Source of the DNA: Escherichia phage DCP80
Sequence record: PQ671644.1
Length of the DNA stretch: 64,000 nt
Reading direction: 5' to 3' (one strand)
Positions within the stretch are counted from its first letter, which is position 1; the number at the start of each line of letters is the position of its first letter. Under the pieces are notes generated by a model that was not told the origin of the DNA, did no database searches, and saw only the letters and a list, made by a program, of their open reading frames with translations. The position numbers and the translations under genes are program-made. Of the stretch, positions 1-64,000 are shown one piece after another.

Positions 1-111
1 TGTTCATAATTTTCTCTTTGTGTTTGGTTGATATGATAATGATACACCCTTTTGATGAGGTTGTAAACCCCTTATTGCAAATACATCTGGCATTGAAACA
101 AATAAATGCCA
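1..111. repeat. Exact direct repeat of 30600-30710 (terminal overlap of block 1)
   Basis: Bases 1-111 match 30600-30710, which are followed directly by an N-run. Confidence 0.8.
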
Positions 112-198
112 AATGACAATTGGTAAAACACCAGATGATGAACTGCAACAAATGGTATCTGATTACAAGTGCTTGATTTATAACAAACAGGAAACACC

Positions 199-232
199 AG
201 GTACATCTGGCATTGAAACAAATAAATGCCAG
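199..232. repeat. Perfect hairpin, 12-bp stem ACATCTGGCATT/AATGCCAGATGT with 10-nt loop; partial copy at 84-112
   Basis: Read directly from sequence; not followed by a T-run. Confidence 0.7.
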
Positions 233-715
233 ATGTATGCCAAATGTAATTTCTGCGGACTGTTGATAGTAATTCTTGTTTAGAAAAAACCCATGCAGAT
301 TAATAGTTTAGAGAGCAAAAACAAGCCTTTCAAAAACAGTCACTCGGCTGCAAAACCCTTACTTAATAAGTCAACACCTGGTTCCGCCTTCGGCGTCACT
401 AATACTGCCACTCAATAAAAATCATAAGCGCAGCGACTAAGACAGGGCGTAGCCCGTGCCGAAGGCCTATTGCATGTACTAAGAACAATCAAAACAATAC
501 TGATTAATAATTGTAATGAGCCTTCGGCCACTCACTTCGTTCGTGATTATGATTTGATTAATTGATTACTAGATACAACTTGTATTGATAACAAATTGCT
601 TGTAGAATTGATTCTAAGAAGGTTTTAGATGAGACTAGTAGATTTTACTAGCATTAGAAGATTAGAAGCCCTACGGGCTCCGCAGGAGCTATATGATACT
701 AGTAAGAATCATCAA

Positions 716-1010
716 TACAATTATCATTCGCTTCGCTCATGAGTTTCACATTTTATCTTCTGTGATTGATTGTTCTTAGTAGTAATGAATCTTGTTAGAA
801 CCATTATAACATGTAAATCTTAAAGCAAATAACAAACGCTTTAAATCTTAGTAGTATTAATGAGAACAATTATCATTCGCTTCGCTCATGAGTTTTACAT
901 TTCTTTTTTGTTGATTTGTTAATGATGATTCTTAGTAACCTTGTAGAACCATTATAACATGTAATTTTTGAAGCAATAAAGATTGGATTGTTCTTAGTAG
1001 TATCAATTAG
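716..1010. repeat. Two diverged tandem copies of a ~150-bp unit (about 716-865 and 871-1010)
   Basis: Both copies share AATTATCATTCGCTTCGCTCATGAGTTT and GAACCATTATAACATGTAA blocks. Confidence 0.65.
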
Positions 1011-1259
1011 CACCTGCGGTGCGCCTTCGGCATAGAATTTTTAAAGTCAATTTTATTAGAAGTTTTTACAAGCTATTGATTTGATTAGTATTAATTAATC
1101 ATCTTGTGTTGAAATTGCTGTTGTAAGTTATTGATTTGATTGATGAATTTAAAAACTGATAAAAATATATCAAAAAGGTAAGACGTGTGTCTTAGTGTAC
1201 CAAAATGTGAAGGCCCGAAGGGACTGAACTGTCATCATGTTGTTGAAATTTGATGCTGT

Positions 1260-1267
1260 TATAAATA
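1260..1267 (+). promoter_or_regulatory. T4-type late promoter TATAAATA
   Basis: GTTATAAATAAATAAAAAGAGG then ATG at 1287. Confidence 0.6.
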
Positions 1268-1286
1268 AATAAAAAGAGGAAACACA

Positions 1287-1469
1287 ATGGATATCAAAAA
1301 ACTTTCTGAAGTTGCATTAGGTAAATGGAATCACCCAGCACCGCGGGTGTCAAAGTACGAAACGGATTTGCTGATAAATTCTGTGATGGATTATCTGTCG
1401 TACAGAGGTATCAAGCATGAAGAAATTCATGTTCAACGTTTGAAGAAATTCTTTGAAGGTAAAAAATGA
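1287..1469 (+). CDS. Hypothetical protein, first gene of late packaging operon
   Basis: 60-aa ORF with SD AGAGGA, late promoter upstream, stop overlaps next start (ATGA). Confidence 0.4.
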   Translation: MDIKKLSEVALGKWNHPAPRVSKYETDLLINSVMDYLSYRGIKHEEIHVQRLKKFFEGKK

Positions 1470-1744
1470 AATTTTATATCTACGATTACAAAAACCAATT
1501 AAGAACCAACCAGATTGTTCGTACTGGTGATTTGAACCATCAGAACCCTAACGTTTATTCAATCAAGATATACGGTACGAAAACACAACTTGAACAAAAT
1601 CCGGACCAGCTAATCAAAGCTGCTCTGCGTCGTATCAGCGAACAATTCGTAGATACAACTTACATCATTCCTGAGGTTGAAATCCAGATAACTGGTGGAT
1701 TGAAATCTTATGCTGAAATTTTTGTGAGGACTTATGAACATTGA
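1466..1744 (+). CDS. Hypothetical protein upstream of terminase
   Basis: 92-aa ORF translationally coupled to flanking genes. Confidence 0.4.
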   Translation: MKFYIYDYKNQLRTNQIVRTGDLNHQNPNVYSIKIYGTKTQLEQNPDQLIKAALRRISEQFVDTTYIIPEVEIQITGGLKSYAEIFVRTYEH

Positions 1745-3716
1745 AGAAAATTTGAGTGTTGAATTCCCTGAAGAAGTTGAACAAGAACAATTCAACCCTG
1801 TAGTTGAACGTATGAAAATTAAAAACATAATCCAGAGAGTATCAAAGTATATCAAAGCTCCTGAAGTGTGTAAGCCATCAGAATGGGTTGAGCGTAATTT
1901 GTATTTCCCTGATGGTCCGATGGCTAACCAACCGATGAAGCTTGATAACTTCCAGAAGGGAATGATTGATTCCATCAACGAAGGCAAGGTTAAAATTATT
2001 TTCATGACCTCCGCACAGATAGGAAAGACAACTGTTCTTAATGGTATGTTGTTCTGGAAATCTGCAATCGAAGGTGGAAACGTTGGTATCGCACAGGCAA
2101 CAGGCAAGGAAGTGTCTAACTGGTTGAACAGTAAGATAAGACCAATGATTGAAGTCTCCCCTGTTATGAAAGACCTGGTTGCGTCAAAAGCTGACCGTGA
2201 TAAATCAAACAACGAATCACGTATCGACCTTATGAACGGTGGTACATGGTTCATGATGTCATTAGGTTCCCCTACGCACCTGCGTGGTAAGACATTACCA
2301 ATGATTCTGATGGACGAAGTTGAAGGCGCAGAAGAATCTGAAGAAGGTTCTCCTATTAACCTGGCTGCCAAACGTGCAACGACTTTCCAGGACGAAGCGA
2401 GATTGATTATTTGCTCAACGCCAAATACGAAGTACGGTCCTATCAATAAAGAATTCGAAGCTTCTGATAAACGATACTTCATGGTTGATTGCCCCCATTG
2501 TGGTCATAATCACAGGATTACGTTTAAAGAGTGTATTAAATTCAATATGATACGTGAACAAGGTAAAGAGATTCCTGATGTTGATTCAGCTGTTCAAATC
2601 TGTCCTTCATGTGAACAGACCATAACAGATATCCAACGTACACGTATGATTCATAACGGTAAATGGGTAGCAACTAATCCAAACTCAAGCTCCATTGGAT
2701 TCCATATCTCTGCTCTTTATTCTCCGCGAAACTCCGTAAAAGGAATCGTGGAAGAGTATAAACAAGCGAGAGCATCGTTTGATGTTAAAAGTTTTTACAA
2801 CACAGTTCTGGGTGAACCATGGTCTGACGGAAACGAAAACATTGAGCTGCATGTTATTGATTCATTAAGAGAACCTATTGGATTGGAAAACATACCTGAT
2901 GATGTGTTGTTCTTAACAGCGGGCGTTGACCAACAGAAAGACCGTTTAGAAATTACAATCTTCGGTCACACAAAACATAAGCTGTACGTATTATCACACA
3001 AATCCATCCACGGACAGAACCTTGAATTGCATAACGACCCGGCATACAAAGGACTATATAATTACATAAGATTACCGTTCACAACTTGTACAGGTCGTAA
3101 GTTGACATTAGCACGAGTTAACATGGACTCCGGTAACGGTCGAGCAACGAAGGTAATTTATTCTTTTGCGCAGAAATGGAACAATATAAAGCCTATCAAA
3201 GGTGCATCAAAAGTTGAAGCTCCGTTTATTCCACCAAAATCTTCAACATCAGGTGGTTATGAATTATGGATGATTGGTGTTAACGAAGGCAAAAACAAAG
3301 TTCGTGAAATTCTTGCATCAAACATAAATGAGGCTGATACTCCTGAACTGGAATTGTCATTGTCTGATGATTTACCTGATGATTATGCTGAACAGTTGTT
3401 ATCAGAAGAAGTTGTCAAATCTGGTACAGCCAGACGCTGGGTAATCAGAAAAGGTGGTGGCCGAAATGAGTGCCTTGATACGTTTGTTTACGGATTAGCT
3501 GCTAGATTTCAAGTACTTAATACAAGTAATTGGGGATTCTGGGAAAAACTGAAAGACAAGAATGAAAAAACTGAGCAAATATCTCAAGAAGAAATTGATG
3601 AATCGGTAGAAACAGGTGTTGTTAACTATGTTGATATTAAACCTGAGAAACCAAAAGTTCAAAGACCACAACGTCCGCAAAGACCAAGGCCAACAACACA
3701 AAGAAGGAGATTCTAA
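1734..3716 (+). CDS. Terminase large subunit, lambda gpA-like
   Basis: 660 aa; CPHCGH...CPSC zinc motif, TAGVDQQKDRLE nuclease region and C-terminal FVYGLAA recalled from lambda gpA. Confidence 0.8.
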   Translation: MNIEENLSVEFPEEVEQEQFNPVVERMKIKNIIQRVSKYIKAPEVCKPSEWVERNLYFPDGPMANQPMKLDNFQKGMIDSINEGKVKIIFMTSAQIGKTTVLNGMLFWKSAIEGGNVGIAQATGKEVSNWLNSKIRPMIEVSPVMKDLVASKADRDKSNNESRIDLMNGGTWFMMSLGSPTHLRGKTLPMILMDEVEGAEESEEGSPINLAAKRATTFQDEARLIICSTPNTKYGPINKEFEASDKRYFMVDCPHCGHNHRITFKECIKFNMIREQGKEIPDVDSAVQICPSCEQTITDIQRTRMIHNGKWVATNPNSSSIGFHISALYSPRNSVKGIVEEYKQARASFDVKSFYNTVLGEPWSDGNENIELHVIDSLREPIGLENIPDDVLFLTAGVDQQKDRLEITIFGHTKHKLYVLSHKSIHGQNLELHNDPAYKGLYNYIRLPFTTCTGRKLTLARVNMDSGNGRATKVIYSFAQKWNNIKPIKGASKVEAPFIPPKSSTSGGYELWMIGVNEGKNKVREILASNINEADTPELELSLSDDLPDDYAEQLLSEEVVKSGTARRWVIRKGGGRNECLDTFVYGLAARFQVLNTSNWGFWEKLKDKNEKTEQISQEEIDESVETGVVNYVDIKPEKPKVQRPQRPQRPRPTTQRRRF

Positions 3717-4201
3717 TGGCTGAAATTACAAATCCCGATGTTACCTTATACATCGGTTCTGAACTAACTGTTACTATCAAGGGCTCCCATGGGGCCTTTG
3801 GACGTAATGACGGTGAAACATATGGTTTAGAAAACGGTATAAATAAAATCAATACAGACAATCTGACACCAGGTGTTTACACGTTAGTTGATTATGCTGA
3901 TACAATTGAATTCACACGTTATGCTGTGAAATCTCCGTTCGGTAAACAATCTCAACTTGAACAAATTAAAGAAATGATTCGCGCAATCAGAGCTTGTTTG
4001 TTAGCACGTGTGAACGGTGATGATGCATATCTTCAAAGCATGGCTTCAGATGGTTATACATTTGCTTATGCTTCTGTCATGGAGCTTGAAGAATTGTTAT
4101 CTGCAAACGAACGCAGATTAGCAAGAGCCAAACAAGCAGATGACATTAAGAAAGGTAAATCACCTATGAGAACAATTAAAGCGAGGTTCCGTCATGCTTA
4201 A
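3716..4201 (+). CDS. Head-module protein of unknown function (at lambda W position)
   Basis: 161-aa ORF between terminase and portal, overlapping both. Confidence 0.35.
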   Translation: MAEITNPDVTLYIGSELTVTIKGSHGAFGRNDGETYGLENGINKINTDNLTPGVYTLVDYADTIEFTRYAVKSPFGKQSQLEQIKEMIRAIRACLLARVNGDDAYLQSMASDGYTFAYASVMELEELLSANERRLARAKQADDIKKGKSPMRTIKARFRHA

Positions 4202-5735
4202 TCCATTTAAAGTCTTCAAAAGAAATGGTATAAATAAAGCTATTAAAAAGAAACAACGTGATGAACAAAAATTACGAATCATCAACGATTCACCACGAAG
4301 TCAAATTCGTGCTCTGGCTGTACAGTCTTCACGTTTAACAGAAACATTTGAACAAGATATGATTCGCGGTTCTATTAACCCTGCGATTCGTCTTGGAAAT
4401 CAGGCTTTAATGGACCAGGCCCAAACAATGGCTGTACAATCTGTTTACGGTAAAAAAGCTGTTCAATACAGTATCGACCAGGTTGTTGGTGCAGAGGGAA
4501 TTCTGCCTATGCCGATTGTTATGAAAAATAAAGAACTTGATGAAGCACTGAACGATGAAATCAGTTATGAATTTGATAAGTGGGCACGTAAAGCTTCTAA
4601 ATTTTCAACCAACGGACAAATGAACTTCCGTCAATTCCAACAGCAAATGGAAGCATCAAGATTTATTTTTGGTGAAGCTTTTGCGATTATCGAAGAAGAT
4701 GATTATGGAATTCGTGTTGAGGTAATTTCTCCGCAACGTTGTCGAATGAATTATTCCGAAAAGACCAAAGAAGGTAACTATATCATCGATTCAATCGAGT
4801 ATACCCCTAGTGGTCGCCCTGTAGCTTATTATTTTGAAATTCTTGACGTAATGGCAAACGATTCCATCACTGGTAATAAATTCCGTGTTGATGCTGATGA
4901 TTGTTTCCACTATTTCAAACCAAACGTTCCAGGACAACGACGTGGGATTTCTGAATTCGCACCTGTTATTAAAGAGTTGAACCAGTTGGATGAATTTACG
5001 TTTTCTACAATCGTTCAAAAACGTATGGCTTCTAACAGCATGGGATTCATTACAACAGATGCAAACGGTCACGATTCAATTGATATTGAAATGGACGATG
5101 AAGCTGATGATGTTTATCAAGAGCCGGATATTATCCAAGAATTTGAAGCTGGTACGATGCACCAGTTAGCCGCTGGTCAAGACATTAAACAAATTACAGC
5201 AACACAAGGAGCTGATGATTATGTCGCGTTTAACTCCGCTATGGAATCAAAAATCGCAATGGGTTTTGGATTCTTTAAACAGGGTTTTCTTGGTGATACC
5301 AGTTCAATTAACTATTCCTCTGCTCGATTTGGTGATGCACAGCAACGTAATATGATTAAATCAACACAATCAACTTTGCGTGAATCTGTTCTGGAACCAT
5401 TATATGAGCGTTGGCTTGAGTGGATGTATATGCAAGGGAAATTGGTCAAATCAGACCGAATGGTTGAGTTTATTGCAGTTAATACAGATTGGATTTATCC
5501 TAAATCTGAGAGCATCGACCCAATGAAAGACCTTGATATCGAGATTAAAGCCGTTGAAGCTGGTATGCGCACCCGTCGTGATGCAATTACAAGACTTGGT
5601 GGTGACGATGTTGATGCAACTTTTGCTGGTATCGAAGCTGAACAAGGTTTACGCGTTCCGAAGAATGAACAACAGTTGGCTGCAGTATCTGCTCCTGCAG
5701 AAATCGCCGCCGGGGTCTCCGAAGAAGGTGTATAA
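4194..5735 (+). CDS. Portal protein, lambda gpB-like
   Basis: 513 aa, position directly after terminase; size and sequence character of lambda-family portals. Confidence 0.75.
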   Translation: MLNPFKVFKRNGINKAIKKKQRDEQKLRIINDSPRSQIRALAVQSSRLTETFEQDMIRGSINPAIRLGNQALMDQAQTMAVQSVYGKKAVQYSIDQVVGAEGILPMPIVMKNKELDEALNDEISYEFDKWARKASKFSTNGQMNFRQFQQQMEASRFIFGEAFAIIEEDDYGIRVEVISPQRCRMNYSEKTKEGNYIIDSIEYTPSGRPVAYYFEILDVMANDSITGNKFRVDADDCFHYFKPNVPGQRRGISEFAPVIKELNQLDEFTFSTIVQKRMASNSMGFITTDANGHDSIDIEMDDEADDVYQEPDIIQEFEAGTMHQLAAGQDIKQITATQGADDYVAFNSAMESKIAMGFGFFKQGFLGDTSSINYSSARFGDAQQRNMIKSTQSTLRESVLEPLYERWLEWMYMQGKLVKSDRMVEFIAVNTDWIYPKSESIDPMKDLDIEIKAVEAGMRTRRDAITRLGGDDVDATFAGIEAEQGLRVPKNEQQLAAVSAPAEIAAGVSEEGV

Positions 5736-5738
5736 ATA
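5731..5738 (+). promoter_or_regulatory. T4-type late promoter TATAAATA
   Basis: GTGTATAAATAAAGG about 50 nt upstream of ATG 5789. Confidence 0.6.
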
Positions 5739-5788
5739 AAGGTATAACGGGACTTCTAACGAGGTCCCAAAAAATAAGGACAAAAACA

Positions 5789-7789
5789 ATGTCGCAAACA
5801 ATCAGATTAAAACGTGAAATTTCTGTAGAGAAAATTCAGGCTGATGAAGACGGGATTTATGAAATTGCATTTTCTTCTGAAACCCCTGTTGAACGTCAGA
5901 TTGATACTCGTCACGGTCCACAAATTGTGAATGAAATTCTCATGCACACAGGTCCGGAAAACGCAGATTTAGAGCGTATAAATAATAATGCAAGCTTGCT
6001 GTTTAACCACAATTTCGACAACCATTTAGGTGTTGTTGTTCCTGGTTCAGTACGTATTGACAATGATAAAGTTGGCCGCGCTAAAGTAAAATTTTCAAGC
6101 GTTGGACAATTAGCACAAGAGATTAAAGCCAAGGTCGATGAAGGCACAATCTCAAAAATTTCGTTTGGATACGACATTAACGAGTATGATGTTGTTGGTG
6201 ATGACATGCTTGTTTCTCGTTGGGCACCATATGAAATTTCTTTCGTCACTGTCCCGGCAGATGATAAGGTTGGCCTCGGCCGCAGTATAAATAATATTGT
6301 AATTAACACAAATAAGGAAAAACGAATGAAACGTTACGAAGATTTTGAAATTGAAGACATCGTTGAACTGTCACGTGAAGAACTCGCTGATATGACAATC
6401 GCTGAAATCGAAGCCCTGGCTGAAGATGTACGTGCTAAGCGTGAAGAATTGCTTGACGAAGTTGAAGACGCTGAGAAAGAAGAAAAAGTTACCGATGAAG
6501 AAGATGCTGACTACGACAAAGCTGAAGGCAAAGATGCAGAAGCTAAAGTTGAAGATAAAAAAGCCGAAGGCATCGAAGACGAACTCACTGCTGAAGAGCG
6601 TGAAGAAGAAATCATCGAAATTGAAGAAATCGCTGAACGATACAAAATCGGTCGCGGAGAAGTTCGCAAAGCCATCGCAAGTGGCATGACTGCTCGTCAG
6701 TTCAAACGTTCTATTAAACCATCTAAAAACAAAAAGGAAATTCGTACTATGACTACCTCTATCGCTAAAGATACCCAGAAAAACCTCGAAGCTCGTTTTG
6801 ACCTGGCTGAAGTAACCCGTTCACTTGCTGCTGGTAAAGACATTAAAGGCGCTGCTGCTGAGTACTCTCAGGAAATGACTCGTAAACGTCAGAACGCAGG
6901 TCGTGACATTAACGGTCGTGCATATATCCCGGTAAGTGCTCTGCAAGGTCAGCGCGCAGTAAACACCGTTCCTACCGTTGCAAATATCGAACAGCACTAC
7001 GTTGATTACAACAGCTTTGTTGAATTGCTGCTCAAACCAACTGTAATTGGTAAACTGGGTGTTAACTTCCAGACCGGTCTGACCACTCCTTACGATGTAC
7101 CGAAACAAACTTCCAGCTCTGTTGATGCGTTTGGTTTCGTTGCTGAAAACGGTGACTCTCCTGAAGGCGAAAGCGGATTTGACATCATCAAATTCATGCC
7201 GCACACCTTTACTGGTGGTAACCCGATTTCTCGTCAGGCTCTTAACACCATGCCTAACCTGGCAAGCTTCATCTCTAACCACATCGTAGAACAATCTCGT
7301 TCTAAGATTCAAGGTCTGATGTTTGGTTCTGCTACTGACCCGGTTGCTTCTGGTGCTAACGCTCCGCAGAGCATCATCGCTCAGTTGGTTGCTAAGCAGA
7401 TTGGTATGACCTACAAAGAATTCGTTACCCTGGCTGCTGAAGCTGAAGGTAAAGGCGTTGCAATGGACCGCTTCAAGTATCTGATTGCTTCTGCACTTGG
7501 TGGTGAACTGAAATCCACTCTGCGTGATGCTGCTGTTGCTGGTTACATCATCGATGATGAAAACCGTATCGGTGGTCATGATGTAGTTACCTCTGGTCTG
7601 GTTAAACCTGGTCAGATTCTGTCTGGTGACTTCTCTGCAATCACTGTTGCTGAATGGGAAGGTCTGGCACTGGATATGGACGACACGACCTATCGTAACA
7701 AAGGCGCTATCGTTCCGCGTGTTTGGTGTGATATCGATTGGAAAGTTACTGCTGACGACCGTCTGTTCTTGTTCGAAAAGACAGCATAA
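5789..7789 (+). CDS. Fused prohead protease (HK97/S78-like) - acidic scaffold - major capsid protein
   Basis: N-terminus has LLFNHNFDNHLG and ISFVTVPADDKV motifs like HK97 gp4; central acidic coiled coil; C-terminal ~330 aa capsid-like. Confidence 0.7.
   Translation: MSQTIRLKREISVEKIQADEDGIYEIAFSSETPVERQIDTRHGPQIVNEILMHTGPENADLERINNNASLLFNHNFDNHLGVVVPGSVRIDNDKVGRAKVKFSSVGQLAQEIKAKVDEGTISKISFGYDINEYDVVGDDMLVSRWAPYEISFVTVPADDKVGLGRSINNIVINTNKEKRMKRYEDFEIEDIVELSREELADMTIAEIEALAEDVRAKREELLDEVEDAEKEEKVTDEEDADYDKAEGKDAEAKVEDKKAEGIEDELTAEEREEEIIEIEEIAERYKIGRGEVRKAIASGMTARQFKRSIKPSKNKKEIRTMTTSIAKDTQKNLEARFDLAEVTRSLAAGKDIKGAAAEYSQEMTRKRQNAGRDINGRAYIPVSALQGQRAVNTVPTVANIEQHYVDYNSFVELLLKPTVIGKLGVNFQTGLTTPYDVPKQTSSSVDAFGFVAENGDSPEGESGFDIIKFMPHTFTGGNPISRQALNTMPNLASFISNHIVEQSRSKIQGLMFGSATDPVASGANAPQSIIAQLVAKQIGMTYKEFVTLAAEAEGKGVAMDRFKYLIASALGGELKSTLRDAAVAGYIIDDENRIGGHDVVTSGLVKPGQILSGDFSAITVAEWEGLALDMDDTTYRNKGAIVPRVWCDIDWKVTADDRLFLFEKTA
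6286..6293 (+). promoter_or_regulatory. Internal TATAAATA late promoter inside the protease-capsid ORF
   Basis: TATAAATA then AAGGAAAAACGA-ATG, in frame, at about 6326. Confidence 0.5.
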
Positions 7790-7904
7790 ACCTAATGGAG
7801 AGAGCAATCTCTCCTATGAGTTTGGGCGCAGAAGCTCTTGATGCCGCTCCGGTTAAAAAAAGCAAGAGCGCGTCGGGTTAAATCTACTGACTAACAAACT
7901 ATAA

Positions 7905-7929
7905 GGGAGCCTTCGGGTTCCCTTTTTTG
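7905..7929 (+). terminator. Rho-independent terminator, UUCG tetraloop
   Basis: GGGAGCCTTCGGGTTCCC followed by TTTTTT. Confidence 0.7.
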
Positions 7930-7930
7930 T

Positions 7931-7938
7931 TATAAATA
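7931..7938 (+). promoter_or_regulatory. T4-type late promoter TATAAATA
   Basis: GTTATAAATAAGGTAAAGGAGAAATT-ATG (7955). Confidence 0.65.
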
Positions 7939-7954
7939 AGGTAAAGGAGAAATT

Positions 7955-8350
7955 ATGGAAATAAAAGATTCATCTACAACCAAATTTGTCCAGGAAGCAG
8001 TATTGATTTCTAATAAATCATATGGTCAACGTCGTTTTAACAGTTTCACTCAGAAAGAACAATCATTGTTCACCAAAAAGATGGGGCTTAAAACACGTGT
8101 TAGAGATAACTTTGCACCTGAAACGATTGAAGAAATAAACGCAATCTGGCGTGAACAACGAGAAGACACCGACCTTTCTGTTGGTAGTATGATTTATATC
8201 TTGATAGACGAAGATGATTTCTTTTTCTGGCGCGAGTATGAATCACCTGAAGGAAAATGGTATAAAGCTGGTAATACCACCAAATCTTATAACGGTATGC
8301 TCCGTGTAGAATTATCAATAGGGGAAGCAGATGGCAAGTTCAATTATTAA
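7955..8350 (+). CDS. Hypothetical head-tail joining module protein
   Basis: 131-aa ORF with late promoter and SD GGAG. Confidence 0.35.
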   Translation: MEIKDSSTTKFVQEAVLISNKSYGQRRFNSFTQKEQSLFTKKMGLKTRVRDNFAPETIEEINAIWREQREDTDLSVGSMIYILIDEDDFFFWREYESPEGKWYKAGNTTKSYNGMLRVELSIGEADGKFNY

Positions 8351-8753
8351 TTATCCACCGTTGAGCGTTAAAAAAGGCCTCGAAACTGTTATGAAACAAA
8401 TTGGTATCAAAGTTAACGTTGATTCTTATAAAGCTGATGTTAATGATGAAATCCAAGGTGTAGTAATGGGAATTCAATCCGAGTATCAAGAGCCAACTCC
8501 TATGCAGAAACACCAATTTGTTGACCTGACAGTTAACGTTGGATTGTTTACCAAACGTGATGCATTGCTGTTAGCCGAAGCCGCTGAAGAAATTAAGAAA
8601 ATCGATTTTGCACAAAAACCTTATAATGATTTGGTTGATTTCAAAGTTAACCGCATGTGGGTGTCTTCTGATACGATTGATTTCAGCGAAACAGATTCCG
8701 ATGGTAACGTACAAGCGATAATCATTTTCAATATCCAATACCTCAAAATTTAA
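8331..8753 (+). CDS. Hypothetical head-tail joining module protein
   Basis: 140-aa ORF, coupled to neighbours. Confidence 0.35.
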   Translation: MASSIINYPPLSVKKGLETVMKQIGIKVNVDSYKADVNDEIQGVVMGIQSEYQEPTPMQKHQFVDLTVNVGLFTKRDALLLAEAAEEIKKIDFAQKPYNDLVDFKVNRMWVSSDTIDFSETDSDGNVQAIIIFNIQYLKI

Positions 8754-8759
8754 GGAGCT

Positions 8760-10859
8760 ATGATGGCTGAAGTTTTTGCAGGAACTAAAGTACGTATGGC
8801 TGTTAACGAAGACCTAACTTCTAACAGCCCTATGTACATTGACGCAGGGTATGTACCCTTAGATAATCTGGTTGCATTTCCAGAGATAACCACACAAACT
8901 GAAACATACAAAATGGAATCATATAACGAGGATTATGAGCGCGTTATATTAGGAGCATATGGTTCCGCCCCAGTTACAATCCAAGTTGCCGAAGTTGCCG
9001 ATGATGAAGCACAAGGTATCCTTGACAAGTATCTTAACTCAATGAAAATGTTACGATTCCGTATCATGTGGGTTGAAAAGGAATTACCTCCGGTTGAAGG
9101 TATGCCTGCTGAAGAACAATACAGTGGTCCAACTGCAATCTTTGATGCTTATGTGACTTCTACTCATCTGTCGGGTGGTGAAAACCAAACTGTTATTCGC
9201 AGTTATACATTATCCCCGTTTGGAAAAGTTACACGTGATGTAACAAACCTTGGTGAGTACGTTCGTCGTGGACAATATGGCGTAGGTGGTGGTACAACTG
9301 ATTATCCGGGCCCTACAGACACCAATAGTTATGAAGGTAACCGTTGGGTCAACCTGTCGGCAGCAAGCTCCCAGAACCCATTTGCGGACTCCACAGGGGC
9401 TATGACAGTACAATCAGGTGAGCAAGGTTGGGCATTAGTCGGTTCTTCAACTGGTAACATGATGCTCCGTGCCAGAAACCGTCAGCTATCACGTGTTGGT
9501 GAGTGGACCAAAATCTATACCTCCGCTGAACCACCTACTGCAGCTGAAATTGGTGCTATCCCAACAGTAGGTGATGCTTATGTACAAGGTAACTTGAAAG
9601 CAAACAGCTTCTACGTAACTGATACTGCTGGAACAACTATCACCACGCAGATTAACAAAGACGGTATCACCACTAACGTGTTGAAAATCACAGGCTCTGT
9701 TAACTCTCCTAACTCTAATATCAGCGGCACATCAACGCTTAATATTGTAACGGCGAATAAGTTAACTGCTCAGGAATTGATTTCTCCATTGGCTCGTATT
9801 GATACTGGTACAGTTACAACGTTGGGTTCAACTGATTTCACAGCTTTCGACGCAGTTGTTAATAACAAGTTGGTTGCGAAAGAAGCAGAGATTGATGATT
9901 TAACGATTAACACAAGATTCCACGTAGGTGCAGGTGCTTCGTTCCAGATTGCTGGTAACGTACAATCAGCAACTGTAACTGCAACGGATAAAGTTACAAC
10001 CAAGAACCTTGAAGTACAAGAGGTTGAAAAGGTTGGACAAGTTAACCCTAACCGTGTTTTTATTCACTCTGTAAATGAGACTCCAGAAGCATACGACTCC
10101 ATGAACACAGGTATATCGCCTAAGTTGTCGTTATCCCAAGCAGCAACATTAGTTGGATATGCAGGTGAATTTAAACCAGACGGCTCAACACTGAAAGCTT
10201 ACGAGTTTACAAACAACTTGCAACAGTTAGAAAATGCCAGAATTACCAACTTAACAGTTGTGAATGGAATTGGTGTTAATAACTTATCATTCAGTGGGGC
10301 AATCACAGCTGGTAATAGCGATGCTAAGATTTTGTTAGAAACTCCGGACCAAGTTATTGTCTCAAATGATGCAACTCCTGGAGTAGCTGCAGCTCACTGG
10401 ACTGAAATTCGAGCAGGTGTTATCTACATCGATGGTAAACCAATTTGGCACGATGGTAATATCCCTAACGTTGTACAAATGGGCGGTGTTCCATTAAATG
10501 GTAACTCAACAATAACTGGTGATGTAACTGTTAAAGGCCGTGTTTCTGCTGATTCAATGCGTGTCGGTCCAAACATTTTGATGACAACGGACCTTATAAA
10601 TATTGGTATCGGAACAATCAAAATCGGTGGACAAGAAATTTTCCATCCAGGTAACCCTCCAACTGCTGCACAATGTAAAGCTGTTCCATTAGCTGGTAAC
10701 TCGAGAATGGACGGTGAATTGACAGCTAACAAACTTTACGAGTACAACACTGTTACTTCTACACAAGAACGTGTTTTTAGCCCGTTAAACAGACCAACTG
10801 CAGCAAATGCCGGTGTTATGGTTCTGCTTGGTGACGTTATCGATTTTGGTTTAGAATAA
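8760..10859 (+). CDS. Tail-tube-like N-domain with long fibre-like repeat extension
   Basis: First ~100 aa paralogous to 13211..13705 (FAG, VP..FPE, Y.DNY motifs); C-terminus has repeated G/P/N-rich fibre motifs. Confidence 0.5.
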   Translation: MMAEVFAGTKVRMAVNEDLTSNSPMYIDAGYVPLDNLVAFPEITTQTETYKMESYNEDYERVILGAYGSAPVTIQVAEVADDEAQGILDKYLNSMKMLRFRIMWVEKELPPVEGMPAEEQYSGPTAIFDAYVTSTHLSGGENQTVIRSYTLSPFGKVTRDVTNLGEYVRRGQYGVGGGTTDYPGPTDTNSYEGNRWVNLSAASSQNPFADSTGAMTVQSGEQGWALVGSSTGNMMLRARNRQLSRVGEWTKIYTSAEPPTAAEIGAIPTVGDAYVQGNLKANSFYVTDTAGTTITTQINKDGITTNVLKITGSVNSPNSNISGTSTLNIVTANKLTAQELISPLARIDTGTVTTLGSTDFTAFDAVVNNKLVAKEAEIDDLTINTRFHVGAGASFQIAGNVQSATVTATDKVTTKNLEVQEVEKVGQVNPNRVFIHSVNETPEAYDSMNTGISPKLSLSQAATLVGYAGEFKPDGSTLKAYEFTNNLQQLENARITNLTVVNGIGVNNLSFSGAITAGNSDAKILLETPDQVIVSNDATPGVAAAHWTEIRAGVIYIDGKPIWHDGNIPNVVQMGGVPLNGNSTITGDVTVKGRVSADSMRVGPNILMTTDLINIGIGTIKIGGQEIFHPGNPPTAAQCKAVPLAGNSRMDGELTANKLYEYNTVTSTQERVFSPLNRPTAANAGVMVLLGDVIDFGLE

Positions 10860-10898
10860 AATTAATCGGGGCTTCGGCCCCCTAAATGAGGAATTAAA

Positions 10899-13136
10899 AT
10901 GGCTGACGTACGCGCAAATTCAAAATTTAAATTTCGTAGGTCTCGTAACCCTGGTTATATCCCTAAAGCAGCAGACCTATTAGAAGGTGAACTGTTTATC
11001 AACGTTGCTGATAAAAAATTGTATACAAAAGATGAAGAAGGTGGCGTAATTATTGCTATTGGCGGTGGTTCAGGCGGCGGCGGTGGTGAATTAGGCGGTG
11101 GCGCAATTATCATTCGTCCGGAAGACGCAGTTAACAGCAGCGGCAACTTGATTCTTTCTACAACTAAAGTTGGTGAAGCTTCTTATGCTCGTGGTTTATC
11201 TGGTCTTAATATGAAAATGCAGCAATATATACCAACTGATTCAGACCCAATAAACGTTGACTCGCTTTATCTGGAGATTGGCTCCAAAACCCAACTCAAC
11301 GATGGAGCAGCCAACCCTTATGTTGAAATTCCCGGTAAATTGGCATTTGTTACATCTCGCGGAAACTCATCAGGCGTAACAACTGCATCACCTGGTGCAA
11401 CAGTAATAACTGCAAAACCTGGTGCAACATGGCACCGTGAATTTGGTACCCCTGTTGATGAATCAACACTAAAACTTGGCGACGGCACGGTCACGATTTC
11501 TTCAAAAGACATTATAATTGGTAAGAGCACATCAGATGTTTTTACAAAATCTATACAAAATAATATGGTTTATATTAACAGCCCAAATCTTATTTTAGGT
11601 GGTTCTGTTGACATTTCTGGATTAAAAACTTTAAACGGCGGCGCAACCTCAACAATTGATGTTGGTGCTTTAACTTCACAAGGTAACACAGTTGTTAAAG
11701 GTGACCTTTATGTTGAAGGTGAAATTATTTCTGGCTCCCCAACTCCAGGTCCAAAGCCTTTAGAAGACTTAGCTGGATTAAGTTTAAAATTAACATATGG
11801 TGCAACAGTTGGTACTAATATTGATGCTGGTGGTTATGTTCGTTTAAAAGACGAATTAACTGTTAAAGGTAAACAAAATACAACTGATTACGAATTTAGT
11901 ATCCAACATCGTAATCGTTCCGGTGAAGACTGGGAAGGTAACACAATTTTTTATTCAGAAACTTTCTTAAAATCAACTAATGATGTTTATTTTGTTTCAG
12001 AAATTAATGAATTTACAACTTCTGACCCAACTTATCAAAACATAAGAGCAGCTAATATCCGTGGTAGCAATGGTACCTTTAGTGGTAATTTAACTGGTTA
12101 TTATGGTGGATTCTTTGATAATAATATCACAATCAACGAAAACGGTATTAATTTAGCAAATGATTCTGGTTATTCACTTGGATTAAACTTCTTCAGTAAT
12201 AAATCTGTTGCAATCAGTCTGAAAACTGAAGCCGATGGTGCTGGTCTGGTAACCGATTATAATGCATCTTATACCAAGTTGAAAGATGATGAATTTGTTA
12301 TCGGTACCTCAATTGGTGATGGTTTTAAAGGTGTTACAATCAATAACGTTAAAGAGACAAACGCGGGCGTAACTGTTACTCCTTCCGTTTCTTCTACAAC
12401 TGTTAAACTGATTGAAGCTAACTATGGTAACTTTTCTCCATATATCAGTTCAACGTCCAACAGCATCACTATTGCACCTGATGAACAATCTAAAGTAACT
12501 TTTAGTAACACTGGTGTAGTATTTGGCCGTGAAGTTACAACTCCTGCTGTTCAATTAGGTCAGGCCAGGGTTGAGCAAACTGGTAACATCCTGGGTGGTA
12601 CATGGGGTGTAGACCTTAAGAGTTATATCAATAACCAGATTGCAAATGGATTTGTTAACGTTACAACCAACACTGTACAACTTCCTGATGCATTAATCAG
12701 TGCAGACGGTAACGTAACTGGTGGTATCTGGGGCACTGATAAGACTTTGAAAGAGTATATCGATGCTAATGCAGGCGGTGGCGGCGGTTCAGGTGGTCGT
12801 AAAGAAGCGGTTAAAGTTTGGACTGGTTCTGTATCCGGCGCGGCGAACACAAGCCCGATGACTATTACTTCTACAGAAGATGGTGACTTCCGTTGCGGTG
12901 GAAAGTTAATGCTTAAAGAATCATCTGGTGCTTGGTTAGAGTATGATTTTGATTGTCCAGATTCAGCATCACCTCCGGCTGGCACTGTTCAGTTTAACAG
13001 ACAAATCTTTTCTCAGAACACAGGCGCATCTGATATGATTCTTGCTCAGAACAGCATGTCCGGTACAAAAACTACATGGTCGCTTTACGGTCACGCTCGT
13101 AAAACATACACCGAAGCTTGGTGGCGTCCATACTGA
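10899..13136 (+). CDS. Tail fibre protein with glycine-rich linkers
   Basis: 745 aa; N-terminal GELFINVADKKLYTKDEEG fibre motif; GGGSGGGGGELGGG and GGGGGSGG linkers. Confidence 0.55.
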   Translation: MADVRANSKFKFRRSRNPGYIPKAADLLEGELFINVADKKLYTKDEEGGVIIAIGGGSGGGGGELGGGAIIIRPEDAVNSSGNLILSTTKVGEASYARGLSGLNMKMQQYIPTDSDPINVDSLYLEIGSKTQLNDGAANPYVEIPGKLAFVTSRGNSSGVTTASPGATVITAKPGATWHREFGTPVDESTLKLGDGTVTISSKDIIIGKSTSDVFTKSIQNNMVYINSPNLILGGSVDISGLKTLNGGATSTIDVGALTSQGNTVVKGDLYVEGEIISGSPTPGPKPLEDLAGLSLKLTYGATVGTNIDAGGYVRLKDELTVKGKQNTTDYEFSIQHRNRSGEDWEGNTIFYSETFLKSTNDVYFVSEINEFTTSDPTYQNIRAANIRGSNGTFSGNLTGYYGGFFDNNITINENGINLANDSGYSLGLNFFSNKSVAISLKTEADGAGLVTDYNASYTKLKDDEFVIGTSIGDGFKGVTINNVKETNAGVTVTPSVSSTTVKLIEANYGNFSPYISSTSNSITIAPDEQSKVTFSNTGVVFGREVTTPAVQLGQARVEQTGNILGGTWGVDLKSYINNQIANGFVNVTTNTVQLPDALISADGNVTGGIWGTDKTLKEYIDANAGGGGGSGGRKEAVKVWTGSVSGAANTSPMTITSTEDGDFRCGGKLMLKESSGAWLEYDFDCPDSASPPAGTVQFNRQIFSQNTGASDMILAQNSMSGTKTTWSLYGHARKTYTEAWWRPY

Positions 13137-13140
13137 TAGA

Positions 13141-13159
13141 AGGCCTTCGGGCCTTTTTC
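13141..13159 (+). terminator. Rho-independent terminator
   Basis: AGGCCTTCGGGCCT plus TTTTT. Confidence 0.7.
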
Positions 13160-13164
13160 AGCGT

Positions 13165-13172
13165 TATAAATA
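13165..13172 (+). promoter_or_regulatory. T4-type late promoter TATAAATA
   Basis: GCGTTATAAATAAT upstream of 13211. Confidence 0.6.
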
Positions 13173-13210
13173 ATATTGTAAATTAACCCCAAATAAAAGG
13201 AAACTAAACA

Positions 13211-13705
13211 ATGTCTACATTTGATATTTTTGCAGGTTCGTATGTATCGGTTTTCATGACTGAAGACATCACTAACAAACTCCCGGCTTTCGCAGGTTAT
13301 AAATTTGTTCCAGAAACGGGTGCTTTCCCTGAATCCGGTTCAGAGCGTCAGGTAATCGATGTTCCTAACTACTCTGATAACTATAACCGTAAACTGGTTG
13401 GTCGTGGTTCTGTTCCGGCTATTGACCTTACTGTTAACTACAAAGCTGGCTCTATCCATGATACTCTTTCTAAATTGTCTGATGACGGTAAACGCTTCCA
13501 GATTAAAATTGTATACTGGATGGACGGTACTTATACTGATGGTATCGCAATCATCTATAATGGCTTCTTGAGTTCAGACCGTACAACTGGTTCTGATAGT
13601 TCTGCTGTTCAGAAAGTGTTTACGTTTGAAGTTGATGGTGGCCCGGTTGCTCGTGCTATCGTTACAGGCAGCGGTGAGAAACCTACCGAAGAGCCTATCG
13701 TTTAA
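13211..13705 (+). CDS. Major tail tube protein
   Basis: 164 aa, own late promoter, directly upstream of chaperone pair and tape measure. Confidence 0.6.
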   Translation: MSTFDIFAGSYVSVFMTEDITNKLPAFAGYKFVPETGAFPESGSERQVIDVPNYSDNYNRKLVGRGSVPAIDLTVNYKAGSIHDTLSKLSDDGKRFQIKIVYWMDGTYTDGIAIIYNGFLSSDRTTGSDSSAVQKVFTFEVDGGPVARAIVTGSGEKPTEEPIV

Positions 13706-13710
13706 TGAAC

Positions 13711-13732
13711 GGGACCTTCGGGTCCCTTTTTT
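13711..13732 (+). terminator. Rho-independent terminator
   Basis: GGGACCTTCGGGTCCC plus TTTTTT. Confidence 0.75.
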
Positions 13733-13735
13733 GTT

Positions 13736-13743
13736 TATAAATA
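13736..13743 (+). promoter_or_regulatory. T4-type late promoter TATAAATA
   Basis: TTTATAAATATTGC upstream of the tail chaperone gene. Confidence 0.6.
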
Positions 13744-13776
13744 TTGCTATATAATAACCTAACCAAAGAGGCTGAT

Positions 13777-14133
13777 ATGAACTTAGATGAATTAATGGAA
13801 GCGGTAACCCCTGAAGGGTTGGAATTCCTGGAAGTAAAATTAAAAGACAAAACTTTTAAATTCTATTGTCAACCAATGGACCTGAAAACTTATCAACTTT
13901 TTACAATGAACAGAGACCTTGCTGCTGTTGCTCCTTACGTTATTATGAAAGGGATTGTTGATGTTGACCGTAACCCTATTTTTAAAACAGCAAAACAAGT
14001 AACAAACCTGCCCACATGGTTGCAGAGTGATTTATTCAACTACGTTTTCGCATTTACAACTCGTTTGCCAGAAGACGTTGAGATTGAACAAAGTTTAAAG
14101 CCGATTGGGTCAAAAGATTCCGCTACCGATTAA
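13777..14133 (+). CDS. Tail assembly chaperone, G-like
   Basis: Start moved to internal ATG with SD AAAGAGG (track ORF 13744); precedes frameshift partner and tape measure. Confidence 0.5.
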   Translation: MNLDELMEAVTPEGLEFLEVKLKDKTFKFYCQPMDLKTYQLFTMNRDLAAVAPYVIMKGIVDVDRNPIFKTAKQVTNLPTWLQSDLFNYVFAFTTRLPEDVEIEQSLKPIGSKDSATD

Positions 14134-14144
14134 TTCTTCGTGGA

Positions 14145-14462
14145 TTGCTTCCAGAGATTATTGATAGCATGTCATTGCATGAATTTAAAGAGCTCTATAT
14201 TATGGATACCTATTTGGAACCGCAAGGACCAAACGCAGACGAAATGAGAGCAGCCAGACAAATTCATGCTCAATATATGACATCTCCAAACATGACCGCA
14301 AAAGCTGCTAAGGAAATTAAAGTTACAAACTTTACAATGCTTGGTAAAAATGTGTTCAAAACTCAGGAAGACATCATTGAAGAGAATAAAATCAAACAGA
14401 AAGAGGCTATGGAGCTTCAATTCGGCGACCTTTTGGCCCAAATGAAAAAAGAGGAAAAATAA
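14145..14462 (+). CDS. Tail assembly chaperone T-like segment (probable -1 frameshift extension of G)
   Basis: ORF in -1 frame with no ATG start; slippery TTTAAAG near end of upstream gene. Confidence 0.45.
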   Translation: MLPEIIDSMSLHEFKELYIMDTYLEPQGPNADEMRAARQIHAQYMTSPNMTAKAAKEIKVTNFTMLGKNVFKTQEDIIEENKIKQKEAMELQFGDLLAQMKKEEK

Positions 14463-16877
14463 ATGGCTGGTTCAAATTATAATTTAGAGATTACAGGTGA
14501 TAATAATAAATTTAAGCGTGTTGTCTCCGATTCCATGAAGCAGCTTGATGATTTATCTAAAAAAACCGGTGGTGCTTTTGCAAGCATCTCCGGTCAAATG
14601 GGTAATATGTCAGGACTGTTAAGCTCTATTAAAGGACTCCCTGCGCCATTGATGGCTGTTGGTGCTGCTGCTTCTGCGGCTTCATTAGCTTTTGATGCTT
14701 TTAACAAATCAAGAGACCAAGTTGCTGACCTTAATAAGTTGTCAACTGCAACAGGATTAACTGTTGAAGAATTACAGAAAATAACAAACGCTTTCAAAGA
14801 AACTGGTATTGAAATGGAACAATTCACGGCTATTAACCAGGACACGCTTGATAAGTTAGCAGACGGTGTTAAAGATGGTTCCGGTATTGTACAAGACCTG
14901 AAAGATTATGGAATCGAAGTACAACAATACTCCGAATTTATTAACCAGGCAAATGGTGGTTTAAAAGCTGTTATTCGTACGTTCTATGAAATGCAAGCAG
15001 CTGGTAAATCTCAAGCAGAAATGATTAACATGATGGAAGCAATGGGTTCAGACGCTTCTAAACTGATTCCTATTCTTAAGAATCTGGGTTCAGAACAATT
15101 AGCTCTCCAACACATCAATGGACAATCTGTTACTGTTACTAATGAAATGGCCGAATCTTACAAAGCATATGAAACAGCATTGTCAAAAATGTCAACAGAA
15201 GTTGATGCTCTGCGTAACGATGCAATGGTACCATTTGTTGAAATCATGACGGATATCCTGGAAGATGGTGGAAAGGTAATTCAAATTATTAACTCCATTC
15301 GTACTGATGATTCACAGGAAAACATCAAACGTTTAACAAAAGAATTTGGTGCATTAGCCGAATCTATTAAATTCGTTGCGGACACGTGGGACATGTTAAC
15401 TGGACTGGAACATTGGCTTGATGATGCAAAAGATAAATCCCAATCATGGATTGCAGATGGATTGGCAAGTGCAAGTAACAATGCGTTTGGTACGAATTTT
15501 AAAACAGATTCGATGATTAAATCTAACGCGCAAATTTCTGCCCGTGATTATGATATATCAGGTCCAGCTCCGCAAGGTGATTGGAAACCGGCAGCTCCCA
15601 AAACTCCTGACCCTAATGTCAATATGTATAACAAGGAAGATAACGATAAGGCTAAAAAGGCTAAATCTGCACAAGATGCGGCTAAGAAAGCAGCAGCGGA
15701 AATGGCTAAGCAGTTGGCTGAACGTAAGGCTATGCTTGCAGAAATTAATACAATTAACCAGAGTCTTTATACACAACAAGCATCAACCTTCGCAGCTGAA
15801 TCACAGCAGGCGGAAGCAAACGTTGCTAAGTTGCAGGAATTGCTCAGTAAAGGTATTATTACACAGCAAGAGTTTGAAACTAAACGTAAAGCTATCATAG
15901 ACCAATCAAGCTTCAACCTTGAACAAACTTTGCTTGGTACAACTGATGGTGACCTGTCAACTATCCTGGCTGGTATCAATCAGGTTTATACAGACACTAA
16001 CAATAACTTGAAATCCCAGTTGGAAGCACGTCTGATTACTCAGGAACAGTATAATCAGAAACTGGAATTAAACGAACAGATGCATACAGCAAGGATGTAT
16101 GAATTCCAAGTTGCAAAGGACAACTCCCTCCAGGCTCTTCGTGAATTAGGATTCACAACTGATGAAGAAAACTTCCAGATGGAAATGGAAAAAATGGACG
16201 AACAATTTGAGAAATTACAAGCTGATAACCAAGCTCGTTATGATGCACAGATTATTTCTTATGAAGAATTTCTGGCTTCTAAAGCTCGATTGGAAGATGT
16301 TTATGCAGCCAAATCAACTCAGTTGGAAAATGACCGAATGAAATCCAACCTGGCCGTTGGTGAATCTCTGGCAACTTCTATGCAGGGAATCTTTGCAGGT
16401 GCTTTTGGTGAACAATCTAAAGCTGCTAAAGCCGCGTTTGTTGTATCAAAATCTTTAGCAATCGCTCAGAGTACAATGGACGCTCACTCTGCTGCAACTA
16501 AAGCTCTGGCAACTTATCCACAACCAATGGGTGGAATCATGGCTGGTGCTGCTTATGCTCAGGTTCTGGCACAGGTTGCATCGATTAAATCCACCAACCT
16601 AACTGGTATGGCTCACGATGGCATTGATACCGTTCCAGAAGAAGGCACATGGTTACTCCAGAAGGGTGAACGTGTGGTTGATAACAGGACTAACCAAGAC
16701 CTGAAAGATTTCCTTCGTGATGGTTCCGGTTCAGGTGGTAATCCGATTGAGATTAATGCCCCATTAAATATCAGTGGGAACGTCGATTCTTCTGACAGAA
16801 TGGTAATGGATGCGATTAACCGTTATCCTGAAGAGGTTGCTCGCATGGTCGAGAAAGCACAATCTAAACGCATGTAA
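14463..16877 (+). CDS. Tail tape measure protein
   Basis: 804 aa, Ala/Gln-rich coiled-coil, standard position after chaperones. Confidence 0.8.
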   Translation: MAGSNYNLEITGDNNKFKRVVSDSMKQLDDLSKKTGGAFASISGQMGNMSGLLSSIKGLPAPLMAVGAAASAASLAFDAFNKSRDQVADLNKLSTATGLTVEELQKITNAFKETGIEMEQFTAINQDTLDKLADGVKDGSGIVQDLKDYGIEVQQYSEFINQANGGLKAVIRTFYEMQAAGKSQAEMINMMEAMGSDASKLIPILKNLGSEQLALQHINGQSVTVTNEMAESYKAYETALSKMSTEVDALRNDAMVPFVEIMTDILEDGGKVIQIINSIRTDDSQENIKRLTKEFGALAESIKFVADTWDMLTGLEHWLDDAKDKSQSWIADGLASASNNAFGTNFKTDSMIKSNAQISARDYDISGPAPQGDWKPAAPKTPDPNVNMYNKEDNDKAKKAKSAQDAAKKAAAEMAKQLAERKAMLAEINTINQSLYTQQASTFAAESQQAEANVAKLQELLSKGIITQQEFETKRKAIIDQSSFNLEQTLLGTTDGDLSTILAGINQVYTDTNNNLKSQLEARLITQEQYNQKLELNEQMHTARMYEFQVAKDNSLQALRELGFTTDEENFQMEMEKMDEQFEKLQADNQARYDAQIISYEEFLASKARLEDVYAAKSTQLENDRMKSNLAVGESLATSMQGIFAGAFGEQSKAAKAAFVVSKSLAIAQSTMDAHSAATKALATYPQPMGGIMAGAAYAQVLAQVASIKSTNLTGMAHDGIDTVPEEGTWLLQKGERVVDNRTNQDLKDFLRDGSGSGGNPIEINAPLNISGNVDSSDRMVMDAINRYPEEVARMVEKAQSKRM

Positions 16878-16904
16878 GGGGCTTCGGCCCCCATAAGGAA
16901 CAAT

Positions 16905-17465
16905 ATGATTAACAGTAAAGAAGTTGTCTTAACAGACATGAAACTAAGCGATAACGCTCAGGTGTTTACCTCCCAAACATTTACAGGGAAGGTACAACGT
17001 CGATTCTCCGGGATTCAATATTACACGCTGAAATTCAGTGCTCAGTATAACAAAAAAGATATTGCAGTTGTTAAAAGATTTTTGACAGAGTATAGATTTG
17101 GTAAACCATTTAACCTGCCGCTTCCTAAGTACTCCGGTTCAACTAGCACGGTAACTGGTAACGTTGCTGCTGCTATTGCTGCTCCAGCTGGTTCACGAAA
17201 GGTTAAACTTTCAGGATTCACGGGTCAGCTTGATGTTGGTACGGTTATTCAATTTGCTAACCATAAAAAATTATACCAAGTTGCATCAGATACAAGAGGT
17301 AACGGTGAACTTTCTATCGTTCCTAATCTGCGAGCTGCTGTACAAGTTGGTGAATTGATTAAGTACAGGAACATCGAAGGTAGCTTTATCCTTACAACTG
17401 ACTCTGTAGAATGGCCACAAACCGAACTGCAAACTATTGAACTAGAGGCGACAGAAAACGTATGA
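16905..17465 (+). CDS. Minor tail protein (distal tail)
   Basis: 186-aa ORF directly after tape measure. Confidence 0.45.
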   Translation: MINSKEVVLTDMKLSDNAQVFTSQTFTGKVQRRFSGIQYYTLKFSAQYNKKDIAVVKRFLTEYRFGKPFNLPLPKYSGSTSTVTGNVAAAIAAPAGSRKVKLSGFTGQLDVGTVIQFANHKKLYQVASDTRGNGELSIVPNLRAAVQVGELIKYRNIEGSFILTTDSVEWPQTELQTIELEATENV

Positions 17466-18124
17466 CAATTAATGAAATCAAAGCAGCGTTTGAAAAGCTT
17501 GGCACCAACCCAGATTTTCTGGAAGTGTACAACCTTTACAATGGTACGAGCAAAACATCACTAACGGTATCAGAAGTGCAATCAATTGGTTACGCGTACA
17601 ACATTGTTAAAATTCAGCTCAAACAAGATACATTATATCTAACTGATTGTGGTTATGACATCCTTTATAACGGAAATCTATATCTGGCATCAGGTGATTT
17701 CATGGGAATGGGAGCAATCTCTGATTCTAAAGAAATCAATAACAAAGGACTGTCTGTAACAATGGCTAACATCAAGCCCGAATTTGCAGACCGTGTTACA
17801 AGTGGACAATTTAAAAATGCTCCAGTTGAGTTAAGTATTTGTTTTATAAACCCTAATACTGGTGTTCCTGAAGTTGTTTATTCAGTTTTCTCTGGTTCAG
17901 TTGATTCTGTCCAGATAACGCTTTCTCCAGATTCTAATGGAACAGCTATCAGCAATAGCATTAAAGCTGAGTTAAATAGCATCTGGGAAATTCTGGCTTC
18001 TAAGCCGAGGGCTCATTGTTCTGATGCTGTACATCGTTCAACACCAGGCAATGAGAATGATATGTTCTTCAGCCGAATCGGTAAATGGAATTCTGAAGAG
18101 GTGTGGAAATCAGGTAAACGATAA
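17462..18124 (+). CDS. Minor tail protein, lambda L position
   Basis: 220 aa, overlaps previous stop; cysteines near C-terminus. Confidence 0.45.
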   Translation: MTINEIKAAFEKLGTNPDFLEVYNLYNGTSKTSLTVSEVQSIGYAYNIVKIQLKQDTLYLTDCGYDILYNGNLYLASGDFMGMGAISDSKEINNKGLSVTMANIKPEFADRVTSGQFKNAPVELSICFINPNTGVPEVVYSVFSGSVDSVQITLSPDSNGTAISNSIKAELNSIWEILASKPRAHCSDAVHRSTPGNENDMFFSRIGKWNSEEVWKSGKR

Positions 18125-18186
18125 GAGACCATATGGATACTGAACAAACTGCTTTAAAATTTAGTAAAATGCAATAGCCTAACCAG

Positions 18187-18208
18187 GGGACCTTCGGGTC
18201 CCTTTTTT
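18187..18208 (+). terminator. Rho-independent terminator
   Basis: GGGACCTTCGGGTCCC plus TTTTTT. Confidence 0.75.
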
Positions 18209-18211
18209 CGT

Positions 18212-18219
18212 TATAAATA
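18212..18219 (+). promoter_or_regulatory. T4-type late promoter TATAAATA
   Basis: CGTTATAAATAAAGT upstream of 18261. Confidence 0.6.
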
Positions 18220-18260
18220 AAGTAACAAAAGTTTAGAAATTAAAATAATTCTTAGGGGGA

Positions 18261-18677
18261 ATGATGTACGAAAGACATATCAAAATCATCAACATCATTG
18301 ATAAGTATCGTGGTGAAGAACATGTGTATGGATTAAATGATTGTAATATCCTTGTAGCAGATGTTATCGACGCACTATGTGGAACGGAGTATGCTGATAA
18401 ATTACGTGGAAGTTACGACAGCATAATCTCAGGGATGATTGTTGCAAAGGAAAAGGTTGGATTCTCCAACGCAAGACAAGCTCTTGTTAAACACGGTGAA
18501 AAAGTTGATTATCCGATGAACGGTGATTTCTGTATCATCAAGCACTTGAATGAAGGGAAAACCTTTTACGCAACAACCATTTATTGGAATGGGAAGGTTC
18601 TTCTAGAGAAAGATAATCATTATCAATGGTGTCTTTTTGAAAAAGACAATTACAAAGAATTCTTTAAGGTGGTATAA
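18261..18677 (+). CDS. Tail-associated protein, possible NlpC/P60-like peptidase (lambda K position)
   Basis: 138 aa with GLNDCN cysteine motif; position before tip protein. Confidence 0.4.
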
Positions 18678-18678
18678 A

Positions 18679-21600
18679 ATGGCAGTAGTAGCTATAGGTG
18701 TAATTGTTGCAGCGGCATCAGCAGGTGCTGCAGCGGCGGCCGCTGGTTTATCAATAGCATTATCTATTGGTATCGCCGTTGCAGTTGGTGCGTTAAACGC
18801 ATTAATGACATACAGCATGATGAATCAACAATCAGCAAGCTTCAACTCTCCTGATACTGGTTCAACATTAGGGACAGCAAGTAACCCAAGCACAGTTCTC
18901 CCGTTAGTTTATGGCGAACAACGTGTTGGTTCTATTGCAGTTTGGAAAGCTCTTGACAACCAAGACAGACGTCGCCTGGTACAAGTGTTTGCTGTTGCTC
19001 AGGGTGAAATTGATGGATTCAAACAGCTCTATATGGACAACAAGAAAATCTTCCGTGATGATTTGTTCTTCCGTAATGGCGTTGTGCAGAATGGACAGAT
19101 TCTTGACATCTATAAAAAAGCTGTTGAAGTTGAATTTGGTTGTGGTGGTCCAGGTCAGAAAGCTTCTGTTCTTGCTCAGAAATATCTGGGTAAAGGCGAA
19201 TGGCCAGATACAATGACCGGTAACAACGTTGCATGGTGTGTTATTGTTATGTACAAATCCAACGACCAGTTACAAGACGGTGTTGACATCCTCCAGCCAC
19301 AATCACAAGTTGCTCTGGATATTGTTGGGAAGAAAATCACAGACCTTACAACAGGTGTAGTTGGTCCATCTCAGAACGGTCCATCTCAGGCATACGATTA
19401 TTTCGTAACCCCAACCGGCCGTGGTGGTCTTGGAATCTCTGGTACTAAACTGGATATTGATTCCTTCCGTGAAGCTGCGTTTAAAGTATCAGGAGCCAAG
19501 CTTTATTCCAATGGTACGTTTGACCCGAACGCAACTGCTAAAGAAAACCTGACACAGCTGTGTGGTAGTTTCCAAGGATTTTGTTTAACTCAATTCGGTT
19601 TAATCTCTCTGGTTATTGATGAACCAGCTCCAGTTGCATGGTCTTTTACAGAGAACGAAGTTGAATTAAAAGATGTTTCCCTGAAAGATGGTGAATCGGA
19701 AAAAGACTGGAACGTATTAAACGTGTCTTATCAGGAACCTCGTCTTGATTACTCCAGCCAGATTCTGCGTTATCCTTCTGTTATTACCCCAGAATGGATT
19801 CAAGCAAACGGTGACCCGAAATCAAAAGACATTGAGTACAAATTTGTTAAAGATAAAGCACAGATTGATAAGTTAGCTTCTATTGAACGAAACAAAATGA
19901 GCCTGACTCGTAGCGTTACTTTCAGAACGTTTGCAACTTATACAGTACAAGTTTGGGACGTTATCGAATTTACTTTCGAAGAATTCAATCTTAACAAATC
20001 TAAATGGCGCGTAACTTCTGTTAACCGTGATGCAATCGGTGGTACCTTCGGTGCTGTAACGATTCAAGCATCAGAGTATAACGAACAAGTATACACCAAT
20101 ATGGATTTTGCTAACAACCCTAACTATAACGAATCAAACATTCCTAACGTTGGAGTTCTTCAGCAGCCAACCAATCTTCGTTGTCGTGCTGTAATGGCTA
20201 CTAACTTTGGTACAAGCTTCCTCGCAACATGGGACGCTATCCAAGATTACAACCGTATCGGATTCCGTGTAGAGTACAAACGCTCCGGTTCAAACAACTG
20301 GATTAACGGTGGTACGACTTCATATAATGAATTCCGTATCGAAGGTCTGGTTATGAATGATGGTGAGCTGATTGATGTACGAGTTTGTGCATACGGTTTG
20401 TTCGGTCGTTCAGAATGGGTAACACTGCAAGCTTCACAAGAGATTCCATATGACCTCCCAGGAGTCACAGGATTGCGTCTGGTGAACAATGCCGGTAATG
20501 CTAACACTACACTAGATAAAGACTTTATCTTCGCATGGGACGACCAGGGCGACCAGATACTGACAATTGATGGTGAGCGTGTGAAGTACAACCAAGTGTT
20601 CAGTCATTATCAGATTTATGTAACAGTTAATAACGTTGTACGTACCTACGTTACCAAAGATGTTGGATTCACGATTTCTTATGAAATCAACCGTGATATT
20701 GCTGGTATTGCTAAACGTGATGTTAAGATTGAAGTGCAACCGATTGGTGTACAACGCCGTTCAGGTCCTAAAGTTGGAATGACAGCAAGGAACAACCAGG
20801 CAACTGCGATTCAGAACTTCAACGCTACTCCAGGTTTTGGTTATATCGTTTGTTCATGGAATGACCCGATATCAATTCCAGATTGGGCAGGTACACAGAT
20901 TCAGTTCAGTAAGACTCCAGGATTTGAGACTCCACTTTATGCAACAACTTCCGACCGCTTCCAACAGTTTGTAGATATTGATGATGGCGATTACTATGTA
21001 AGAGCTGGTTGGTTTGACGTGTTCGGTGTTGATAATGAAATGGTTCTCTCCCAACCGATTTTTGTTTCTCTGAAATCGAAGGTGGACTGGACGCAGCAAG
21101 ACCAAGACCAGATTGATGACCTGTTGAACTTAACAGACCGTCTTGACCAGGCGATTGCTGATGCTCTTCTGTTAGCTGGACAACAAATGACAATCATGGA
21201 AAATCGTATCAACGAAACAACTGATGCGAAGATTTTAAATTCCAAAGCAACAACCCTTACTGAAGCTGGTGAGATGATTGCACAGCAGATTAACATTGTT
21301 AACTCTAACATGGATGAAATGTCTGCAACAATCACCAAACTTGACCAAGCTGTAACGTCTCCGACAGGTTCGGTTGCAACGCAGATTAATCAGGTTAAAG
21401 CTGAAATGGGTTCACAGATTGCATCGGTTGACCAGGAATCTAAAGCAAGTATCGATAAGTTAACAGGGGATATTAACTCCAGTTATTCATTAGCAGTTAA
21501 TGCTAATGGTCGTGTAGCTGGTATGAAGTTAATCGCTTCTAATGACCCAACTAAAGATACTGCAATCTATTTCACCGCAGACAAGTTTGCGATTACTTCT

Positions 21601-22437
21601 CAGACAGCTGGTGGAACAACGATTATTCCGTTTGCAGTACAAAACGGTCAGGTGTTTATGAACAGCGCATTGATTGCTAACGCATCAATCGGTTCAGCTC
21701 AAATCGCCAACGCAGCTATTAACAATGCTAAGATTTCTGATGCGGCTATCAACACAGCCAAAATCCAGGATGGAGCCATCACTAATGCTAAAATTGTTAA
21801 CGGTGCGATTGATAACGCTAAGATTGGTCAGTATATAAGAAGCAACGACTTTGTATCAGGTTCTCGTGGATGGAACATAGATAAAAGTGGTTATGCTGAA
21901 TTCAACAACGTAACAGTTCGTGGTAACATCTACGCGAATAATGGATTATTCAGAGGACGTATCGAAGCTACTGACGGTTATTTTAGTGGTACTGTTTACG
22001 CTAACAAAATCGAAGGTGATATCGTTACACCTGAGCGTGGTACAGTTGGATTGGACTTCCGTTGGGAAGGTGACCTCAGTGGTACAAGAAGAGTAATGCA
22101 ATTCGCCGGTGCTGATTATAAACGATTCCTGGATTCAAACTTAGTGTTAAGGATTTATGCTACATGGGAAAACAACGAATTCCGTGTTTATAGTTGTTCT
22201 TCAGCTGGTCATAGAACCGAATTGTTCTACTATCGTAACCCAGGACCATATGCAGGTGTTAAGGATTTCAGACTACAAGGTGTACCATTAGAACAGGCTG
22301 GTAGAGCTGGGTCTAACTGGATTGAAGTAACAAATACGGCGAATAGAAACGCTAGATACGGTTGGTTTACAACTGATGGAACAAGTACATCTTATGTTTG
22401 CGCATATCGTGCAGGTTCACAACGTTTAGTTATATAG
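18679..22437 (+). CDS. Tail tip assembly / central fibre protein, lambda I-J fusion
   Basis: N-terminus has Ala/Gly-rich segment and [12 protein letters not shown] like gpI (LPVLYGEMRVGS); remaining ~1100 aa J-like; start set to ATG after SD AAGGTGG. Confidence 0.7.
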
Positions 22438-22442
22438 TAAAA

Positions 22443-22458
22443 GGGGACTTCGGTCCCC
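22443..22458 (+). terminator. Terminator-type hairpin
   Basis: GGGGACTTCGGTCCCC. Confidence 0.55.
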
Positions 22459-22471
22459 TTAAGGATAGGAA

Positions 22472-22933
22472 ATGGAAGTAATGAGTTTGGCTGCATTTGT
22501 AAAATTAGTTGGTTGGTTAGTAGGAGCAATTGCTTTTGTTGTCGGTTCAATCTGGAGCGTAGGTAAAGGCATAGGTGCTATCAAGGGAAAGTTTATTGAT
22601 AACCCAATCAAGGAAGTTAAAGACGAAGTTAAAGCTTTACAGGATAATCTTTCTGAAGTTGAAAAGAAGATTGAATCTGTGGATATCAAACAGCAAGCTC
22701 TGATTGATTCTATCAAGACCAATAGTGATATGACAATGTTGCATATCGAAAAGATTTCAACACAGATGGATGGTATGAAGGAGTTAGTATTATCAAAGAA
22801 TGATGAAGTAAACCGCAGGCTGGCCGAGACTGAAAAACGTCAACAAGACCAGATTAATGAATTTCTGAAAGCTGCACTGGCTAAGGGAATTTCCAACAAC
22901 GTAAACTTTTCCGGAGACCAACGTGTACGATGA
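22472..22933 (+). CDS. Membrane-anchored coiled-coil protein, possible i-spanin
   Basis: 153 aa, N-terminal hydrophobic segment then charged coiled coil; same size and layout as lambda Rz. Confidence 0.4.
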   Translation: MEVMSLAAFVKLVGWLVGAIAFVVGSIWSVGKGIGAIKGKFIDNPIKEVKDEVKALQDNLSEVEKKIESVDIKQQALIDSIKTNSDMTMLHIEKISTQMDGMKELVLSKNDEVNRRLAETEKRQQDQINEFLKAALAKGISNNVNFSGDQRVR

Positions 22934-22958
22934 GTTCGATGGATTCTAAGAGGTTATT

Positions 22959-23426
22959 ATGAAAGCAATAGAGTACAAACATATGTTATACGAAAGACAA
23001 CATGGAATTTGTCTGCTATGTAAACTTCCGCTTGAAGATGTTAAAAGTTCCCATCTAGACCACGACCACGCTTTAACAGGTCCTAATGCTGGATTCTGCC
23101 GAGGACTTCTATGTCCTAGTTGTAACGTCTTGGAAGGAACTTTGCTGCATAAATTCAACAGAAGTGGATTAAAAAGTAAAACAACCTTTACAGCTTATCT
23201 TAATAACCTGCTATCTTATTATGCAAATCCACTGCATGAAAAGATACACCCTAATTTTATTAGAGATAAGGTGAAGGCTGTTTCACGGATGAGCAATCAA
23301 AGTATCATAGCTGAAATTGAAAAACTGACCTTTAACCTCCCAGCTGATAAGTCAAAGAAAGGACTTGTCAGTTTCTATCGTAAGGCTCTTAAGAAGTCCC
23401 TGGAGGACGTATGTCTGCAAAGTTAA
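22959..23426 (+). CDS. 49: Endonuclease VII-like Holliday junction resolvase
   Basis: CLLC...HLDHDH...GLLCPSCN...HKFNRSGLK...IHPNF closely follows T4 gp49 as recalled. Confidence 0.8.
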   Translation: MKAIEYKHMLYERQHGICLLCKLPLEDVKSSHLDHDHALTGPNAGFCRGLLCPSCNVLEGTLLHKFNRSGLKSKTTFTAYLNNLLSYYANPLHEKIHPNFIRDKVKAVSRMSNQSIIAEIEKLTFNLPADKSKKGLVSFYRKALKKSLEDVCLQS

Positions 23427-23583
23427 AGGTTAATAAAGATTTACTAAAAAAAGTGCTCATGGCGGCCCTGATAAGCTCCTTGGTATGGAATCATATAGTA
23501 TCACCTATAATTCTAATAACCACAGGTGTAAGTATCACGATTCCGATGCATGAAGTACTTCAACCGTTAATGCTATTACTATA
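23410..23583 (+). CDS. Small membrane protein, possible holin
   Basis: 57-aa ORF below track cutoff, SD GGAGGA, one hydrophobic helix; overlaps end of gene 49. Confidence 0.3.
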
Positions 23584-23592
23584 AGGAATGAT

Positions 23593-24144
23593 ATGAGAGA
23601 CCCTAATAAAGGTAAAGCTCGGAAGGTCAAGGAAGACCTTCAAAAGTGGGCGATTAAGGAAGATGACGTTTTCAGTAAGAAATTAACAAAGGCTTCCAAG
23701 CTGGCATCAGTTCAGTTACAGAGATATATCAACGGTAACATCAAAGGAGGTGCAACACCTTTTACACAGAAAGCAGTGGGATTCCAATTTAGATATGATA
23801 AGTTTGGTTCCTGGAACAGAATCTATATAAGAGATGCACAAGCGGCTTATCTTGGTGACCTGATTGATGATGACAAACGCTTTAAGAAGTTTGTACCAAT
23901 CGCTGGCAGGAACACAAACAAGTTCGGTAACATAATTGGTTTAAGGAATTTCAGAAACCTTATTCCCGTTAAACAGATGCATAACGGACGAATGAGAACA
24001 ATTCTCATCAAGCCATCAGCTAAAGGTATAAAAAGATTCGTTGCTGTACAGAAGGAAATTTCCCCACGGAAAACATTAGGTTCATGGAAAGAAATGGAAA
24101 AGAGAATGATAAATAACATTAACAGAGTCATTCACTCCAAATAA
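23593..24144 (+). CDS. Hypothetical basic protein
   Basis: 183-aa ORF, Lys/Arg-rich. Confidence 0.4.
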   Translation: MRDPNKGKARKVKEDLQKWAIKEDDVFSKKLTKASKLASVQLQRYINGNIKGGATPFTQKAVGFQFRYDKFGSWNRIYIRDAQAAYLGDLIDDDKRFKKFVPIAGRNTNKFGNIIGLRNFRNLIPVKQMHNGRMRTILIKPSAKGIKRFVAVQKEISPRKTLGSWKEMEKRMINNINRVIHSK

Positions 24145-24157
24145 ACTAAGGATTAAC

Positions 24158-24457
24158 ATGTACAAGTACAGATATTATAACGAAGAATCATTACTAACGT
24201 TAAAGATAAACGGTGTGAATCCACCAGGTTGTTCATTACCAGAACCAGCTAAAAGTTTAAAGAAATTCCAGAAGGTAAATGATAACGATTACTTTGCTGT
24301 GTCAACTTTGTTCAAGACACCAAAGGTTTCTTATAAGAAAGGGGAAGTTGTTAAACTAGAAGGATTCCCGTTAAGGAGAGAGGCTGTGTGTATCGGTGAT
24401 TTGTTACACACAGAGAAGGGGTACAGAATTAAAAGTTATATCTTCCAATTCTGTTAA
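24158..24457 (+). CDS. Hypothetical protein
   Basis: 99-aa ORF. Confidence 0.35.
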   Translation: MYKYRYYNEESLLTLKINGVNPPGCSLPEPAKSLKKFQKVNDNDYFAVSTLFKTPKVSYKKGEVVKLEGFPLRREAVCIGDLLHTEKGYRIKSYIFQFC

Positions 24458-24464
24458 TTTTAGT

Positions 24465-24776
24465 TTAGTTGAGTTTTTTACAATTAGTTATCAATAAACC
24501 GTTGACATAGAATTCACGTTCCCCACCACGAATCCATGTACCATACATGATTCCATCTCGTTCACGTTTCAGAGCAGGGATTTTCTTCCCGTCGATTTCA
24601 ACAGAACTAGAGCGCAAAGGTGGTGAACGGAATTCCTCTGAACTGAAAGATTCGATAACTGTAACGAACTCCACTTTAATCTCAGGACTGTAACACTGGA
24701 ACTTTTGTACTTCCATTGCATAACTTGATGCAGAGATAAGAAGCAATGATGCGATGATTGTTTTTAAAGTTTTCAT
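24465..24776 (-). CDS. Secreted protein with signal peptide, opposite strand to late operon
   Basis: MKTLKTIIASLLLISASSYA signal-like N-terminus; SD GGAGA before ATG. Confidence 0.5.
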   Translation of the reverse strand: MKTLKTIIASLLLISASSYAMEVQKFQCYSPEIKVEFVTVIESFSSEEFRSPPLRSSSVEIDGKKIPALKRERDGIMYGTWIRGGEREFYVNGLLITNCKKLN

Positions 24777-24868
24777 ATAGTCTCCAAAGTAATAATCTTA
24801 TTTAGTGTTTCAATAGTATAAGATAAGTATAACACATAAATTCTAAAGCGTAAACCTAAGGAGGTTTT

Positions 24869-25333
24869 ATGTCAGAAGCTTTTAACATGCTGATGAAAGA
24901 TGAAGGCATCGAGTATCATCTTTATAAATGCACGCAAGGATACTGGACAATCGGGATTGGTCATATGATTTCCCGTGATAAACAAACAGCTGAACGATTC
25001 CTTAATGAGAAATTTGGGAAGTGTGTAATAAGTAAGGAGCAGGCTATCCAGTTGTTCAAGCAAGATTATAATCATGCAGTATTAGGTGCACAGAGTATCG
25101 TAAGATTAGACACCTACCGTGAATTAGCATTGTCTAATATGGTTTTCCAGATGGGACTTGGTGGTGTACTGAAGTTCAAGAAAATGATAGCTGCACTGAA
25201 GATACAAGACTGGAACGAAGCTTATAAGCAGGCTTTAGATTCTACATGGTATAAACAAACACCTAATCGTGCCAAACGTGTGGCCGAGGTACTAAGAGAT
25301 GGGAAACAAGCATATGTCAAACATTACTCCTGA
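24869..25333 (+). CDS. e: Lysozyme, T4 e-type (GH24)
   Basis: EG..Y.C..GYWTIGIGH, NMVFQMG and WYKQTPNRAKRV match T4 lysozyme motifs. Confidence 0.85.
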   Translation: MSEAFNMLMKDEGIEYHLYKCTQGYWTIGIGHMISRDKQTAERFLNEKFGKCVISKEQAIQLFKQDYNHAVLGAQSIVRLDTYRELALSNMVFQMGLGGVLKFKKMIAALKIQDWNEAYKQALDSTWYKQTPNRAKRVAEVLRDGKQAYVKHYS

Positions 25334-25526
25334 AATGATTGCTGAACTATACGTTGAGAATCATAACTTAAAGCGTCAATTCAAAGCTGCTAACGATTTC
25401 GTCGGGCAGGTAGCCATGGCTCTCCAGATGGATTCTGAAGACTCTATCGTAACTTATGAAGCATTGTCTAACAAGTTAGCTTCCGCGCTCGCCGGGGCCT
25501 CCCAGGGCGTCCAGGAAAAGCAATAG
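25299..25526 (+). CDS. Hypothetical protein
   Basis: 75-aa ORF overlapping lysozyme end; weak. Confidence 0.25.
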   Translation: MGNKHMSNITPEMIAELYVENHNLKRQFKAANDFVGQVAMALQMDSEDSIVTYEALSNKLASALAGASQGVQEKQ

Positions 25527-25534
25527 TTACTTTC

Positions 25535-25554
25535 CGGGGGCCCCCTCCCCGGGA
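25535..25554. promoter_or_regulatory. GC-rich near-dyad element CCGGGGGCCCCCTCCCCGGG, candidate cos nicking site
   Basis: Isolated GC-rich imperfect twofold symmetry in AT-rich region ~200 bp upstream of Nu1-like gene. Confidence 0.4.
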
Positions 25555-25759
25555 TGTTACGCCCACCCATTCTTCTGTTTACCAGAAATTTTTTTGGGAT
25601 AGCTAACACAACTTTATAATTATAAAATATTTTTTAAAATTAAAAATAGTTTTGAAAATAAATTTTGATTTTAAAATTAATTTTACAATTCATGAACTTA
25701 TAAGTTCTTAATTTCTAAAAGATTTTCAAGAGCTTTTCCAAAACTGATGAGGAATTAAA

Positions 25760-26251
25760 ATGTCAACCAAAGACCCGATTTATCTTAACCAAAAACAAAT
25801 CTCCGAATCCTACGGAGTTACGCGCCAGACGATTGCAGAGTGGCAGAAGCGTGAAAATCCAATTCCGTGGATTGCTGGACGGGGATATCCGATGCCTGAT
25901 GCCGGAGTTTGGATTGCAGAAAATTTTATAAAAACTTTAAGACAGAACAACGAAGCACAGGATTTTAATTATCACAAGACAAGGAAGATGGCAGCAGAAG
26001 CGGACATTGCTGAAAGGGAAAACATGCTCGAGGCGCAATCCGTTATCAGAACAGATTTCGTAGAAGAGGAGTTAAGGAATTTTGTTACAAGAGTTAAGGA
26101 AACCCTCCGCGTCATTCCATTGAAGTATGCAGAAGATATTGCTATAAGAGCAACAAGCACATCAGAAGTTAAGAAGGCATTAAGGGAAGCGATTGATAAA
26201 TCCCTGAACGAGATTGACCTGTTGATGTTGTTTGAAGAGCATGAAGAATAA
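25760..26251 (+). CDS. Terminase small subunit, lambda Nu1-like winged HTH
   Basis: KQISESYGVTRQTIAEWQKRE parallels Nu1 KQLADIFGASIRTIQNWQEQG; downstream coiled region matches Nu1 layout. Confidence 0.55.
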   Translation: MSTKDPIYLNQKQISESYGVTRQTIAEWQKRENPIPWIAGRGYPMPDAGVWIAENFIKTLRQNNEAQDFNYHKTRKMAAEADIAERENMLEAQSVIRTDFVEEELRNFVTRVKETLRVIPLKYAEDIAIRATSTSEVKKALREAIDKSLNEIDLLMLFEEHEE

Positions 26252-26281
26252 TCCATTCCCCCAATAAAAAAGGGACCCGAA

Positions 26282-26298
26282 GGTCCCTTACGTCATTC
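26282..26298. terminator. Bidirectional terminator hairpin between convergent genes
   Basis: AAAAAA-GGGACCCGAAGGTCCC. Confidence 0.65.
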
Positions 26299-26532
26299 CC
26301 ACTTAATCGTTGCTACTCGCTCATACACGAGACGTAAATCAATCTTTCCTTTTACGGTATATGTTCTTTGAACTTCCCCTTGTGCTTCCACTGTGAGGCT
26401 ATCAATTAATTCATCGTTTTGATACAATCGATATAGGTTTTTCTGACGGTTTGAAATTGTTAAAGTACGTTGAACTTCTTCTTTAGTATCTTCCAATTTA
26501 TGGAGAGCTTTTAGACTAGTTGATTCGTACAT
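26293..26532 (-). CDS. Hypothetical protein
   Basis: 79-aa ORF. Confidence 0.4.
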   Translation of the reverse strand: MYESTSLKALHKLEDTKEEVQRTLTISNRQKNLYRLYQNDELIDSLTVEAQGEVQRTYTVKGKIDLRLVYERVATIKWE

Positions 26533-26563
26533 AGTTTTCCTTTTTAAAGGGGACCGAAGTCCC

Positions 26564-26890
26564 TTATGCGTATAAGTGTTTTTCTTTCTTACGAAGACAG
26601 TTTTCAGAAGCTGTCAGGAGCTGCAAGTTACTTGGAGCGTTGTTCTTGCGGTTAAAATCGATATGGTCAATGTGCATACCCTCAGGAACTTCAGAATCGT
26701 TATCAAGCATCCACACGATTCGGTGAGCATACTCGTTATTATGAACCGGGTGGAAAACATGGATATAACCAGAAGGTAATTCGTAACCAGCTTCTTTGCC
26801 AGCGTGCTTACCAGTGGTGTAAATCAGTTTGTCATCAACGATTGCATAGTGAGCTTTAACGATGTCGAGAGTAATTTTAGTACGTGCCAT
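26564..26890 (-). CDS. HNH endonuclease
   Basis: HIDHIDFNRKNNAPSNLQLLTASEN HNH motif. Confidence 0.7.
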   Translation of the reverse strand: MARTKITLDIVKAHYAIVDDKLIYTTGKHAGKEAGYELPSGYIHVFHPVHNNEYAHRIVWMLDNDSEVPEGMHIDHIDFNRKNNAPSNLQLLTASENCLRKKEKHLYA

Positions 26891-26908
26891 TTGATATACC
26901 TTTTAAAA

Positions 26909-26957
26909 ATGAAGCACCGGAATTGATGCTTCGCGTTTTCATACTTTTATTTATAAC
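26909..26957 (-). promoter_or_regulatory. Intergenic cassette: TATAAATA, then hairpin with loop TCAATTCCGG
   Basis: Minus-strand reading TATAAATAAAAGTATGAAAACGC-GAAGCA-TCAATTCCGG-TGCTTC-ATTTTT. Confidence 0.5.
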
Positions 26958-26969
26958 AGCTTTTCGGGC

Positions 26970-27152
26970 TTATTCAGAAGTCAGAATAAATTTTTGATAC
27001 TGTTTACCAGTTATCTTGTATCTGATGAAGTTGAACAAATCGAACAAATATCCAAGAGGAATCAGAGCAATCAGAAGTGGTGCCATGATGAACATCAGGA
27101 TTGCTTGGATAACAAACAGAATTGTTTCACCCAGAAATTTTAAAATAAACAT
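26970..27152 (-). CDS. Small membrane protein
   Basis: 60 aa, two hydrophobic segments. Confidence 0.4.
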   Translation of the reverse strand: MFILKFLGETILFVIQAILMFIMAPLLIALIPLGYLFDLFNFIRYKITGKQYQKFILTSE

Positions 27153-27185
27153 AGTTCTCCCGTTGGGGCCGAAGCCCCAGATAAG

Positions 27186-27401
27186 TTAGCGAATTGATTT
27201 TTGTTCTTTAGCGCGATTCTTAATACCAAGTCCTTGCATCGTGGCTTCGATAACCTCGATTGCTTTAACACGTTTTTCATACTCTGCCAGAGTGATTTGT
27301 TTTTTGGCGAATTGTACATAAAGGGCAGACATAGCTTCGTAACTGTTCATAGGATTTCTCTTTAAAGGGAGACACCGGAATTGATGTCTCGTTGTTTTCA
27401 T
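27186..27401 (-). CDS. Hypothetical small protein (true start probably the internal ATG near 27347)
   Basis: Track start lies inside the TATAAATA motif; internal ATG has SD AAAGAG. Confidence 0.35.
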   Translation of the reverse strand: MKTTRHQFRCLPLKRNPMNSYEAMSALYVQFAKKQITLAEYEKRVKAIEVIEATMQGLGIKNRAKEQKSIR

Positions 27402-27418
27402 ACATTTATTTATAACGG
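27369..27418 (-). promoter_or_regulatory. Intergenic cassette: TATAAATA, then hairpin with same loop and covarying stem
   Basis: Stem GAGACA/TGTCTC versus GAAGCA/TGCTTC in the 26909 copy; loop TCAATTCCGG identical. Confidence 0.5.
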
Positions 27419-27422
27419 TCTT

Positions 27423-27713
27423 TTAACGCTTTTTAAAACCACCGAAGAAGGTGCCAGATAATGATTGAGCGATTTTAGAAGCTTCATAGTTGTTTGATTC
27501 AACTTCACCATACTTCCAACCTTTACCAAGGAGTTTCAACCATTTCAATCTAGCGATTGTCACATCATGACCTGCGCAAAGGAGTTCAAATTCTTCCAGT
27601 TCATCATTAAGTAGATAAGCAAGTTTTTCTTTATCCACAGCGTATGTCCAATTGGTACCTTCGAATTCGAAGAAAACTGAATCACCGTGGGTTTCTACAT
27701 TTTTAATCTTCAT
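27423..27713 (-). CDS. Hypothetical protein
   Basis: 96-aa ORF. Confidence 0.4.
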   Translation of the reverse strand: MKIKNVETHGDSVFFEFEGTNWTYAVDKEKLAYLLNDELEEFELLCAGHDVTIARLKWLKLLGKGWKYGEVESNNYEASKIAQSLSGTFFGGFKKR

Positions 27714-27904
27714 TAGATTTCCTTTACAATAAATTTATAAGTTACTTGGGACTCTTTAAAGACAGCTTCCGTTGCCCATTCTTCAGGTTTTTTCGAAAGC
27801 TCTGTGTGATAAAGCATTGCAGCTTCACCCTCTTGTGCTTCCAAAGCTTCTATGTAGCTTCGGCCTTCTTTAAGTTTAATAACACCGCAATCTATGATTC
27901 TCAT
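27713..27904 (-). CDS. Hypothetical protein
   Basis: 63-aa ORF. Confidence 0.35.
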   Translation of the reverse strand: MRIIDCGVIKLKEGRSYIEALEAQEGEAAMLYHTELSKKPEEWATEAVFKESQVTYKFIVKEI

Positions 27905-28215
27905 TTCTTGTCCAGTAGTTGTTGGTAAAATTCGATATGAGCATAAACATCTTGAATCCCGTGTAGGTAATCATCAAAGGTGATGTCCAGGTCTTCAAAG
28001 AAGTTATGATAAATTTCTTGTAGTTTGGTATAACCGTTTTCGTTAGTCATAAGTACCTCGTTGTTTTCATAATTTTATTTATACTGATTAATACTGGTTT
28101 AAATGGCGCCACAACGTGGTTCTGGATATACTATGTTTCTTCAGAACAGATTTCTTATCTTTACGACGAGCATTTTTATACTCGTCTGCAATTTGATTTA
28201 ACTTCTCGTTGGTCA

Positions 28216-28947
28216 TTAAAATTTTACGCATAACAGGTTGTCCAGTTGGTCTTCATGGGTTTCGATTAAGATTTCAGATTCCAGAGCTTCAGCAGCCTGA
28301 ATCATTGTGGCAGTATCACCACCAGCTTTAGCAACGTGAATCACAGTATCGAATTTACGTTTGTAAAGATTTTTCAGTTTAACTTCTTTAGTTTTCTGTG
28401 CAAAGTGTTTTTCAGATTTACGTTTAACTTCAACCAGTTCTTCTTTAACAACTTCAACTTCTTCTTCAGCTTCCTGGATAGCAACGTTTGCTTTCTTCAG
28501 AGCAGCATGTTGTGCACGAATGATTTCCATCATTTCTTCCACAGATAATTCCTCAAGATTGTTGATGTCAAATTTGACAACTTCTTTCTTTTCAACATGG
28601 TGATTAGAATTAACGGTATCGATTTCGTAAATCCAAGTTTTGTCACCGCGACGAGTCATTTCCAGGTTCTGCTGGATATAACCTTTACCTACTTTGTGAA
28701 TCACACGAGCTGAATTCCAATCAGTATGAACTACACAGATTGAATTTTCAAATTCTGCAACAAAGTAATCTCCCTCACCAAAATCAACTGCTTTAGCTTT
28801 AACTGCACGATACAGAGAACGATTAGCTGAACCAATTTCTTGTAACAAAGATTTAACAGAACTAGCATGAATTACTTTGGTTGCATTTTGTACAGACATG
28901 TTGCTTTCAGCTTGGTTTTCGCATTTTTTAAAAAGTTTGATAATCAT
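28216..28947 (-). CDS. Hypothetical protein with C-terminal charged coiled coil
   Basis: 243-aa ORF, no family recognised. Confidence 0.45.
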   Translation of the reverse strand: MIIKLFKKCENQAESNMSVQNATKVIHASSVKSLLQEIGSANRSLYRAVKAKAVDFGEGDYFVAEFENSICVVHTDWNSARVIHKVGKGYIQQNLEMTRRGDKTWIYEIDTVNSNHHVEKKEVVKFDINNLEELSVEEMMEIIRAQHAALKKANVAIQEAEEEVEVVKEELVEVKRKSEKHFAQKTKEVKLKNLYKRKFDTVIHVAKAGGDTATMIQAAEALESEILIETHEDQLDNLLCVKF

Positions 28948-29772
28948 GTGTTTTCCTTTATTTGTTAATCGTGTTATTATTTAGAATTAAAAAGTGATGT
29001 GTAATTCTTTGTTGATTTCAAAGATGACAGTTGCTAATGTCAAGTTGTGTTCTTTACACCAATCAGCACGTTTAGCCGGTGGCAATTTGTTTAACGCACA
29101 GAAGATTTTCATTAATTTAATCTGATAAGAATTCATGGTGACCTCAAGTGTTTCGATGTTTGTTAGGGTTTAAAAAAGAGGTTGTTCACCTCGTCGCTTT
29201 CATACATTTATTTATACACTAATTTTCGGCTCATTAGACAATCAGAAAAGTTCAATCCGGATTCAATCGCGTCAGGAGAATTTCCATGATAATATTTATC
29301 TCTTTATACTCACAAAAAACATTGAAACACATTTTGCAGTTTTTGGACTTTTAATCAAAAAAGGCTGTTTTTGATATTTCCGGGGGGTGCCTATGCCTTC
29401 CGGAGCACTTTTTGAGGCAAAAGTTATAAGAAACCTATTTTAATATATCAAAAGGTAATAACAAAGGCCTTTTTTCCCTCAAAAAACGTCAGAAAAAGGC
29501 TGTTTTTTCAGCTTATTTTGAGCCTTTTTTGAAGGTTCATTTTTGGGACTTTTAATCAAAAAACAAGGGAATTTTTCGGGAGCAGTACAGGGGTACTATC
29601 AGATGATAGGAGCTATCATTTAGAAGGGAGAATTGTGATTACTTATGACCGTTATACGATTGTATCGCGATTATTTGGTCAAATAACGACGAAATAATCA
29701 AAATAAATCATCGAAACACTTAGAAAACAGGCTGTTTTAGGTATAAAAATGGCCCCTTTCGGAGCCTAAAAT

Positions 29773-29979
29773 TTATTTCATACGCAGGTATTTTTCATAA
29801 CTAACTTTTGACAGAGCCAAATAGTAAGCTGCATCTTTTTCTCCCGATAATTTACCTTCAGCAACTGTTGCACAATCTTCTTTGAAAGTTGCTTCCCAGG
29901 AAAATCCATCAAGCCAATCGGAAAATTGTTGTTCGTTCATATTAACCTCTGTAATGTCTGTTGTAATGGTGTACTGCAA
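29773..29979 (-). CDS. Hypothetical protein
   Basis: 68-aa ORF. Confidence 0.35.
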   Translation of the reverse strand: MQYTITTDITEVNMNEQQFSDWLDGFSWEATFKEDCATVAEGKLSGEKDAAYYLALSKVSYEKYLRMK

Positions 29980-30288
29980 TTTCTGTGCAAAGGTCTTCGA
30001 AGACCAATGGGATTATGTTTTCTCGGTAGACAACATAACTGTACTGTCTGTAGGTGTAGACCTCTTTATATTTCTCGAAGAACATAAACAGGTCTTGATT
30101 AGCTGTAACTTCTAACGGGGTGATTTTCCCGGCTGCATCAACTATCATACTTCCTCCTTATTAACTTAATAATAGGCTCCCGCTCAGAAACCTATGATAA
30201 GGTACCACACATGAATTTAATCAAAGGTCTTCACATCACTAAAGACCTTTTGTTAAACACATGAATCAGGTCATCACTCCTGATACTT

Positions 30289-30609
30289 TTATTTATAACG
30301 GGATTTATTCATCCATTCAAATATGCCAGGGTTCCATTCGATGTTACCCATCGCTACATAATGATTGATTGCTTCTCGCAGAGACACCTGGAAGAATTCG
30401 GATTCGTCAAGTAATGAAACAATGATTTCCCCTTGTGCCTGTAAATCATCAACTGTCATCATGGAAAGAATTTCATATGCTGATTGAATTTCGTCTTCTG
30501 TGAAATCTGTGTCGAACCAATCATTAAGGTTATCATCAGATTTGTAATTATTGTAATAAGCCATACCTTCGATAACCAGATTGATAATTTCATTTACGTT
30601 GTTCATAAT
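30289..30609 (-). CDS. Hypothetical acidic protein
   Basis: ~106 aa from ATG near 30609; track ORF 30289..30768 reads through the N-run. Confidence 0.4.
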   Translation of the reverse strand: MMNNVNEIINLVIEGMAYYNNYKSDDNLNDWFDTDFTEDEIQSAYEILSMMTVDDLQAQGEIIVSLLDESEFFQVSLREAINHYVAMGNIEWNPGIFEWMNKSRYK

Positions 30610-30710
30610 TTTCTCTTTGTGTTTGGTTGATATGATAATGATACACCCTTTTGATGAGGTTGTAAACCCCTTATTGCAAATACATCTGGCATTGAAACAA
30701 ATAAATGCCA

Positions 30711-30720
30711 NNNNNNNNNN
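30711..30720. other. Assembly gap (N10), scaffold joint
   Basis: Run of N after the repeated terminal 111 bp. Confidence 0.9.
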
Positions 30721-30839
30721 CTTTGACCTTGACAATAGTTCCAAGGTAAGCGCCATGATACCAAACATCCCAACCCTCTTGAGTAGGTTCTACACAAGCG
30801 CGCAATTCATTAACAATATTCAGCTTATTCATAATTTCC

Positions 30840-31448
30840 TCACTTTAAGATGTTAATAACATGTTGAATGTTTTCAGTTGACATAACGTTGTCAATGTAG
30901 GTATTCAATCCACCCACTTTAACGCTAAATCCCACGTCTGTAAACTGTTTTACTATCTTTTGTTCAGTATTATACGCATGTACGCGAATCTGACCATCAC
31001 GACGAACATCAATCTGTTTTAATGTCTTGACGCGCTTGAACTTCACAATCAGATTGCTGCGGTCTTCTGAAATGCTCTTAAAGTCAATACCAATAGACAA
31101 CAATTGCTCTTTGATATATTCTGCAGTCGCTTCCATTTCATCAGTCACACCGCGTTTTGTTCTTGTCTTCTTCACTTCCAGAAGGTCAGGATTATTTTCA
31201 TTCGCCCAAAGTTCAGCTGCATCCAGAATAAGGTCAACACCCTTTTCTGTAATCATCAAACCATCACCAGAAGCTTCAACATAGTTGTTATTCAACAAGG
31301 TCTGCACACTATCAATTGATGTGTTCTGCTGGTCTAAAACAACCTCTGGACTCACGAAGTTGTTTTTGTATACAAACACCAGAGCATTGACATCAGTCTC
31401 ATGCAGCGCGTTCTGGGAGCATTTAACGATATAATTTAACTTGTTCAC
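30840..31448 (-). CDS. motA: Middle transcription activator MotA-like
   Basis: 202 aa; SGDGLMITEKG and overall layout resemble T4 MotA; next to gene 52 as in T4. Confidence 0.65.
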   Translation of the reverse strand: MNKLNYIVKCSQNALHETDVNALVFVYKNNFVSPEVVLDQQNTSIDSVQTLLNNNYVEASGDGLMITEKGVDLILDAAELWANENNPDLLEVKKTRTKRGVTDEMEATAEYIKEQLLSIGIDFKSISEDRSNLIVKFKRVKTLKQIDVRRDGQIRVHAYNTEQKIVKQFTDVGFSVKVGGLNTYIDNVMSTENIQHVINILK

Positions 31449-31450
31449 AA

Positions 31451-31678
31451 TTATCCCTTAATAGATTTCATATAATTTGATGCATATGATTGTACCACAG
31501 TACGTTTCATATGGGAAGTAGAAACAATCACATCAATCGCTTGTTTGCGTTCTTCTTTAGAATTCGCCAGTTTGAACATATCAAAGTAGTAGTAACAAGC
31601 TTCTTTGTTAGATTTGAATTTAGCGTTGATGTATTCTTGACCTTCATTCTGTTGTGCAGTAAACATTTTATTCTCCAA
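31451..31678 (-). CDS. Hypothetical protein
   Basis: 75-aa ORF; probable ATG start a few codons in, with SD GGAG. Confidence 0.4.
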   Translation of the reverse strand: MENKMFTAQQNEGQEYINAKFKSNKEACYYYFDMFKLANSKEERKQAIDVIVSTSHMKRTVVQSYASNYMKSIKG

Positions 31679-31765
31679 AGTTTTTATGATTCATTGTGTA
31701 ACTCAGTATGGAATCATTATGCCTCATGACCATCTGGTTGTACACTACTTTTTTAAAATAAAAAA

Positions 31766-31783
31766 GGACCCCGAAGGGTCCTA
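31766..31783 (-). terminator. Rho-independent terminator on minus strand
   Basis: GGACCCTTCGGGGTCC then T-run on minus strand. Confidence 0.65.
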
Positions 31784-31875
31784 GTCTTTATCTATCTTAT
31801 TACCAATAAACATACCAACAATCACACCTGCGATTGCCGCAAAAATACAAAGCAATGCAAACTCAACTCCAAAAC

Positions 31876-33255
31876 TCATAGAGCCTCCAAATCATTAAGG
31901 TATTCAGTTTTAACATCAGTTGTCTTCCAGTACTCATGCTCAGCTTTCTTAGCCTTTGCTTCGTCTGCAAGCTTCTTGGCTTCATCAGAGGTCATATGGT
32001 AGATGTTCATTGCCACTAACTTCTCTGCATAATCGCCATATATTTCACTCGCCTGGAGTTCCTCAATCAACTTCTTACGAGGTTTCCCCTGGATAACAAC
32101 CTTACCGTCAATCACTTCTTTAATAAAGAAGACTTTTGCCCGGGCCAGTTTAAATGCTGCTTCAGTTTCTTTAATCTTACTGTCAATTCGCACTTGAACA
32201 TAAGTCTTACGGACATCAACGAAATCGCGAATCAGGTCAAGCGTGTTGGTGTATTCAGCCAGCTTGCCTTTGTGATTAAGCACTGTTAAGTTTTGGGAGA
32301 GCTTCTCAATCAGACCAAAGTCTTTCATGATTTTCTCATGATTTTCTTCTTCAGTACCATCCAGCTTGTATTCTTTGCGGAATTTAATCTTAAACCCAAA
32401 ACCATGCTCGCCGCAGTTATCTTTCCAGGTGATAAAACCTTTCTCTTCCAGCGGGTCCAGGATTTTACTTGTATACTTTTCTAGGTTCCATTGGACCGGG
32501 ATTTCAGTAATTTCCATTTGGGTCCTGGAAGTCATTTTGTACGTGCCATGAAGCTCATACTTACCAGGCTCTTCCAGCTCAACCACTTCACCACGGAATT
32601 CTGGATATTTTACTTTCGGCGCAACCGGCTCACGACCTTCCACGATAGCTTTAACAGCTTCCTTGACGTCCTGGAACGAATGAGGAAGAATATCAGTAGC
32701 GAAGCCAACAGCAATCCCAGAAGTGGCGTTAAGTAATACAGTAGGAATAACAGGAAGATAAAAAGCAGGAGGCTTATGTTCTTCATCAGGATGGACCGGA
32801 GCATATTCTGTATCCTTAAACAAGTTATAAAAGTTCTTTGAAACCCGTGCGAATACATAACGAGCTGATGATGCTTCTGGCACCATTCTGGAACCAAAGT
32901 TGCCTTGTCCATCAAACATGGGGTATTCATTTTTATATGTTGCGACCAGACCAGAAGTTGCTTCTTCCGCTGATGCTTCACCATGGTGATAACCATAATC
33001 AGCTACGCCGCCGGCGATGGATGCAACTTTATGGAATTTATTCTTATCACCGCGCGCCAGGTCTAATGCTCTCGCCATAACAAATCTGTGAACTGGTTTA
33101 AAACCATCAATCATGTTTGGGATTGCGCGACCTTCCACAGTGTAGATAGCATATGATAATGCTTCCACATCAATAATGTCTTTTAGACTGCGTGGGTTAA
33201 GGGTCCCCATTGAATCACTGAACTGTTTGGACATCATACTTAAAACGTCAGACAT
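31876..33255 (-). CDS. 52: DNA topoisomerase II medium subunit (GyrA-like), gp52
   Basis: 459 aa; AIPNMIDGFKPVHRFV and catalytic Tyr region typical of type II topo A subunit. Confidence 0.85.
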   Translation of the reverse strand: MSDVLSMMSKQFSDSMGTLNPRSLKDIIDVEALSYAIYTVEGRAIPNMIDGFKPVHRFVMARALDLARGDKNKFHKVASIAGGVADYGYHHGEASAEEATSGLVATYKNEYPMFDGQGNFGSRMVPEASSARYVFARVSKNFYNLFKDTEYAPVHPDEEHKPPAFYLPVIPTVLLNATSGIAVGFATDILPHSFQDVKEAVKAIVEGREPVAPKVKYPEFRGEVVELEEPGKYELHGTYKMTSRTQMEITEIPVQWNLEKYTSKILDPLEEKGFITWKDNCGEHGFGFKIKFRKEYKLDGTEEENHEKIMKDFGLIEKLSQNLTVLNHKGKLAEYTNTLDLIRDFVDVRKTYVQVRIDSKIKETEAAFKLARAKVFFIKEVIDGKVVIQGKPRKKLIEELQASEIYGDYAEKLVAMNIYHMTSDEAKKLADEAKAKKAEHEYWKTTDVKTEYLNDLEAL

Positions 33256-33396
33256 ATATCACCTTACCAGATTAACGAATGTACTGCCATTATAGCATCA
33301 GAAATAAAAAGCACAACCTGCACTAATGCAAATACAACTCCATAATATAGCGCTACCAATAAGGCAGCAAGGGCTAACGAGTAGCCCAGGATTTTC

Positions 33397-33579
33397 TTAA
33401 TCATTTTTAATCATCTTAAGTAAACCGACAAAAGTAGAAAGAATCCAGCCAATAAACAGAAAACTTAAGAATAGCGGACCAGGGGTCCAGACTCCTAAAA
33501 AGAAGCAGACTGAACAAACCACGGCAATAATAAGTTCGATAAAAGCCAGAATAATCATATTTTCCTCAAGGGCGTCCAA
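33397..33579 (-). CDS. Small membrane protein
   Basis: 60 aa, two hydrophobic helices. Confidence 0.35.
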
Positions 33580-33647
33580 AGACGCCAGTTAATTTAAGAT
33601 TATGGCGATGCCATTGCATCACATGTTCATTATGGAAATTACTCATA

Positions 33648-34097
33648 TTAATAACTCTGCAGAATGAATTTAAAGTTATCAGCAAGCATGCGATTCATTT
33701 CTGAAAGGGTCTGGCAATCAGAACTATGTGAGCGAGTGAACGCCATCGCAATTTGACCTTTACCATAACCAGTTGTCAGGGGTTTCATTTTAGAAACTGG
33801 AACAAACAGGACTTCATAGATAACACCATTGTTCGCCATTGTGCGCGACAGTTGCGAACGCTGTTTGCGGATGTGACTTAATACAGTGTCAAACCCTTGT
33901 TGTGAACGTTGGTTACCAACGTAAAAACGTGCAGCAACAATACGTGATTCGCCTTCACCCTTAACTACAAAATAAAAACCTGGTTGAGTGATAGCTTCTT
34001 TAGTTGGACGCCCTGCAACATAATTACCATTATGGATATAAGCAACAGTGGTAGCGCCAGCATTCAGTACGTCACGACGGGTCATGTAAGTATTCAT
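33648..34097 (-). CDS. ndd: Nucleoid disruption protein Ndd-like
   Basis: [26 protein letters not shown] and MLADNFKF match T4 Ndd as recalled. Confidence 0.7.
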
Positions 34098-34170
34098 ATT
34101 AATTTCCTCAGTAAGTTAAAGTTTTGTGCTCCAGTGGGGTCATTATACTCTGACCCCAAGAGTATGTACA

Positions 34171-34515
34171 CTATTTTTGAAGTTGTTCTAAAATAAATCC
34201 GCTGGTGTAAAGGCTTGCATTATACAGGCGGTCAAGAGACAACGAATCCAATCCATAAGCTTCGCGAATTGCATTGATAGCACTCTCATAACTTGTATAA
34301 TAAACATCGCGATAATCGCGGTCCATAGTCATGCGGAACTTAATAAATTTGTAGAAACCAGTTTCAGGGTCCTGATAGAATGCAAATTCTGCAGACATCA
34401 AATTTTTAAGGTTAACAGCTTTTGTACCACCTGAATAACTTAAATCAAATGCTTCTGATACGCTAATCTGTTTAAAGAACATAATGTTGCGATTACCAAA
34501 AAATACTTTAGACAT
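34171..34515 (-). CDS. Hypothetical protein
   Basis: 114-aa ORF. Confidence 0.4.
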   Translation of the reverse strand: MSKVFFGNRNIMFFKQISVSEAFDLSYSGGTKAVNLKNLMSAEFAFYQDPETGFYKFIKFRMTMDRDYRDVYYTSYESAINAIREAYGLDSLSLDRLYNASLYTSGFILEQLQK

Positions 34516-34530
34516 AATATTTTCCTCAGC

Positions 34531-34776
34531 TTATTCAGGGTCTACTGCGCCATCCCACAAGTCAACTTCTTCTGATGATTCCATCAGTTCATCAACTGTG
34601 AAGCACTCAGTATTATTTTCAATTGCAAAACGCTTCTGATAAAAAGGATAATCCAAACAGTTTTCAGTGCGCACTGGACGCTCGCTGTTATCCATTAAAG
34701 GCGAAATGCGAATCAGTTGTTGACCATTACCCAGGACAAATTTTTCACCAACTGCAACGTCTTTAAAAAGTTTCAT
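34531..34776 (-). CDS. Hypothetical protein
   Basis: 81-aa ORF. Confidence 0.4.
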   Translation of the reverse strand: MKLFKDVAVGEKFVLGNGQQLIRISPLMDNSERPVRTENCLDYPFYQKRFAIENNTECFTVDELMESSEEVDLWDGAVDPE

Positions 34777-34979
34777 TGCTTAGCTCCATTCCAAATTACA
34801 TCAACAACAGACTTCAAACCATTATCCTGGATTTGTGTGAATACTTCAGCAGCAATCCAGACCTGGAAACCAATCATTGCAATGGCACCAATGAAAATCA
34901 GGATAATCATTGCCACAATAAACTTGAACATAAAGTCAAAGCGACGATTGGATTTCTGAAAGTGTGAATTGTAATTCAT
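34773..34979 (-). CDS. Small membrane protein
   Basis: Start moved to internal Met MNYNSHF; homolog truncated by gap at 49790. Confidence 0.4.
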   Translation of the reverse strand: MNYNSHFQKSNRRFDFMFKFIVAMIILIFIGAIAMIGFQVWIAAEVFTQIQDNGLKSVVDVIWNGAKQ

Positions 34980-35132
34980 AATATTATCCTCAAAAGAAAT
35001 AGTTAAAGTAAACACGTACATGGTCAATCATAAAAATAATTGGGAAAATGCTCAGGACAACAAACAATACAAACATGTTCCAAATGGCTTTAAGTAACTT
35101 TTTCATAATCATCTCCAGTAGTTGATAGGTTC

Positions 35133-35161
35133 ATTATACTACAACCACCGGAGATGTACAC
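35133..35161 (-). promoter_or_regulatory. Sigma70-type early promoter (-35 GTGTACA, -10 TATAAT) with conserved leader CTATCAACTACTGGAG
   Basis: Minus-strand AAAAGAGTGTACA-16 nt-TATAAT; same cassette recurs at many minus-strand genes. Confidence 0.55.
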
Positions 35162-35251
35162 TCTTTTATGCAAGTTTCATTAATAATAAACTAAAACAAA
35201 CGCAAATTACTGGAATACACAACATCCAGATAAGACACCAGGTTTTGCTGC

Positions 35252-35518
35252 TCAAAATATCACCTCTTTTATTTCAATCAGACCCCTGTGCAATGCGGTG
35301 CGAAGGTCATAAAGAATATCTATGCCATCAACATTATCCAGTTTTCCATCAATAAGCTTTTTTAAATCATGCTTTGATGCAACTAGCGGGCGAAGAAATT
35401 TACATTCAGAAAGAGACAATTCTGTAGTAATATCATCACCATCACCTGACGCATCATACATGGCAGCAACAACCATACCTGTAACTTTGTGCTTGGCGTA
35501 ATATAATTTAATATCCAT
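35252..35518 (-). CDS. Hypothetical protein, member of small paralog family
   Basis: MDIKLYYAKHKVTG; paralogs at 48689 and 48949. Confidence 0.4.
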   Translation of the reverse strand: MDIKLYYAKHKVTGMVVAAMYDASGDGDDITTELSLSECKFLRPLVASKHDLKKLIDGKLDNVDGIDILYDLRTALHRGLIEIKEVIF

Positions 35519-35762
35519 TCTGTTTTCCTCACGCATAACGATTGTATGTATTTTTACGACAAGCGTAAAATTGACGCTCAGTAACTGCAAAACTTTTTCC
35601 GCGTTGTTGCATTAATTTAAAAAATTCAGTAATATCGCCATTAACTTCAAGGTATAAAGTCATTGCATATTGAGCAGGTTTCATTTTATTCTCCAGTCTG
35701 TTTGGTAACTCAGTATGGAATCATTATGCACTGACTCCATACTGATGTACACTACTTTTTAA

Positions 35763-36038
35763 TTAATTGTGCATTTGTTCTTTAACTTCTTTATATGCGC
35801 CAACTGCATTCACGACCCCAGTAAAATCTGCAGTCCCACGATAGAGATAGAAAGCAATTTCAGTCAGGTGGTAGACTTCAAATTCTGAAAGATAAACGAT
35901 AACGTCATAATATGCAACTTGACCCTGGACTTCGTTGAATGCCACATCAAAAATTTCATGGGTTGGAAAATTGATGTTGTTGTTTTTGAGTGCTTGGATA
36001 AGAATTTGTTTGATGTTGTGAGTAGTAACGTGTTCCAT
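35763..36038 (-). CDS. Hypothetical protein
   Basis: Start set at MEHVTTH after promoter cassette. Confidence 0.4.
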   Translation of the reverse strand: MEHVTTHNIKQILIQALKNNNINFPTHEIFDVAFNEVQGQVAYYDVIVYLSEFEVYHLTEIAFYLYRGTADFTGVVNAVGAYKEVKEQMHN

Positions 36039-36085
36039 GATAATGTCCTCATTTGTTGGTATGAGGACATTATTACACGGTTGGT

Positions 36086-36679
36086 TCAGCTTGTAAACCG
36101 GTGATAGGGAAATTTTTCTTCTGAACAAGAACGGAGGTACCAGCCATCCCCTTGTGACTTCTGCACAAGACCAGACTCAGGAACGAAAGCACCAGGCCCA
36201 GCAAGGAATTTTGGTTTAAATCTATAACCTTTGAGAGTCTCTTTTACATCGAGCATAATCATAAGGTCAGCAAGCTTGTGCTGCATAAAAGGACCAAGAT
36301 TAATCCCGTAACCATGCGGATAATCGCCCTGGTGGCCAGTGTGTACGGATATCCATTTGGAACCAGACTGGTGGGTCTTGACTTCGATTCTTACCCCTTC
36401 CTTCGAAACTACATCAAATGCAAAGGAATAAGGATTATCGTAATCTTCGTCGCCGCCACATAAAAAACCAGAAGTCCATTTAGCAATAGCTTGTTCAGCC
36501 ATTGTAGCAACCATGCATCTTTGCATGACTTGCTCACGGTCCTGACCTGGGTCTTTACGCAATGAATACCGGGTAGTGTCTACAATCTTCTGCAGGGATT
36601 CGGGGTTTAAGTCTTCCTTTGTATAAAGAAAGGAGGGCATCTTTTTCAGATGCTCCCAGGTTTTACTCTTCTGAATCAT
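36086..36679 (-). CDS. denB: Endonuclease IV DenB-like
   Basis: AIAKW, YDNPY, FAFDV.SKEG.RIEVK.HQSGSKWI and GLVQKS.G.GWYLR resemble T4 DenB; sits between rIIB and ndd as in T4. Confidence 0.6.
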   Translation of the reverse strand: MIQKSKTWEHLKKMPSFLYTKEDLNPESLQKIVDTTRYSLRKDPGQDREQVMQRCMVATMAEQAIAKWTSGFLCGGDEDYDNPYSFAFDVVSKEGVRIEVKTHQSGSKWISVHTGHQGDYPHGYGINLGPFMQHKLADLMIMLDVKETLKGYRFKPKFLAGPGAFVPESGLVQKSQGDGWYLRSCSEEKFPYHRFTS

Positions 36680-36932
36680 TTACGACCTCATCGATACCGA
36701 CGATTCCACGGATGTGAAGCTCACCATAATACAAACGGTCATTAGCATCAAATGTATCAGAATCCGGGTCAGGGAATTCCCCAACAACTACTTCATCACA
36801 TTCCAACCAACCATAGTGAACATCACCTTCATGCTTGATGAGCTTACCGCAGTAAACTATTCCTGCATAATGATGACCCCGGAGATTTGAAACTTTGATG
36901 TCACGGTCTGACACATTGAAATGCTTAATCAT
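36663..36932 (-). CDS. Hypothetical protein
   Basis: 89-aa ORF. Confidence 0.4.
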   Translation of the reverse strand: MIKHFNVSDRDIKVSNLRGHHYAGIVYCGKLIKHEGDVHYGWLECDEVVVGEFPDPDSDTFDANDRLYYGELHIRGIVGIDEVVNDSEE

Positions 36933-36935
36933 AAT

Positions 36936-37133
36936 TTATTCACCAAAATAAGAGATACGAGTTGCCAGTACATGAGCATAAGCGCCCATCGCGTCTAACT
37001 GTGCAATCAAAAGACCTTGTTGACGAGCATCGAGAGTTTCAAAAACACCGCCCTTAATAAATTCTTCAAGAGCATTGATTTTCAAAACCAGCTGGTCATG
37101 TTCTTCAACTACACGTGCTTGGAAACCTAACAT
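36936..37133 (-). CDS. Hypothetical protein
   Basis: 65-aa ORF. Confidence 0.4.
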   Translation of the reverse strand: MLGFQARVVEEHDQLVLKINALEEFIKGGVFETLDARQQGLLIAQLDAMGAYAHVLATRISYFGE

Positions 37134-37146
37134 AAAGCCTCATTAG

Positions 37147-37160
37147 GGGCCGAAGCCCCG
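37147..37160. terminator. Terminator-type hairpin GGGGCCGAAGCCCC
   Basis: In the rIIB-downstream intergenic gap where arm 2 carries an HNH gene. Confidence 0.5.
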
Positions 37161-37166
37161 ATTAAT

Positions 37167-38141
37167 TTAGAATTGTTCAGTTACATCATCAAGGACCAGG
37201 TAACCACAGACCCTCATCTTACTATCACCATAATCCACCGGGATACTTACAACATCACGCGGGTGAACTTTACAGGATACGATGCGTCCATCACCATGAC
37301 CAAAACCACTTCCAATATAACCTTTAGAGCAAACATGCAACCCAGTTGAACAAGTTTGTTCGTCATTATCGTTCACACGAGAGCGCGGCATTTTAACATA
37401 TTGACCAGGGCTGTTGTCGAATGTATTTGAGTGACAATCTTTGTAAGTTGCACGAACCATTTTCCATGCGATGAAATGACCGTCTTCGGTGATTTCGATA
37501 TCGTTCGCAACCAGGAAGTCAAACAAACGCTGTACGGCTTTCTCACTCGGGTTCTCAAGGAGATTCTCAAGGAACGGCAGATAGAATTCAAAGTCTTCGC
37601 CATTTTGCATTGAATCAATGATACGAGTAACCAGGCCAGAGCGTAGTTCAATTCCCTGATAGAACAGACTACCACCTTCAATACGCACATCGCCTTTCAC
37701 ATATTTTTGTACTGCAGCTTTGATTGAGATAAACTCGATAGCATCATCAAAACGAGATTCAATCAATGCCTGAATAATATCATTAAAGTGTTTATGGTCT
37801 TTTGTGGCGTTCCAGACTGTGCGACCTTCAGTGATGGAAACGAATTTGCTTGATGCGTTCCATACGATTTCTGGGCGGCTACCGCCGATTGTATCTTCAA
37901 CGACCGGAACTTCAACCATTACTGTCACCGGAGCATTAATCGCCACACCAACAGCTGCTTTCAGTGATGCAGAAATGGTTTTAGATAATTTTGATTCTTT
38001 ATCATTTTTCAAAACACGGCGAATGGTGTCAACCGATACACCGAAATTATCTGCTAGTTCCTGTTGGGTATAATTACCAGTTTTATAAAGAGAAACTACC
38101 TGGTTTTGGTCAAATTTGGATAAAGCTTTAATATTAAACAT
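37167..38141 (-). CDS. rIIB: rIIB protein
   Basis: MFNIK...GNYTQQELA..GVSVDTIRRVLKN and C-terminal HVCSKGYI...VHPRDVVSIP match T4 rIIB. Confidence 0.85.
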   Translation of the reverse strand: MFNIKALSKFDQNQVVSLYKTGNYTQQELADNFGVSVDTIRRVLKNDKESKLSKTISASLKAAVGVAINAPVTVMVEVPVVEDTIGGSRPEIVWNASSKFVSITEGRTVWNATKDHKHFNDIIQALIESRFDDAIEFISIKAAVQKYVKGDVRIEGGSLFYQGIELRSGLVTRIIDSMQNGEDFEFYLPFLENLLENPSEKAVQRLFDFLVANDIEITEDGHFIAWKMVRATYKDCHSNTFDNSPGQYVKMPRSRVNDNDEQTCSTGLHVCSKGYIGSGFGHGDGRIVSCKVHPRDVVSIPVDYGDSKMRVCGYLVLDDVTEQF

Positions 38142-38142
38142 A

Positions 38143-40377
38143 TTATTCCTTATTGGCCGCTTCCACGGCCTTCATGATTTGAGCAACGTTCTGTACTTGT
38201 TCAGTTGACATAGCGTTACGGTTATATAAAAAGTGTGAAACAATCGGGTGATTCTTTTCAAATTCAAAAACCATTTTATCGCTTGTTACCGAAGCGTTTT
38301 TGGTCAGGTCGTCATAAATCTTATTACAAAGGACCAGCGTTTCCTGCATGGTCTTATCAACCGTTCCACTGTTATATGCGTTATAAGCAAAGAACTTATT
38401 GAACTGCATTAGTTCGGCATAGTCAGTATTCACATCTTTCTGAACATCTTTTGCATAAAAATACTTGAACATAAAATTCAGTTCTGCATATTCAGACAGG
38501 ATAGGAATATAATAACGCGAACGGCTTGAAGCGGCAATGTACTGGTCTGCATCAACCGCATCAATCAATTCCACATAACGATTGACTGCAGCTTCAATCA
38601 GACAATCGCACTGCGCCAGCTTGGTAACCTTTTTCTGAAGCTGTGGACGAATAACACAGAATTCATTGATTTCCAACAGATTCGCCAGTTTGCACAATGT
38701 CTGGGTCCCGAAGGTCGTGGTGCCATATTCTTGATTCAACGGGGAAATGCTACTGCGGTTAATGAATACAGCATAACCATCGATTTCCTCTGCATCAGCT
38801 GCACATGTAAATTCTTCAACAGACTGCCAGCGACCATTGGTTTTAGTCCAACGAATCAATGATGGAGTCTTTGACTTAATGCGCGCTTTCGGGTCAGCAA
38901 CCGGAATCCAGTCTTTTACAAGGGCAGTCAGTTCAGACGTACGATAGATATTAACCGTATCGCCTTCAAATCGTTCCTGGAGTTGAACCATCAACCGTGT
39001 CTGAATTTCGCTGGTCGGGTCAACAAACAGTAAACTACTACCCTGACGAGTCGGGACTTTACCAGATGCAATAAGCTTTTTAGCTTTTGCGCTGGTATCA
39101 TACAACATTGAACTGATACCACGAATCATCGCAATTCGCCCTTTAACATCGTCAATAACAATGTTCAAGGTATCATTCTGAATACCAAACATGCTCGTCA
39201 GACTTGCCGTGTTCGAGCTTGAGCTTGAGTTGCGCAGACGTTTCAGACGAGTGTCACGATAGATATCATAGACAACCCCGGCATTAATAAGGTCTTTGTC
39301 CAGCTCGAACATTTCGTACATCTGGTTAAAGGTCAATTGTGATTTCGTAAATTTCGTTTCAGCATTACGAGCTTTCAGAAAATTACGAGCTTCATAATTC
39401 AGATTCTGCAATTCGCGATATGTATGGCGAAGACATTCTGATTCCTGCCATTTCTTACAATCGTCTTCCATGACTTTCTTATCAAGGGCTTCAATACGTT
39501 CAACGATATTTGCGACCGTACGTTTGTCCAGTGATAACGCTTCGCGAGAAGGTGCAATATCCAACGAACCCATCGGGAACTTAATAAAGACAACATCATT
39601 TTTGGCAGTCATCCAGGTTTTCTTGGTGTAACCATCACCAATCGGATAAACAATTCCGCCATAAATTGCATAAAGTCCATAACGTTCTGGACTGCTATAA
39701 TTAATACGCGCTGGAGCATAGTAATCATCAAATTCCGGGAAGTATTCAATTTCGCCAGCGCCTTGCACTTCAGCCAGCCCAGCAAATGGACGCATGATAT
39801 ACGCAATCTCGTAGCGGAACTTACCAAAATCATTACTATCAACCGGGACAACAACTTCAATCCCTGTGCGGTCACCAGGTTTCATTGGTTCACTAAAGGT
39901 TGGCTTAATCTGTGGACCATCGCCGTCCATATAAGCGACATATCCATTAACTTGACCATCATGATATGAAATCAGGCTAAACGTCTCGGTATAACTGAAC
40001 GGAGATTTAGAACCCAGACCAAAGCCACCAATAAAATCGTTGGATTCGGCCTTGGATGATGCAAAGAAACTGTTATACAGACCTGGAGTATTTTCATCAC
40101 CACGAATCTGGAAATCACTCATACCCGGACCAAAGTCACGACATACAAAACGTGGGTCCAGTTCACCAGGAGCTTGCACAATGAATTTATCCTGACATCC
40201 ATTGAGCATATGAGCATCAATCATATTGGTAATCAGCTCACGAACAACCGCGCGCACCTTGTTTGTATAAAGGTCGCTGGTCAGAATCTTAAACACCTTT
40301 GGAGATGCCTGGATTGTGAATGCTGATGCCTTGGCACCATTACCAAGGATTGTTTCCTTTTCAGTTTCTAAAATCAT
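38143..40377 (-). CDS. rIIA: rIIA protein
   Basis: MILETEKETILGNGAKASAFTIQASPKVFKIL...VVRELITNMIDAH matches T4 rIIA N-terminus. Confidence 0.9.
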   Translation of the reverse strand: MILETEKETILGNGAKASAFTIQASPKVFKILTSDLYTNKVRAVVRELITNMIDAHMLNGCQDKFIVQAPGELDPRFVCRDFGPGMSDFQIRGDENTPGLYNSFFASSKAESNDFIGGFGLGSKSPFSYTETFSLISYHDGQVNGYVAYMDGDGPQIKPTFSEPMKPGDRTGIEVVVPVDSNDFGKFRYEIAYIMRPFAGLAEVQGAGEIEYFPEFDDYYAPARINYSSPERYGLYAIYGGIVYPIGDGYTKKTWMTAKNDVVFIKFPMGSLDIAPSREALSLDKRTVANIVERIEALDKKVMEDDCKKWQESECLRHTYRELQNLNYEARNFLKARNAETKFTKSQLTFNQMYEMFELDKDLINAGVVYDIYRDTRLKRLRNSSSSSNTASLTSMFGIQNDTLNIVIDDVKGRIAMIRGISSMLYDTSAKAKKLIASGKVPTRQGSSLLFVDPTSEIQTRLMVQLQERFEGDTVNIYRTSELTALVKDWIPVADPKARIKSKTPSLIRWTKTNGRWQSVEEFTCAADAEEIDGYAVFINRSSISPLNQEYGTTTFGTQTLCKLANLLEINEFCVIRPQLQKKVTKLAQCDCLIEAAVNRYVELIDAVDADQYIAASSRSRYYIPILSEYAELNFMFKYFYAKDVQKDVNTDYAELMQFNKFFAYNAYNSGTVDKTMQETLVLCNKIYDDLTKNASVTSDKMVFEFEKNHPIVSHFLYNRNAMSTEQVQNVAQIMKAVEAANKE

Positions 40378-40384
40378 GTTTTTC

Positions 40385-40594
40385 TCACTTTATGTTACGT
40401 TTGATTAATTCTGCAACTTCAAGAAGTTCATCCTTTGTTGCGGTGTCTGAAGCTATTTTAATACGGATTTCTTTGAAGCGTTCTTTAAACTCTTCAGCTT
40501 CTCTTATATCAAAAAAACGTTGGATAACACGGTATTCTTTATGGATAGCCTTATCAAACAGTTCCATATTAACTTTGAAGTTCGTCATTTCCAA
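40385..40594 (-). CDS. Hypothetical protein upstream of rIIA
   Basis: 69-aa ORF, same in both arms. Confidence 0.4.
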   Translation of the reverse strand: MEMTNFKVNMELFDKAIHKEYRVIQRFFDIREAEEFKERFKEIRIKIASDTATKDELLEVAELIKRNIK

Positions 40595-40853
40595 TCTCCT
40601 GTAATATTTTTCTCATACTACGCATGGTAGCTTTATGTTCTTGGTCATGGTATATCAATGCAAGGAGTGCTTCAATTCGCTCCTCAGGGACCTTCTGGCC
40701 AGCCTTAATTCTCATGGCTGATGTTCTTACAGCTAACAAGTAACTTCGCTTCCTGTCGTTATCTGGGAGCCCCTGCACTTTCCTCAGACCTGCTTCCATA
40801 ATACACCGTGCGACATTTTGCAGATTAACTAAACTTCCGTCAGACATAATCAT
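40569..40853 (-). CDS. Hypothetical protein
   Basis: 94-aa ORF, same in both arms. Confidence 0.4.
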   Translation of the reverse strand: MIMSDGSLVNLQNVARCIMEAGLRKVQGLPDNDRKRSYLLAVRTSAMRIKAGQKVPEERIEALLALIYHDQEHKATMRSMRKILQEIGNDELQS

Positions 40854-40910
40854 ATTTTCACCTCAAAGACATCTTAACACACTTTTTGTGGCTTGTACAT
40901 AATAAAAAGG

Positions 40911-40928
40911 TCTCCCGAAGGAGACCAA
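40911..40928. terminator. Terminator hairpin GGTCTCCCGAAGGAGACC
   Basis: Inverted copy at 42992. Confidence 0.6.
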
Positions 40929-40983
40929 ATTTTATTCTACTTTATAGACTTGACCATACGCCATGAAAGTTTCACCTTCCCAG

Positions 40984-41040
40984 GTTTCGCACGNNNNNNN
41001 NNNNNNNNNNNNNNNNNNNNNNNNNNNNNNNNNNNNNNNN
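40984..41040. other. Assembly gap (N57), scaffold joint
   Basis: N-run; removes 5' end of gene 39. Confidence 0.9.
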
Positions 41041-41044
41041 ATTC

Positions 41045-42793
41045 TTGTTTGGTGAATATAAGTCCGTAAGCTATGTTCCTGGTATTGTAAAACTGATTGA
41101 TGAAATTATCGATAACTCTGTTGATGAAGCAATTCGCACCAGTTTTAAATTCGCCAATAAAATTGATGTTCAAATTAAAGGCAATAAGGTTATCGTTGAA
41201 GATAACGGACGCGGTATTCCACAAGCAATGGTTGTCGACCAGACCGGTGAACAAATACCTGGCCCTGTCGCGGCATGGACTATTCCAAAGGCCGGTGGCA
41301 ACTTCGGTGATGATGCTGAGCGTAAAACTGGCGGGATGAATGGCGTTGGTAGTAGTTTAACCAACATCTTCTCTGTAACATTTGCGGGTGCAACTTGTGA
41401 TGGTGAGAATGAAATTGTCGTACGTTGTTCTAACGGAATGGAAAATAAGAGCTGGAATAAAGTTCCCGCTTCGAAGAAAGAACATGTGAAGGCTAAGACT
41501 GGTACGGTTGTTTCCTTTATTCCCGAATTCAGCCATTTTGAAACTAATGGACTCGACGAGACTTATGACGCCATCACATTGGACCGTCTACAGACTCTTG
41601 CGGTTGTTTATCCGGATATTCAGTTTACCTTTAATGGCAAAAAGGTTGATGGTAACTTCAAGAAGTTCGCCAAGCAATTTGGAACCGAAGTTGTTATCCA
41701 GGAAACTGATACGGTATCGATGGCCTTTACGACTAGCCCGGATGGTTTCCGTCAGTTGACTTATGTCAACAACATTCATACAAAGAATGGCGGACACCAC
41801 GTTGAATGTGTTATGGATGATATCTGTGAACATCTTCAACCAGCCATTAAACGCAAATATAAAGGCATCGAGGTGACCAAGGCACGAGTTAAAGAATGTC
41901 TCACCATGCTTATGTTCATCCGCGATATGAGCAACATGCGATTTGATTCCCAGACCAAAGAGCGATTGACTTCTCCGGCTGGTGAAATTCGAAATCACAT
42001 TAAGATTGATGCTAAGAAAATCGCGCAAGCTATTCTGAAAAATGAACCGCTGATTATGCCGATTGTTGAAGCTGCATTAGCCCGTAAATTGGCTGCAGAA
42101 AAAGCAGCAGAGACTAAAGCGAATAAGAAAGCTTCGAAGGCTAAGGTACAAAAGCATATCAAAGCCAACGAATGGGGTAACGACAAACTTGAAACGACTC
42201 TATTCCTGACCGAAGGGGATTCTGCAACGGGTCCATTTATCAAGGTTCGCGACCGTGAATTGCAAGGTGCTTATCCATTACGTGGTAAGTTTAAAAACAC
42301 ATGGGGTCTGAAAGCTGTTGACGTTATGAAGAACGCTGAAGCCTTTGATGTGTGTGCAATTACTGGGTTAACGATTGGACAACCGGCCAAGAATATGAAT
42401 TACCGAAACATTGCTATCATGACAGATGCGGATGTGGATGGTGTCGGTAGTATCTATCCATCGTTATTGGCGTTTTTCAGTAACTGGCCAGAGCTGTTCC
42501 ATGAAGGACGAATTCGCTTTGTGAAAACTCCTGTTATTATTGCGCAGCTCAAAGACAAACAAGAATGGTTCTATTCTCTTCCTGACTATGAAGAAGCTAA
42601 GGATAAACTTCCGAAGCACACCATCCGATATATCAAGGGGCTTGGTTCTCTGGAAGATTCCGAGTATAAACGCGTATTGCTCGAACCAGTATTCGAAGTT
42701 GTCCAATTGCCTGATAACTGGAAAGAACTGTTCGAAATGTTATTCGGTAAAGATTCACAACAGCGTAAAGATTGGATGAATGCGACGCTATAA
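41045..42793 (+). CDS. 39: DNA topoisomerase II large subunit (GyrB-like), gene 39 with gene 60 region fused; 5' end missing
   Basis: VPGIVKLIDEIIDNSVDEAIRT, EDNGRGIP and GGMNGVGSS ATPase motifs; TOPRIM MTDADVDG; C-terminus continuous. Confidence 0.85.
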   Translation: MFGEYKSVSYVPGIVKLIDEIIDNSVDEAIRTSFKFANKIDVQIKGNKVIVEDNGRGIPQAMVVDQTGEQIPGPVAAWTIPKAGGNFGDDAERKTGGMNGVGSSLTNIFSVTFAGATCDGENEIVVRCSNGMENKSWNKVPASKKEHVKAKTGTVVSFIPEFSHFETNGLDETYDAITLDRLQTLAVVYPDIQFTFNGKKVDGNFKKFAKQFGTEVVIQETDTVSMAFTTSPDGFRQLTYVNNIHTKNGGHHVECVMDDICEHLQPAIKRKYKGIEVTKARVKECLTMLMFIRDMSNMRFDSQTKERLTSPAGEIRNHIKIDAKKIAQAILKNEPLIMPIVEAALARKLAAEKAAETKANKKASKAKVQKHIKANEWGNDKLETTLFLTEGDSATGPFIKVRDRELQGAYPLRGKFKNTWGLKAVDVMKNAEAFDVCAITGLTIGQPAKNMNYRNIAIMTDADVDGVGSIYPSLLAFFSNWPELFHEGRIRFVKTPVIIAQLKDKQEWFYSLPDYEEAKDKLPKHTIRYIKGLGSLEDSEYKRVLLEPVFEVVQLPDNWKELFEMLFGKDSQQRKDWMNATL

Positions 42794-42796
42794 ATA
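42789..42796 (+). promoter_or_regulatory. TATAAATA late-type promoter
   Basis: GCTATAAATAG after gene 39 stop, before SD AGGAGA. Confidence 0.4.
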
Positions 42797-42991
42797 GATG
42801 TGGGAGAATATTCTCCCGCTACTAGGAGACAATATGACTAAATACTGGATTACACTCGCTACCGGTGAATATGGTTTTCTCTGGGCAGAGAAAAAGCCTT
42901 TGTTTGCAGAATTTGTAACAATCACGTGCGAAACCTGGGAAGGTGAAACTTTCATGGCGTATGGTCAAGTCTATAAAGTAGAATAAAATTT

Positions 42992-43014
42992 GGTCTCCTT
43001 CGGGAGACCTTTTT
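42992..43014 (+). terminator. Rho-independent terminator
   Basis: GGTCTCCTTCGGGAGACC plus TTTTTATT. Confidence 0.7.
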
Positions 43015-43064
43015 ATTATGTACAAGCCACAAAAATTGTGTTAAGATGTCTTTGAGGTGAAAAT

Positions 43065-43349
43065 ATGATTATGTCTGACGGAAGTTTAGTTAATCTGCAG
43101 AATGTCGCACGGTGTATTATGGAAGCAGGCCTGAGGAAGGTACAGGAGCTCCCAGATAGCGACAGGAAGCGAAGTTACTTGTTAGCTGTAAGAACAGCAG
43201 CCATGAGCATTAAGGCTGGCCAGAAGGTCCCTGAGGAGCGAATTGAAGCACTTCTTGCATTGATATACCATGACCAAGAACATAAAGCTACCATGCGTAG
43301 TATGAGAAAAATATTACAGGAGATTGGAAATGACGAACTTCAAAGTTAA
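43065..43349 (+). CDS. Hypothetical protein (homolog of 40569..40853)
   Basis: 94 aa, 4 substitutions versus arm 1. Confidence 0.4.
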   Translation: MIMSDGSLVNLQNVARCIMEAGLRKVQELPDSDRKRSYLLAVRTAAMSIKAGQKVPEERIEALLALIYHDQEHKATMRSMRKILQEIGNDELQS

Positions 43350-43533
43350 TATGGAGCTGTTTGATAAAGCTGTTCATAAAGAATACCGCGTTATCCAACG
43401 ATTTTTTGATATAAGAGAAGCTGAAGAGTTTAAAGAACGCTTCAAAGAAATCCGTATTAAAATAGCTTCAGACACCGCAACAAAGGATGAACTTCTTGAA
43501 GTTGCAGAATTAATCAAACGTAACATAAAGTGA
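43324..43533 (+). CDS. Hypothetical protein (homolog of 40385..40594)
   Basis: 69 aa. Confidence 0.4.
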   Translation: MEMTNFKVNMELFDKAVHKEYRVIQRFFDIREAEEFKERFKEIRIKIASDTATKDELLEVAELIKRNIK

Positions 43534-43540
43534 GAAAAAC

Positions 43541-45775
43541 ATGATTTTAGAAACTGAAAAGGAAACAATCCTTGGTAATGGTGCCAAGGCATCAGCATTC
43601 ACAATCCAGGCATCTCCAAAGGTGTTTAAGATTCTGACCAGCGACCTTTATACAAACAAGGTGCGCGCGGTTGTTCGTGAGCTGATTACCAATATGATTG
43701 ATGCTCATATGCTCAATGGCTGTCAGGATAAATTCATTGTTCAAGCTCCTGGTGAACTGGACCCACGTTTTGTGTGTCGTGACTTTGGTCCAGGTATGAG
43801 TGATTTCCAGATTCGTGGTGATGAAAATACGCCAGGTCTGTATAACAGTTTCTTTGCATCATCCAAGGCTGAATCCAATGATTTTATTGGTGGCTTCGGC
43901 TTGGGTTCTAAATCTCCGTTTAGTTATACAGAGACGTTTAGCCTGATTTCATATCATGATGGACAAGTTAATGGTTATGTCGCTTATATGGACGGTGATG
44001 GTCCACAGATTAAGCCAACCTTTAGCGAACCAATGAAACCTGGTGACCGCACAGGGATTGAAGTTGTTGTCCCGGTTGATAGTAATGATTTCGGTAAGTT
44101 CCGTTATGAGATTGCATATATCATGCGTCCATTTGCTGGACTGGCTGAAGTGCAAGGCGTAGGCGAAATTAATTACTTCCCAGAATTTGATGATTATTAT
44201 GCTCCAGCGCGTATTAATTATAGCAGTCCAGAACGTTATGGACTTTATGCAATTTATGGTGGAATTGTTTATCCGATTGGTGATGGTTACACCAAGAAAA
44301 CCTGGATGACTGCCAAAAATGATGTTGTCTTTATTAAGTTCCCAATGGGTTCGCTGGATATTGCACCTTCTCGCGAAGCGTTATCACTGGACAAACGTAC
44401 GGTCGCAAATATCGTTGAACGTATTGAAGCCCTTGATAAGAAAGTCATGGAAGATGATTGTAAGAAATGGCAGGAATCAGAATGTCTCCGCCATACATAT
44501 CGCGAATTGCAGAATCTGAATTATGAAGCTCGTAATTTTCTGAAAGCTCGTAATGTTGAAACGAAATTTACGAAATCACAATTGACCTTTAACCAGATGT
44601 ACGAAATGTTCGAGCTGGACAAAGACCTTATTAATGCCGGGGTTGTCTATGATATCTATCGCGATACTCGTCTGAAACGTCTGCGTAACGCAAGCTCAAG
44701 CTCGAACACGGCAAGTCTGACGCGCATGTTTGGTATTCAGACTGATACCTTGAACATTGTTATTGATGATGCTAAAGGGCGAATTGCGATGATTCGTGGT
44801 ATCAGTTCAATGTTGTATGATACCAGCGCGAAAGCTAAAAAGCTTATTGCATCTGGTAAAGTCCCGACTCGTCAGGGTAGTAGTTTACTGTTTGTTGACC
44901 CAACCAGCGAAATTCAAACACGGTTGATGGTTCAACTCCAGGAACGATTTAAAGGCGATACGGTTAATATCTATCGTACGTCTGAACTGACTGCCCTTGT
45001 AAAAGACTGGATTCCGGTTGCTGACCCGAAAGCGCGCGTTAAGTCAAAGACTCCATCATTGATTCGTTGGACTAAAACTAATGGTCGCTGGCAGTCTGTT
45101 GAAGAATTTACATGTGCAGCTGATGCAGAGGAAATCGATGGTTATGCTGTATTCATTAACCGCAGTAGCATTTCCCCGTTGAATCAAGAATACGGCACCA
45201 CGACCTTCGGGACCCAGACATTGTGTAAACTGGCAAACCTGTTGGAAATCAATGAATTCTGTGTTATTCGTCCACAGCTTCAGAAAAAGGTTACCAAGCT
45301 GGCGCAGTGCGATTGTCTGATTGAAGCTGCAGTCAATCGTTATGTGGAATTGATTGATGCGGTTGATGCGGACCAGTACATTGCCGCTTCAAGCCGTTCG
45401 CGTTATTATATTCCTATCCTGTCTGAATATGCAGAACTGAATTTTATGTTCAAGTATTTTTATGCAAAAGATGTTCAGAAAGATGTGAATACTGACTATG
45501 CCGAACTAATGCAGTTCAATAAGTTCTTTGCTTATAACGCATATAACAGTGGAACAGTTGATAAGACCATGCAGGAAACATTGGTCCTTTGTAATAAGAT
45601 TTATGACGACCTGACCAAAAACGCTTCGGTAACAAGCGATAAAATGGTTTTTGAATTTGAAAAGAATCACCCGATTGTTTCACACTTTTTATATAACCGT
45701 AACGCTATGTCAACTGAACAAGTACAGAACGTTGCTCAAATCATGAAGGCCGTGGAAGCGGCCAATAAGGAATAA
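43541..45775 (+). CDS. rIIA: rIIA protein (second copy)
   Basis: 744 aa, about 8 substitutions versus 38143..40377. Confidence 0.9.
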   Translation: MILETEKETILGNGAKASAFTIQASPKVFKILTSDLYTNKVRAVVRELITNMIDAHMLNGCQDKFIVQAPGELDPRFVCRDFGPGMSDFQIRGDENTPGLYNSFFASSKAESNDFIGGFGLGSKSPFSYTETFSLISYHDGQVNGYVAYMDGDGPQIKPTFSEPMKPGDRTGIEVVVPVDSNDFGKFRYEIAYIMRPFAGLAEVQGVGEINYFPEFDDYYAPARINYSSPERYGLYAIYGGIVYPIGDGYTKKTWMTAKNDVVFIKFPMGSLDIAPSREALSLDKRTVANIVERIEALDKKVMEDDCKKWQESECLRHTYRELQNLNYEARNFLKARNVETKFTKSQLTFNQMYEMFELDKDLINAGVVYDIYRDTRLKRLRNASSSSNTASLTRMFGIQTDTLNIVIDDAKGRIAMIRGISSMLYDTSAKAKKLIASGKVPTRQGSSLLFVDPTSEIQTRLMVQLQERFKGDTVNIYRTSELTALVKDWIPVADPKARVKSKTPSLIRWTKTNGRWQSVEEFTCAADAEEIDGYAVFINRSSISPLNQEYGTTTFGTQTLCKLANLLEINEFCVIRPQLQKKVTKLAQCDCLIEAAVNRYVELIDAVDADQYIAASSRSRYYIPILSEYAELNFMFKYFYAKDVQKDVNTDYAELMQFNKFFAYNAYNSGTVDKTMQETLVLCNKIYDDLTKNASVTSDKMVFEFEKNHPIVSHFLYNRNAMSTEQVQNVAQIMKAVEAANKE

Positions 45776-45776
45776 T

Positions 45777-46754
45777 ATGTTTAATATCAAATGTATGTCT
45801 AAAGCCGAACAAGAACGAGTTGTCTCTCTTTATGAATCTGGTAACTATACGCAAGACGAACTTGCACTCGGTTTCGGCGTTTCGGTTGACACCATTCGTC
45901 GCGTTTTGAAAAATGACAAAGAATCAAAATTAGCTAAAACCATTTCTGCATCACTGAAAGCCGCTGTCGGGGTGGCGATTAATGCTCCAGTGACAGTAAC
46001 AGTTGAAGCCCCGGTTGAAGCCACAATCGGTGGAAGCCGCCCGGAAATCGTATGGAATGCATCAAGTAAATTCGTTTCCATTACTGAAGGTCGTACAGTC
46101 TGGAATGCAACAAAAGACCATAAACACTTTGATGATATTATTCAGGCACTCAAAGAATCTCGTTTTGATGATGCTATTGAGTATATCTCAATCAAAGCTG
46201 CAGTACAAAAATATGTGAAAGGCGATGTGCGTATTGAAGGTGGTAGTCTGTTCTATCAGGGAATTGAACTGCGCTCTGGCCTGGTTACTCGTATCATTGA
46301 TTCAATGCAAAATGGCGAAGACTTTGAATTCTATCTGCCATTCCTTGAGAATCTCCTTGAGAACCCGAGTGAGAAAGCCGTACAGCGTTTGTTTGACTTC
46401 CTGGTTGCGAACGATATCGAAATCACCGAAGACGGCCATTTCATCGCATGGAAAATGGTTCGTGCAACCTACAAAGATTGTCACTCAAACACATTCGACA
46501 ACAGCCCTGGCCAATATGTTAAAATGCCACGCTCTCGTGTGAATGACAATGACGAACAAACTTGTTCGACTGGTCTGCACGTTTGCTCTAAAGGCTATAT
46601 CGGAAGTGGTTTTGGTCATGGTGATGGACGCATCGTATCCTGTAAAGTTCACCCGCGTGATGTTGTAAGTATCCCGGTGGATTATTCCGATAGTAAGATG
46701 AGGGTTTGCGGTTACCTGGTTCTTGAAGATGTGACCGAACGTTTCAATGATTAA
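45777..46754 (+). CDS. rIIB: rIIB protein (second copy)
   Basis: 325 aa; N-terminal ~90 aa diverged from arm 1, remainder near identical. Confidence 0.85.
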   Translation: MFNIKCMSKAEQERVVSLYESGNYTQDELALGFGVSVDTIRRVLKNDKESKLAKTISASLKAAVGVAINAPVTVTVEAPVEATIGGSRPEIVWNASSKFVSITEGRTVWNATKDHKHFDDIIQALKESRFDDAIEYISIKAAVQKYVKGDVRIEGGSLFYQGIELRSGLVTRIIDSMQNGEDFEFYLPFLENLLENPSEKAVQRLFDFLVANDIEITEDGHFIAWKMVRATYKDCHSNTFDNSPGQYVKMPRSRVNDNDEQTCSTGLHVCSKGYIGSGFGHGDGRIVSCKVHPRDVVSIPVDYSDSKMRVCGYLVLEDVTERFND

Positions 46755-47238
46755 ACAAACAATTGCTAAAGATGGCTCGGCTCGTGGTATTGTCCACGGG
46801 CTAGGTCACACGCCTGAATACATTGTATGGATTGGCATGAAAGCTCGGTGTTGCAATCCAACACATATTAGTTATTCTCGATATGGCGGTCGGGGTATCA
46901 CTGTTTGCGATGAATGGCTGCATGATTTTGAAAGATTTTATACAGATATGGGGCCACGACCCACTGACAAACATCAACTTGACCGAACAGATAACGATAA
47001 AGGGTACTCTCCCGATAACTGCAGATGGGTTAGTCCAGGCGAGAATGCTTTAAATAAGCGCCCGTATAATAACAACAAGTCTGGATTTAAAGGAGTCTCG
47101 TTTGATAAACGAGCTTTGAATAAACCATGGCGAGCCACTATTATGCGAAATAAAAAACAAATTCAAGTCGGAGCTTTTGCAACTCCAGAAGAAGCAAATG
47201 AAGCTCGATTAAAATATATGGAAGAACACAATGTCTAA
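46747..47238 (+). CDS. HNH homing endonuclease with AP2-like DNA-binding domain
   Basis: GGRGITVCDEW...LDRTDNDKGYSPDNCRWV then KSGFKGVSF...WRA; absent from equivalent site in arm 1. Confidence 0.7.
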   Translation: MIKQTIAKDGSARGIVHGLGHTPEYIVWIGMKARCCNPTHISYSRYGGRGITVCDEWLHDFERFYTDMGPRPTDKHQLDRTDNDKGYSPDNCRWVSPGENALNKRPYNNNKSGFKGVSFDKRALNKPWRATIMRNKKQIQVGAFATPEEANEARLKYMEEHNV

Positions 47239-47440
47239 AGAAATGTTAGGTTTCCAAGCACGTGTAGTTGAAGAACATGACCAGCTGGTTTTGAAAATTA
47301 ATGCTCTTGAAGAATTTATTAAGGGCGGAGTTTTTGAAACTCTCGATGCTCGTCAACAAGGTCTTTTGATTGCCCAGTTAGATGCAATGGGTGCATATGC
47401 TCATATACTGGCAACTCGTATCTCTTATTTTGGTGAATAA
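47231..47440 (+). CDS. Hypothetical protein (homolog of 36936..37133)
   Basis: 69 aa. Confidence 0.4.
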   Translation: MSKEMLGFQARVVEEHDQLVLKINALEEFIKGGVFETLDARQQGLLIAQLDAMGAYAHILATRISYFGE

Positions 47441-47443
47441 ATT

Positions 47444-47713
47444 ATGATTAAGCATTTCAATGTGTCAGACCGTGACATCAAAGTTTCAAATCTCCGGGGT
47501 CATCATTATGCGGGAATAGTTTACTGCGGTAAGCTCATCAAGCATGAAGGTGATGTTCACTATGGTTGGTTGGAATGTGATGAAGTAGTTGTTGGGGAAT
47601 TCCCTGACCCGAATTCTGATACATTTGATGCTAATGACCGTTTGTATTATGGCGAGCTTCACATCCGTGGAATCGTCGGTATCGATGAGGTCGTAAATGA
47701 TTCAGAAGAGTAA
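47444..47713 (+). CDS. Hypothetical protein (homolog of 36663..36932)
   Basis: 89 aa. Confidence 0.4.
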   Translation: MIKHFNVSDRDIKVSNLRGHHYAGIVYCGKLIKHEGDVHYGWLECDEVVVGEFPDPNSDTFDANDRLYYGELHIRGIVGIDEVVNDSEE

Positions 47714-48290
47714 AACCTGGGAGCATTTGAAAAAGATGCCCTCCTTTCTTTATACGAAGGAAGACTTAACCCCCGAATCCCTACAAAAGATTGTAGACAC
47801 TGCCAGATATTCATTGCGTAAAGACCCAGGTCAGGACCGTGAGCAAGTCATGCAAAGATGTATGGTGGCCACAATGGCTGAACAAGCTATTGCTAAATGG
47901 ACCTCCGGTTTTTTATGTGGCGGTGATGAAGATTACGATAATCCTTATTCCTTTGCATTTGATGTAGTTTCGAAGGAAGGGGTGAGAATCGAAGTCAAGA
48001 CCCACCAGTCTGGGTCCAAATGGATATCCGTGCATACTGGCCACCAGGGCGATTATCCACATGGTTACGGGATTAATCTTGGTCCTTTTATGCAACACAA
48101 GCTTGCTGACCTTATGATTATGCTCGATGTAAAAGAGACTCTCAAAGGTTATAGATTTAAACCAAAATTCCTTGCTGGACCCGGTGCTTTCGTTCCTGAG
48201 TCTGGTCTTGTGCAGAAGTCACAAGGGGATGGCTGGTACCTCCGTTCTTGTTCAGAAGAAAAATTTCCCTATCACCGGTTTACAAGCTGA
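47697..48290 (+). CDS. denB: Endonuclease IV DenB-like (second copy)
   Basis: 197 aa, near identical to 36086..36679. Confidence 0.6.
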   Translation: MIQKSKTWEHLKKMPSFLYTKEDLTPESLQKIVDTARYSLRKDPGQDREQVMQRCMVATMAEQAIAKWTSGFLCGGDEDYDNPYSFAFDVVSKEGVRIEVKTHQSGSKWISVHTGHQGDYPHGYGINLGPFMQHKLADLMIMLDVKETLKGYRFKPKFLAGPGAFVPESGLVQKSQGDGWYLRSCSEEKFPYHRFTS

Positions 48291-48337
48291 ACCAACTGTG
48301 TAATAATGTCCTCATACCAACAAATAAGGACATTATC

Positions 48338-48613
48338 ATGGAACACGTTACTACTCACAACATCAAACAAATTCTTATCCAAGCACTCAAAAACAACAAC
48401 ATCAATTTTCCAACCCATGAAATTTTTGATGTGGTATTCAACGAAGTCCAGGGTCAAGTTGCATATTATGACGTTATCGTTTATCTTTCAGAATTTGAAG
48501 TCTACCATCTGACTGAAATTGCTTTCTATCTCTATCGTGGGACTGCAGATTTTACTGGGGTCGTGAATGCAGTTGGCGCATATAAAGAAGTTAAAGAGCA
48601 AATGCACAATTAA
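48338..48613 (+). CDS. Hypothetical protein (homolog of 35763..36038)
   Basis: Start at MEHVTTH. Confidence 0.4.
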   Translation: MEHVTTHNIKQILIQALKNNNINFPTHEIFDVVFNEVQGQVAYYDVIVYLSEFEVYHLTEIAFYLYRGTADFTGVVNAVGAYKEVKEQMHN

Positions 48614-48688
48614 TTAAAAAGTAGTGTACATCAGTATGGAGTCAGTGCATAATGATTCCATACTGAGTTACCAACCTGGAGAAACAAA

Positions 48689-48952
48689 ATGAAATTTAAA
48701 TTTTATTATATTAAGCATAAAGTTACTGGGGAGTTTATTGCATTTACAACTTCATCCAATAATCAAGGTGATACTTTTACTTCATTGTTCTTATCTAGAT
48801 GGGATTCAGACCAGCCTTATTTGTCCACAAAAGAGCATCTTCAACGTATGGCGAAGGGCGAGCTAAACGATTCTTGGGATAATATTGTGAATAATTGTAT
48901 CAAGAAAGCTATCCAAGAAAATCAACTTGAAATCATTGAGGTGGAATTGTGA
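48689..48952 (+). CDS. Hypothetical protein, paralog family member present only in arm 2
   Basis: MKFKFYYIKHKVTG; arm 1 has an unrelated 51-aa ORF here. Confidence 0.4.
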   Translation: MKFKFYYIKHKVTGEFIAFTTSSNNQGDTFTSLFLSRWDSDQPYLSTKEHLQRMAKGELNDSWDNIVNNCIKKAIQENQLEIIEVEL

Positions 48953-49215
48953 ATATTAAATTATATTACGCCAAGCACAAAGTTACAGGTATGGTTGTTG
49001 CTGCTATGTATGACGCGTCAGGCGATGGTGATGATGTTATTACAGAGTTATCTCTTTCTGATTGTAAATTTCTTCGCCCGTTGGTTGCATCAAAGCGTGA
49101 TTTAAAAAAGCTTATTGATGGTAAGCTGGACAATATTGATGGTATAGATATTTTTTATGACCTCCGCGTCGCATTGTCTGATGGATTGATTGAAATCAAA
49201 GAGGTGATATTTTGA
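48949..49215 (+). CDS. Hypothetical protein (homolog of 35252..35518)
   Basis: 88 aa. Confidence 0.4.
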   Translation: MNIKLYYAKHKVTGMVVAAMYDASGDGDDVITELSLSDCKFLRPLVASKRDLKKLIDGKLDNIDGIDIFYDLRVALSDGLIEIKEVIF

Positions 49216-49486
49216 GCAGCAAAACCTGGTGTCTTATCTGGATGTTGTGTATCCCAGTAATTTGCGTTTGTTTTAGTTTATTATTAATGAAACTTGCATA
49301 AAGAGTGTACATCTCCGGTGGTTGTAGTATAATGAACCTATCAACTACTGGAGATGATTATGAAAAAGTTACTTAAAGCCATTTGGAACATGTTTATACT
49401 GTTTGTTGTCCTGAGCATTTTCCCAATTGTTTTTATGATTGACCATGTACGTGTTTACTTTAACTATTTCTTTTGAGGATAATACT

Positions 49487-49633
49487 ATGATAGTTATGAA
49501 AAAGTTTAAAGAATATCATTGCTATGAATGTGGCAAAAAGATTGATTCTATTCATTCATTAAACGTCTTTTCTTTTGATAATTTAAACTATGCACACATT
49601 TGGTGCCTTCGTGGAATGACTAAATTTAACTGA
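49487..49633 (+). CDS. Small Cys/His-containing protein, possible zinc ribbon, arm 2 only
   Basis: HCYECGKK...HIWC spacing; absent from arm 1. Confidence 0.3.
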   Translation: MIVMKKFKEYHCYECGKKIDSIHSLNVFSFDNLNYAHIWCLRGMTKFN

Positions 49634-49790
49634 GGATAATATTATGAATTACAATTCACACTTTCAGAAATCCAATCGCCGCTTTGACTTTATGTTCAAG
49701 TTTATTGTGGCAATGATTATCCTGATTTTCATTGGTGCCATTGCAATGATTGGTTTCCAGGTCTGGATTGCTGCTGAAGTATTCACACAA

Positions 49791-49800
49791 NNNNNNNNNN
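49791..49800. other. Assembly gap (N10), scaffold joint
   Basis: N-run; truncates arm 2. Confidence 0.9.
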
Positions 49801-49831
49801 TTTACAATTGAGTTAACTCCCAAGGATTAAT

Positions 49832-50143
49832 ATGCAAGCTCCAGATATTTCTCAACTGACCGATAAGCAGATTGAAGAAGCACAGGAACGTCTCGAAGAA
49901 GCGAACGCACTTGAAGCACGCAGTCAAGCAGCGAAGATTCTGAAAAAGAATGCTCGTGAAATTGCACGACTGAATAAGCATGCTCAAGGGGCAGTGCTGG
50001 AAAACAATTTTGAAGCATACAAATATGCTTTAGTTAAACTGCGTGGAATTTACCGCCAACCAGTTACGGAAGACCTGATTAAGTTGATGTGGGAAACTAC
50101 TCGCAAACAAATTTGGGAAATCGTAAATGGCATTAGTAAATAA
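49832..50143 (+). CDS. Hypothetical coiled-coil protein
   Basis: 103-aa ORF. Confidence 0.4.
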   Translation: MQAPDISQLTDKQIEEAQERLEEANALEARSQAAKILKKNAREIARLNKHAQGAVLENNFEAYKYALVKLRGIYRQPVTEDLIKLMWETTRKQIWEIVNGISK

Positions 50144-50554
50144 ACCGTTTAAGCGGCTTCGTGTAGGGGCCGCTTTCAGATTTCGCTCATATGGTGATAT
50201 CTGTATCAAGCAGACCGAAACCGAATGTAAGCTCCTTGGCCCTTATGGTGTTCCAAAAGGTATTGTTAAAATTGAGCCGACATCCAAAGTTTGGGTGGAT
50301 TCACACCAACTTAAGAAATGGTGGCAACGATGATAACATGGACAGCAGGCTAATGAAAGACGAATACGAAAAAGTTTAAGAGGTTGTATGAATGACGAAT
50401 TCGATGGATTTTGATAAGATTAAATCTGACAAAAATGAGATGTTGCTTAAATTTGAAGCCGCTCGTATTAAAGCAGAAAATGAAGGTACTATTACCTATA
50501 AGCCTATCAAGTTCAGGTCTTCTCATGAACCTCTGTATGGTGTATTAATTGGAA

Positions 50555-50577
50555 AGGAAGCCTAGTGCTTCCTTTTT
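50555..50577 (+). terminator. Rho-independent terminator
   Basis: GGAAGCCTAGTGCTTCC plus TTTTTT. Confidence 0.65.
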
Positions 50578-50762
50578 TGCTTTATATTCGGGATGATAAA
50601 ATGAACCAACTGAGGAGAACATATGGAATTATTTTTAGGATATGTCGTGCTATTCATGGCATTCTATACATTCACACGAGCTTGTTGGATAGGATTCTTT
50701 TCCACTCCTGACGGGTTCATTTCAATAATTTTATTTTGCATTGCGATAACGGTGCTTGGCTT

Positions 50763-51782
50763 ATGAAAATTTTAAATTTAGGTGATTGGCACTTGGGTGT
50801 CAAAGCTGACGACCCATGGGCTCAAAACATTCAACGCGATGGTATTTTACAGGCGATTGCGTATTCCAAAGCGAATGGGATTAAAGTCTGGATTCAATAT
50901 GGCGATATTTTTGACGTCCGTAAGGCCGTAACGCATAAGACGATGGAATTCAGCCGTGAGATTATGGAACTCCTTCGTGAAGCAGGAATTACTATGCACA
51001 CGATAGTCGGGAACCATGACATGAATCTGAAGAATAAGATTCATCCTAATGCTATCACTGAACTCCTGAATAAGTATGACCATGTTAAAATCTACGACAA
51101 GCCAACGACTGTTGATTTTGACGGTTGTCAGATTGATATGATTCCATGGATGTGTGACGAGAACGCAACTGACATTCACCAACATATCAAAACTTCTGGT
51201 GCTGAATATTGCATCGGTCACTGGGAATTAACCGGGTTTTATTTCTATAAAGGATTGAAATCCCACGGACTTGAGCCTGATTTCCTTAAGAAGTACAAGC
51301 AAGTTTGGTCTGGTCACTTCCACACAATTTCAGAAGCTGCGAACGTTAAGTACATAGGAACACCATGGACATTAACAGCAGGTGATGAGAACGACCCACG
51401 CGGGTTCTGGGAATTTGATACCGAAACCGAAGAGATGAAATTTATTCCGAATGAAACCACCTGGCATCGGAAGATTTTTTATCCAAACGAAACTATTAAC
51501 TACGACGACTTCAAAGACTTATCAGTCCGTGTTATTGTAGAAAAAGTCGATAAAGACCTGACCAAGTTCGAATCCGAATTAGAAAAGCGTGTGCATGAAT
51601 TGCGTGTTGTCAATAAGGTTGATAACAGTGTTGATACGACTGACTCCGAAGAAGAGTTAGACATAAAACGCTTAACTGATATGATGGCAGAATATATTGA
51701 TGCATTACCTGACACCAATGAGAAAGAATCAAAAGCTCTTAAAGCATTGGCCAACAAATTATATCTTGAGGTGCAACCGTGA
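50763..51782 (+). CDS. 47: Recombination endonuclease subunit gp47 (Mre11-like)
   Basis: MKILNLGDWHLGVKADD, YGDIFDVRKA, GNHD and GHFH phosphoesterase motifs match T4 gp47; start moved to MKIL. Confidence 0.85.
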   Translation: MKILNLGDWHLGVKADDPWAQNIQRDGILQAIAYSKANGIKVWIQYGDIFDVRKAVTHKTMEFSREIMELLREAGITMHTIVGNHDMNLKNKIHPNAITELLNKYDHVKIYDKPTTVDFDGCQIDMIPWMCDENATDIHQHIKTSGAEYCIGHWELTGFYFYKGLKSHGLEPDFLKKYKQVWSGHFHTISEAANVKYIGTPWTLTAGDENDPRGFWEFDTETEEMKFIPNETTWHRKIFYPNETINYDDFKDLSVRVIVEKVDKDLTKFESELEKRVHELRVVNKVDNSVDTTDSEEELDIKRLTDMMAEYIDALPDTNEKESKALKALANKLYLEVQP

Positions 51783-52042
51783 AACTTTATGATTTTAATG
51801 AAGCGGGGCTTGAACATATCCGCGAATGTGATGTGGTTGACGACGATAATCAACCGAATACTATTAAGTATTGGTTTGAAGCTATCACTGACCGGGAAAC
51901 CGGTCAACTTATCAAAGTCTATGTAGTCACCGATTGGGCCGTAGAATTTAGTTTTAATGTAATGGAAGATGATACTCCAGAAACATTAATTCATATGGCT
52001 GAATCATGCATCAAGGATGCTTATAATGATGAAAATGTATAA
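51779..52042 (+). CDS. Hypothetical protein
   Basis: 87-aa ORF. Confidence 0.4.
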   Translation: MKLYDFNEAGLEHIRECDVVDDDNQPNTIKYWFEAITDRETGQLIKVYVVTDWAVEFSFNVMEDDTPETLIHMAESCIKDAYNDENV

Positions 52043-52241
52043 ACATGATTTTCATATTGGCGATGGCTGGTTCGGTAATGTAGAATGGGACGTGGATGGT
52101 TCTTGGTATACCGGAACTATGTATGTCACTTCTGAATATTCTGAAGGTGTTTCATGGGCCATGGAACTTGACGACGTGTTTGCTTCTTCCGAAGAAATGC
52201 TAGAATATGCTGAACAAACAATTCGTGAGAACAATACATGA
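52017..52241 (+). CDS. Hypothetical protein
   Basis: 74-aa ORF. Confidence 0.35.
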   Translation: MLIMMKMYKHDFHIGDGWFGNVEWDVDGSWYTGTMYVTSEYSEGVSWAMELDDVFASSEEMLEYAEQTIRENNT

Positions 52242-53920
52242 AAACGTTTAAGCTAAAGAAAGTAACGTATAAAAATATTATGTCTGTAGGCCAGCAGCCT
52301 ATTACAATCCAACTTGATAAGGTCCAAAAGACCTTAGTCACTGGTAAAAATGGCGCTGGTAAATCGACATTCCTTGAAGCTGTTACTTTTGCTTTATTTG
52401 GTAAGCCTTTTCGTGATGTTAAGAAAGGGCAATTAATTAACTCAAGTAACAAGAAAGACCTTTTGGTCGAACTGTGGATGGAATATGATGGAAAAGAATA
52501 CTATATCAAGCGCGGGCAAAAACCCAACGTTTTTGAAATCTCTTGTGGCGGTGAACGTCTTGATGAATCTGCCAGCAGTAAAGACTTCCAAGCGGAATTT
52601 GAACAGCTCATCGGAATGTCCTATGCGAGCTTCAAACAGATTGTCGTACTCGGCACAGCTGGATATACCCCTTTTATGGGCCTATCCACTCCTGCAAGAA
52701 GAAAACTTGTCGAAGACCTTTTAGAGGTTTCTGTACTGGCCGATATGGATAAGCTGAACAAATCTCTTATCCGTGAAGTCAATAGTCAAATCCAGGTGAT
52801 GGATGTGCAGCATGACGGGATTGTTCAACAGATTAAAATCTATCAGGACAACGAAGACCGTCAAAGAAAATTATCAGGCGATAATCTGTTGCGACTGCAA
52901 ACGATGTATGATGAACTTGCCACAGAAGCACGTGGAATCAAGGCAACTATCGAAGAAGCAACGACAAGACTGACCGAGATAATCTTGGGAGAAGACCCTG
53001 AGCACGAACTCACAAAGTTAAAGCAGGAATCATTCCTGATTAAATCGAAGATTGACGATTATCGAAAGGTTGTTGGTCTGTACGAGAAAGGTGGTTGTTG
53101 TCAGACCTGTGCTAGTCAGTTGCATCCAGGAGACCCTATTGTCGCCAGGATTGAGTCAAAGATTGAAGAATGTAATGCATCGGCTGATAAGCATAAAGCT
53201 CGCCAGAATGCTGTTCAGGAGCAATTTGATGCGTATACCAAGGCAAGACAAAACCAGCGTACAATAGCTCAAGACATTCAAACCAAGAAACAAACCTTAG
53301 TCCAGACTGTCGAAAAAGCTAAAAAGGTTAAAGCATTAATCGAGCAAGCCAAGTCAGAATTCATCGACCATGCAGCAGACATTAAAATGCTTCAAGACCA
53401 GCTTGATAAAATAGTCAAACAGAAATCTGACCTTGTGATGGAAAAATATCAACGTGGCATCCTAACGGATATGTTGAAAGATTCCGGTATCAAAGGTGCG
53501 ATTATTAAGAAATATATTCCTATCTTTAATAAGCAGATAAACGCTTACCTTAAAGTTATGGAAGCTGATTATAGTTTTACGTTAGATGAAGAGTTCAACG
53601 AAACGATTAAATCTCGTGGACGTGAAGACTTCAGCTATGCATCATTTAGCCAGGGTGAAAAAGCTCGTATCGATATTGCATTGCTGTTTACATGGCGTGA
53701 TATTGCTGCGAAAGTATCTGGTGTTAATATTAACACCTTGATTCTGGATGAAGTTTTTGACTCGGCCACCGATGTAGAGGGTGTTAAAGCAATTGCTACC
53801 ATCCTGAACAAATTGGAAGACACCAACATCTTTATTATCAGTCACCGAGACCATGACCCGGAAGCATACGGGCAACATCTCCAGATGAAAAAAGTTGGTC
53901 GATTCACTGTTATGGAATAA
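52238..53920 (+). CDS. 46: Recombination ATPase gp46 (Rad50/SbcC-like)
   Basis: Walker A TGKNGAGKST, central coiled coil with CxxC hook (CCQTC), signature SQGEKARIDIA and Walker B LILDEVFD. Confidence 0.85.
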   Translation: MKTFKLKKVTYKNIMSVGQQPITIQLDKVQKTLVTGKNGAGKSTFLEAVTFALFGKPFRDVKKGQLINSSNKKDLLVELWMEYDGKEYYIKRGQKPNVFEISCGGERLDESASSKDFQAEFEQLIGMSYASFKQIVVLGTAGYTPFMGLSTPARRKLVEDLLEVSVLADMDKLNKSLIREVNSQIQVMDVQHDGIVQQIKIYQDNEDRQRKLSGDNLLRLQTMYDELATEARGIKATIEEATTRLTEIILGEDPEHELTKLKQESFLIKSKIDDYRKVVGLYEKGGCCQTCASQLHPGDPIVARIESKIEECNASADKHKARQNAVQEQFDAYTKARQNQRTIAQDIQTKKQTLVQTVEKAKKVKALIEQAKSEFIDHAADIKMLQDQLDKIVKQKSDLVMEKYQRGILTDMLKDSGIKGAIIKKYIPIFNKQINAYLKVMEADYSFTLDEEFNETIKSRGREDFSYASFSQGEKARIDIALLFTWRDIAAKVSGVNINTLILDEVFDSATDVEGVKAIATILNKLEDTNIFIISHRDHDPEAYGQHLQMKKVGRFTVME

Positions 53921-53954
53921 TGCTTTAAACAAGGATGTTATAATAGAGGCTATT

Positions 53955-54146
53955 ATGGCTGACTTCTTAACCGGGCAGCATTTACTGGCTGTCCCTGAAA
54001 TTAAACGGTATGTGTTAGTTAATACCTTTTCGAAAGATGAACACCTTGTTACTGAACGTGACTTACAAAACGCTTTCGGTGAAGAATATGTTAAAATAAT
54101 CGCGAACAGACACAATGCCTGGTTCGCATATGAATACTTTGATTAA
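53955..54146 (+). CDS. Hypothetical protein
   Basis: Start at MADFLTGQ. Confidence 0.35.
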   Translation: MADFLTGQHLLAVPEIKRYVLVNTFSKDEHLVTERDLQNAFGEEYVKIIANRHNAWFAYEYFD

Positions 54147-54578
54147 TTGATAATGAATAGAGAGAATATTATGAACAACGTAACTGCTAAAGATATCCAA
54201 GTTAAAACCATCCGCACCGACGCTAACCCACATAACCAAAACCGCATCCGCAAATCCTGGGTCCTGGCGTGTGATGAAGTATCTGCCACCCGTCTGCAGT
54301 CTCTGCCGCAAGAAGTTAAATTCATGTTGTATGGTGTTATCGATACTGATGTATCTGATAAGTGGATTGAACTGATGCAACGTCATTACAACGATTCACT
54401 GGCTGCTGGTGCTAAACTGGTTATCGACCGTGACGGTTCCGAACGTCTTGAAGATGATTACTGTGTTAACTCTGACGACCATCTGGTGCAAGCTGGTTCT
54501 ATTATTGCTGCGCAACTTCCAGAGTATATTGAATCTCTTCCGGAAGCTATCCACAAACAAATGGCAGTTGTTGCTTAA
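54147..54578 (+). CDS. Hypothetical protein at T4 rpbA position
   Basis: 143 aa between 46 and 45; assignment positional only. Confidence 0.35.
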   Translation: MIMNRENIMNNVTAKDIQVKTIRTDANPHNQNRIRKSWVLACDEVSATRLQSLPQEVKFMLYGVIDTDVSDKWIELMQRHYNDSLAAGAKLVIDRDGSERLEDDYCVNSDDHLVQAGSIIAAQLPEYIESLPEAIHKQMAVVA

Positions 54579-54608
54579 TTAATTTTGATTTGAATAAAAG
54601 GTAATTAA

Positions 54609-55304
54609 ATGAAATTCTCTAAAGACACTATCGCAGTTTTGAAAAACTTCACCTCCATCTACTCTGGCATTATGCTTAAACCAGGCAATACCATCCTGAC
54701 TCGTTCTGTAACTGGAGCGTCATATGGCGAATCCGAAATCAATGATACAATTGACTTTGAAGCTGCGATTTATGACCTGAACGGCTTCTTAAGTATCCTG
54801 GGCCTGGTAACTGACCAAGCTGAAGTATCTCTGGCTGAAGACGCATCAAATATCATTATCAAAGACCAACGTTCAACGATTCACTGGCCTGCGGCTGACC
54901 CGAGCACTATCGTGTTCCCTGCTAAGAAGATTCCTTTCCCGGTAGCTAAGGTTATCTTCGACCTGAAAGGCAGTGACCTGCAGCAGCTTCTGCGTGTGGC
55001 TGGTGGTTTGTCTCTGGACACTTTTGCAATCACCAACAAAGACGGTAAGATTGTTATCCATGGTTATAACCAGCTCGAAGATAAAGAATTAGCGCGTCCA
55101 TTGTATTCCCTGGTGTGTGGTGATTACGAAGGCGATGCAGCGTTTAAATTTATCATTAACAAACTGAACATGAAAATGATTCCGGCTGATTACCGTGTTA
55201 TGCTTTGGGCAAAAGATGATAAATTTGCTACGAAGTTTGAAGGCACACAAGCAAGCTATGTGATTGCAATGGAACAAGGCTCTAGCCACGAATTCCAAGA
55301 TTAA
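54609..55304 (+). CDS. 45: Sliding clamp gp45
   Basis: MKFSKDT.AVLKNF....SGIMLK, AIYDLNGFL, WPAADPST and QQLLRV match T4 gp45. Confidence 0.85.
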   Translation: MKFSKDTIAVLKNFTSIYSGIMLKPGNTILTRSVTGASYGESEINDTIDFEAAIYDLNGFLSILGLVTDQAEVSLAEDASNIIIKDQRSTIHWPAADPSTIVFPAKKIPFPVAKVIFDLKGSDLQQLLRVAGGLSLDTFAITNKDGKIVIHGYNQLEDKELARPLYSLVCGDYEGDAAFKFIINKLNMKMIPADYRVMLWAKDDKFATKFEGTQASYVIAMEQGSSHEFQD

Positions 55305-55309
55305 TAAAT

Positions 55310-55323
55310 GGGGCTTCGGCCCC
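55310..55323 (+). terminator. Terminator-type hairpin GGGGCTTCGGCCCC
   Basis: Directly after gene 45 stop. Confidence 0.55.
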
Positions 55324-55360
55324 ATGGAGTACAAAGTAGAAACTAATATGAGGAAAATAT

Positions 55361-56320
55361 ATGTTAACGGTTAATGACAAAGAATTCATGTGGGAACAAA
55401 AATACCGCCCAGGTACATTATCAGAGTGTATTCTCCCGGCTCATGATAAAGAAACATTAGAGGCGATTGTTAAAAAAGGTTTGATTCCTAACTTGATTCT
55501 GGTCAGTAGTTCCCCTGGTACTGGTAAGACAACAGTTGCAAAAGCTATGTGCGCAGATACGAATTCTGATATGCTGTTTGTTAACGGCTCCGATTGCCGA
55601 ATTGACTTTGTGCGTAATGAATTGACTCGCTTTGCATCATCCAAATCAATCGAAGGTCGCCGTAAGGTAATTGTTATCGATGAGTTCGACCGTGCAGGTC
55701 TGGCAGAATCACAACGGCATCTTCGTAGCTTTATGGAAGCTTATTCAAGCAACTGTTCAATCATTATGACCGCGAACAATATTGATGGCATCATCACTCC
55801 GTTGCAGTCTCGTTGTCGCGTCATTAAGTTTGGTGAAGCAACTCCGGCTGACCAGACTACCATGATGAAAGAGATGATTCATCGTGCAGTCGCGATATGT
55901 AAAAACGAAGGCGTTGAAATCGAAGACCTGAAAGTTGTTGCTGCTTTGGTTAAGCATAACTTCCCGGACCTGCGTAAGACAATTAATGAGCTTGACCGTT
56001 ACTCTGCAAAGGGTGTTATCGATTCCGGTATTCTAAGCATCGTGACAAACAATCGCACGCCAATTGATGATGTGATTGATGCCCTTAAGGACCGTAACTT
56101 TAAAGTTCTCCGTGGTCTGGCTCCTAAGCATGCAAATGATTATTCAAGCTTCATTGCAAAGCTGGCTGATGAAATGTATGGCAAACTGACTGGTGCAAGT
56201 ATTATCCGCATGTATGAGATTGTAGGTGAGAATAATCAGTATCATGGCATTGCAGCCAATACCGAAGTTCACTTGACTTATCTGTTTGCTCAACTGGCTG
56301 GGGAAATGAAATGGCTGTAA
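55361..56320 (+). CDS. 44: Clamp loader large subunit gp44 (AAA+)
   Basis: EQKYRP, Walker A SPGTGKTT, DEFDR and SRC motifs. Confidence 0.85.
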   Translation: MLTVNDKEFMWEQKYRPGTLSECILPAHDKETLEAIVKKGLIPNLILVSSSPGTGKTTVAKAMCADTNSDMLFVNGSDCRIDFVRNELTRFASSKSIEGRRKVIVIDEFDRAGLAESQRHLRSFMEAYSSNCSIIMTANNIDGIITPLQSRCRVIKFGEATPADQTTMMKEMIHRAVAICKNEGVEIEDLKVVAALVKHNFPDLRKTINELDRYSAKGVIDSGILSIVTNNRTPIDDVIDALKDRNFKVLRGLAPKHANDYSSFIAKLADEMYGKLTGASIIRMYEIVGENNQYHGIAANTEVHLTYLFAQLAGEMKWL

Positions 56321-56742
56321 GTCTCTTTGATGATGACGTTCAATTAAACGAACATGAGGTTGCGTGGAAATCACGCGACTTTAACAAAATTCAGGAATTG
56401 TCCGATTCATACAAAGAGAAAGCAGAAAATGAATTGTTCGCGATTCTTAACGACATAACCGTTAGCAAAAAACCACGGAACCTGATTCAATCGGAAAACT
56501 ACAATAAATTCTGGCTGGACAATGCCTTGAGTCAACATGTCGATTGCATCATGCAGGTGAACGTGATGAACTTAATCGGTTCTGGATTAACAGACCAACA
56601 GCATTATAATTATTTGCTGCATGCGGTTCCACAAGGCAAGCGTTATGGCAAATGGGCGAAGGCTGAACCGGATGTAGTCAGCGTCCAGCTTGTGTTAAAG
56701 CTTTTGATGAAATATTATACAATTAATGCAGATGATGCTTTG
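56311..56742 (+). CDS. 62: Clamp loader small subunit gp62, 3' end lost at gap
   Basis: LFDDDVQLNEHEVAW...KEKAENE...NLIGSGL...VPQGKRYGKWAK matches T4 gp62; downstream of N-run is unrelated. Confidence 0.7.
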
Positions 56743-56760
56743 NNNNNNNNNNNNNNNNNN
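56743..56760. other. Assembly gap (N18), scaffold joint
   Basis: N-run; T4 synteny and strand break here. Confidence 0.9.
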
Positions 56761-56911
56761 ACGAATCTGACGTTTAGTCGGTCGCGCAACGTAAGCTTGT
56801 GTAGTTACTCGTCCAAAAACACCATACTTAGGCGAAGGAGTATCAATAAAGACTTCCCACTGGCAAGAGTAGCTATATATTGCTTTAGAGAATTGGGTCA
56901 AAACAAACATA

Positions 56912-57271
56912 TTAACCTCGCTTCATGAAGGCATTAAAAATCTGGTCATCAATATCAGTAGGCGGTTCTTGAGCTTTGACCCAAGCCCCTTCCAGAATGT
57001 CATTCGCTTCAGTAGATAACATGACCCCAATTTCGGGGTTTCCCGTTATCCAGGCGGCGCAATCACGTACATTCTTTTTATCAAATGGATAGCCACGAGT
57101 ATCTTCATAAGGTCCATTCATTACCAGGAATGAGCGAGCCTTTATGATAATATCATCTTTAACGATAATATAACCAATCGCTTGATTAAACTGAGGGTCG
57201 CGGAATTCATAATGAGCATTACCATCATTATTGCTCGCCAGTTCAAAATTCAGAAAATTGTAATCATTCAT
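56912..57271 (-). CDS. Hypothetical protein
   Basis: 119 aa; C-terminal DDQIFNAFMKR shared with next gene. Confidence 0.4.
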   Translation of the reverse strand: MNDYNFLNFELASNNDGNAHYEFRDPQFNQAIGYIIVKDDIIIKARSFLVMNGPYEDTRGYPFDKKNVRDCAAWITGNPEIGVMLSTEANDILEGAWVKAQEPPTDIDDQIFNAFMKRG

Positions 57272-57272
57272 A

Positions 57273-57706
57273 TTAATCTCGCTTCATGAAGGCATTAAAA
57301 ATCTGGTCGTCAACTGAATATACAGGGGTTTCCAGAAGTTTCAAAAGACTGTTTTTGATGTACTTACCCGGGATACCCTTAACAATACTGTCATTCAACT
57401 CATTATCAGGGTTGATGTCTTTAAATTCAAACCCGTCAAACTCAACCTTGTCAGGAATACCGTCAGCGAAAAAATAAACCAATTGGTGCATTGTATTGCG
57501 CGAAAATAATTTAGACTTGACCGCAATAAGTTCTTGCCAATGGTTTAATTCTTTGTTAAGAAGTTTATGAGCAAACGTAATTCTATTATCACTATCAACA
57601 AGAAAATAACCCAGGTATTGAATCTCGTCGCTCCAAAACACCCTGTATGCCTGCGCATTTGGATTTTTACAACGAAGTTTTTTGATAACCAAATTTCTGT
57701 TAATCA
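57273..57706 (-). CDS. Hypothetical protein
   Basis: Start moved to MINRNL after SD AGGTGA (track ORF extends to 57842). Confidence 0.4.
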
Positions 57707-57708
57707 TT

Positions 57709-58002
57709 TTATTCACCTGTAACCCATTGAACAATTTTGCTATTGTCAAATGAAGCATCGCAATACAGAATATAGTTATACTGCATAACGTCACCAGAAG
57801 ACAATTGGTCAGATACTTCTTTAACCATATCAGGGCGGTCACGTTTGGTTATGTTCATGATATCAGCACGAATCTGGGTTTCAACTTCAGATTGCTCTGC
57901 TGTCATAGACCATTCACAAAGGTTTTTATCAAGCCCAGCAGTAACTGGAGCTGTACCACATGATGCTACGGTAAGAATTGCTGCAATAATTAACTTTTTC
58001 AT
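57709..58002 (-). CDS. Putative lipoprotein
   Basis: MKKLIIAAILTVASC signal and lipobox. Confidence 0.5.
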   Translation of the reverse strand: MKKLIIAAILTVASCGTAPVTAGLDKNLCEWSMTAEQSEVETQIRADIMNITKRDRPDMVKEVSDQLSSGDVMQYNYILYCDASFDNSKIVQWVTGE

Positions 58003-58266
58003 AATGTTCTCCTCAGTAGTTGATATGGATAATATACTGCATTATCCCTTTGATGTAAACTGTTATTTTTCGTTAGAACGATAATCACATTCAAAAACTT
58101 TATTGCCATTAACAAAGGCTTTAACCAGCGCATTATTCACTTCTGCATACTGCACTGTAACCCATTCAATCATATTTTTGTCACTGACATCCAGGGCGGT
58201 TTCTTTGGTAAACATATTACCATTTTCAAACCAACCAATAAACACTACGTTCTCTAATTTATACAT

Positions 58267-58584
58267 TTAGATTTCCTCACAAAACGCCCAAGCGGCGTGA
58301 TAAACTGTTGCGCCTTTAGTATCATTTAAACAAACCACGTCAACAGGTGCAATCACACGATAAAGACGGGGTTCTCCTCCATATGAGCGAGCTGCTCTTC
58401 CTGCATAGATACGCGCCAAACCAATATCTTCAGTAAAAAACACACGCCCTAAATTTTTCTTACGTCCAACTTCTGACAGAACACCAGTTGCATCAGGAGG
58501 ACAAAGCATATTTTGGATTCCAGCATTAGAGCTTGACCCATGATAATAAACTTTGTATTCTGCCTTGCAATCAATGGTTTTCAT
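58267..58584 (-). CDS. Hypothetical protein
   Basis: 105-aa ORF with early promoter cassette upstream. Confidence 0.35.
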   Translation of the reverse strand: MKTIDCKAEYKVYYHGSSSNAGIQNMLCPPDATGVLSEVGRKKNLGRVFFTEDIGLARIYAGRAARSYGGEPRLYRVIAPVDVVCLNDTKGATVYHAAWAFCEEI

Positions 58585-58627
58585 TTTATTCTCCAGTAGT
58601 TGATAGAGTCATTATAACATAAGAAAA

Positions 58628-58642
58628 AGGGGCTGTAAGCCC
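58628..58642 (-). terminator. Minus-strand terminator
   Basis: GGGGCTTACAGCCCC then T-run on minus strand. Confidence 0.6.
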
Positions 58643-58652
58643 CTTTGTTCAC

Positions 58653-58955
58653 TTACGCCAACTCATAGTTGTGCATAGTCAGACAACGAATTTTCCCAGT
58701 AGTTGGGTGCATAACAGTCACACTAATTGTGTAATCATCACACACGTTAACAAAAGGTTCAGCGATAACATATACTGCCCCACCCGCCAACAGGTATTCA
58801 CGAAGAGAGCTGCGAACAGATGAAGGTTGAACATCGCTTTTGAGCTTTATTAATTTACCAGTTTGAATGCCTGATGCGATAAGAGCAGCACAGTTTTCAT
58901 CACGGCGAGCGAATTGTCCAAAATAGTAACGATTCATGTCGGTTTGATTAAACAT
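58653..58955 (-). CDS. Hypothetical protein
   Basis: 100-aa ORF. Confidence 0.35.
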   Translation of the reverse strand: MFNQTDMNRYYFGQFARRDENCAALIASGIQTGKLIKLKSDVQPSSVRSSLREYLLAGGAVYVIAEPFVNVCDDYTISVTVMHPTTGKIRCLTMHNYELA

Positions 58956-59033
58956 ATGGTTTTCCTTTTAACAGTTGGTTTATTGTGTAACTCAGTATGA
59001 AATCATTATGTCCTAAGACAAGGGGCTTGTACA

Positions 59034-59282
59034 CTATTTTAATTCATTAATTAAATGAAAATCTTGTGCATTGAAAGTAATGAAAAAATAATCATTCCCT
59101 TCAACTGAAGCATGACAGGCAACACTACACCAGCGCCTTGCTCTGTTCAAGGAGCAATCCAAAATTTTAAAAGGCTTCAGACCAACAATGGCAGCTGTTC
59201 TTTTATTATGCTCACAAATATCAGCATACTTTTGGAGAGCTTCTTCAGATTTGAACTGGTAATGCACATTAACTAATAACAT
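59034..59282 (-). CDS. Hypothetical protein
   Basis: 82-aa ORF. Confidence 0.35.
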   Translation of the reverse strand: MLLVNVHYQFKSEEALQKYADICEHNKRTAAIVGLKPFKILDCSLNRARRWCSVACHASVEGNDYFFITFNAQDFHLINELK

Positions 59283-59372
59283 TTTATTATCCTCATCAGT
59301 AGTTGATGGGATAATAGTACACCCTTTTTATGGTGATGTAAACCTCTAAAATGAAAAAGACCCGAAGGGTCT

Positions 59373-60812
59373 TTAGAATTTCATTTGAGCAGCAAGGTCG
59401 TCCAGGTCGCTCCTGTTGACCCTGGTTTGTCTATTCATTTCAGCCTGGCGATTCATCTCACCGGTGGCTTCTTTAACCGTAGGGCCTTGTTTAGGAGCTG
59501 AATCATCATCAACCTCGTACCAGCGCTGATTACCTTTCTTAACACCCATCTTGAATTTATTATAGTAGTTCTTATCGCCATAACGAGACTTAAGCTGTTT
59601 GATTAACTGCAGACCCATTTGAGCGAATTCTTCAGTCTCAACAACACCCAACATAAAGTCGGCCGTGTGAGCAATACCAAAGGATTCTGCGATGTCAGCC
59701 ATATCAATCTCAGCTGCAACGTTCGCGCCCCTGGTTGTCTGTGCTGCAGTCCACAGGACCACATTTTTCTCAACAGCCAGACCACGAAGTTCTTCTGCAA
59801 CCATCTTAATCAGGCCGTAACTGTTTTCGGTAAACGTTTTCAGTCTTGAGCTTGCACAGATTGCCAGGTAGTCAACAATAATCACATCCGGCACAAACCC
59901 TTGCTTCAGTTTGTATTCATTCAATAATGCACGGAAGGTATCTGCATGAGCACCGCCAGTTGGATATTGTTTTATCTTCAGAGTCCCAAGAGTCCCTGAT
60001 GCCCGCCATTTTTCCATCTTAGCTTTGTATTCTGCCCATGATATATGACCTTCATCAATATCATCCAGAGACACATCCAGCAAGTTGGCATCAATACGTT
60101 TGGCACATACTTCTTCAGCCATTTCCATGCTTATATAAAGCACGTTATGACCAGTCTGAAGATAGTCGGCCGCTAACGAACAAAGTCCCAGAGATTTCCC
60201 GACGTTTGTCCCGGCCAGTAAAACGTTCTCTGTGCCGTACTCAACTCCACCCTTCGTAATTTTATTCAGGATGTTAATACGGAACGGAACCTTCTTCGAT
60301 TTGTTCAGATAAGTCTGGAATCGAGCTTCGTAATCGTTTAACCAGTCATGGCCCAGTGCAGAGTCAAAACAGATAGACAATGCATCGCGCATGATATCAG
60401 GGATAGCACCAATATCTGGGATTCGTTTATCACGTTTATCTTTCGGAAGTTCGGCATTACTCTGGATTTCGATAATCCTGGATGTGGCATTGAACATCGC
60501 AGACTTCTGTACATACTTCTCGGTTTCTCTAACCAACCATTCCTGGTCTTCTGGAGTATCAGCCAGAACTCCTAAGAGTTTCTTTGTGCCTTCATATTCG
60601 ACTTCAGAAAGGTCAGAACTGTCAAGCGCAATATCAAGTGCAGTCTTAGTTGGTACCGCTTGATATTCTTTTACGTGTTCGTTAATCGTATTAAAAAGGG
60701 TCTTTGCAGGACCCTTTTCAAAATATGTGTTATTCAGATATGGCCAGACTTTAACAAAATATTCCTTGTTAAAGAGTAGCTGGGATAAAATAGTTTCTAC
60801 CACTTCCACCAC
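59373..60812 (-). CDS. 41: Replicative DNA helicase gp41 (DnaB-like)
   Basis: Walker A GTNVGKSLG, VLYISMEMAEEVCAKRIDAN, IVDYL and LWTAAQ motifs match T4 gp41. Confidence 0.9.
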   Translation of the reverse strand: MVEVVETILSQLLFNKEYFVKVWPYLNNTYFEKGPAKTLFNTINEHVKEYQAVPTKTALDIALDSSDLSEVEYEGTKKLLGVLADTPEDQEWLVRETEKYVQKSAMFNATSRIIEIQSNAELPKDKRDKRIPDIGAIPDIMRDALSICFDSALGHDWLNDYEARFQTYLNKSKKVPFRINILNKITKGGVEYGTENVLLAGTNVGKSLGLCSLAADYLQTGHNVLYISMEMAEEVCAKRIDANLLDVSLDDIDEGHISWAEYKAKMEKWRASGTLGTLKIKQYPTGGAHADTFRALLNEYKLKQGFVPDVIIVDYLAICASSRLKTFTENSYGLIKMVAEELRGLAVEKNVVLWTAAQTTRGANVAAEIDMADIAESFGIAHTADFMLGVVETEEFAQMGLQLIKQLKSRYGDKNYYNKFKMGVKKGNQRWYEVDDDSAPKQGPTVKEATGEMNRQAEMNRQTRVNRSDLDDLAAQMKF

Positions 60813-61141
60813 CTCTTTTTCATTTTAATTTTATCAATTTCATCTTGTATTTGCATTGTAACACACTTTTCTACATGCACTGCAAGCTCCGCTTTGCGGT
60901 CTTCAGAAGGGGTGCCGAAATCAACTGAAACTTTTCCAGATGGTTCAATTTTAATTCCGGTTACGTACACAATGTGACTGGACCCATCAGGGAGTGATAA
61001 CAGAATTTCCTGCCGTACAGTTCCCATGGATTGCCGGATAATCTCCAAACTTTTTTCGTAGTAAGGTACAGAAGGAGCCTTAGCTCCCTCCGCATCTTTC
61101 TCGAAATTATCTAAATCAGATAAATCGATATCATTCATCAA
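60797..61141 (-). CDS. 40: Gene 40-position protein
   Basis: 114 aa between uvsX and 41 as in T4; positional call. Confidence 0.45.
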   Translation of the reverse strand: MMNDIDLSDLDNFEKDAEGAKAPSVPYYEKSLEIIRQSMGTVRQEILLSLPDGSSHIVYVTGIKIEPSGKVSVDFGTPSEDRKAELAVHVEKCVTMQIQDEIDKIKMKKRWWKW

Positions 61142-62309
61142 GGTCTTCCATCATATCTAAATCGTTTTCGATATCTGCCGCAGACGGTTTTGTCTTACCT
61201 TCAGGAGCAGTGTATTTTTCAACCTTGGAGGCAATAAGCGCATCAACTTCGGCATCAACAACAGCATTGCTATCGATTGCACCCAGTTGGTAATGGCGTT
61301 TGATTGCATCACGGAAAGGTTCGTGCTTGAACAGCGGGCCCCAGAATTCGGTGCAGTTAGTATCTTTTGCGCGCCATGATTTTTCTTCGCGGACCATTTC
61401 ACCGGTCTCAACATCAAGATATTCACGGTTATACCAACCAACTTTTGGTTTCACCACAAATCCGATTTCCATTGCCATATCAAGCAGGCCAGAATACGGG
61501 TCAATCCCACCATCGAATTTTACATCAATGAAGAATTTACTTTTCTCTTTGACCATACGAGATTTTTCGGCGTTCAGAACAAATTGGAAGCCTTCAAGTT
61601 CTTTACCAGTTTCTTTAATCTGGCGTTTGCCGATAATGAATACGGTGTCCGCAGAATACATAACACCTGTACCGCCGGTCATAACGGTTTTACTGTACAT
61701 CTCAATCGTCTCGATTGTATGGTTAACCGCGACACAAGGAATATCCTTGATGCTAAAATACGGGGTAACAATACGGAACAGAGATTTCAGGGATTTGGCA
61801 CGAGTCATATCACCAACGACTTTTTCGTTCATCGCATCTTCTGTTTCTTTTTTCGACGCCATGTTACCGATTGAGTCAATAAAAATAATGACTTTTTCAC
61901 CACGCTCAATTGCTTCAAGCTGGTTAACCATATCAACTTTCAATTGTTCAACCGACTGGATTGGTGTATGGATAACACGTTCCGGGTCAACTTTCATTGC
62001 ACGAAGATATGCTTCTGTGATACCAAATTCTGAATCATAGAACAAACAGATTGCATCGGGGTATTTGTTCATATATGCAGAGACCATCGTTAAACCCATA
62101 TTGGATTTAAAGTGTTTTGACGGACCAGCAAAAATAGTCAAACCTGACTGCATACCACCATCTAGTGCACCGCTGATTGCAATGTTCAGCATCGGGATTT
62201 TTGTACGAACTACATCTTTACCATTAAAGAACTTGGACTTGGTAAGAGTCGCGGTCATTTTGGATGTAGAAGCTTTAATCAAACGGGATTTCAAATCTGC
62301 AATAGACAT
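61131..62309 (-). CDS. uvsX: Recombinase UvsX (RecA-like)
   Basis: SIADLKSRLIKASTSK, Walker A AGPSKHFKS and PYFSIKDIPCVAVNH are near identical to T4 UvsX as recalled. Confidence 0.9.
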   Translation of the reverse strand: MSIADLKSRLIKASTSKMTATLTKSKFFNGKDVVRTKIPMLNIAISGALDGGMQSGLTIFAGPSKHFKSNMGLTMVSAYMNKYPDAICLFYDSEFGITEAYLRAMKVDPERVIHTPIQSVEQLKVDMVNQLEAIERGEKVIIFIDSIGNMASKKETEDAMNEKVVGDMTRAKSLKSLFRIVTPYFSIKDIPCVAVNHTIETIEMYSKTVMTGGTGVMYSADTVFIIGKRQIKETGKELEGFQFVLNAEKSRMVKEKSKFFIDVKFDGGIDPYSGLLDMAMEIGFVVKPKVGWYNREYLDVETGEMVREEKSWRAKDTNCTEFWGPLFKHEPFRDAIKRHYQLGAIDSNAVVDAEVDALIASKVEKYTAPEGKTKPSAADIENDLDMMEDLDE

Positions 62310-62886
62310 TCATTTTTTCCATAGGCACCATCATATTTTTCTCACAGGTTTAAGATAGGATAATTATATCACTGTATTTTTAGAGCAATTAACGATTGAA
62401 TCCACGATTAATTGCACGTTCAACAATCTTCCGGGTCTGACGTTTGTCCCACCAGTACATAAACCCAATACCAAATGCAGACAACAGCCATAAGCTAATC
62501 AATAACATACCAATCATAATATTCTTCTCACAGTTCAGGGAAATTTAGTAAACGTTACCACGTTTCCAGTTTTCTTCAGCCAAATGCTTATTACGCTTTT
62601 CTAATAGCAACAAACCAATTACTGTTACAACAATCAGAAGTAATAATAACATCAGTTAATACCTTGGCGTGCTTTCTCTTTAGCTACACATTTATTAATA
62701 TAGCTCAGACGGTTTTGAGCAGAACGCTGATACATATCACGATACTCATTAGCTTTTGGAGAACCCGTCTCCGCTGCCTGATAAGCTTCCGCGCGCATGA
62801 TGTTTATCTGCATATTGATGTATGACATGCAGACCTGCGAAATCTGGTTAACAGTATCCAGGTCATTTTGTCGCTTGGTTTCTGCT

Positions 62887-62940
62887 NNNNNNNNNNNNNN
62901 NNNNNNNNNNNNNNNNNNNNNNNNNNNNNNNNNNNNNNNN
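62887..62940. other. Assembly gap (N54)
   Basis: N-run inside ORF 62652..63104; frame-preserving length. Confidence 0.9.
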
Positions 62941-63093
62941 AGATTGGTTGCAAGACTGTGCTCACCAACAAGCCATAATGAGTATGTTTGAACATCCAGA
63001 CCATAATTTCTGTCTTTATGAACTCGTACACCCATTACTTCAAATTGTTCACTCGCCTTTTCTACTGCATCCAGGAAATCATCTTTAGTCATG

Positions 63094-63531
63094 TTAGACC
63101 CCAAAAGTTGCTTTAATCAGTGCAATGACTTCTGCTGCATTTTTGTGATTGACTTGCACATGAATGGTTTGAGTATCAACATCAGGAGCATCACCATCAA
63201 CTTCCAGGAAGTGACAGAATTCCCATTCAGCGAGTTCAAAGTACTCATCAACATCACCCATACTATTCAGGATGGTGCCATCTTTCATTTCAACTTTTTC
63301 AACAAAATAATCACCTTCAATATAACACATATCCAGGACTTTGAAGGAATTGCCATGTTGTTCCATCAACTTGACCATGCACGAATTATCATCAGGACTA
63401 CCAGCGATGAATTGTTTTTTAGCAGCAGGGTCTAATACGTAAAATTTACCAGTTTCCATCATTTTAATTTCCTCATTTTTGTTGAGGGAACATATTATCA
63501 TGTTCCCGTTGGTTTGTATATTAAGCTTCAA
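63094..63531 (-). CDS. Hypothetical acidic protein
   Basis: 145-aa ORF; C-terminus related to partial ORF at window end. Confidence 0.35.
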
Positions 63532-63748
63532 TCAAATTCATATAAAATTTAGCGTCTTCCGGGTGCATCCCTTCGCAATATTCATTTTGCATAAAGCGGG
63601 TAAGGTCTTCAAGAGGACCTTGAACTTCAATTTGAATACTAAAGAATTGGGTATCTTTAATGTAAGTCATACACAAAGAAGGATACCGATTACGAATAAC
63701 TTCGTAAGTGTATTCAAAATCAACGATATCAATATTAACCTTAGCCAT
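63521..63748 (-). CDS. Hypothetical protein
   Basis: 75-aa ORF with early promoter cassette upstream. Confidence 0.35.
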
Positions 63749-64000
63749 TTTATTTTCCTCATGTAGTTGATAGGTCTATAATAACATAATCATAGACCCG
63801 TTGTAAACTGCTATTTGAAAGCTTTTTGCAGAAGTTCAATGATTTGGTCGACGTTATTAGCATCTACAACACAATTAATAGAAACCGCCCCCGAAGGTGT
63901 TTTTGTATAATTGGAGTATTCACGGAAGCAATAAAACTCTTCTTCACTAAGTTCAAAATAATCATCACCCATACCATCATCATTATAGATTGCACCATTA

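Follow-up and report, generated by a model that had tools for sequence, protein, structure and literature searches.

A fused protease, scaffold and capsid gene of Escherichia phage DCP80 with a candidate nested start and putative internal late promoters

The fused gene and its genomic setting

The window referred to throughout is the stretch of 64,000 nucleotides of Escherichia phage DCP80 (PQ671644.1) that was analysed. A single ORF with an ATG start occupies positions 5789 to 7789 of its plus strand and specifies a protein of 666 amino acids (73.7 kDa). A preliminary description of this DNA had placed an HK97-family prohead protease, an acidic coiled-coil and a capsid domain in this one 666-codon frame. 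The frame is uninterrupted, and the stop codon or frameshift between the domains that would speak against a fusion is absent. The Pfam search recovered Peptidase_S78 (PF04586) at residues 57-159 (36.1 bits, curated cutoff 21), a domain which is also precomputed for all 120 listed homologs of the protein. Phage_capsid (PF05065) begins at residue 409 (41.2 bits, cutoff 24.2), the capsid protein of phage R4C (8gta_A) aligns to residues 408-651 in a PDB sequence match (E 6e-19), and the best Foldseek matches of this part are the R4C, GTA and HK97 capsids with a probability of 1.00, which assigns it to the HK97 fold. Residues 180-320 comprise 34% Asp plus Glu and are helical by prediction, so that the middle part may be called acidic and helical.

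In the AF2 model residues 1-154 form a beta-rich domain, and disordered linkers are predicted at residues 155-182 and 311-328. H74, H79 and S125 are invariant in a 15-sequence alignment (A1) and are candidates for the catalytic residues. The capsid cleavage site would lie at approximately residue 397, as judged from the alignment to the R4C chain. With protease, scaffold and capsid parts following one another in one open frame, the gene is a triple fusion. The features discussed below are collected in Table 1.

Table 1. Coordinates of the gene, its parts and its observed or proposed expression signals in the window
Feature	Coordinates	Strand	Evidence
Upstream TATAAATA box overlapping the stop codon of the portal gene; putative late promoter of T4 type for full-length mRNA	5731..5738	+	
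5'-leader stem-loop (GGGACTTC/GAGGTCCC), between box and SD	5749..5768	+	RNAfold
SD (AAGGA) of the full-length product	5776..5780	+	pairing energy -5.9 kcal/mol
Full-length ORF: protease, linker, scaffold, capsid protein	5789..7789	+	ORF, Pfam, fold searches, predicted structure
Prohead protease domain (aa 1-165), C-terminal end being the conserved VPADDKVGLGR motif	5789..6283	+	PF04586, AF2 model, alignment A1
Second internal TATAAATA box, lineage-specific	5977..5984	+	box scan, ATA codon
Internal TATAAATA box directly after the GLGR codons, putative nested-mRNA promoter	6286..6293	+	conserved core, leader match
Internal SD AAGGAA, 6-7 nt 5' of ATG 6326	6314..6319	+	pairing energy, comparison of lineages
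Nested in-frame ORF from Met180 (487 aa, 53.7 kDa), scaffold and capsid without protease	6326..7789	+	
Weaker candidate second nested start Met321 (346 aa, 37.3 kDa), AAGGA 6735-6739	6749..7789	+	
Approximate mature HK97-fold capsid protein (aa ~397-666, ~29 kDa)	6977..7786	+	alignment to 268-residue R4C chain 8gta_A
Intrinsic terminator closing the transcription unit, 9-bp stem and T-run	7903..7930	+	

The gene is part of a contiguous siphovirus-type segment of 30.7 kb (window 1-30710, hereafter segment 1) which carries T4-type late promoter boxes. A run of N at 30711-30720 separates it from T4-like coliphage contigs of the same scaffold, and physical linkage of the module to the T4-like genes can consequently not be claimed. 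An apparent inverted duplication of rIIA-rIIB-denB was likewise rejected as biology: its arms are on different N-separated segments and agree to only about 96%, as would be expected if two T4-like strains had been joined in one scaffold. No close DNA relatives of the module were found among GenBank phages, and an exact-protein look-up of the 666-residue product returned no record. A second member of the element, which is about 31 kb long, occurs on a contig of 31.6 kb. Most of the recognisable transcription units of the element possess a canonical T4 late promoter, and its T-even-type accessory genes comprise a gp49-like endonuclease VII (ca. 50% identity), a lysozyme and a gp37-like fibre N-terminus; relatives of the element carry gp57A- and gp36/37-like genes. 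Neither recognisable replication genes nor a gp55 gene were seen in the element.

Promoter boxes, leaders and the internal start

T4 late promoters consist of TATAAATA read by the gp55/gp33/gp45-RNA polymerase. This 8-mer occurs 17 times in the window against an expectation of 3.84, a number reached in none of 100 shuffles, and 16 of the 17 copies are in segment 1, all of them co-oriented with the genes. The intergenic copies are situated 16-50 nt from starts and directly after terminators; one such box, at 7931, is found immediately 3' of the terminator of the fused gene. In sequence the boxes look as T4-type late promoters should, with a -10 element but no -35, enrichment, and the orientation of the late genes. 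To this extent the late promoter of the preliminary description stands, while the T4-type gp55 gene which it presupposed was not found in segment 1. Among the scanned ORFs of that segment neither a gp55-like nor a gp33-like gene was detected, and a PHROGs search for a gp55-like factor was negative in both segment 1 and the related E. coli element; genes for gp45, gp44 and gp62 are present on the T4-like segments of the scaffold, separated from segment 1 by N-runs. Presumably the boxes are transcribed by RNA polymerase of the gp55 type.

The box upstream of the full-length gene is exactly preserved in a 94%-identical relative (L040) despite diverged intergenic DNA around it. The full-length leader folds with an energy of -16.2 kcal/mol (RNAfold), and the same relative keeps the stem through compensatory changes (GGAGC/GCTCC); in other relatives different GC-rich hairpins take its place. 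The pairing energy of the full-length SD equals the median of the likely true starts of the window.

Within the gene, the box, the Shine-Dalgarno sequence and the in-frame ATG at about 6326 to which the preliminary description had drawn attention are all present, at 6286-6293 (TATAAATA), 6314-6319 (AAGGAA) and 6326-6328, respectively. The ATG is codon 180 of the full-length frame and is 32 nt from the box. The SD of Met180 (-6.2 kcal/mol) ranks in the top 2.6% of the 346 internal in-frame ATGs of the window and is comparable to those of the likely true starts (median -5.9). With an MFE of -1.8 against a gene mean of -9.6, the initiation region ranks in the 3% of the gene that have the least structure, and in the AF2 model Met180 marks the end of the first disordered linker and the beginning of the first scaffold helix. 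A start codon with a ribosome-binding site is thus found at the boundary of protease and scaffold, as in nested genes. Here the nested frame does not end with the scaffold but includes the capsid domain, up to the stop codon at 7789; it is not the arrangement in which a scaffold is produced alone and the capsid protein is encoded separately.

The 5' end of a nested mRNA is expected near 6299. The promoter-leader 6286-6328 is most similar to the one at 13165 that precedes the major tail gene; the two have 40 of 43 bases in common (score 27, background 3.3 +/- 2.2). No sigma-70-type promoter was found near 6286, and this alternative for the internal site was rejected on that account. ATA accounts for 2 of the 54 Ile codons of the gene, and both of these are inside the internal boxes at 5977 and 6286.

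The preliminary description had mentioned neither the 5977 box nor Met321 as a further candidate start. This box is kept in L040 and in another relative (L039) and is absent from more distant ones, which have the common codons ATT, ATC or CTG at the equivalent control site; it was accordingly rejected as a family-wide feature.

Could box, AAGGA and ATG have come together by chance? The linker is AT-rich, and at 3.84 per window the 8-mer is expected to occur now and then. Only about 0.002 boxes are expected, however, in the 60 nt upstream of a given ATG, the combination of box, SD and Met recurs in 14 of 15 lineages, and neither the use of rare codons nor the identity with the leader at 13165 would be anticipated. 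The comparative data effectively refute coincidence.

A second alternative accepts the internal boxes as real late promoters, which would boost transcription of the capsid part and of whatever is downstream, the protein from Met180 being incidental. Many intragenic T4 late promoters do boost transcription of downstream genes, and of the eleven plus-strand boxes in segment 1, five are inside genes (3838, 4229, 5977, 6286 and 10595), certain of them hundreds of nucleotides from the next start. Against this, the terminator at 7903 directly follows the gene and leaves no downstream gene to be boosted. Moreover, a transcript from about 6299 is translatable in frame only from Met180 onward, where the SD is conserved, and SD and Met are conserved even in distant GC-rich phages in which the box differs or is unrecognisable. 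We regard the booster role as improbable.

Conservation of the junction among relatives

Triple fusions of this kind number thousands of phage and prophage homologs in several phyla. The homologs in enterobacterial prophages are 40-68% identical, the fused homologs of R4C (PDB 8GTA), VP882, Jilinvirus and Foxunavirus ca. 28%, and RcCronus gene 7 matches residues 26-653. Among the loci examined none has split protease and capsid genes; five protease-only matches (L043-L047), considered as candidates, were rejected since they are full triple fusions with diverged C-terminal parts.

A Met with a good SD follows the protease domain in 14 of the 15 related lineages examined. In seven of eight close lineages the SD of the first Met after the protease motif is in the top 2-8%, ranked against codon positions of each lineage's own Lys/Glu-rich region; the product of these ranks is about 4e-11 if the lineages are taken as independent, a figure which overstates the significance because they share ancestry. 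Six further lineages have junction SDs of -5.4 to -5.7. AGGA or GGAG is kept while the peptide at the site varies (KEKR, KGNSR, EGKN, EGKR, EAKRD). Usable SDs also accompany the junction Met in the distant fused genes of VP882 (-7.1), PT1 (-6.1), RcCronus (-6.0) and R4C (-9.5). Versions from Bacteroidaceae, Sphaerochaetaceae and Opitutales likewise keep the junction Met, behind A-rich leaders without an SD. The conservation has its exceptions: one lineage (L041) has a poor junction SD (-1.9), and the SD is only moderate (6th-18th percentile) in four of eight distant phages. Among 31 E. coli prophage copies synonymous diversity drops sharply to zero across the stretch from box to SD (codons 166-177); this test is nonspecific, since the tract of low diversity runs past the start to about codon 209.

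An nnTAAATA box is present in all 15 related lineages with changing encoded amino acids, and in each it follows GLGR as NTA-AAT-A, NTA codons being rare (frequencies 0.02-0.21). Variant boxes in relatives include CTAAATA and AATAAATA. The flavour of the internal box (TA, AA or [AT]C) is that of the gene's own upstream box in 9 of 11 comparable lineages, which amount to about three independent flavour groups. The E. coli element has 13 copies of CTAAATA against 4.3 expected, 39-65 nt upstream of gene starts, among them Met182.

These data bear on a third alternative, that of a polyprotein only. All subunits would then be full length, the protease domain would release itself, and the conserved signals would reflect a constraint on the peptide or a pause, with the Met, the purine-rich stretch and the TAAATA core representing a cleavage or docking motif (RMKR) or an SD-like folding pause. 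The ORF is unbroken in all homologs and databases annotate one protein, RMKR is fairly well conserved in closer relatives and could be a peptide motif, AAGGA arises easily from Lys-Glu codons, and P2 gpO is quoted as one self-cleaving protein in a recent manuscript (bioRxiv 10.64898/2026.09.13.751334). A peptide motif or pause site would not be expected, however, to give a box built on rare NTA codons over changing amino acids and tracking each genome's promoter flavour, an internal leader which is a near copy of the real intergenic promoter-leader at 13165, an unusually unstructured start region, or residues at the SD that vary (KE, KG, EG, LE) while AGG is kept. A polyprotein as the sole product seems unlikely to us.

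It is possible, though we put it forward only tentatively, that there are three nested products rather than two, Met321 (ATG 6749) also being used to give a 37-kDa capsid protein with a short N-terminal extension. Its SD energy (-5.6) and the lack of structure of its start region are each in the top 4%, the former among internal ATGs; the alignment column of this Met is invariant (100%) in homologs with 47% identity or more, and in the AF2 model the residue is inside the second disordered linker. In the E. coli element the equivalent Met334 is preceded by the SD AAGGAC and, at a distance of about 50 nt, by a CTAAATA box. In most relatives, on the other hand, the "SD" is merely GGCGGT or GGTGGT (GGnGG), 10-12 nt from the ATG and within strongly conserved codons (KAPAVIRKM), so that coding constraint may explain it. 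The equivalent SD reaches just -3.0 and -3.8 in two lineages, and no TATAAATA is found upstream of 6749 in the window.

Nested expression and comparison with known systems

The reading we favour, with a probability of about 0.7 on the strength of the sequence comparisons, is that the triple-fusion gene is expressed as at least two nested, in-frame proteins with identical C-termini. A separate scaffold-capsid product, which the preliminary description had thought possible, is supported by the conserved SD, Met and box and by the copied leader. The 74-kDa full-length protein would be made from ATG 5789 on an mRNA starting at the 5731 box and bearing a stabilising 5' hairpin, and would form a minority of the capsid subunits, bringing the HK97-family protease into the procapsid. 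The 54-kDa scaffold-capsid protein would arise from Met180 through internal initiation at the conserved SD and, in this lineage, also from shorter mRNAs initiated at the 6286 box and probably at 5977; such transcripts would be 3'-co-terminal, as the single terminator at 7903 implies. Most of the shell, which has roughly 400 subunits, would be built from this shorter protein. Once assembly is complete, the tethered protease would cut away the protease and scaffold portions, so that a capsid protein of about 29 kDa is left. The synthesis of both proteins, their relative amounts and the route of processing are inferred.

Annotation as a single protein poses a puzzle of stoichiometry, since the shell, with about 400 subunits, would then contain as many protease domains. 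A nested start that is conserved would explain how triple-fusion phages could set a low ratio of protease to capsid protein, and would extend the nested protease/scaffold principle of lambda, herpesvirus and HFTV1 to a third gene architecture. For annotation, a Met with an SD should be sought just after the VPADxxVGxGR motif. The analysis also exposes a family of siphovirus-type elements which use T4-late-like boxes with a -10 element only, raising the question of the factor that reads them.

It might be speculated, although we think it doubtful, that the element is a satellite or hyperparasite of T4-like phages, borrowing late transcription, and perhaps replication, from its helper while forming its own capsids and tails. 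The internal promoters would then be a device for turning the hijacked gp55-RNA polymerase into bulk capsid protein, and the relatives integrated in enterobacteria, which have CTAAATA or AATAAATA boxes, would represent a larger family wired in the same way. Nothing on T4-type promoters in satellites was found in the literature searched.

The fusion itself is ordinary and has already been described; the internal signals and nested expression are the new part. Triple fusions were reported, and the architecture named, in actinobacteriophage clusters EE, AN, AX and others (PMC7302621), and capsid and protease are described as fused in Rhodobacter phages of the RcC cluster (PMC8601537). These share the same three-part ORF and are annotated and discussed as single proteins. 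We found no description of a nested start or internal promoter in triple fusions in the literature searched, nor any data on transcripts, ribosome profiles or proteins of this gene or its homologs; the papers on the structure and proteomics of R4C are silent on the N-terminal part. In HK97 a scaffold-like N-terminal delta domain is fused to the capsid protein gp5 and removed by the protease (PMC10275583). The HK97 gp4/gp5 pair resembles the present gene in its S78 protease family and capsid fold and differs in having the protease as a separate gene and a delta domain of ca. 100 residues, as compared with roughly 217 (180-396) here.

The boxes share with T4 late promoters the identical 8-mer, the lack of a -35, the match to the gene strand and the short distance upstream of late-type genes. 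Unlike those of T4, they are found in a siphovirus-type lambda/HK97-like module and not in a T4-like virion module.

The likeness to lambda C/Nu3, extended through the capsid gene, which the preliminary description had suggested, is apt: in lambda an internal in-frame start at the protease/scaffold boundary gives a protease-free product with the C-terminus of the longer protein, as is proposed here. In lambda a low-copy protease is delivered together with abundant scaffold through the nested start, an arrangement reportedly described by Shaw and Murialdo in 1980. The lambda C protein is a ClpP/S49-type protease, in contrast to Peptidase_S78 here, and the lambda capsid protein E has a separate gene, whereas here the nested frame also takes in the capsid domain. 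To our knowledge Nu3 has no promoter of its own. The nested scheme of C/Nu3 is also stated in the manuscript cited above (bioRxiv 10.64898/2026.09.13.751334), in which gp17/gp17.5 of the archaeal virus HFTV1, a prohead-protease gene with an in-frame internal scaffold start, was established by ribosome profiling and mass spectrometry. HFTV1 differs in having a separate capsid protein and no reported internal promoter; the evidence is experimental there and comparative here.

In HSV-1 UL26/UL26.5, as is proposed here, an in-frame nested scaffold gene has its own promoter within the protease-coding part. Liu and Roizman reportedly showed in 1991 that UL26.5 has its own promoter and is transcribed into mRNAs which share the 3' end of the longer one, and the UL26.5 product far outnumbers the protease-bearing UL26 product. 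The geometry we propose, with a box at 6286, an ATG at 6326 and a shared terminator at 7903, is that of UL26/UL26.5, the promoter here being deduced from sequence; the internal promoter would be the bacterial-virus counterpart of that of UL26.5. HSV-1 differs in that it is a virus of eukaryotes, its promoter is of the Pol II type and its capsid protein, VP5, has a separate gene. The nested scheme of UL26/UL26.5 is confirmed in the same manuscript (bioRxiv 10.64898/2026.09.13.751334). Since the nested product there has its own promoter inside the larger ORF, UL26/UL26.5 is arguably an even closer analogue than lambda C/Nu3.

The fused gene and its relatives

The preliminary description had placed a prohead protease, an acidic scaffold and a capsid protein in one 666-codon frame, and the plus-strand ORF does run uninterrupted from its ATG, with Pfam domains for protease and capsid protein. 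The region between them is indeed acidic (Asp and Glu form 34% of residues 180-320), with helices predicted. The C-terminal 260 residues align with the capsid protein of roseophage R4C, for which a structure is available (8gta_A; E 6e-19), and Foldseek matches the capsid domain to R4C, GTA and HK97 capsids. An AlphaFold2 model, computed from a 15-sequence alignment, has a mean pLDDT of 67.6.

Features of the fused gene and of the surrounding window (window coordinates unless marked aa)
Feature	Position	Remarks
Fused ORF	5789..7789 (+)	666 codons
Peptidase_S78	aa 57-159	Pfam, above curated cutoff
Phage_capsid	from aa 409	Pfam, above curated cutoff
Protease domain, beta-rich	aa 1-154	AlphaFold2 model
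First disordered linker	aa 155-182	AlphaFold2 model
Helices, first set	aa 180 to ~310	AlphaFold2 model
Second disordered linker	aa 311-328	AlphaFold2 model
Helices, second set	aa 330-387	AlphaFold2 model
Capsid domain	aa 408-666	AlphaFold2 model
Internal TATAAATA box	6286-6293
Internal AAGGAA	6314-6319
Internal ATG	6326-6328	codon 180, in frame
Met321 SD-ATG	6735-6751	in frame
Intrinsic terminator	7903-7924	closes fused-gene unit
Recurring leader design	26955, 27414, 28083, 29216, 30297 (-); 5731 (+)
Terminator-promoter cassettes	7903-7938, 13145-13172, 13716-13743, 18192-18219
Intragenic TATAAATA	3838	in 161-aa ORF upstream of portal gene
Intragenic TATAAATA	4229	35 nt into portal gene
Intragenic TATAAATA	10595	in 699-aa fibre-like gene
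Fibre with gp37-like N-terminus	10899-13136
Endonuclease VII	22959-23426	~50% identical to T-even gp49
Lysozyme	24869-25333
N-runs	30711-30720, 40994-41040, 49791-49800, 56743-56760, 62887-62940	separate six scaffold segments

The architecture is not new, since the same fusion is common in phages and prophages from several phyla. Searches with tblastn recovered it from 78 deposited phages at about 28% identity across aa 7-653, including phiRSP, Jilinvirus, Cronusvirus (with R4C), Foxunavirus, VP882 and Mica. A protein search returned 2135 homologs; among the matches listed both Pfam domains were present in 120 of 120, and many derived from Klebsiella, Enterobacter, E. coli and Shigella chromosomes. 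Intact triple fusions also occur in Bacteroidaceae, Sphaerochaetaceae, Opitutales and Verrucomicrobia assemblies.

The probable internal start and the putative late-promoter box

The internal signals claimed for this gene, a putative T4-type late-promoter box (TATAAATA), a Shine-Dalgarno (SD) sequence and an in-frame ATG (Met180), are all present. The SD has a pairing energy of -6.2 kcal/mol with the 3' end of 16S rRNA, which lies in the top 2.6% among the 346 internal in-frame ATGs of the window and is as good as the median of likely true starts (-5.9). The surrounding 60 nt are nearly unstructured (MFE -1.8 kcal/mol versus a gene mean of -9.6 +/- 3.5; top 3%). In the protein alignment neither the length nor the sequence of the linker is constant after VPADDxVGLGR, the protease motif. 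Even so, among homologs of 47% identity or more, 87% have methionine in the Met180 column, the remainder having one a few residues off, and the E. coli group at 40% identity has it at the equivalent position.

Across the lineages compared, the junction ATG is preceded at 7-11 nt by AAGGA, AAAGGA, GAAGGA or GGAGG, encoded through differing residue pairs (K-E, K-G, E-G, L-E). Ranked against every codon position of its own Lys/Glu-rich region, the junction SD falls in the top 2-8% for seven of eight close lineages, locus L041 being the exception; the product of the ranks, ca. 4e-11, is valid only if the lineages are independent. Six additional lineages gave -5.4 to -5.7. Outside the family the scaffold-start Met has a good SD in VP882 (-7.1), Salmonella PT1 (-6.1), RcCronus (-6.0) and R4C (-9.5), and a merely moderate one in phiRSP, Mica, Alexa and Murka. 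The Bacteroidaceae, Sphaerochaetaceae and Opitutales fusions keep the junction Met behind A-rich sequence in which no SD was found. We estimate a probability of roughly three in four that Met180 is a functional start.

The box is over-represented in the window (17 copies versus 3.84 expected; none of 100 shuffles reached 17), and every copy shares the strand of the local genes. In segment 1 (window 1-30710, the contiguous siphovirus-type part) SD-led starts follow the intergenic copies at a distance of 16-50 nt, and several of these copies come directly after terminator T-runs; the internal copy lies 32 nt from its ATG. When the 43 nt from 6286 to 6328 were compared with every position on both strands of this 30.7-kb segment, the sole outstanding match was the promoter-leader of the major tail gene at 13165 (40 of 43 bases identical; score 27 versus a background of 3.3 +/- 2.2), the remaining boxes scoring 4-13. 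The internal site resembles a genuine promoter-leader of this genome. No sigma-70-type promoter was predicted near it.

The internal box is kept as DNA sequence: directly 3' of the GLGR codons, NTA-AAT-A is found in 15 of 15 lineages. The NTA codon is ATA, CTA or TTA, used for 2-21% of its own synonymous family in each gene, and the encoded residues vary (I or L, then T, I, N, K or R). Among the 54 Ile codons of the fused gene ATA appears only twice, once in each of its two internal TATAAATA boxes. The site of the box at 5977 (R-I-N-N) served as a control: relatives carry ATT, ATC or CTG there, which rules it out as a family-wide feature, marks it as lineage-specific and indicates that synonymous sites have turned over between lineages. 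Boxes can be divided into flavours by the two bases preceding TAAATA (TA, AA or [AT]C); in 9 of 11 comparable lineages the internal flavour equals that of the gene's own upstream box. As flavours go with clades, these agreements correspond to about three independent co-changes rather than eleven. Locus L063 has the identical 13-mer TACTAAATACAAG at both sites. In L057, a syntenic 33-kb element of an E. coli chromosome, CTAAATA occurs 13 times on the coding strand versus 4.3 expected, 39-65 nt upstream of gene starts (e.g. the TerS-like, fibre and tail-tube genes); one copy follows GLNR, 39 nt upstream of Met182. In a scan of 31 E. coli prophage copies, synonymous diversity dropped sharply at the box, to zero over codons 166-177, but stayed low until about codon 209, so that the drop is not specific to these signals. 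The 6286 box is somewhat favoured as a functional promoter, with less assurance than the start itself. A single terminator closes the unit, so that any internal transcripts would be 3'-co-terminal with the full-length mRNA.

Upstream of the gene, the 5731 box and its leader hairpin are kept in the 94%-identical locus L040, with compensatory changes in the stem, though the intergenic DNA is heavily diverged. The fused-gene leader (GGTATAACGGGACTTCTAACGAGGTCCC) belongs to a recurring late-leader type, TATAAATAAA-nGTAT(G)AAAAC with a GC-rich stem-loop behind it (e.g. GAAGCATCAATTCCGGTGCTTC, GAGACATCAATTCCGGTGTCTC), which also precedes small minus-strand genes; these stem-loops are probably mRNA-stabilising 5' hairpins.

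The segment 1 element and the scaffold

The virion module of segment 1 is of siphovirus type and complete, with TerL, a lambda-family portal, the fused gene, fibres, a major tail protein, a tape measure, Dit and a J-like tip; the segment also has a TerS-like and an HNH gene. No DNA match was found among deposited phages, and neither gp55- or gp33-like genes nor recognisable replication or integrase genes were found in this ~31-kb element, of which locus L058 is a second member. Its T-even-flavoured genes are the endonuclease VII, the lysozyme and the fibre with the gp37-like N-terminus. Most transcription units, whichever strand they are on, are headed by one of its 16 TATAAATA boxes. In four cassettes a CTTCGGG(T)(T)CCC stem and T-run are followed within 1-7 nt by TATAAATA (7 nt for the 13165 box), so that the end of each late unit and the beginning of the next lie within ~40 nt. 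Of the intragenic copies, that at 4229 has an in-frame SD-ATG downstream of it within the portal ORF, at 4509.

The integrated E. coli relatives (~33 kb) are inserted in hicB, encode a serine recombinase and use the CTAAATA box likewise. T4-type genes for tail-fibre assembly also occur in relatives of the module. Between portal and fused capsid gene, L060 (2513-2713) has one resembling gp57A (PF17594), and the fibres of L061 (5763-7962) and L062 (6885-7953) contain Phage_T4_gp36 or gp37_trimer domains. About 600 nt at 29230-29800, read on the minus strand, are non-coding, with several AAAACAGCCT(G)TTTT(C/T)-like motifs and, by eye, a sigma-70-like TTGATA-17-TATAAC; this could be an origin or early control region. 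The element may be a satellite of T4-like phages or depend on them, and its promoter wiring is a more unusual lead than the nested start itself.

The window is a scaffold. Segments 2-6 carry motA, gp52, ndd, denB, rIIA/B, gp39, gp47/46, gp45, gp44/62, gp41 and uvsX, and match 170-kb coliphages, among them Escherichia phage 212, SP18 and VR20, at 96-99.9% identity. The breakpoints in homology fall at the N-runs, and gene order across these is therefore unreliable. An apparent 6-kb inverted rIIA-rIIB-denB duplication (34833-40993 versus 42925-49790, 91-99% complementary, gp39 between the arms) was rejected as a real palindrome, the arms being non-identical and on different segments; they likely represent two co-occurring T4-like strains joined by scaffolding.

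Proposed products and known nested genes

Most likely the gene yields both a full-length protein of 73.7 kDa and, from Met180, a nested scaffold-capsid protein of 53.7 kDa. The latter would arise by internal initiation on the long mRNA and, in this lineage, additionally from extra short mRNAs. By analogy with lambda, HK97 and herpesviruses, the form with the protease would enter the assembly as a minority subunit and then cut off the N-terminal parts, leaving a capsid protein of ~29 kDa, as suggested by alignment with the 268-residue R4C chain. Met321 (ATG 6749), in the second linker, is a weaker candidate and may start a third nested product of 37 kDa: its SD is good (-5.6), the region is unstructured, its column is invariant in homologs with at least 47% identity, and the equivalent Met334 of the E. 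coli element has both box and AAGGAC. In most relatives the equivalent SD is marginal and within conserved codons.

Lambda C/Nu3 and HSV-1 UL26/UL26.5 are established nested in-frame protease/scaffold genes, and HSV-1 UL26.5 has a dedicated internal promoter, to which that proposed here would be parallel; we know of no counterpart in lambda. No description of nested expression of a triple fusion was found in the literature searched, whose coverage is incomplete; this is absence of evidence only. The comparative evidence supports the earlier suggestion that a separate scaffold-capsid product could be made, in an arrangement like C/Nu3 extended through the capsid gene: the frame from Met180 does continue across the capsid domain, and for that reason the gene departs from one defining feature of C/Nu3, a nested product that ends before a separately encoded capsid protein. 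Nesting has recently been shown by ribosome profiling for gp17/gp17.5 of the archaeal virus HFTV1 (bioRxiv 10.64898/2026.09.13.751334), and the fused gene would work like this pair, lambda C/Nu3 and HSV-1 UL26/UL26.5.

What the first reader, a model, noticed from the sequence alone, without database searches (positions are those of the whole stretch)
14090..14150. Probable programmed -1 frameshift joining the two tail chaperone ORFs
The second chaperone ORF (14145..14462) has no ATG and lies in the -1 frame relative to the first. The heptamer T-TTA-AAG sits about 35 nt before the first ORF stop, the conserved G/GT mechanism of long-tailed phages.
Basis: partly seen in the sequence, partly recalled or inferred. 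Interest (0 to 1): 0.45.

Follow-up and report, generated by a model that had tools for sequence, protein, structure and literature searches.

The report
Tail chaperone G/GT -1 frameshift site
This is an ordinary but real example of the "slippery" signal long-tailed phages use to make a small amount of a fused tail-assembly chaperone from two overlapping genes, found here in a phage lineage whose two chaperone proteins are not recognised by current annotation databases.

Summary
A 118-codon ORF (13777-14133) lies between the major tail protein gene and the tape-measure gene. A second frame, -1 relative to it, is open from 14088 to 14462. The heptamer T_TTA_AAG (14094-14100) is in the correct X_XXY_YYZ phase, 6 nt after that frame opens.

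The -1 programmed frameshift reading is strongly supported:
- The -1 arrangement recurs in all 11 distinct related loci examined.
- The heptamer is invariant in the window's clade.
- Substitutions just downstream of the heptamer, ahead of any start codon, follow the -1 frame (7 synonymous/8 non-synonymous codons, against 0/14 and 2/12 in the other frames).
- Candidate internal starts have no Shine-Dalgarno pairing.
- No RNA stimulator was found, as is generally described for lambda G/GT.

Predicted products are G (118 aa) and GT (228 aa, junction ...EQSLK|ADWVKRF...). This is a new member of a known kind and of low interest. One side point is modestly interesting. Distant Enterobacterales prophage relatives, annotated "cytochrome" and "hypothetical", keep only A_AAG at the homologous lysine, often directly before the stop codon.

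The parts
13211..13705 (+). Major tail (tube) protein gene, upstream neighbour of the chaperone pair
   Evidence: phrog_158 major tail protein, E 2.3e-12. Weak Pfam Phage_tail_3 hit.
13711..13736 (+). Intrinsic-terminator-like hairpin (GGGACC-TTCG-GGTCCC) plus T run, between the tail tube gene and G
   Evidence: Consensus match only; function not tested.
13777..14133 (+). G: tail assembly chaperone ORF, 118 aa, zero frame
14088..14133 (+). G/T overlap: the -1 frame is open from 14088, and the G stop is at 14131-14133
   Evidence: DNA identity to L002 peaks here: 93% against 71-78% in the body of G.
14094..14100 (+). Slippery heptamer T_TTA_AAG (G codons Leu107-Lys108). Predicted tandem -1 slip of tRNA-Leu (UUA to UUU) and tRNA-Lys (AAG to AAA).
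   Evidence: Phase checked. Invariant in window, L001, L002-L004 and L006. U_UU.A_AA.G is listed among the most efficient -1 motifs in E. coli (PMC4066793).
14100..14462 (+). T segment: 120 codons read in the -1 frame only after the shift. GT fusion = G residues 1-108 + these 120 = 228 aa.
   Evidence: T-frame substitution signature from 14100 onward. No SD at TTG 14145, ATG 14169 or ATG 14202. The AF2 model gives a confident helix for residues 2-13, which are encoded upstream of any start codon. 16 of 29 homologues weakly hit PF06223 Phage_tail_T.
14463..16877 (+). Tape measure protein gene, downstream neighbour. Its ATG directly follows the T stop.
   Evidence: phrog_13674, E 2.5e-72. SD at -6.0 kcal/mol.

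Best explanation
Genes 13777-14133 (G) and 14100-14462 (T frame) are the tail assembly chaperone pair of a siphovirus-type tail module.

Most ribosomes translate G to its stop and make a 118-aa chaperone. A minority slip back one nucleotide on T_TTA_AAG (14094-14100), when tRNA-Leu is in the P site and tRNA-Lys is in the A site. They re-pair on TTT_AAA and continue from GCC (14100) in the -1 frame to TAA at 14460. The product is a 228-aa GT fusion with the junction ...VEIEQSLK|ADWVKRFRYRLILRGL....

By analogy with lambda, the shared G part would bind the tape measure protein and the T part would recruit the tail tube protein. The fixed low shift rate would set the G:GT ratio.

Shown here: the anatomy, the frame relationship, conservation of the site, evidence that the -1 frame is under protein-coding selection from the heptamer onward, and the lack of initiation signals.

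Inferred: the slip itself, its efficiency (probably a fraction of a percent to a few percent, with no stimulator detected), and the assembly role.
For: 1. Gene order is major tail protein, G, T, tape measure, distal tail protein.

3. The canonical heptamer is in phase, 6 nt after the -1 frame opens. It is the only in-frame heptamer in the 64-kb window followed by a long -1 ORF.

4. The heptamer is identical in all relatives of the window clade, which come from six independent assemblies, although G is only 52-73% identical in L006 and L002.

5. T is -1 relative to G in all 11 distinct loci. The shift-site lysine AAG sits at the homologous position throughout. The preceding codon varies: TTA, AAA (A_AAA_AAG in a Buttiauxella prophage), GTA or GAA.

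6. Substitution pattern over 14100-14168, window against L006: 28 nt differences. The T frame has 7 synonymous and 8 non-synonymous codons, the G frame 0/14 and the third frame 2/12. Within the overlap itself, against L002, all 3 changes are synonymous in the T frame. The same signature appears in the enterobacterial clade, 38:33 against 3:60 and 9:62.

7. SD pairing is -5.6 to -8.5 kcal/mol for 13 real gene starts. It is -2.1 to -2.9 for the three candidate T starts, which equals the background of -2.2 for internal start-like codons.

8. U_UU.A_AA.G is among the most shift-prone motifs in E. coli and is active without stimulators (PMC4066793). The lambda G/GT mechanism and its wide conservation are described in PMC5009743.
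Against: - No protein-level evidence was available.
- The window's own G and T sequences hit no Pfam or PHROG family directly. Family assignment is transitive through homologues and through a predicted structure.
- Homology of T to lambda T is weak: best Pfam E 2.5e-4, hhalign E 0.095, Foldseek E 0.06.
- No downstream RNA structure or upstream SD-like stimulator was found. Fold z-scores were +0.5 to +0.9, and the alifold consensus was -6.4 kcal/mol. Efficiency may therefore be low.
- The host and its tRNA-Lys complement are unknown.
- The window clade has only four sequence lineages, so conservation statistics rest on few substitutions.
Confidence: 0.9

Rival explanations
1. T is an independent gene. 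It would be initiated at TTG 14145 or ATG 14169, or made by termination-reinitiation after the G stop, with no fusion product.
For: Gene callers annotate T homologues as separate 86-125-aa proteins. Many enterobacterial relatives have a Met near the homologous position. In L005 an ATG overlaps the G stop as TGATG.
Against: - The candidate starts have background-level SD pairing.
- ATG 14169 is not conserved in L006, whose first in-frame ATG is 100 nt after the heptamer.
- The T-frame coding signature and conserved residues (KA[DN]WVKRFR) begin at the heptamer, 45 nt upstream of the first start-like codon.
- Residues 2-13 of the T segment model as a confident helix.
- In L011 no ATG, GTG or TTG exists between the frame opening and a region already under T-frame selection.
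Confidence: 0.04
2. A -1 shift does occur, but at a different position in the overlap. One candidate is the TCA_AAA tetramer at 14112-14115. Another is transcriptional slippage rather than ribosomal slippage.
For: A_AAA at 14112 is a Z_ZZN tetramer in phase. L002 and L006 carry a run of six A just upstream of the heptamer.
Against: - T-frame residues A-D/N-W-V, encoded at 14100-14111, are conserved with synonymous changes (GCC to GCT, GAT to GAC). The shift must therefore happen at or before 14100, and the frame only opens at 14088.
- The window has no homopolymer longer than 4 nt in the overlap, too short for efficient polymerase slippage. This last point rests on general knowledge and was not tested.
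Confidence: 0.03
3. The split is an artefact or a decayed gene. A sequencing or assembly indel, or a pseudogenising frameshift mutation, would have broken a single chaperone gene.
For: The window contains N runs and a suspicious large inverted repeat elsewhere, so assembly quality is not perfect.
Against: The same -1 arrangement occurs in 11 distinct loci from independent assemblies and finished genomes, including complete RefSeq E. coli chromosomes. G ends with an in-frame stop in all of them.
Confidence: 0.01

Closest known systems
Bacteriophage lambda G/GT tail assembly chaperone frameshift (Levin, Hendrix & Casjens 1993; Xu, Hendrix & Duda 2004; reviewed in PMC5009743)
   Same: - Two overlapping ORFs lie between the major tail protein and tape measure genes.
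- The downstream ORF is in the -1 frame and lacks its own initiation signal.
- The heptamer is of the X_XXA_AAG type near the 3' end of G. Lambda has G_GGA_AAG; here it is T_TTA_AAG.
- No strong RNA stimulator is present.
- The T ORF ends at the start of the tape measure gene.
   Different: - There is no detectable sequence similarity of G to lambda G (hhalign E 0.31), and only marginal similarity of T to lambda T.
- The P-site codon is UUA (Leu) rather than GGA (Gly).
- G is shorter: 118 aa against 140 aa.
HK97 tail assembly chaperone (PDB 2ob9) and prophage TAC-like proteins 3fgx, 3klu (YqbN) and 5ir0
   Different: Sequence identity is 10-14%. The comparison uses a predicted model (pLDDT 74.8), not a solved structure.
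Pfam PF16459 Phage_TAC_13 / PHROG 344 (tail assembly chaperone), and PF06223 Phage_tail_T
   Same: Homologues of the window's G (profile E 1e-17 to 1e-45) hit Phage_TAC_13 (19 of 28) and phrog_344 (23 of 28). Homologues of T hit Phage_tail_T weakly (16 of 29).
   Different: The window's own G and T give no hit at E <= 0.1. The hits of the relatives are weak: best 6e-6 for TAC_13 and 2.5e-4 for Phage_tail_T.
E. coli dnaX and IS3/IS911-type -1 frameshift signals
   Same: They use the same class of bacterial slippery motif ending in A_AAG, which exploits tRNA-Lys (PMC5009743, PMC4066793).
   Different: Those signals use an upstream SD-like element and/or a downstream hairpin or pseudoknot and reach high efficiency. 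None was detected here.

Membership tests
Lambda-type G/GT tail assembly chaperone programmed frameshift | Pair of ORFs located between the major tail protein gene and the tape measure gene | tested here: met
   MTP 13211-13705 (phrog_158), G 13777-14133, T frame to 14462, TMP 14463-16877 (phrog_13674).
Lambda-type G/GT tail assembly chaperone programmed frameshift | Downstream ORF overlaps the 3' end of the upstream ORF in a shifted (-1) frame | tested here: met
   43-nt overlap, -1 frame. Same in all 11 distinct related loci.
Lambda-type G/GT tail assembly chaperone programmed frameshift | Slippery sequence in the correct phase within the overlap | tested here: met
   T_TTA_AAG at 14094-14100, with zero-frame codons AGT TTA AAG. 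Chance about 0.2-5%.
Lambda-type G/GT tail assembly chaperone programmed frameshift | Downstream ORF lacks its own translation initiation signal | tested here: met
   SD duplex energies are -2.1 to -2.9 kcal/mol for the candidates, against -5.6 to -8.5 for 13 real starts. The candidate ATG is not conserved.
Lambda-type G/GT tail assembly chaperone programmed frameshift | Shifted frame is under coding selection from the shift site onward, and the site is conserved in relatives | tested here: met
   T frame 7 synonymous/8 non-synonymous codons, against 0/14 and 2/12 in the other frames. The heptamer is invariant in the clade. The homologous Lys-AAG is kept family-wide.
Lambda-type G/GT tail assembly chaperone programmed frameshift | A G-T fusion protein is made at a low, fixed ratio and is needed for tail assembly | not testable with these tools
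   Requires western blot, mass spectrometry, a reporter assay or genetics.
Tail assembly chaperone fold (HK97 gp TAC, 2ob9-like) | Structural similarity of the G protein to solved TACs | tested here: met
Pfam PF16459 Phage_TAC_13 | Sequence match to the family HMM at or above the curated threshold | tested here: not met
   The window G gives 0 Pfam families at E <= 0.1. 19 of 28 homologues match weakly, best E 6.1e-6. The relationship is therefore transitive only.
Pfam PF06223 Phage_tail_T (lambda T domain) | Sequence or structural match of the T segment to lambda T | tested here: inconclusive
   The window T has no hit. 16 of 29 homologues match at E <= 0.01, best 2.5e-4. hhalign against lambda T gives E 0.095. 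The top Foldseek hit is a 'Minor tail T domain' protein, but at E 0.06.
Stimulated -1 PRF (dnaX/IS3 type) | Upstream SD-like element and/or downstream hairpin or pseudoknot | tested here: not met
   Downstream folds are no better than shuffles, z +0.5 to +0.9. The consensus structure is -6.35 kcal/mol with negligible covariation. Only a weak GAG lies upstream.

The most novel reading that the evidence does not exclude
The pair may represent a previously unrecognised G/T chaperone family. The window proteins hit no Pfam or PHROG model. The T profile finds only 26 cluster representatives among 1.84 billion proteins. RefSeq names the G homologues 'cytochrome' and the T homologues 'hypothetical', with no slippage annotated.

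In this reading, the conserved element of the family would be a single Lys-AAG shift codon. The P-site codon in front of it would be interchangeable: UUA, AAA, GUA or GAA. In many Enterobacterales prophages the AAG is the last sense codon, directly before the G stop (G_GUA_AAG_UAA).

That would imply that A_AAG single-tRNA slippage, possibly assisted by the adjacent stop codon, suffices for GT synthesis. The canonical heptamer of the window clade would then be a derived optimisation.
Probability: 0.4. Interest if true: 0.4.

Novelty: new member of a known kind. Interest (0 to 1): 0.2.

Why it matters
The finding allows correct annotation of this phage's tail module. G and GT should be annotated as one chaperone gene with ribosomal slippage at 14100, not as two hypothetical ORFs.

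It also flags a family of Enterobacterales prophage genes that is currently mis-annotated as 'cytochrome' plus 'hypothetical protein'.

Mechanistically it adds nothing new to the established G/GT paradigm. The only wider point is the variation of the shift site across the family: canonical heptamers in some members, and bare A_AAG next to a stop codon in others. That variation could serve as a natural series for studying the minimal requirements of -1 slippage.

Tried and rejected
**Searches that found nothing**
- Megablast and tblastn of the region, of G and of T against 50,697 GenBank phage records gave no match. Only the tape measure protein finds distant relatives, at 30-44% over parts of its length.
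- IMG/VR scans with G and with the window-clade T alignment found nothing.
- The JGI metagenome scan and the GTDB genome scan gave no confirmed relatives. The window clade is known only from Logan/ENA assemblies.
- A PDB sequence search with the G profile found nothing significant. Only the fold comparison worked.

**Stimulator search: negative**
- Single-sequence folds of 60-147 nt downstream of the heptamer are not more stable than shuffles.
- RNAalifold gives a weak -6.35 kcal/mol consensus with no meaningful covariation.
- No convincing SD-like element lies 6-17 nt upstream.

**Homology of T to lambda T: inconclusive**
- Pfam scans, hhalign and Foldseek were all tried.
- The distant T-profile hits P0096-P0108 did not bridge to PF06223.

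**Explanations rejected**
- Independent initiation of T, an alternative slip site, transcriptional slippage and an assembly artefact were each considered and rejected. The reasons are given under the rival explanations.

**Not examined**
- The antisense ORF 14172-14441 (89 aa, TTG) inside T was not examined further. The T-frame substitution pattern on the + strand makes it unlikely to be a gene.

Full report
**1. What is in the sequence**

The region sits in a phage structural module on the + strand. In order it contains:
- terminase large subunit, 1734-3716
- portal, 4194-5735
- a protease/major head fusion-like gene, 5789-7789
- two tail-fibre-like genes, 8760-10859 and 10899-13136
- major tail protein, 13211-13705 (phrog_158)
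- tape measure protein, 14463-16877 (phrog_13674, E 2.5e-72)
- distal tail protein, 16905-17465 (phrog_1302)
- a J-like central fibre, 18637-22437

Two ORFs lie between the tail tube and tape measure genes. The first I call G. It starts at ATG 13777, preceded by AAAGAGG, and stops at TAA 14131-14133 (118 aa). The second frame is -1 relative to G. It is closed by TGA at 14079-81 and 14085-87, and is then open from 14088 to TAA 14460-62.

The G-frame codons 14092-14100 are AGT TTA AAG. T_TTA_AAG (14094-14100) is therefore a canonical X_XXY_YYZ heptamer in the correct phase. It lies 6 nt after the -1 frame opens and 30 nt before the G stop. A tandem -1 slip would re-pair the tRNAs on TTT_AAA and continue with GCC at 14100. 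The result is a 228-aa fusion, ...VEIEQSLK|ADWVKRFRYRLILRGLLPEIIDSM....

The downstream frame does contain in-frame ATGs, at 14169 and 14202.

**2. Is it more than chance?**

I counted in-frame canonical heptamers in the window's 52 long non-overlapping ORFs. There are 38 real ones, excluding N runs, in about 15,500 codons. A 14-codon overlap would therefore contain one by chance about 3-5% of the time. The bacterial high-efficiency type X_XXA_AAG would appear about 0.2% of the time.

Of all these heptamers, only this one is followed by a long -1 ORF. That ORF runs for 120 codons, and the runner-up runs for 26.

**3. What the two proteins are**

Neither protein hits Pfam or PHROGs directly. 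Neither has a relative in GenBank phages.

*G.* Profile searches of the large protein collection found a G family of 34 clusters, mostly in Enterobacterales prophages. NCBI names them 'cytochrome'. Of 28 aligned members, 19 match Pfam PF16459 Phage_TAC_13 and 23 match phrog_344, 'tail assembly chaperone'.

*T.* The T family is small. There are 50 clusters at 90% identity, all named 'hypothetical'. An exhaustive profile search found only 26 representatives among 1.84 billion proteins. Sixteen of 29 members weakly match PF06223 Phage_tail_T, best E 2.5e-4. Direct comparison with lambda T gives E 0.095. A fold search gives a 'Minor tail T domain' protein as the top hit, but at E 0.06. Both results are suggestive and neither is significant.

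**4. Comparative evidence for the shift**

The close relatives are:
- L001, with G 98% identical to the window
- L002-L004, with G 73% identical, from three different samples
- L006, with G 52% and T 72% identical

All keep T_TTA_AAG at the same place. DNA identity between the window and L002 is 71-78% across G. It rises to 93% in the 100 nt around the slip site and overlap.

The three variable positions in the overlap between the window, L001 and L002 are 14105, 14123 and 14127. All are synonymous in the -1 frame, and two of them change the G-frame amino acid.

Between the window and L006, the stretch 14100-14168 runs from the heptamer to just before the first ATG. It has 28 nucleotide differences. 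In the T frame these give 7 synonymous and 8 non-synonymous codons. The G frame gives 0/14 and the third frame 2/12.

The -1 frame is therefore translated from the heptamer onward. No ATG, GTG or TTG exists between the frame opening at 14088 and 14145. In addition, the T model places residues 2-13, encoded at 14103-14141, in a confidently predicted helix with pLDDT 87-92.

**5. No independent start for T**

I scored pairing of the 20 nt upstream of each start against the anti-SD sequence.
- Thirteen genuine gene starts in the window score -5.6 to -8.5 kcal/mol.
- TTG 14145 scores -2.4, ATG 14169 scores -2.9 and ATG 14202 scores -2.1.
- These values are indistinguishable from 200 internal start-like codons, whose mean is -2.2.

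ATG 14169 is replaced by TTA in L006.

**6. The wider family**

I examined 11 distinct loci: the window, L002, L005-L007, L009 and L011-L015. They include Edwardsiella, Salmonella, E. coli, Citrobacter and Buttiauxella prophages. T is always -1 relative to G, and the overlap is short, 13-106 nt.

A lysine AAG codon aligns with the window's Lys108. The shift-site sequence varies by locus:
- T_TTA_AAG in the window clade
- A_AAA_AAG in L014
- G_GTA_AAG in L005, L007, L009, L011 and L015
- G_GAA_AAG in L012 and L013

In several loci the AAG is the last sense codon, directly before TAA.

In the G_GTA_AAG group, the 39 nt after the AAG lie largely beyond the G stop and before the first ATG. They also carry the T-frame signature: 38 synonymous to 33 non-synonymous codons, against 3:60 and 9:62 in the other frames.

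The A_AAG element at this lysine is therefore the conserved core of the signal. This fits the known shiftiness of bacterial tRNA-Lys on A_AAG (PMC5009743; PMC4066793). RefSeq annotates these E. coli genes as 'cytochrome' and 'hypothetical protein', with no ribosomal slippage.

**7. Stimulators**

Folding 60-147 nt downstream of the heptamer gives energies no better than shuffled controls, with z-scores from +0.5 to +0.9. The alignment consensus is weak at -6.35 kcal/mol, and the covariation term is -0.38. It shows only a 5-bp GGGUC/GAUUC hairpin 6 nt after the heptamer. No SD-like element lies upstream.

This resembles lambda G/GT. There the heptamer G_GGA_AAG works at a few percent, giving a G:GT ratio of about 30:1 (PMC5009743). 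Sharma et al. list U_UU.A_AA.G among the most efficient E. coli motifs, with more than 0.1% shifting in the absence of stimulators (PMC4066793).

**8. Verdict**

Both the observation and the interpretation are supported. This is a typical lambda-type G/GT programmed -1 ribosomal frameshift.

The sequence anatomy and the comparative evidence are shown here. The physical fusion protein, its abundance and its assembly role are inferred by analogy. Confidence is about 0.9.

It is a new member of a known kind, in a lineage and protein family that current databases do not annotate. Interest is low. The only modestly interesting by-product is the variation of shift sites across the family.

Noticed in passing
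window 35467-40993 and 42925-49000: A large inverted repeat, about 5.5 kb per arm at 94-98% identity. Each arm carries rIIA-like (744 aa) and rIIB-like (324/325 aa) genes. The arms flank a topoisomerase II large-subunit gene (41045-42793). One arm ends exactly at an N run (40994-41040). It could be a scaffold or strain-merging artefact, or a real duplication.
   Followed up: partly
window 30711-30720, 40994-41040, 49791-49800, 56743-56760, 62887-62940: Five runs of N, either masked stretches or gaps. ORF calls that cross them are unreliable.
   Followed up: no
window 13711-13736: An intrinsic-terminator-like hairpin, GGGACC-TTCG-GGTCCC plus TTTTTTGTTT, lies directly after the major tail protein gene and before G. 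It could lower chaperone and tape-measure transcription relative to the tube protein.
   Followed up: no
L007 2963-2971, L009 2963-2971, L011 3861-3869, L012/L013 about 1801-1812: Enterobacterales prophage relatives lack a canonical heptamer. They have G_GTA_AAG or G_GAA_AAG, often with the AAG directly before the G stop codon. The -1 frame nevertheless shows a coding signature upstream of any start codon. This may be a stop-adjacent A_AAG shift site.
   Followed up: partly
L011 3561-4249 (E. coli NZ_CP071263.1 246085-246773) and one search hits: NCBI/RefSeq names the G homologues 'cytochrome' and the T homologues 'hypothetical protein', with no ribosomal slippage annotated. This is probably a propagated misannotation of a tail assembly chaperone.
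   Followed up: partly
window 13777-15376 versus L002 4001-5600: Conservation is mosaic. DNA identity to L002 is 71-78% across G. It is 81-96% across T and the first 200 nt or so of the tape measure gene, then falls to 53-70%. At the protein level T is 97% identical and G is 73%. A recombination boundary may lie near the shift site.
   Followed up: partly
window 8760-13136: Two large tail-fibre-like genes (699 and 745 aa) lie upstream of the major tail protein gene rather than at the end of the tail module. The E. coli prophage relatives have the same order: tail fibre, tube protein, Gp38-like, G.
   Followed up: no
window 14463-16877 (residues 455-478): The tape measure protein carries a SHOCT domain match above the Pfam threshold (PF09851, E 3.8e-9).
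   Followed up: no

What the first reader, a model, noticed from the sequence alone, without database searches (positions are those of the whole stretch)
24465..24776. Opposite-strand secreted protein inside the late operon
A 103-aa protein with a signal peptide is encoded antisense to the surrounding late genes with its own RBS, a moron-like arrangement. It could be a superinfection-exclusion or host-envelope-targeting factor.
Basis: inference. Interest (0 to 1): 0.45.

Follow-up and report, generated by a model that had tools for sequence, protein, structure and literature searches.

The report
Phage periplasmic lysozyme-inhibitor-like barrel protein
The antisense ORF is a real, conserved phage gene for a small exported protein whose predicted fold most resembles bacterial periplasmic lysozyme inhibitors, and it lies head-to-head with the phage's own T4-type lysozyme gene, so it may be a new kind of phage lysozyme blocker, which remains untested.

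Summary
Window 24465-24776 (-) is an intact 103-aa ORF. It has a GGAG ribosome-binding site, a Sec-type signal peptide (MKTLKTIIASLLLISASSYA|ME, no lipobox) and an 82-83-aa mature part with two invariant cysteines. It is the only non-overlapped minus-strand gene in a roughly 25-kb plus-strand block.

Only three allele types exist in about 15 billion public proteins. All sit in relatives of the same novel 30.6-kb siphovirus, always antisense between orf99 and a T4-type (GH24) lysozyme gene.

Between otherwise near-identical genomes, orf103 and the catalytic N-lobe of the lysozyme form one deeply diverged roughly 600-bp block.

Best reading (about 0.4): a periplasmic modulator or inhibitor of GH24 muramidases, a functional analogue of T4 Spackle on a different scaffold. 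The "moron" label is not supported. GC content is normal, the gene is present in all relatives, and there is no sign of lysogeny. The window is also a concatenation of unrelated phage records.

The parts
24465..24776 (-). orf103 CDS (103 aa including signal peptide; stop TAA 24465-24467)
   Evidence: Conserved in three allele types. dN/dS 0.30-0.45.
24717..24776 (-). Signal peptide codons 1-20 (MKTLKTIIASLLLISASSYA); predicted SPase I cleavage after A20
   Evidence: Read from the sequence. Hydropathy. Architecture conserved across alleles. Not run through SignalP.
24468..24716 (-). Mature periplasmic domain (83 aa). Predicted 8-9-strand beta-barrel. Invariant Cys28 and Cys99 (probable disulfide). 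Invariant S51-P52-x-L54 loop.
24782..24785 (-). Shine-Dalgarno GGAG, 5 nt upstream of the ATG
   Evidence: conserved in alleles A, B and C
24826..24854 (-). Sigma70-like promoter candidate TTTACG-N17-TATACT with TG extension
   Evidence: 9/12 match. Identical in alleles A and B, poorly kept in C. The scan is not enriched over shuffles, so this is weak.
24423..24454 (-). 13-bp hairpin 11 nt after the stop codon, inside the 3' end of orf99. It is stronger on the orf103 strand (G-U pairs). Candidate 3' end or terminator.
   Evidence: A hairpin is present in all alleles. In allele C it is followed by a U-run.
24777..24868 (.). 92-nt AT-rich (26% GC) divergent control region shared with the lysozyme gene
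   Evidence: Better conserved between alleles A and B than the flanking synonymous sites.
24869..25333 (+). T4-type (GH24) endolysin, 154 aa, triad E12-x8-C21-x5-T27, no signal or SAR domain. Divergently transcribed neighbour and proposed functional partner.
   Evidence: Pfam PF00959 8e-13. 48% identity to gene e lysozymes of T4-like Aeromonas phages. Sequences.
24455..25070 (.). Deeply diverged allelic block: orf103 plus the first ~70 codons of the lysozyme gene
   Evidence: Sliding identity. A vs B dS is 1.26 (orf103) and 1.12 (lysozyme codons 1-70), against 0.09-0.26 in flanking genes and 0.16 in lysozyme codons 71-end.

Best explanation
orf103 encodes a Sec-exported protein whose signal peptide is cleaved. 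The mature ~83-aa product is a periplasmic 8-stranded beta-barrel, closed by a Cys28-Cys99 disulfide, with the MliC/PliC/PhiA lysozyme-inhibitor fold.

I propose it binds and dampens a T4-type (GH24) muramidase in the periplasm of the infected Gram-negative cell. It would be made from its own promoter, independently of and probably before the plus-strand structural and lysis transcript. It would protect the murein from GH24 lysozymes that reach the periplasm too early. Those could be tail lysozymes of superinfecting T4-like phages (Spackle-like exclusion) and/or leaked copies of the phage's own endolysin. Late read-through transcription towards the endolysin gene would oppose its expression, allowing lysis.

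Shown: the gene is real; it has export signals; the fold prediction and its best structural matches; adjacency to and co-inheritance with the lysozyme N-lobe.

Inferred: periplasmic location, the disulfide, binding to a lysozyme, expression timing, and the biological role.
For: - AF2 gives mean pLDDT 81, with 90-95 over residues 50-100, and all-beta structure.
- Size, signal peptide, periplasmic location and a single N-to-C disulfide match PliC (PMC2267010) and PhiA (PMC8334348).
- PhiA is the proposed inhibitor of SagA, a T4-lysozyme-like muramidase, and like orf103 it lacks SGxxY (PMC8334348).
- hhalign aligns the whole mature domain colinearly with MliC, with both Cys matched. BLASTP against E. 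coli MliC gives E 0.004 over the C-terminal 34 aa. Shuffle tests give p about 0.008 for allele A.
- The gene is head-to-head with the only lysozyme found in the genome.
- Its alleles are co-inherited with the catalytic N-lobe of that lysozyme as one block of high dS, while the tail-tip protein stays 96-97% identical.
- There is a precedent for a phage periplasmic inhibitor of a GH24 lysozyme: T4 Spackle (PMC7677548).
Against: - No sequence-level membership: no Pfam, PHROG, NCBIfam or PADLOC hit. No PDB sequence hit. hhalign probability 0.3%, E 0.21. Alleles B and C are not distinguishable from shuffles.
- Foldseek found nothing significant. PliC and PhiA appear only at E 0.14-0.27.
- The model rests on a 4-sequence alignment, and two of five models had pLDDT 40-45.
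- The SGxxY inhibitory motif is absent.
- PhiA itself did not inhibit SagA in vitro (PMC8334348).
- Co-inheritance with the lysozyme N-lobe may be no more than physical adjacency.
- A stoichiometric inhibitor of one's own endolysin has no obvious benefit.
- Promoter evidence is weak.
Confidence: 0.4

Rival explanations
1. A periplasmic superinfection-exclusion factor that acts on something other than a lysozyme, for example by blocking the receptor, the periplasmic path of the tail tube or tape measure, or an inner-membrane DNA-entry component. This would work like Cor, Llp, Sim or Imm.
For: - It is an exported small protein encoded among the tail and lysis genes with its own expression signals.
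- The weak Foldseek BFVD matches are to small phage lipoproteins of T1-like phages (E 0.013-0.06). One of these, ESCO41_00005, has the same Cys...NC pattern.
Against: - No lipobox and no transmembrane segment.
- No hit to Pfam PF24052 (the Cor family), which readily detects the ESCO41 Cor-like protein.
- orf103 alleles do not co-vary with the tail-tip protein, which is 96-97% identical across alleles A and B.
Confidence: 0.17
2. A periplasmic lysis-timing regulator that binds the holin or spanin rather than the endolysin. This would be analogous to the T4 RI antiholin.
For: - It lies inside a scattered lysis region: orf153 with a weak Rz-like hit, the membrane protein orf57, and the endolysin.
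- It is periplasmic.
- Its opposite-strand expression would allow separate timing.
Against: - There is no PHROG lysis-family hit.
- The candidate holin orf57 has almost no periplasmic domain to bind.
- The holin candidate is not part of the co-inherited block.
Confidence: 0.13
3. A generic small-ligand or lipid-binding periplasmic barrel (lipocalin or FABP-like), or another host-physiology modulator with no link to murein hydrolysis.
Against: - The best and nearly full-length matches are to the lysozyme-inhibitor barrels, with the same disulfide topology.
- The fixed position next to the lysozyme in all relatives is left unexplained.
Confidence: 0.15
4. Not a gene: a chance antisense ORF in an intergenic gap.
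For: No match to any family library. Very few homologues exist.
Against: - Three alleles at 31-40% identity keep the frame, length, signal peptide, both Cys, the RBS and 17 invariant positions.
- dN/dS is below 0.5.
- The fold prediction is confident.
- There is no alternative ORF on the plus strand in the 411-nt gap.
Confidence: 0.02

Closest known systems
Brucella abortus PhiA (PDB 7dpy), the proposed peptidoglycan-hydrolase inhibitor of the T4-lysozyme-like muramidase SagA
   Same: - Periplasmic, with a cleaved signal.
- Flattened 8-strand barrel stapled by one N-to-C disulfide.
- Lacks the SGxxY motif.
- Associated with a GH24/T4L-type enzyme (PMC8334348).
   Different: - No detectable sequence similarity.
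- PhiA is bacterial and tetrameric, and did not inhibit SagA in vitro.
- orf103 is phage-encoded and sits beside an endolysin.
PliC/MliC family (Pfam PF09864, COG3895), periplasmic or lipoprotein inhibitors of c-type lysozyme
   Same: - Same size, export and Cys pair position (PMC2267010).
- Marginal C-terminal sequence resemblance, DGI.Y..W..G.E..Y....NC.
   Different: - Fails the Pfam model and hhalign significance.
- No SGxxY loop.
- The likely target would be GH24, not GH22.
- E. coli MliC has no tblastn match in 50,697 phage records.
T4 Spackle (gp61.3)
   Same: A phage-encoded small periplasmic protein with a cleaved signal peptide and one disulfide. It inhibits a GH24 lysozyme (gp5) to give superinfection exclusion and resistance to lysis from without (PMC7677548, PMC7650644). 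This is the closest functional model.
   Different: - Spackle is an alpha-helical bundle, unrelated in fold and sequence.
- It is encoded away from gene e.
- It does not act on the endolysin.
Drexlerviridae small lipoprotein (ESCO41_00005 type; BFVD A0A1U9WR30)
   Same: A phage-encoded exported protein of about 70 aa (mature) with Cys near the N-terminus and an ...NNC.. motif near the C-terminus. It gives a weak Foldseek match (E 0.019). It is found in 232 phage records.
   Different: - It is a lipoprotein (it has a lipobox).
- It is located among early or DNA-metabolism genes, not next to the endolysin.
- There is no sequence similarity beyond the signal peptide.
- Its function is unknown.
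Cor / Llp superinfection-exclusion lipoproteins
   Same: Small exported phage proteins encoded near tail genes. T5 llp is, by my recollection (not verified here), on the opposite strand to its neighbours.
   Different: orf103 has no lipobox, gives no PF24052 hit, and shows no co-variation with the receptor-binding protein.

Membership tests
MliC/PliC (PF09864/COG3895) | Sec or lipoprotein signal giving periplasmic location | tested here: met
   n/h/c regions and an S-x-A|M site, kept in three alleles. This is rule-based; SignalP was not available.
MliC/PliC (PF09864/COG3895) | 8-stranded antiparallel beta-barrel of about 80-90 residues | tested here: met
   [not shown]
MliC/PliC (PF09864/COG3895) | Conserved Cys pair (first and last strands) forming a disulfide | tested here: met
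   C28 and C99 are invariant. Both align with MliC C37 and C102 in hhalign. The bond itself is inferred.
MliC/PliC (PF09864/COG3895) | Match to the family HMM or significant profile similarity | tested here: not met
   No Pfam hit even at E<=10 for the four sequences of alignment A1, covering all three allele types. hhalign probability 0.3%, E 0.21. Shuffle p is 0.008, 0.15 and 0.1 for alleles A, B and C.
MliC/PliC (PF09864/COG3895) | SGxxY inhibitory loop | tested here: not met
   No SGxxY in any allele. The aligned segment is ALKRE (A68-E72).
MliC/PliC (PF09864/COG3895) | Inhibits c-type lysozyme | not testable with these tools
   Needs an enzyme assay.
PhiA-like (MliC/PliC fold without SGxxY, paired with a T4L-type muramidase) | Fold plus disulfide plus absence of SGxxY | tested here: met
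   PMC8334348.
PhiA-like (MliC/PliC fold without SGxxY, paired with a T4L-type muramidase) | Sequence homology to PhiA | tested here: not met
   A profile search of all PDB sequences at E<=10 did not return 7dpy.
PhiA-like (MliC/PliC fold without SGxxY, paired with a T4L-type muramidase) | Functional pairing with a GH24 muramidase | tested here: inconclusive
   Adjacent to and co-inherited with a GH24 endolysin. No interaction data.
T4 Spackle (gp61.3) | Alpha-helical bundle fold and Spackle sequence family | tested here: not met
   The model is all-beta. No PHROG hit.
T4 Spackle (gp61.3) | Periplasmic, cleaved signal, one disulfide, inhibits a GH24 lysozyme | tested here: inconclusive
   The first three are met by sequence. 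Inhibition is untested.
Moron (independently expressed accessory gene of temperate phages) | Own promoter and terminator | tested here: inconclusive
   A promoter-like site and a 3' hairpin exist, but the scans are not above shuffled expectation.
Moron (independently expressed accessory gene of temperate phages) | Atypical composition and sporadic presence among relatives | tested here: not met
   GC is 38.5% against 39.3% for the genome. The gene is present in every relative recovered.
Moron (independently expressed accessory gene of temperate phages) | Temperate host phage | tested here: not met
   No integrase or repressor among the ORFs tested. No prophage relative in the genome-contig collection. 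Not every small ORF was scanned.
Cor/Llp-type exclusion lipoproteins | Lipobox Cys and family HMM (PF24052) | tested here: not met
   No Cys before residue 28. No Pfam hit. The control protein from ESCO41 hits PF24052 at 1e-39.

The most novel reading that the evidence does not exclude
orf103 and the adjacent endolysin form a matched 'muramidase / periplasmic anti-muramidase' cassette. The beta-barrel inhibitor would be built on the bacterial MliC/PliC scaffold but directed against T4-type (GH24) phage lysozymes. Its alleles would be exchanged together with the catalytic lobe of the endolysin, so that each phage either spares its own enzyme while blocking rivals' tail lysozymes, or tunes its own lysis clock. 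That would be the second known class of phage lysozyme inhibitor after Spackle, and the first clear case of this scaffold acting on GH24.
Probability: 0.3. Interest if true: 0.7.

Novelty: new variant of a known kind. Interest (0 to 1): 0.5.

Why it matters
Protein inhibitors of lysozymes are known from bacteria, where they act against animal lysozymes. Only one phage example is known: T4 Spackle, a helical protein that acts against the gp5 tail lysozyme. A phage-borne MliC/PliC-like barrel aimed at T4-type lysozymes would have several consequences.
- It would show convergent or borrowed use of the bacterial scaffold in phage-phage competition or lysis control.
- It would provide a natural inhibitor of GH24 endolysins, which matters for endolysin therapeutics.
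- It would bear on the open question raised by Brucella PhiA/SagA, namely whether this fold can regulate T4L-type muramidases.

If the hypothesis fails, the result is still a validated, exported orphan protein family with unusually deep allelic divergence in a new phage lineage.

Tried and rejected
Searches that found little or nothing:
- Megablast and tblastn of the region and of orf103 against 50,697 phage records gave no match.
- Pfam, PHROGs, NCBIfam and PADLOC gave nothing for orf103. The only entries were a sub-threshold FomA-porin hit (E 0.0075, 15.5 bits against a 125-bit cutoff, residues 1-50 = signal peptide plus the first mature residues) and sub-threshold single-member hits (holin T and DUF1408 in Pfam, CwrA and FabG in NCBIfam) that I disregard.
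- A PDB sequence profile search gave only noise.
- phmmer over 1.84 billion representatives found only alleles B and C. It also found three large repeat proteins that match a DG.(L/M)YGT..GG hairpin motif over about 26-35 residues, which I judge spurious.
- IMG/VR scans with orf183 and with the orf103 alignment, a JGI metagenome scan with orf183, and a GTDB genome scan with TerL found no relatives.
- The afdb50 fold library was unavailable.
- The PhiA genetics paper (PMC6652757) is not held.

Ideas considered and rejected:
- Outer-membrane beta-barrel: too short, and there is no C-terminal aromatic residue.
- o-spanin or u-spanin: no lipobox and no transmembrane domain.
- Cor/Llp: see the membership test.
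- In-situ positive selection as the cause of the hypervariability: dS is as elevated as dN in the block, so this is an old or imported allele, not rapid local evolution.
- A fused lysozyme-linker-orf103 co-fold was not attempted.

Full report
**Observation**

The N-terminus reads MKTLKTIIASLLLISASSYA|MEVQ. It has a basic n-region, a hydrophobic core and a small-x-small cleavage site. There is no cysteine before residue 28, so it is a type I (Sec/SPase I) signal peptide and not a lipoprotein signal. Hydropathy peaks at 2.8 in the signal peptide and stays at or below 1.8 in the rest of the protein. SignalP was not available, so this reading is rule-based.

A GGAG lies 5 nt upstream of the ATG. 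From about 1466 to 26251, every other non-overlapped ORF is on the plus strand. orf103 fills the 411-nt gap between orf99 (ends 24457) and a lysozyme gene (starts 24869).

**Context**

The window is not one genome.

- Positions 1-111 are repeated exactly at 30600-30710. An independent ENA contig of 30,478 bp joins window ~104 to ~30306. So 1-30710 is a circularly closed contig of about 30.6 kb.
- From 30711 onward the genes are T4-like: MotA, topoisomerase II, Ndd, DenB, rIIA/rIIB, gp46/47, gp45. This part is 98% identical to E. coli phage CJ20.
- A second, related T4-like piece is joined head-to-head at about 41040/41041.

The 30.6-kb unit is a siphovirus. It carries TerL, portal, a protease-capsid fusion, tail fibres, major tail protein, tape measure, Dit and tail tip. 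These are followed by endonuclease VII, small ORFs, the lysozyme, terS and an HNH gene.

Its TerL is less than 30% identical to any GenBank phage. No prophage relative was found in 185,579 species genomes. No integrase or repressor was seen among the ORFs tested.

The lysozyme is a T4 gene e-type GH24 enzyme (Pfam PF00959; 48% identity to Aeromonas T4-like gene e lysozymes). It has the triad E12-x8-C21-x5-T27 and no signal or SAR domain. No other peptidoglycan hydrolase was detected in the structural proteins.

**Is orf103 a real gene?**

In 5.8 billion and 1.84 billion-sequence protein collections, orf103 has only three relatives. They define three allele types:

- A: the window, L001 and L015, 98-99% identical to each other.
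- B: L002, L003 and L007, 108 aa from MKTFKTLL.
- C: L004, 98 aa.

The types are 31-40% identical to one another. All lie in relatives of the same phage, from at least five independent sequencing runs. All sit in the same place and orientation, between orf99 and the lysozyme gene.

Across the alleles the following are kept:

- the reading frame;
- the signal-peptide architecture, with its own -3/-1 site in each allele;
- both cysteines, an S-P-x-L loop, several turn glycines and the C-terminal N-C;
- the GGAG-N5-ATG arrangement.

Nei-Gojobori dN/dS is 0.30-0.45. A chance ORF is excluded.

**Fold**

AlphaFold2 on the four-sequence alignment gives mean pLDDT 81, with 90-95 over residues 50-100, and 8-9 beta-strands. 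Three of the five models agree and two are poor.

These proteins are periplasmic, about 85-90 residues long, and form 8-stranded barrels stapled by one disulfide between the first and last strands (PMC2267010, PMC8334348). orf103 shows the same size, export signal and Cys pair.

PhiA is of particular interest. It lacks the SGxxY loop that PliC and MliC insert into c-type lysozymes. It was proposed from genetics to inhibit SagA, a muramidase with the T4-lysozyme fold and Glu-Asp-Thr triad, although purified PhiA did not inhibit SagA (PMC8334348).

**Limits of the fold evidence**

- Foldseek found no significant PDB hit. PliC and PhiA appear at E 0.14-0.27.
- Pfam MliC does not match any allele, even at E<=10.
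- hhalign of the orf103 family against an enterobacterial MliC profile gives probability 0.3% and E 0.21. The alignment is nevertheless colinear over the whole mature domain and pairs both cysteines.
- BLASTP against E. coli MliC gives E 0.004 for the C-terminal 34 residues.
- In shuffle tests only allele A stands out (p about 0.008; alleles B and C 0.1-0.15).
- SGxxY is absent.

orf103 therefore shares the fold and topology of the MliC/PliC/PhiA barrels, but I do not file it as a member of PF09864.

**Population genetics of the locus**

Between alleles A and B the flanking genes are 95-100% identical in protein, including the tail tip at 97%. The lysozyme is 84% identical and orf103 only 40%.

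The nucleotide profile shows a sharp drop from 24455 to about 25070, with partial recovery across the intergenic region.

| Region (A vs B) | dS |
|---|---|
| Flanking genes | 0.09-0.26 |
| Lysozyme codons 71-end | 0.16 |
| Lysozyme codons 1-70 | 1.12 |
| orf103 | 1.26 |

The hypervariability is therefore not rapid local positive selection. It is an old or imported block of about 600 bp, made of orf103 plus the catalytic N-lobe of the endolysin. Within it orf103 evolves faster (omega about 0.45) than the lysozyme N-lobe (omega about 0.17). This co-inheritance fits a functional pairing, but physical adjacency alone could explain it.

GC and GC3 of orf103 equal the genome average.

**Expression signals**

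- A sigma70-like site, TTTACG-17-TGtTATACT, lies at 24854-24826 on the orf103 strand. It is identical in alleles A and B and poorly kept in C. The scan as a whole is not enriched over shuffles, so this is weak evidence.
- A 13-bp hairpin starts 11 nt after the stop codon (24454-24423). It is more stable on the orf103 strand because of G-U pairs. A hairpin is present at this position in all alleles, and in allele C it is followed by a U-run.
- There is no terminator between orf99 and the lysozyme gene on the plus strand. Late transcription towards the endolysin would therefore run antisense through orf103. That is a plausible off-switch, but it is an inference.

**Interpretation**

The most specific reading the evidence supports is a periplasmic binder or inhibitor of a T4-type muramidase. 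This would be a functional analogue of T4 Spackle, the helical periplasmic protein that blocks the gp5 tail lysozyme and gives superinfection exclusion (PMC7677548). Here the scaffold would be MliC/PliC/PhiA-like. I put this at about 0.4.

The rivals are:

- a periplasmic exclusion factor with a non-lysozyme target (0.17);
- an RI-like lysis-timing regulator (0.13);
- an unrelated ligand-binding barrel (0.15);
- not a gene (0.02).

The remainder is anything else.

Composition is normal, the gene is present in all relatives, and there is no evidence of lysogeny. The suggested exclusion or envelope role survives.

**Novelty**

E. coli MliC has no tblastn match in 50,697 phage genomes. The paper library holds no report of a phage-encoded PliC/MliC-like protein.

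Weak Foldseek matches in BFVD led to a Drexlerviridae lipoprotein, ESCO41_00005, found in 232 phage records. It has a similar Cys...NNC pattern and unknown function. This suggests that such small disulfide-stapled barrels may be a wider, unrecognised class of exported phage proteins.

I rate the finding a new variant of a known kind, with interest 0.5. The structural and genomic link to lysozyme is suggestive and directly testable, but it rests on a fold prediction from a shallow alignment.

Noticed in passing
window 1-111 = 30600-30710; junctions at 30710/30711 and about 41040/41041: The window is a concatenation of unrelated records. The first is a circularly closed ~30.6-kb novel siphovirus contig with a 111-nt terminal overlap. 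It is followed by two E. coli T4-like phage pieces (98% and ~95% identical to phages CJ20 and 212) joined head-to-head. That join produces the apparent 6-kb inverted duplication (34833-40993 against 42925-49790).
   Followed up: yes
window 1-30599: The 30.6-kb siphovirus is a new lineage. TerL is under 30% identical to any GenBank phage. There are no IMG/VR, JGI or GTDB relatives; it appears only in Logan and ENA assemblies. No replication, integrase or repressor gene was recognised, and about 4 kb of minus-strand small ORFs (26293-30600) have no family at all.
   Followed up: partly
window 24869-25333 (+), codon 21: The endolysin has Cys where T4 lysozyme has the catalytic Asp20 (E12-x8-C21-x5-T27). 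This holds in all alleles (LYKCT[QE]GY).
   Followed up: partly
L016 (KY619305) 41151-41423 (+): The Drexlerviridae lipoprotein ESCO41_00005 (90 aa) has a lipobox, then FYDC...VNNC. This is an MliC-like cysteine pattern and the protein is a weak structural match to orf103. Homologues occur in 232 phage records (mostly Klebsiella Webervirus), all annotated hypothetical. It may be a related class of exported phage barrels.
   Followed up: partly
window 700-767 and 849-916: A 68-nt direct repeat (79% identity, 149-nt spacing) lies in the non-coding region upstream of TerL in the siphovirus. It could be an origin, iteron or packaging site.
   Followed up: no
window 31687-31751, 35694-35758, 58976-59040: A 65-nt repeat (TGTAACTCAGTATGGAATCATTATG...TGTACACTACTTT) occurs three times in the T4-like parts of the window. 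It looks like a recurring regulatory or promoter element.
   Followed up: no
window 5789-7789 (+): A 666-aa protein matches both head maturation protease and major head protein PHROGs. It appears to be a protease-capsid fusion.
   Followed up: no
window 22472-22933 (+) and 23411-23584 (+): The lysis genes look scattered. orf153 (N-terminal transmembrane segment plus coiled coil, weak Rz-like hit) and orf57 (membrane protein, possible holin) are separated from the endolysin by endonuclease VII, orf183, orf99 and orf103. No o-spanin lipoprotein was found.
   Followed up: partly
window 26564-26890 (-) and 25760-26251 (+): An HNH endonuclease gene lies next to terS. terS sits at the far end of the plus-strand block from TerL (1734-3716), so the two are separated across the circle by the minus-strand early region.
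   Followed up: no

Follow-up and report, generated by a model that had tools for sequence, protein, structure and literature searches.

Probable cos packaging site upstream of a Nu1-like small terminase gene in an uncultivated 30.6-kb tailed phage

Gene content of the genome and its terminase subunits

The analyzed window, by which we mean the whole 64-kb stretch of DNA, is composed of six contigs separated by runs of N (30711-30720, 40994-41040, 49791-49800, 56743-56760 and 62887-62940). The first contig, block 1 (positions 1-30710; 39.3% G+C), has identical 111-nt ends (1-111 = 30600-30710), thus it represents a circularly assembled genome of 30,599 bp. Its rightward genes begin with a 60-aa ORF and a 92-aa ORF, followed by the gene for a gpA-type large terminase subunit (TerL, 1734-3716, plus strand), and continue with a head-tail joining protein, a portal protein of the lambda family, a 666-aa protease-capsid fusion, the tail genes, an endonuclease VII homologue, a lysozyme (24869-25333) and a 75-aa ORF (25299-25526). 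After the 75-aa ORF come a 233-bp gap and the Nu1-like gene for the small terminase subunit (TerS, 25760-26251, plus strand). The leftward early region on the opposite strand (26293-30606) consists of ~4.3 kb of small ORFs and intergenic DNA and includes an HNH_3 endonuclease gene. A non-coding, repeat-rich region of 1.3 kb (1-1286) closes the circle, and two small plus-strand ORFs (1287-1744) lie between this region and TerL.

The genes of blocks 2-6 (30721-64000) include rIIA/rIIB, topoisomerase II subunits, a gp46/47-like SbcCD nuclease, a clamp loader, a gp41-like helicase and UvsX; these blocks come from T4-like phages and have no relation to block 1. Over ~6 kb, block 2 matches the inverted block 3 at ~96% identity, pointing to the co-assembly of two strains. 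A family of 65-nt intergenic repeats (GTAACTCAGTATGGAATCATTATG ... TGTACACTACTTT; 71-80% identical) in the T4-like contigs (31687-31751, 35694-35758 and 58976-59040) may represent a promoter or a regulatory cassette. No matches were obtained when the whole window was scanned for Rfam families and tRNAs.

The block 1 phage is present in Logan and ENA assemblies. It had no match in a nucleotide search of isolated phages (INPHARED) and was absent from the JGI metagenomes, and no relatives of its TerS were found in IMG/VR or in the GTDB species-representative genomes. The 666-aa ORF (5789-7789) carries an S78 prohead protease domain fused to an HK97-fold major capsid domain; the same fusion is found in the phiRSP/Mica/ep3 group, at ~28% identity. 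The homologue of T4 endonuclease VII (22959-23426; Pfam Endonuclease_7 plus a dimerisation domain), whose gene separates the tail genes from the lysis genes in the late operon, plausibly resolves DNA branches and thereby clears the DNA for packaging.

TerL matches the Pfam families PF05876 (GpA_ATPase, 8.2e-52) and PF20454 (GpA_nuclease, 3.7e-50), both far above the cut-offs, as well as phrog_15 (1.5e-129). Judged by these profile matches, it is a gpA-type protein of the lambda family, that is, of a cos-type and not a headful-type family. The phylogeny of TerL has been used to predict the type of genome ends, with 5' cos assigned to the lambda clade and 3' cos to the HK97 clade (PMC5000459).

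TerS is a protein of 163 aa with an N-terminal winged helix-turn-helix domain. Its description as Nu1-like in the initial annotation is weak for the single protein, whose match to PF07471 (E = 4e-4) scores 20.5 bits and stays under the 30-bit cut-off, and is borne out at the family level. TerS matches phrog_57 (terminase small subunit) with E = 9.4e-20, a profile of TerS and 39 distant homologues matches the lambda Nu1 structures 6hn7_B (4e-14) and 1j9i (1e-12), and 23 of the 40 sequences of this family match PF07471. In a one-subject pairwise BLASTP comparison, TerS and lambda Nu1 are 25.8% identical over 132 aa (E = 4.6e-10). A tblastn search of isolated phages with TerS returned one match, KA2-1 (27%).

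The HNH_3 endonuclease gene (26564-26890, minus strand), which belongs to a homing-endonuclease-type family, lies ~300 nt beyond TerS and is kept in a divergent lineage, represented by contig L011. HNH proteins assist cos cleavage in HK97-like phages.

The gap upstream of the small terminase gene

The non-coding gap (25527-25759; 233 bp, 27.9% GC) extends from the stop of the 75-aa ORF to the ATG of the Nu1-like gene at 25760. The initial annotation had described it as an AT-rich stretch carrying a series of motifs before the Nu1-like start, and every one of these motifs is present. The GC-rich element CCGGGGGCCCCCTCCCCGGG (25534-25553), in which 19 of 20 nucleotides are G or C, tops all 20-mers of the 64-kb window in G+C, more than chance would account for; it is the same in all three read-through assemblies and starts at 25534, not at 25535 as had been implied. 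Next come GTTACG (25556-25561) and the 12-mer CCCACCCATTCT (25562-25573), and then the A/T repeats TTTTAAAATTA (25632-25642 and 25669-25679), TTTTGAAAATA (25650-25660) and TTTTGATTTTAAAATTAATTTTA (25663-25685). The segment 25610-25729, with 10.8% GC, is the most AT-rich stretch that we saw, and it is situated near the GC-rich element.

The imperfect symmetry ascribed to the GC-rich element is weak, as its best hairpin is no better than those of shuffled sequences (DNA fold, z = -0.86); a hairpin or cruciform role of the element was rejected for this reason. Neither strand of 25534-25553 was called as an intrinsic terminator: no T-tract is present, and ATGTTACG comes after the element.

A 9/10 copy of the last ten nucleotides of the element (CCTCCCCGGG, 25544-25553) occurs within the 3'-terminal part of the 75-aa ORF, at a distance of 46 nt upstream (CCTCCCAGGG, 25498-25507, plus strand; direct-repeat family D4). 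Apart from the element itself, the patch that holds this copy is the only very GC-rich one in the window, and one may speculate that the copy is a cosQ-like or auxiliary element.

Contig ends in the gap and the proposed cohesive ends

The physical ends of the genome were traced through contig termini in third-party assemblies (Logan and ENA). According to the rationale of PhageTerm, assemblers place cos ends at contig limits when unpackaged DNA is missing; end repair fills in 5' overhangs, so that both ends carry the cohesive sequence, and degrades 3' overhangs, which results in a gap (PMC5557969). The Logan contigs are built from 31-mer graphs, with singleton k-mers dropped and a SPAdes-like simplification applied (PMC12424806), therefore a shared 30-mer breaks contigs.

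The exact TerS was identified on eight contigs, of which two read through the gap and six begin inside it. The read-through contigs, L001 (an ENA MEGAHIT contig of 30,478 bp) and L002 (29,973 bp), have the same sequence here as the window contig, and such read-throughs are as expected for annealed or replicating DNA. L003 (SRR30884460) and L006 (SRR22355887) share their first base, 25554, and begin with ATGTTACGCCC. L011, which comes from two samples, also begins at 25554, with ATGTTACGCCCACCCATT. This exact start is thus seen in 3/7 Logan contigs beginning in the 233-bp gap (four samples, two lineages), and by a rough estimate three uniform starts would coincide by chance with a probability of ~6e-4. 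The other four starts (25598, 25635, 25736 and 25738) all lie right of 25554, where contigs of low coverage would be expected to begin if they did not reach the end.

On the opposite side of the site, L035 (ERR3503308, 13,971 bp) comes through the tail and lysis genes and reads '...CCCCGGGATGTTACGCCCA' at its terminus (in longer form, '...CCGGGGGCCCCCTCCCCGGGATGTTACGCCCA'). Its last base is 25565, exactly 12 nt past 25554, and this one contig defines the right end. The contigs that start at 25554 and L035 overlap by the 12-nt sequence ATGTTACGCCCA, and a terminal sequence common to both ends is what filled-in 5' cohesive ends produce. The remaining right-side contigs stop earlier: L009, from the same sample as L003, at 25542 and L010 at 25539, both inside the GC run, and L028 at ~25487.

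Taken together, these data make it highly probable that the region 25534-25759 is the cos packaging site of an uncultivated 30.6-kb tailed phage; that its ends are exactly 12-nt 5' ends at 25554 and 25565 is likely, if somewhat less so. The points against this reading are the single contig at the right end, the early stops of L009 and L010, the limited symmetry of the nick site, the lack of similarity to lambda cosN, of an IHF consensus and of a repeated TerS-binding motif, and the separation of TerS from TerL. The 5' polarity would follow from the presence of an overlap rather than a gap, and from the relatives of the phage. The proposed core of cosN is 25554-25565 (plus strand), as delimited by the L003, L006 and L011 starts and the L035 end, with the cohesive end 5'-ATGTTACGCCCA-3' and predicted nicks at 25553^25554 on the top strand and 25565^25566 on the bottom strand. 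The nick contexts are CCCGGG^ATG and AATGGG^TGG, respectively, each nick being 3' of GGG, and apart from these GGG/CCC flanks the nick site has no clear two-fold symmetry.

The placement of a cos site upstream of the Nu1-like gene, with fixed ends within 25535-25575, had been anticipated in the initial annotation, and the termini at 25554 (three contigs) and 25565 (one contig) agree with it. The register had been read differently there, as GTTACG plus the following 12-mer; in our reconstruction the cohesive 12-mer is ATGTTACGCCCA and GTTACG falls inside the overhang, at positions 3-8. The GC-rich element is retained as a part of the site, namely as the left flank of cosN, whose terminal GGG directly precedes the top-strand nick; it is not the cut site itself.

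A cos site with 11-nt 3'-protruding ends CCCTCCCCGGG (25543-25553), the removal of which by end repair would leave a gap between contigs, appears quite unlikely; it would imply a gpA-type enzyme producing 3' instead of 5' overhangs. Such an overhang would be G/C-rich, and G/C-rich overhangs occur in many cos phages. The Rhizobium phage 16-3, annotated with HK97-like terminase subunits, is a 3' cos phage, and in HK97-type 3' cos phages (HK97 and 16-3) the fixed-end site is immediately upstream of terS, as here. In sample SRR30884460, the end of L009 at 25542 and the start of L003 at 25554 share no sequence, and this 11-nt gap in one contig pair resembles a 3' overhang and is predicted by the PhageTerm logic for 3' cos (PMC5557969); L010 stops 3 nt before L009. 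However, L035 continues for 23 nt beyond 25542, to a point exactly 12 nt after 25554, and its end at 25565 contradicts 3'-protruding ends. In addition, TerL is of the gpA type, and gpA-type terminases group with 5' cos phages whereas 3' cos is associated with HK97-type terminases. Finally, the 18-nt block that is conserved between lineages lies right of 25554 and not over 25543-25553. With 5' ends, the early stops of L009 and L010 probably arose because the graph was simplified, or coverage was low, in the GGGGGCCCCC run: errors in GGGGGCCCCC would create a graph branch, and the resulting terminal stub of ~50 nt would be lost by simplification or by the 150-bp length filter.

The position of the site next to the small terminase gene, which pac sites often adjoin, and the assembly of block 1 as a circle are also compatible with a pac site for headful packaging or with the boundary of a direct terminal repeat. 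We regard either as extremely unlikely. Permuted or terminally repeated genomes read through, whereas here the contigs stop at the site from both sides; a repeat longer than k = 31 would leave the graph unbroken, and the observed overlap is 12 nt; and TerL is not of a headful type. The initial annotation had set its cos site against headful packaging and a lack of enriched termini, and what we observed instead are recurrent contig termini together with a gpA-type TerL.

De Bruijn contigs, from which all of the end evidence comes, break for many causes, so the stops could in principle be artefacts of a GC-rich run that is hard to sequence or varies locally, with no physical ends involved. The interval would then be ordinary intergenic DNA, with a stem-loop after the lysis genes and an AT-rich promoter for a DNA-binding protein. 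In line with this, right-side contigs (L009 and L010) stop within the GC run, and the four further starts are scattered over the AT-rich part of the gap. Nevertheless, we consider this explanation very unlikely. Breaks caused by coverage decay or errors do not give a base-exact start in four samples and two lineages, and the common start is located one base outside the GC run, while the contigs arriving from the left end inside it. The terminal 30-mers at 25554 and 25565 are unique, and none of the 12-mers from 25501-25620 is repeated elsewhere in the window. The three read-through assemblies (the window contig, L001 and L002) do not vary over 25495-25617, while elsewhere their identity to the window is 91-97%, which speaks against a patch of hypervariable sequence. 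The supposed stem-loop lacks a T-tract and was not called as a terminator, and the 12-nt overlap equals the overhang length known for this family.

Breaks elsewhere in block 1 were inspected as well. The termini of L003, L004 and L005 at 746/747 fall at the end of an exact 30-nt repeat (717-746 = 866-895), unlike the unique terminal 30-mers of the proposed cos site; a cos site in the 1.3-kb non-coding region upstream of TerL was rejected because of this coincidence. L002 and L006, from two samples, end 1 nt apart at 467/468, in a GC-rich stem-loop. Their terminal 30-mers are unique and no repeat explains these ends, a point in favor of artefactual breaks in general; they may reflect strain variation or another assembly-hostile structure.

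The lineage of L011 allowed us to assess the conservation of the site. Its TerS is 75% identical at the amino acid level to the TerS of block 1 and forms the sole other TerS cluster among 5.8 billion proteins. The first 18 nt (ATGTTACGCCCACCCATT, 25554-25571) are identical between the lineages (18/18), the next 41 nt (25572-25612) are 71% identical, the AT-rich core 55%, and the coding DNA of TerS 70%. The conserved 18-mer consists of the 12-nt overhang and the 6 nt that flank cosN on the right, CCCATT (25566-25571). Searches for ATGTTACGCCCACCCATT in IMG/VR and the JGI metagenomes returned chance matches only, inside unrelated and mostly high-GC DNA. In word-indexed protein searches, TerS had only two 90% clusters; the 75-aa ORF had one and a 79/80-aa ORF two. 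The relatives found in an exhaustive HMMER search are all <=42% identical and not traceable to contigs, and look-ups of exact proteins (lysozyme, a 99-aa ORF, the 79-aa ORF, EndoVII and P0118) gave nothing or nothing new.

On the basis of sequence conservation, the cosN-proximal segment 25572-25612, with the conserved blocks TTTACC, AAATTTTTTTG and TAACAYAAC, is the best candidate for cosB-like binding of the small terminase. The A/T-tract region (25613-25729), which contains low-complexity direct and inverted repeats, is possibly a bendable or flexible spacer and/or the TerS promoter. The initial annotation had suggested that the A/T tracts could be cosB or IHF sites, and this found no support: the E. 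coli-type IHF consensus WATCAANNNNTTR does not occur in 25400-25800 (six copies are present in all of block 1), the AA/TT periodicity, with weak maxima at 10 and 19 bp, shows no clear 10.5-bp phasing, and the tracts are the least conserved part between the lineages. No repeated, clearly non-low-complexity motif for TerS binding was found among the repeats of the gap. One weak sigma-70-like -35/-10 match is present at 25613-25640, and such matches are no more frequent than in shuffled sequences.

The following scheme of packaging can be proposed. The gpA-type TerL would nick twice, 12 bp apart, and virion DNA would carry 12-nt 5'-protruding ends, with ATGTTACGCCCA on the left end. The Nu1-like TerS, encoded 206 bp right of the left end, presumably contacts the DNA that separates the nick site from the TerS gene, with the partly conserved 25572-25612 as the most likely place. 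Bound there, it would position TerL and direct packaging rightward, starting from the TerS end, as happens in lambda. Annealing of the ends after injection would account for the assemblies that read through.

Comparison with known cos phages and the separated terminase genes

The site shares its general organization with that of lambda, in which a gpA-family TerL is likewise combined with a Nu1-family TerS, cos is located between the lysis genes and TerS, and the 5' overhang is 12 nt long, the same length and polarity as proposed here. The distance from the left end to the TerS ATG is also similar (206 nt here vs 190 nt in lambda). In contrast, the sequences differ. Each nick follows a short motif on its own strand, GGG^ here and CG^ in lambda; the overhang has 50% G+C here and 83% in lambda; and neither a lambda-like IHF consensus nor R-site repeats are recognizable. 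An alignment with lambda cosN (GGGCGGCGACCT and its flanks) anchored at the nicks gave 35 identities in 100 positions, that is, no homology. GTTACG is directly left of the nick in lambda, whereas here it makes up nucleotides 3-8 of the overhang, a shift of 8 nt in register, and it has 11 copies on the plus strand of the window; a relationship to lambda cosN through this hexamer was therefore dismissed as a coincidence.

Among isolated phages, TerL and the 666-aa fusion have their closest relatives in the phiRSP/Mica/Mano/BZS1/ep3 group (~28-30% identity), which has the same combination of a gpA-type TerL with a protease-capsid fusion in the head module. Cohesive ends have been defined, by experiment or with PhageTerm, for three members of this group: 5' 12-nt ends GCATTGCGCGCC in BZS1 (PMC7556043), a 13-nt cos in Mica (PMC7883832) and cos ends in Mano (PMC7849712). 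The overhangs of BZS1 and lambda thus have the length proposed here. The genomes of this group are larger (~42-45 kb vs 30.6 kb), and Mano, Mica and BZS1 are described as temperate myophages, whereas no integrase was recognized in the 30.6-kb genome of block 1. The TerL of Mano, Mica and BZS1 starts within ~750 nt of the left end, unlike here, and in KA2-1 TerS is directly upstream of TerL at the left genome end, whereas in block 1 the two genes are split.

From the end of TerS (26251) to the start of TerL (1734) there are ~6.1 kb across the join of the 30,599-bp circle, in agreement with the ~6 kb noted in the initial annotation; in lambda, TerS adjoins TerL. The spacer is made up of the ~4.3 kb of opposite-strand genes, the non-coding region 1-1286 and the two ORFs at 1287-1744. 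When the map is opened at cos, its order is cos, TerS, leftward early genes, the 1.3-kb control/repeat region, the TerL-head-tail-lysis genes and cos. In the joined form TerS is downstream of the lysis genes, and by analogy with the late transcript of lambda it may be transcribed across cos; TerS would be the last, not the first, packaging gene of such a transcript. In a stronger version, cos and TerS would be cut off from TerL by the early region and TerS could be transcribed only across a joined cos. We find this version unlikely; if true, it would couple the supply of TerS and the initiation of packaging to a circular or concatemeric substrate. The split of TerS and TerL is a mild oddity for lambda-type packaging modules in an otherwise standard cos site, and it may be of interest for terminase assembly and late-gene regulation.

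Mapping of the probable cos site shows where the genome truly ends, and hence where base 1 lies, how the map is oriented and whether it is complete, for a 30.6-kb phage lineage without a cultured relative, an IMG/VR match or a relative among the GTDB species-representative genomes. It also indicates that cohesive ends are readable from the termini of public k-mer assemblies without the reads.

Other repeats of block 1 are concentrated in its non-coding regions. The region 1-1286, between the leftward early genes and the TerL operon, contains tandem-like duplications of ~149 nt (700-848 / 849-997), as well as the 17-mer GATTGTTCTTAGTAGTA at 768 and 986. It also has several stem-loops that are rich in GC and carry loops of the TTCG/GAAG type, and it gave no Rfam match; it is possibly an origin or iteron region, or a source of small RNAs. 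A 34-nt element (TACATCTGGCATTGAAACAAATAAATGCCAGATG) is found at 82-115 and 202-235 (also at 30681-30710), just upstream of the first leftward gene. The two copies are 97% identical, 120 nt apart and each internally palindromic, and in sequence they look like repressor operators. In the leftward early region, the non-coding segment 29150-29780 carries repeated AAAAAGGCTGTTTT-type motifs, as well as a 26-nt repeat at 29337 and 29538.
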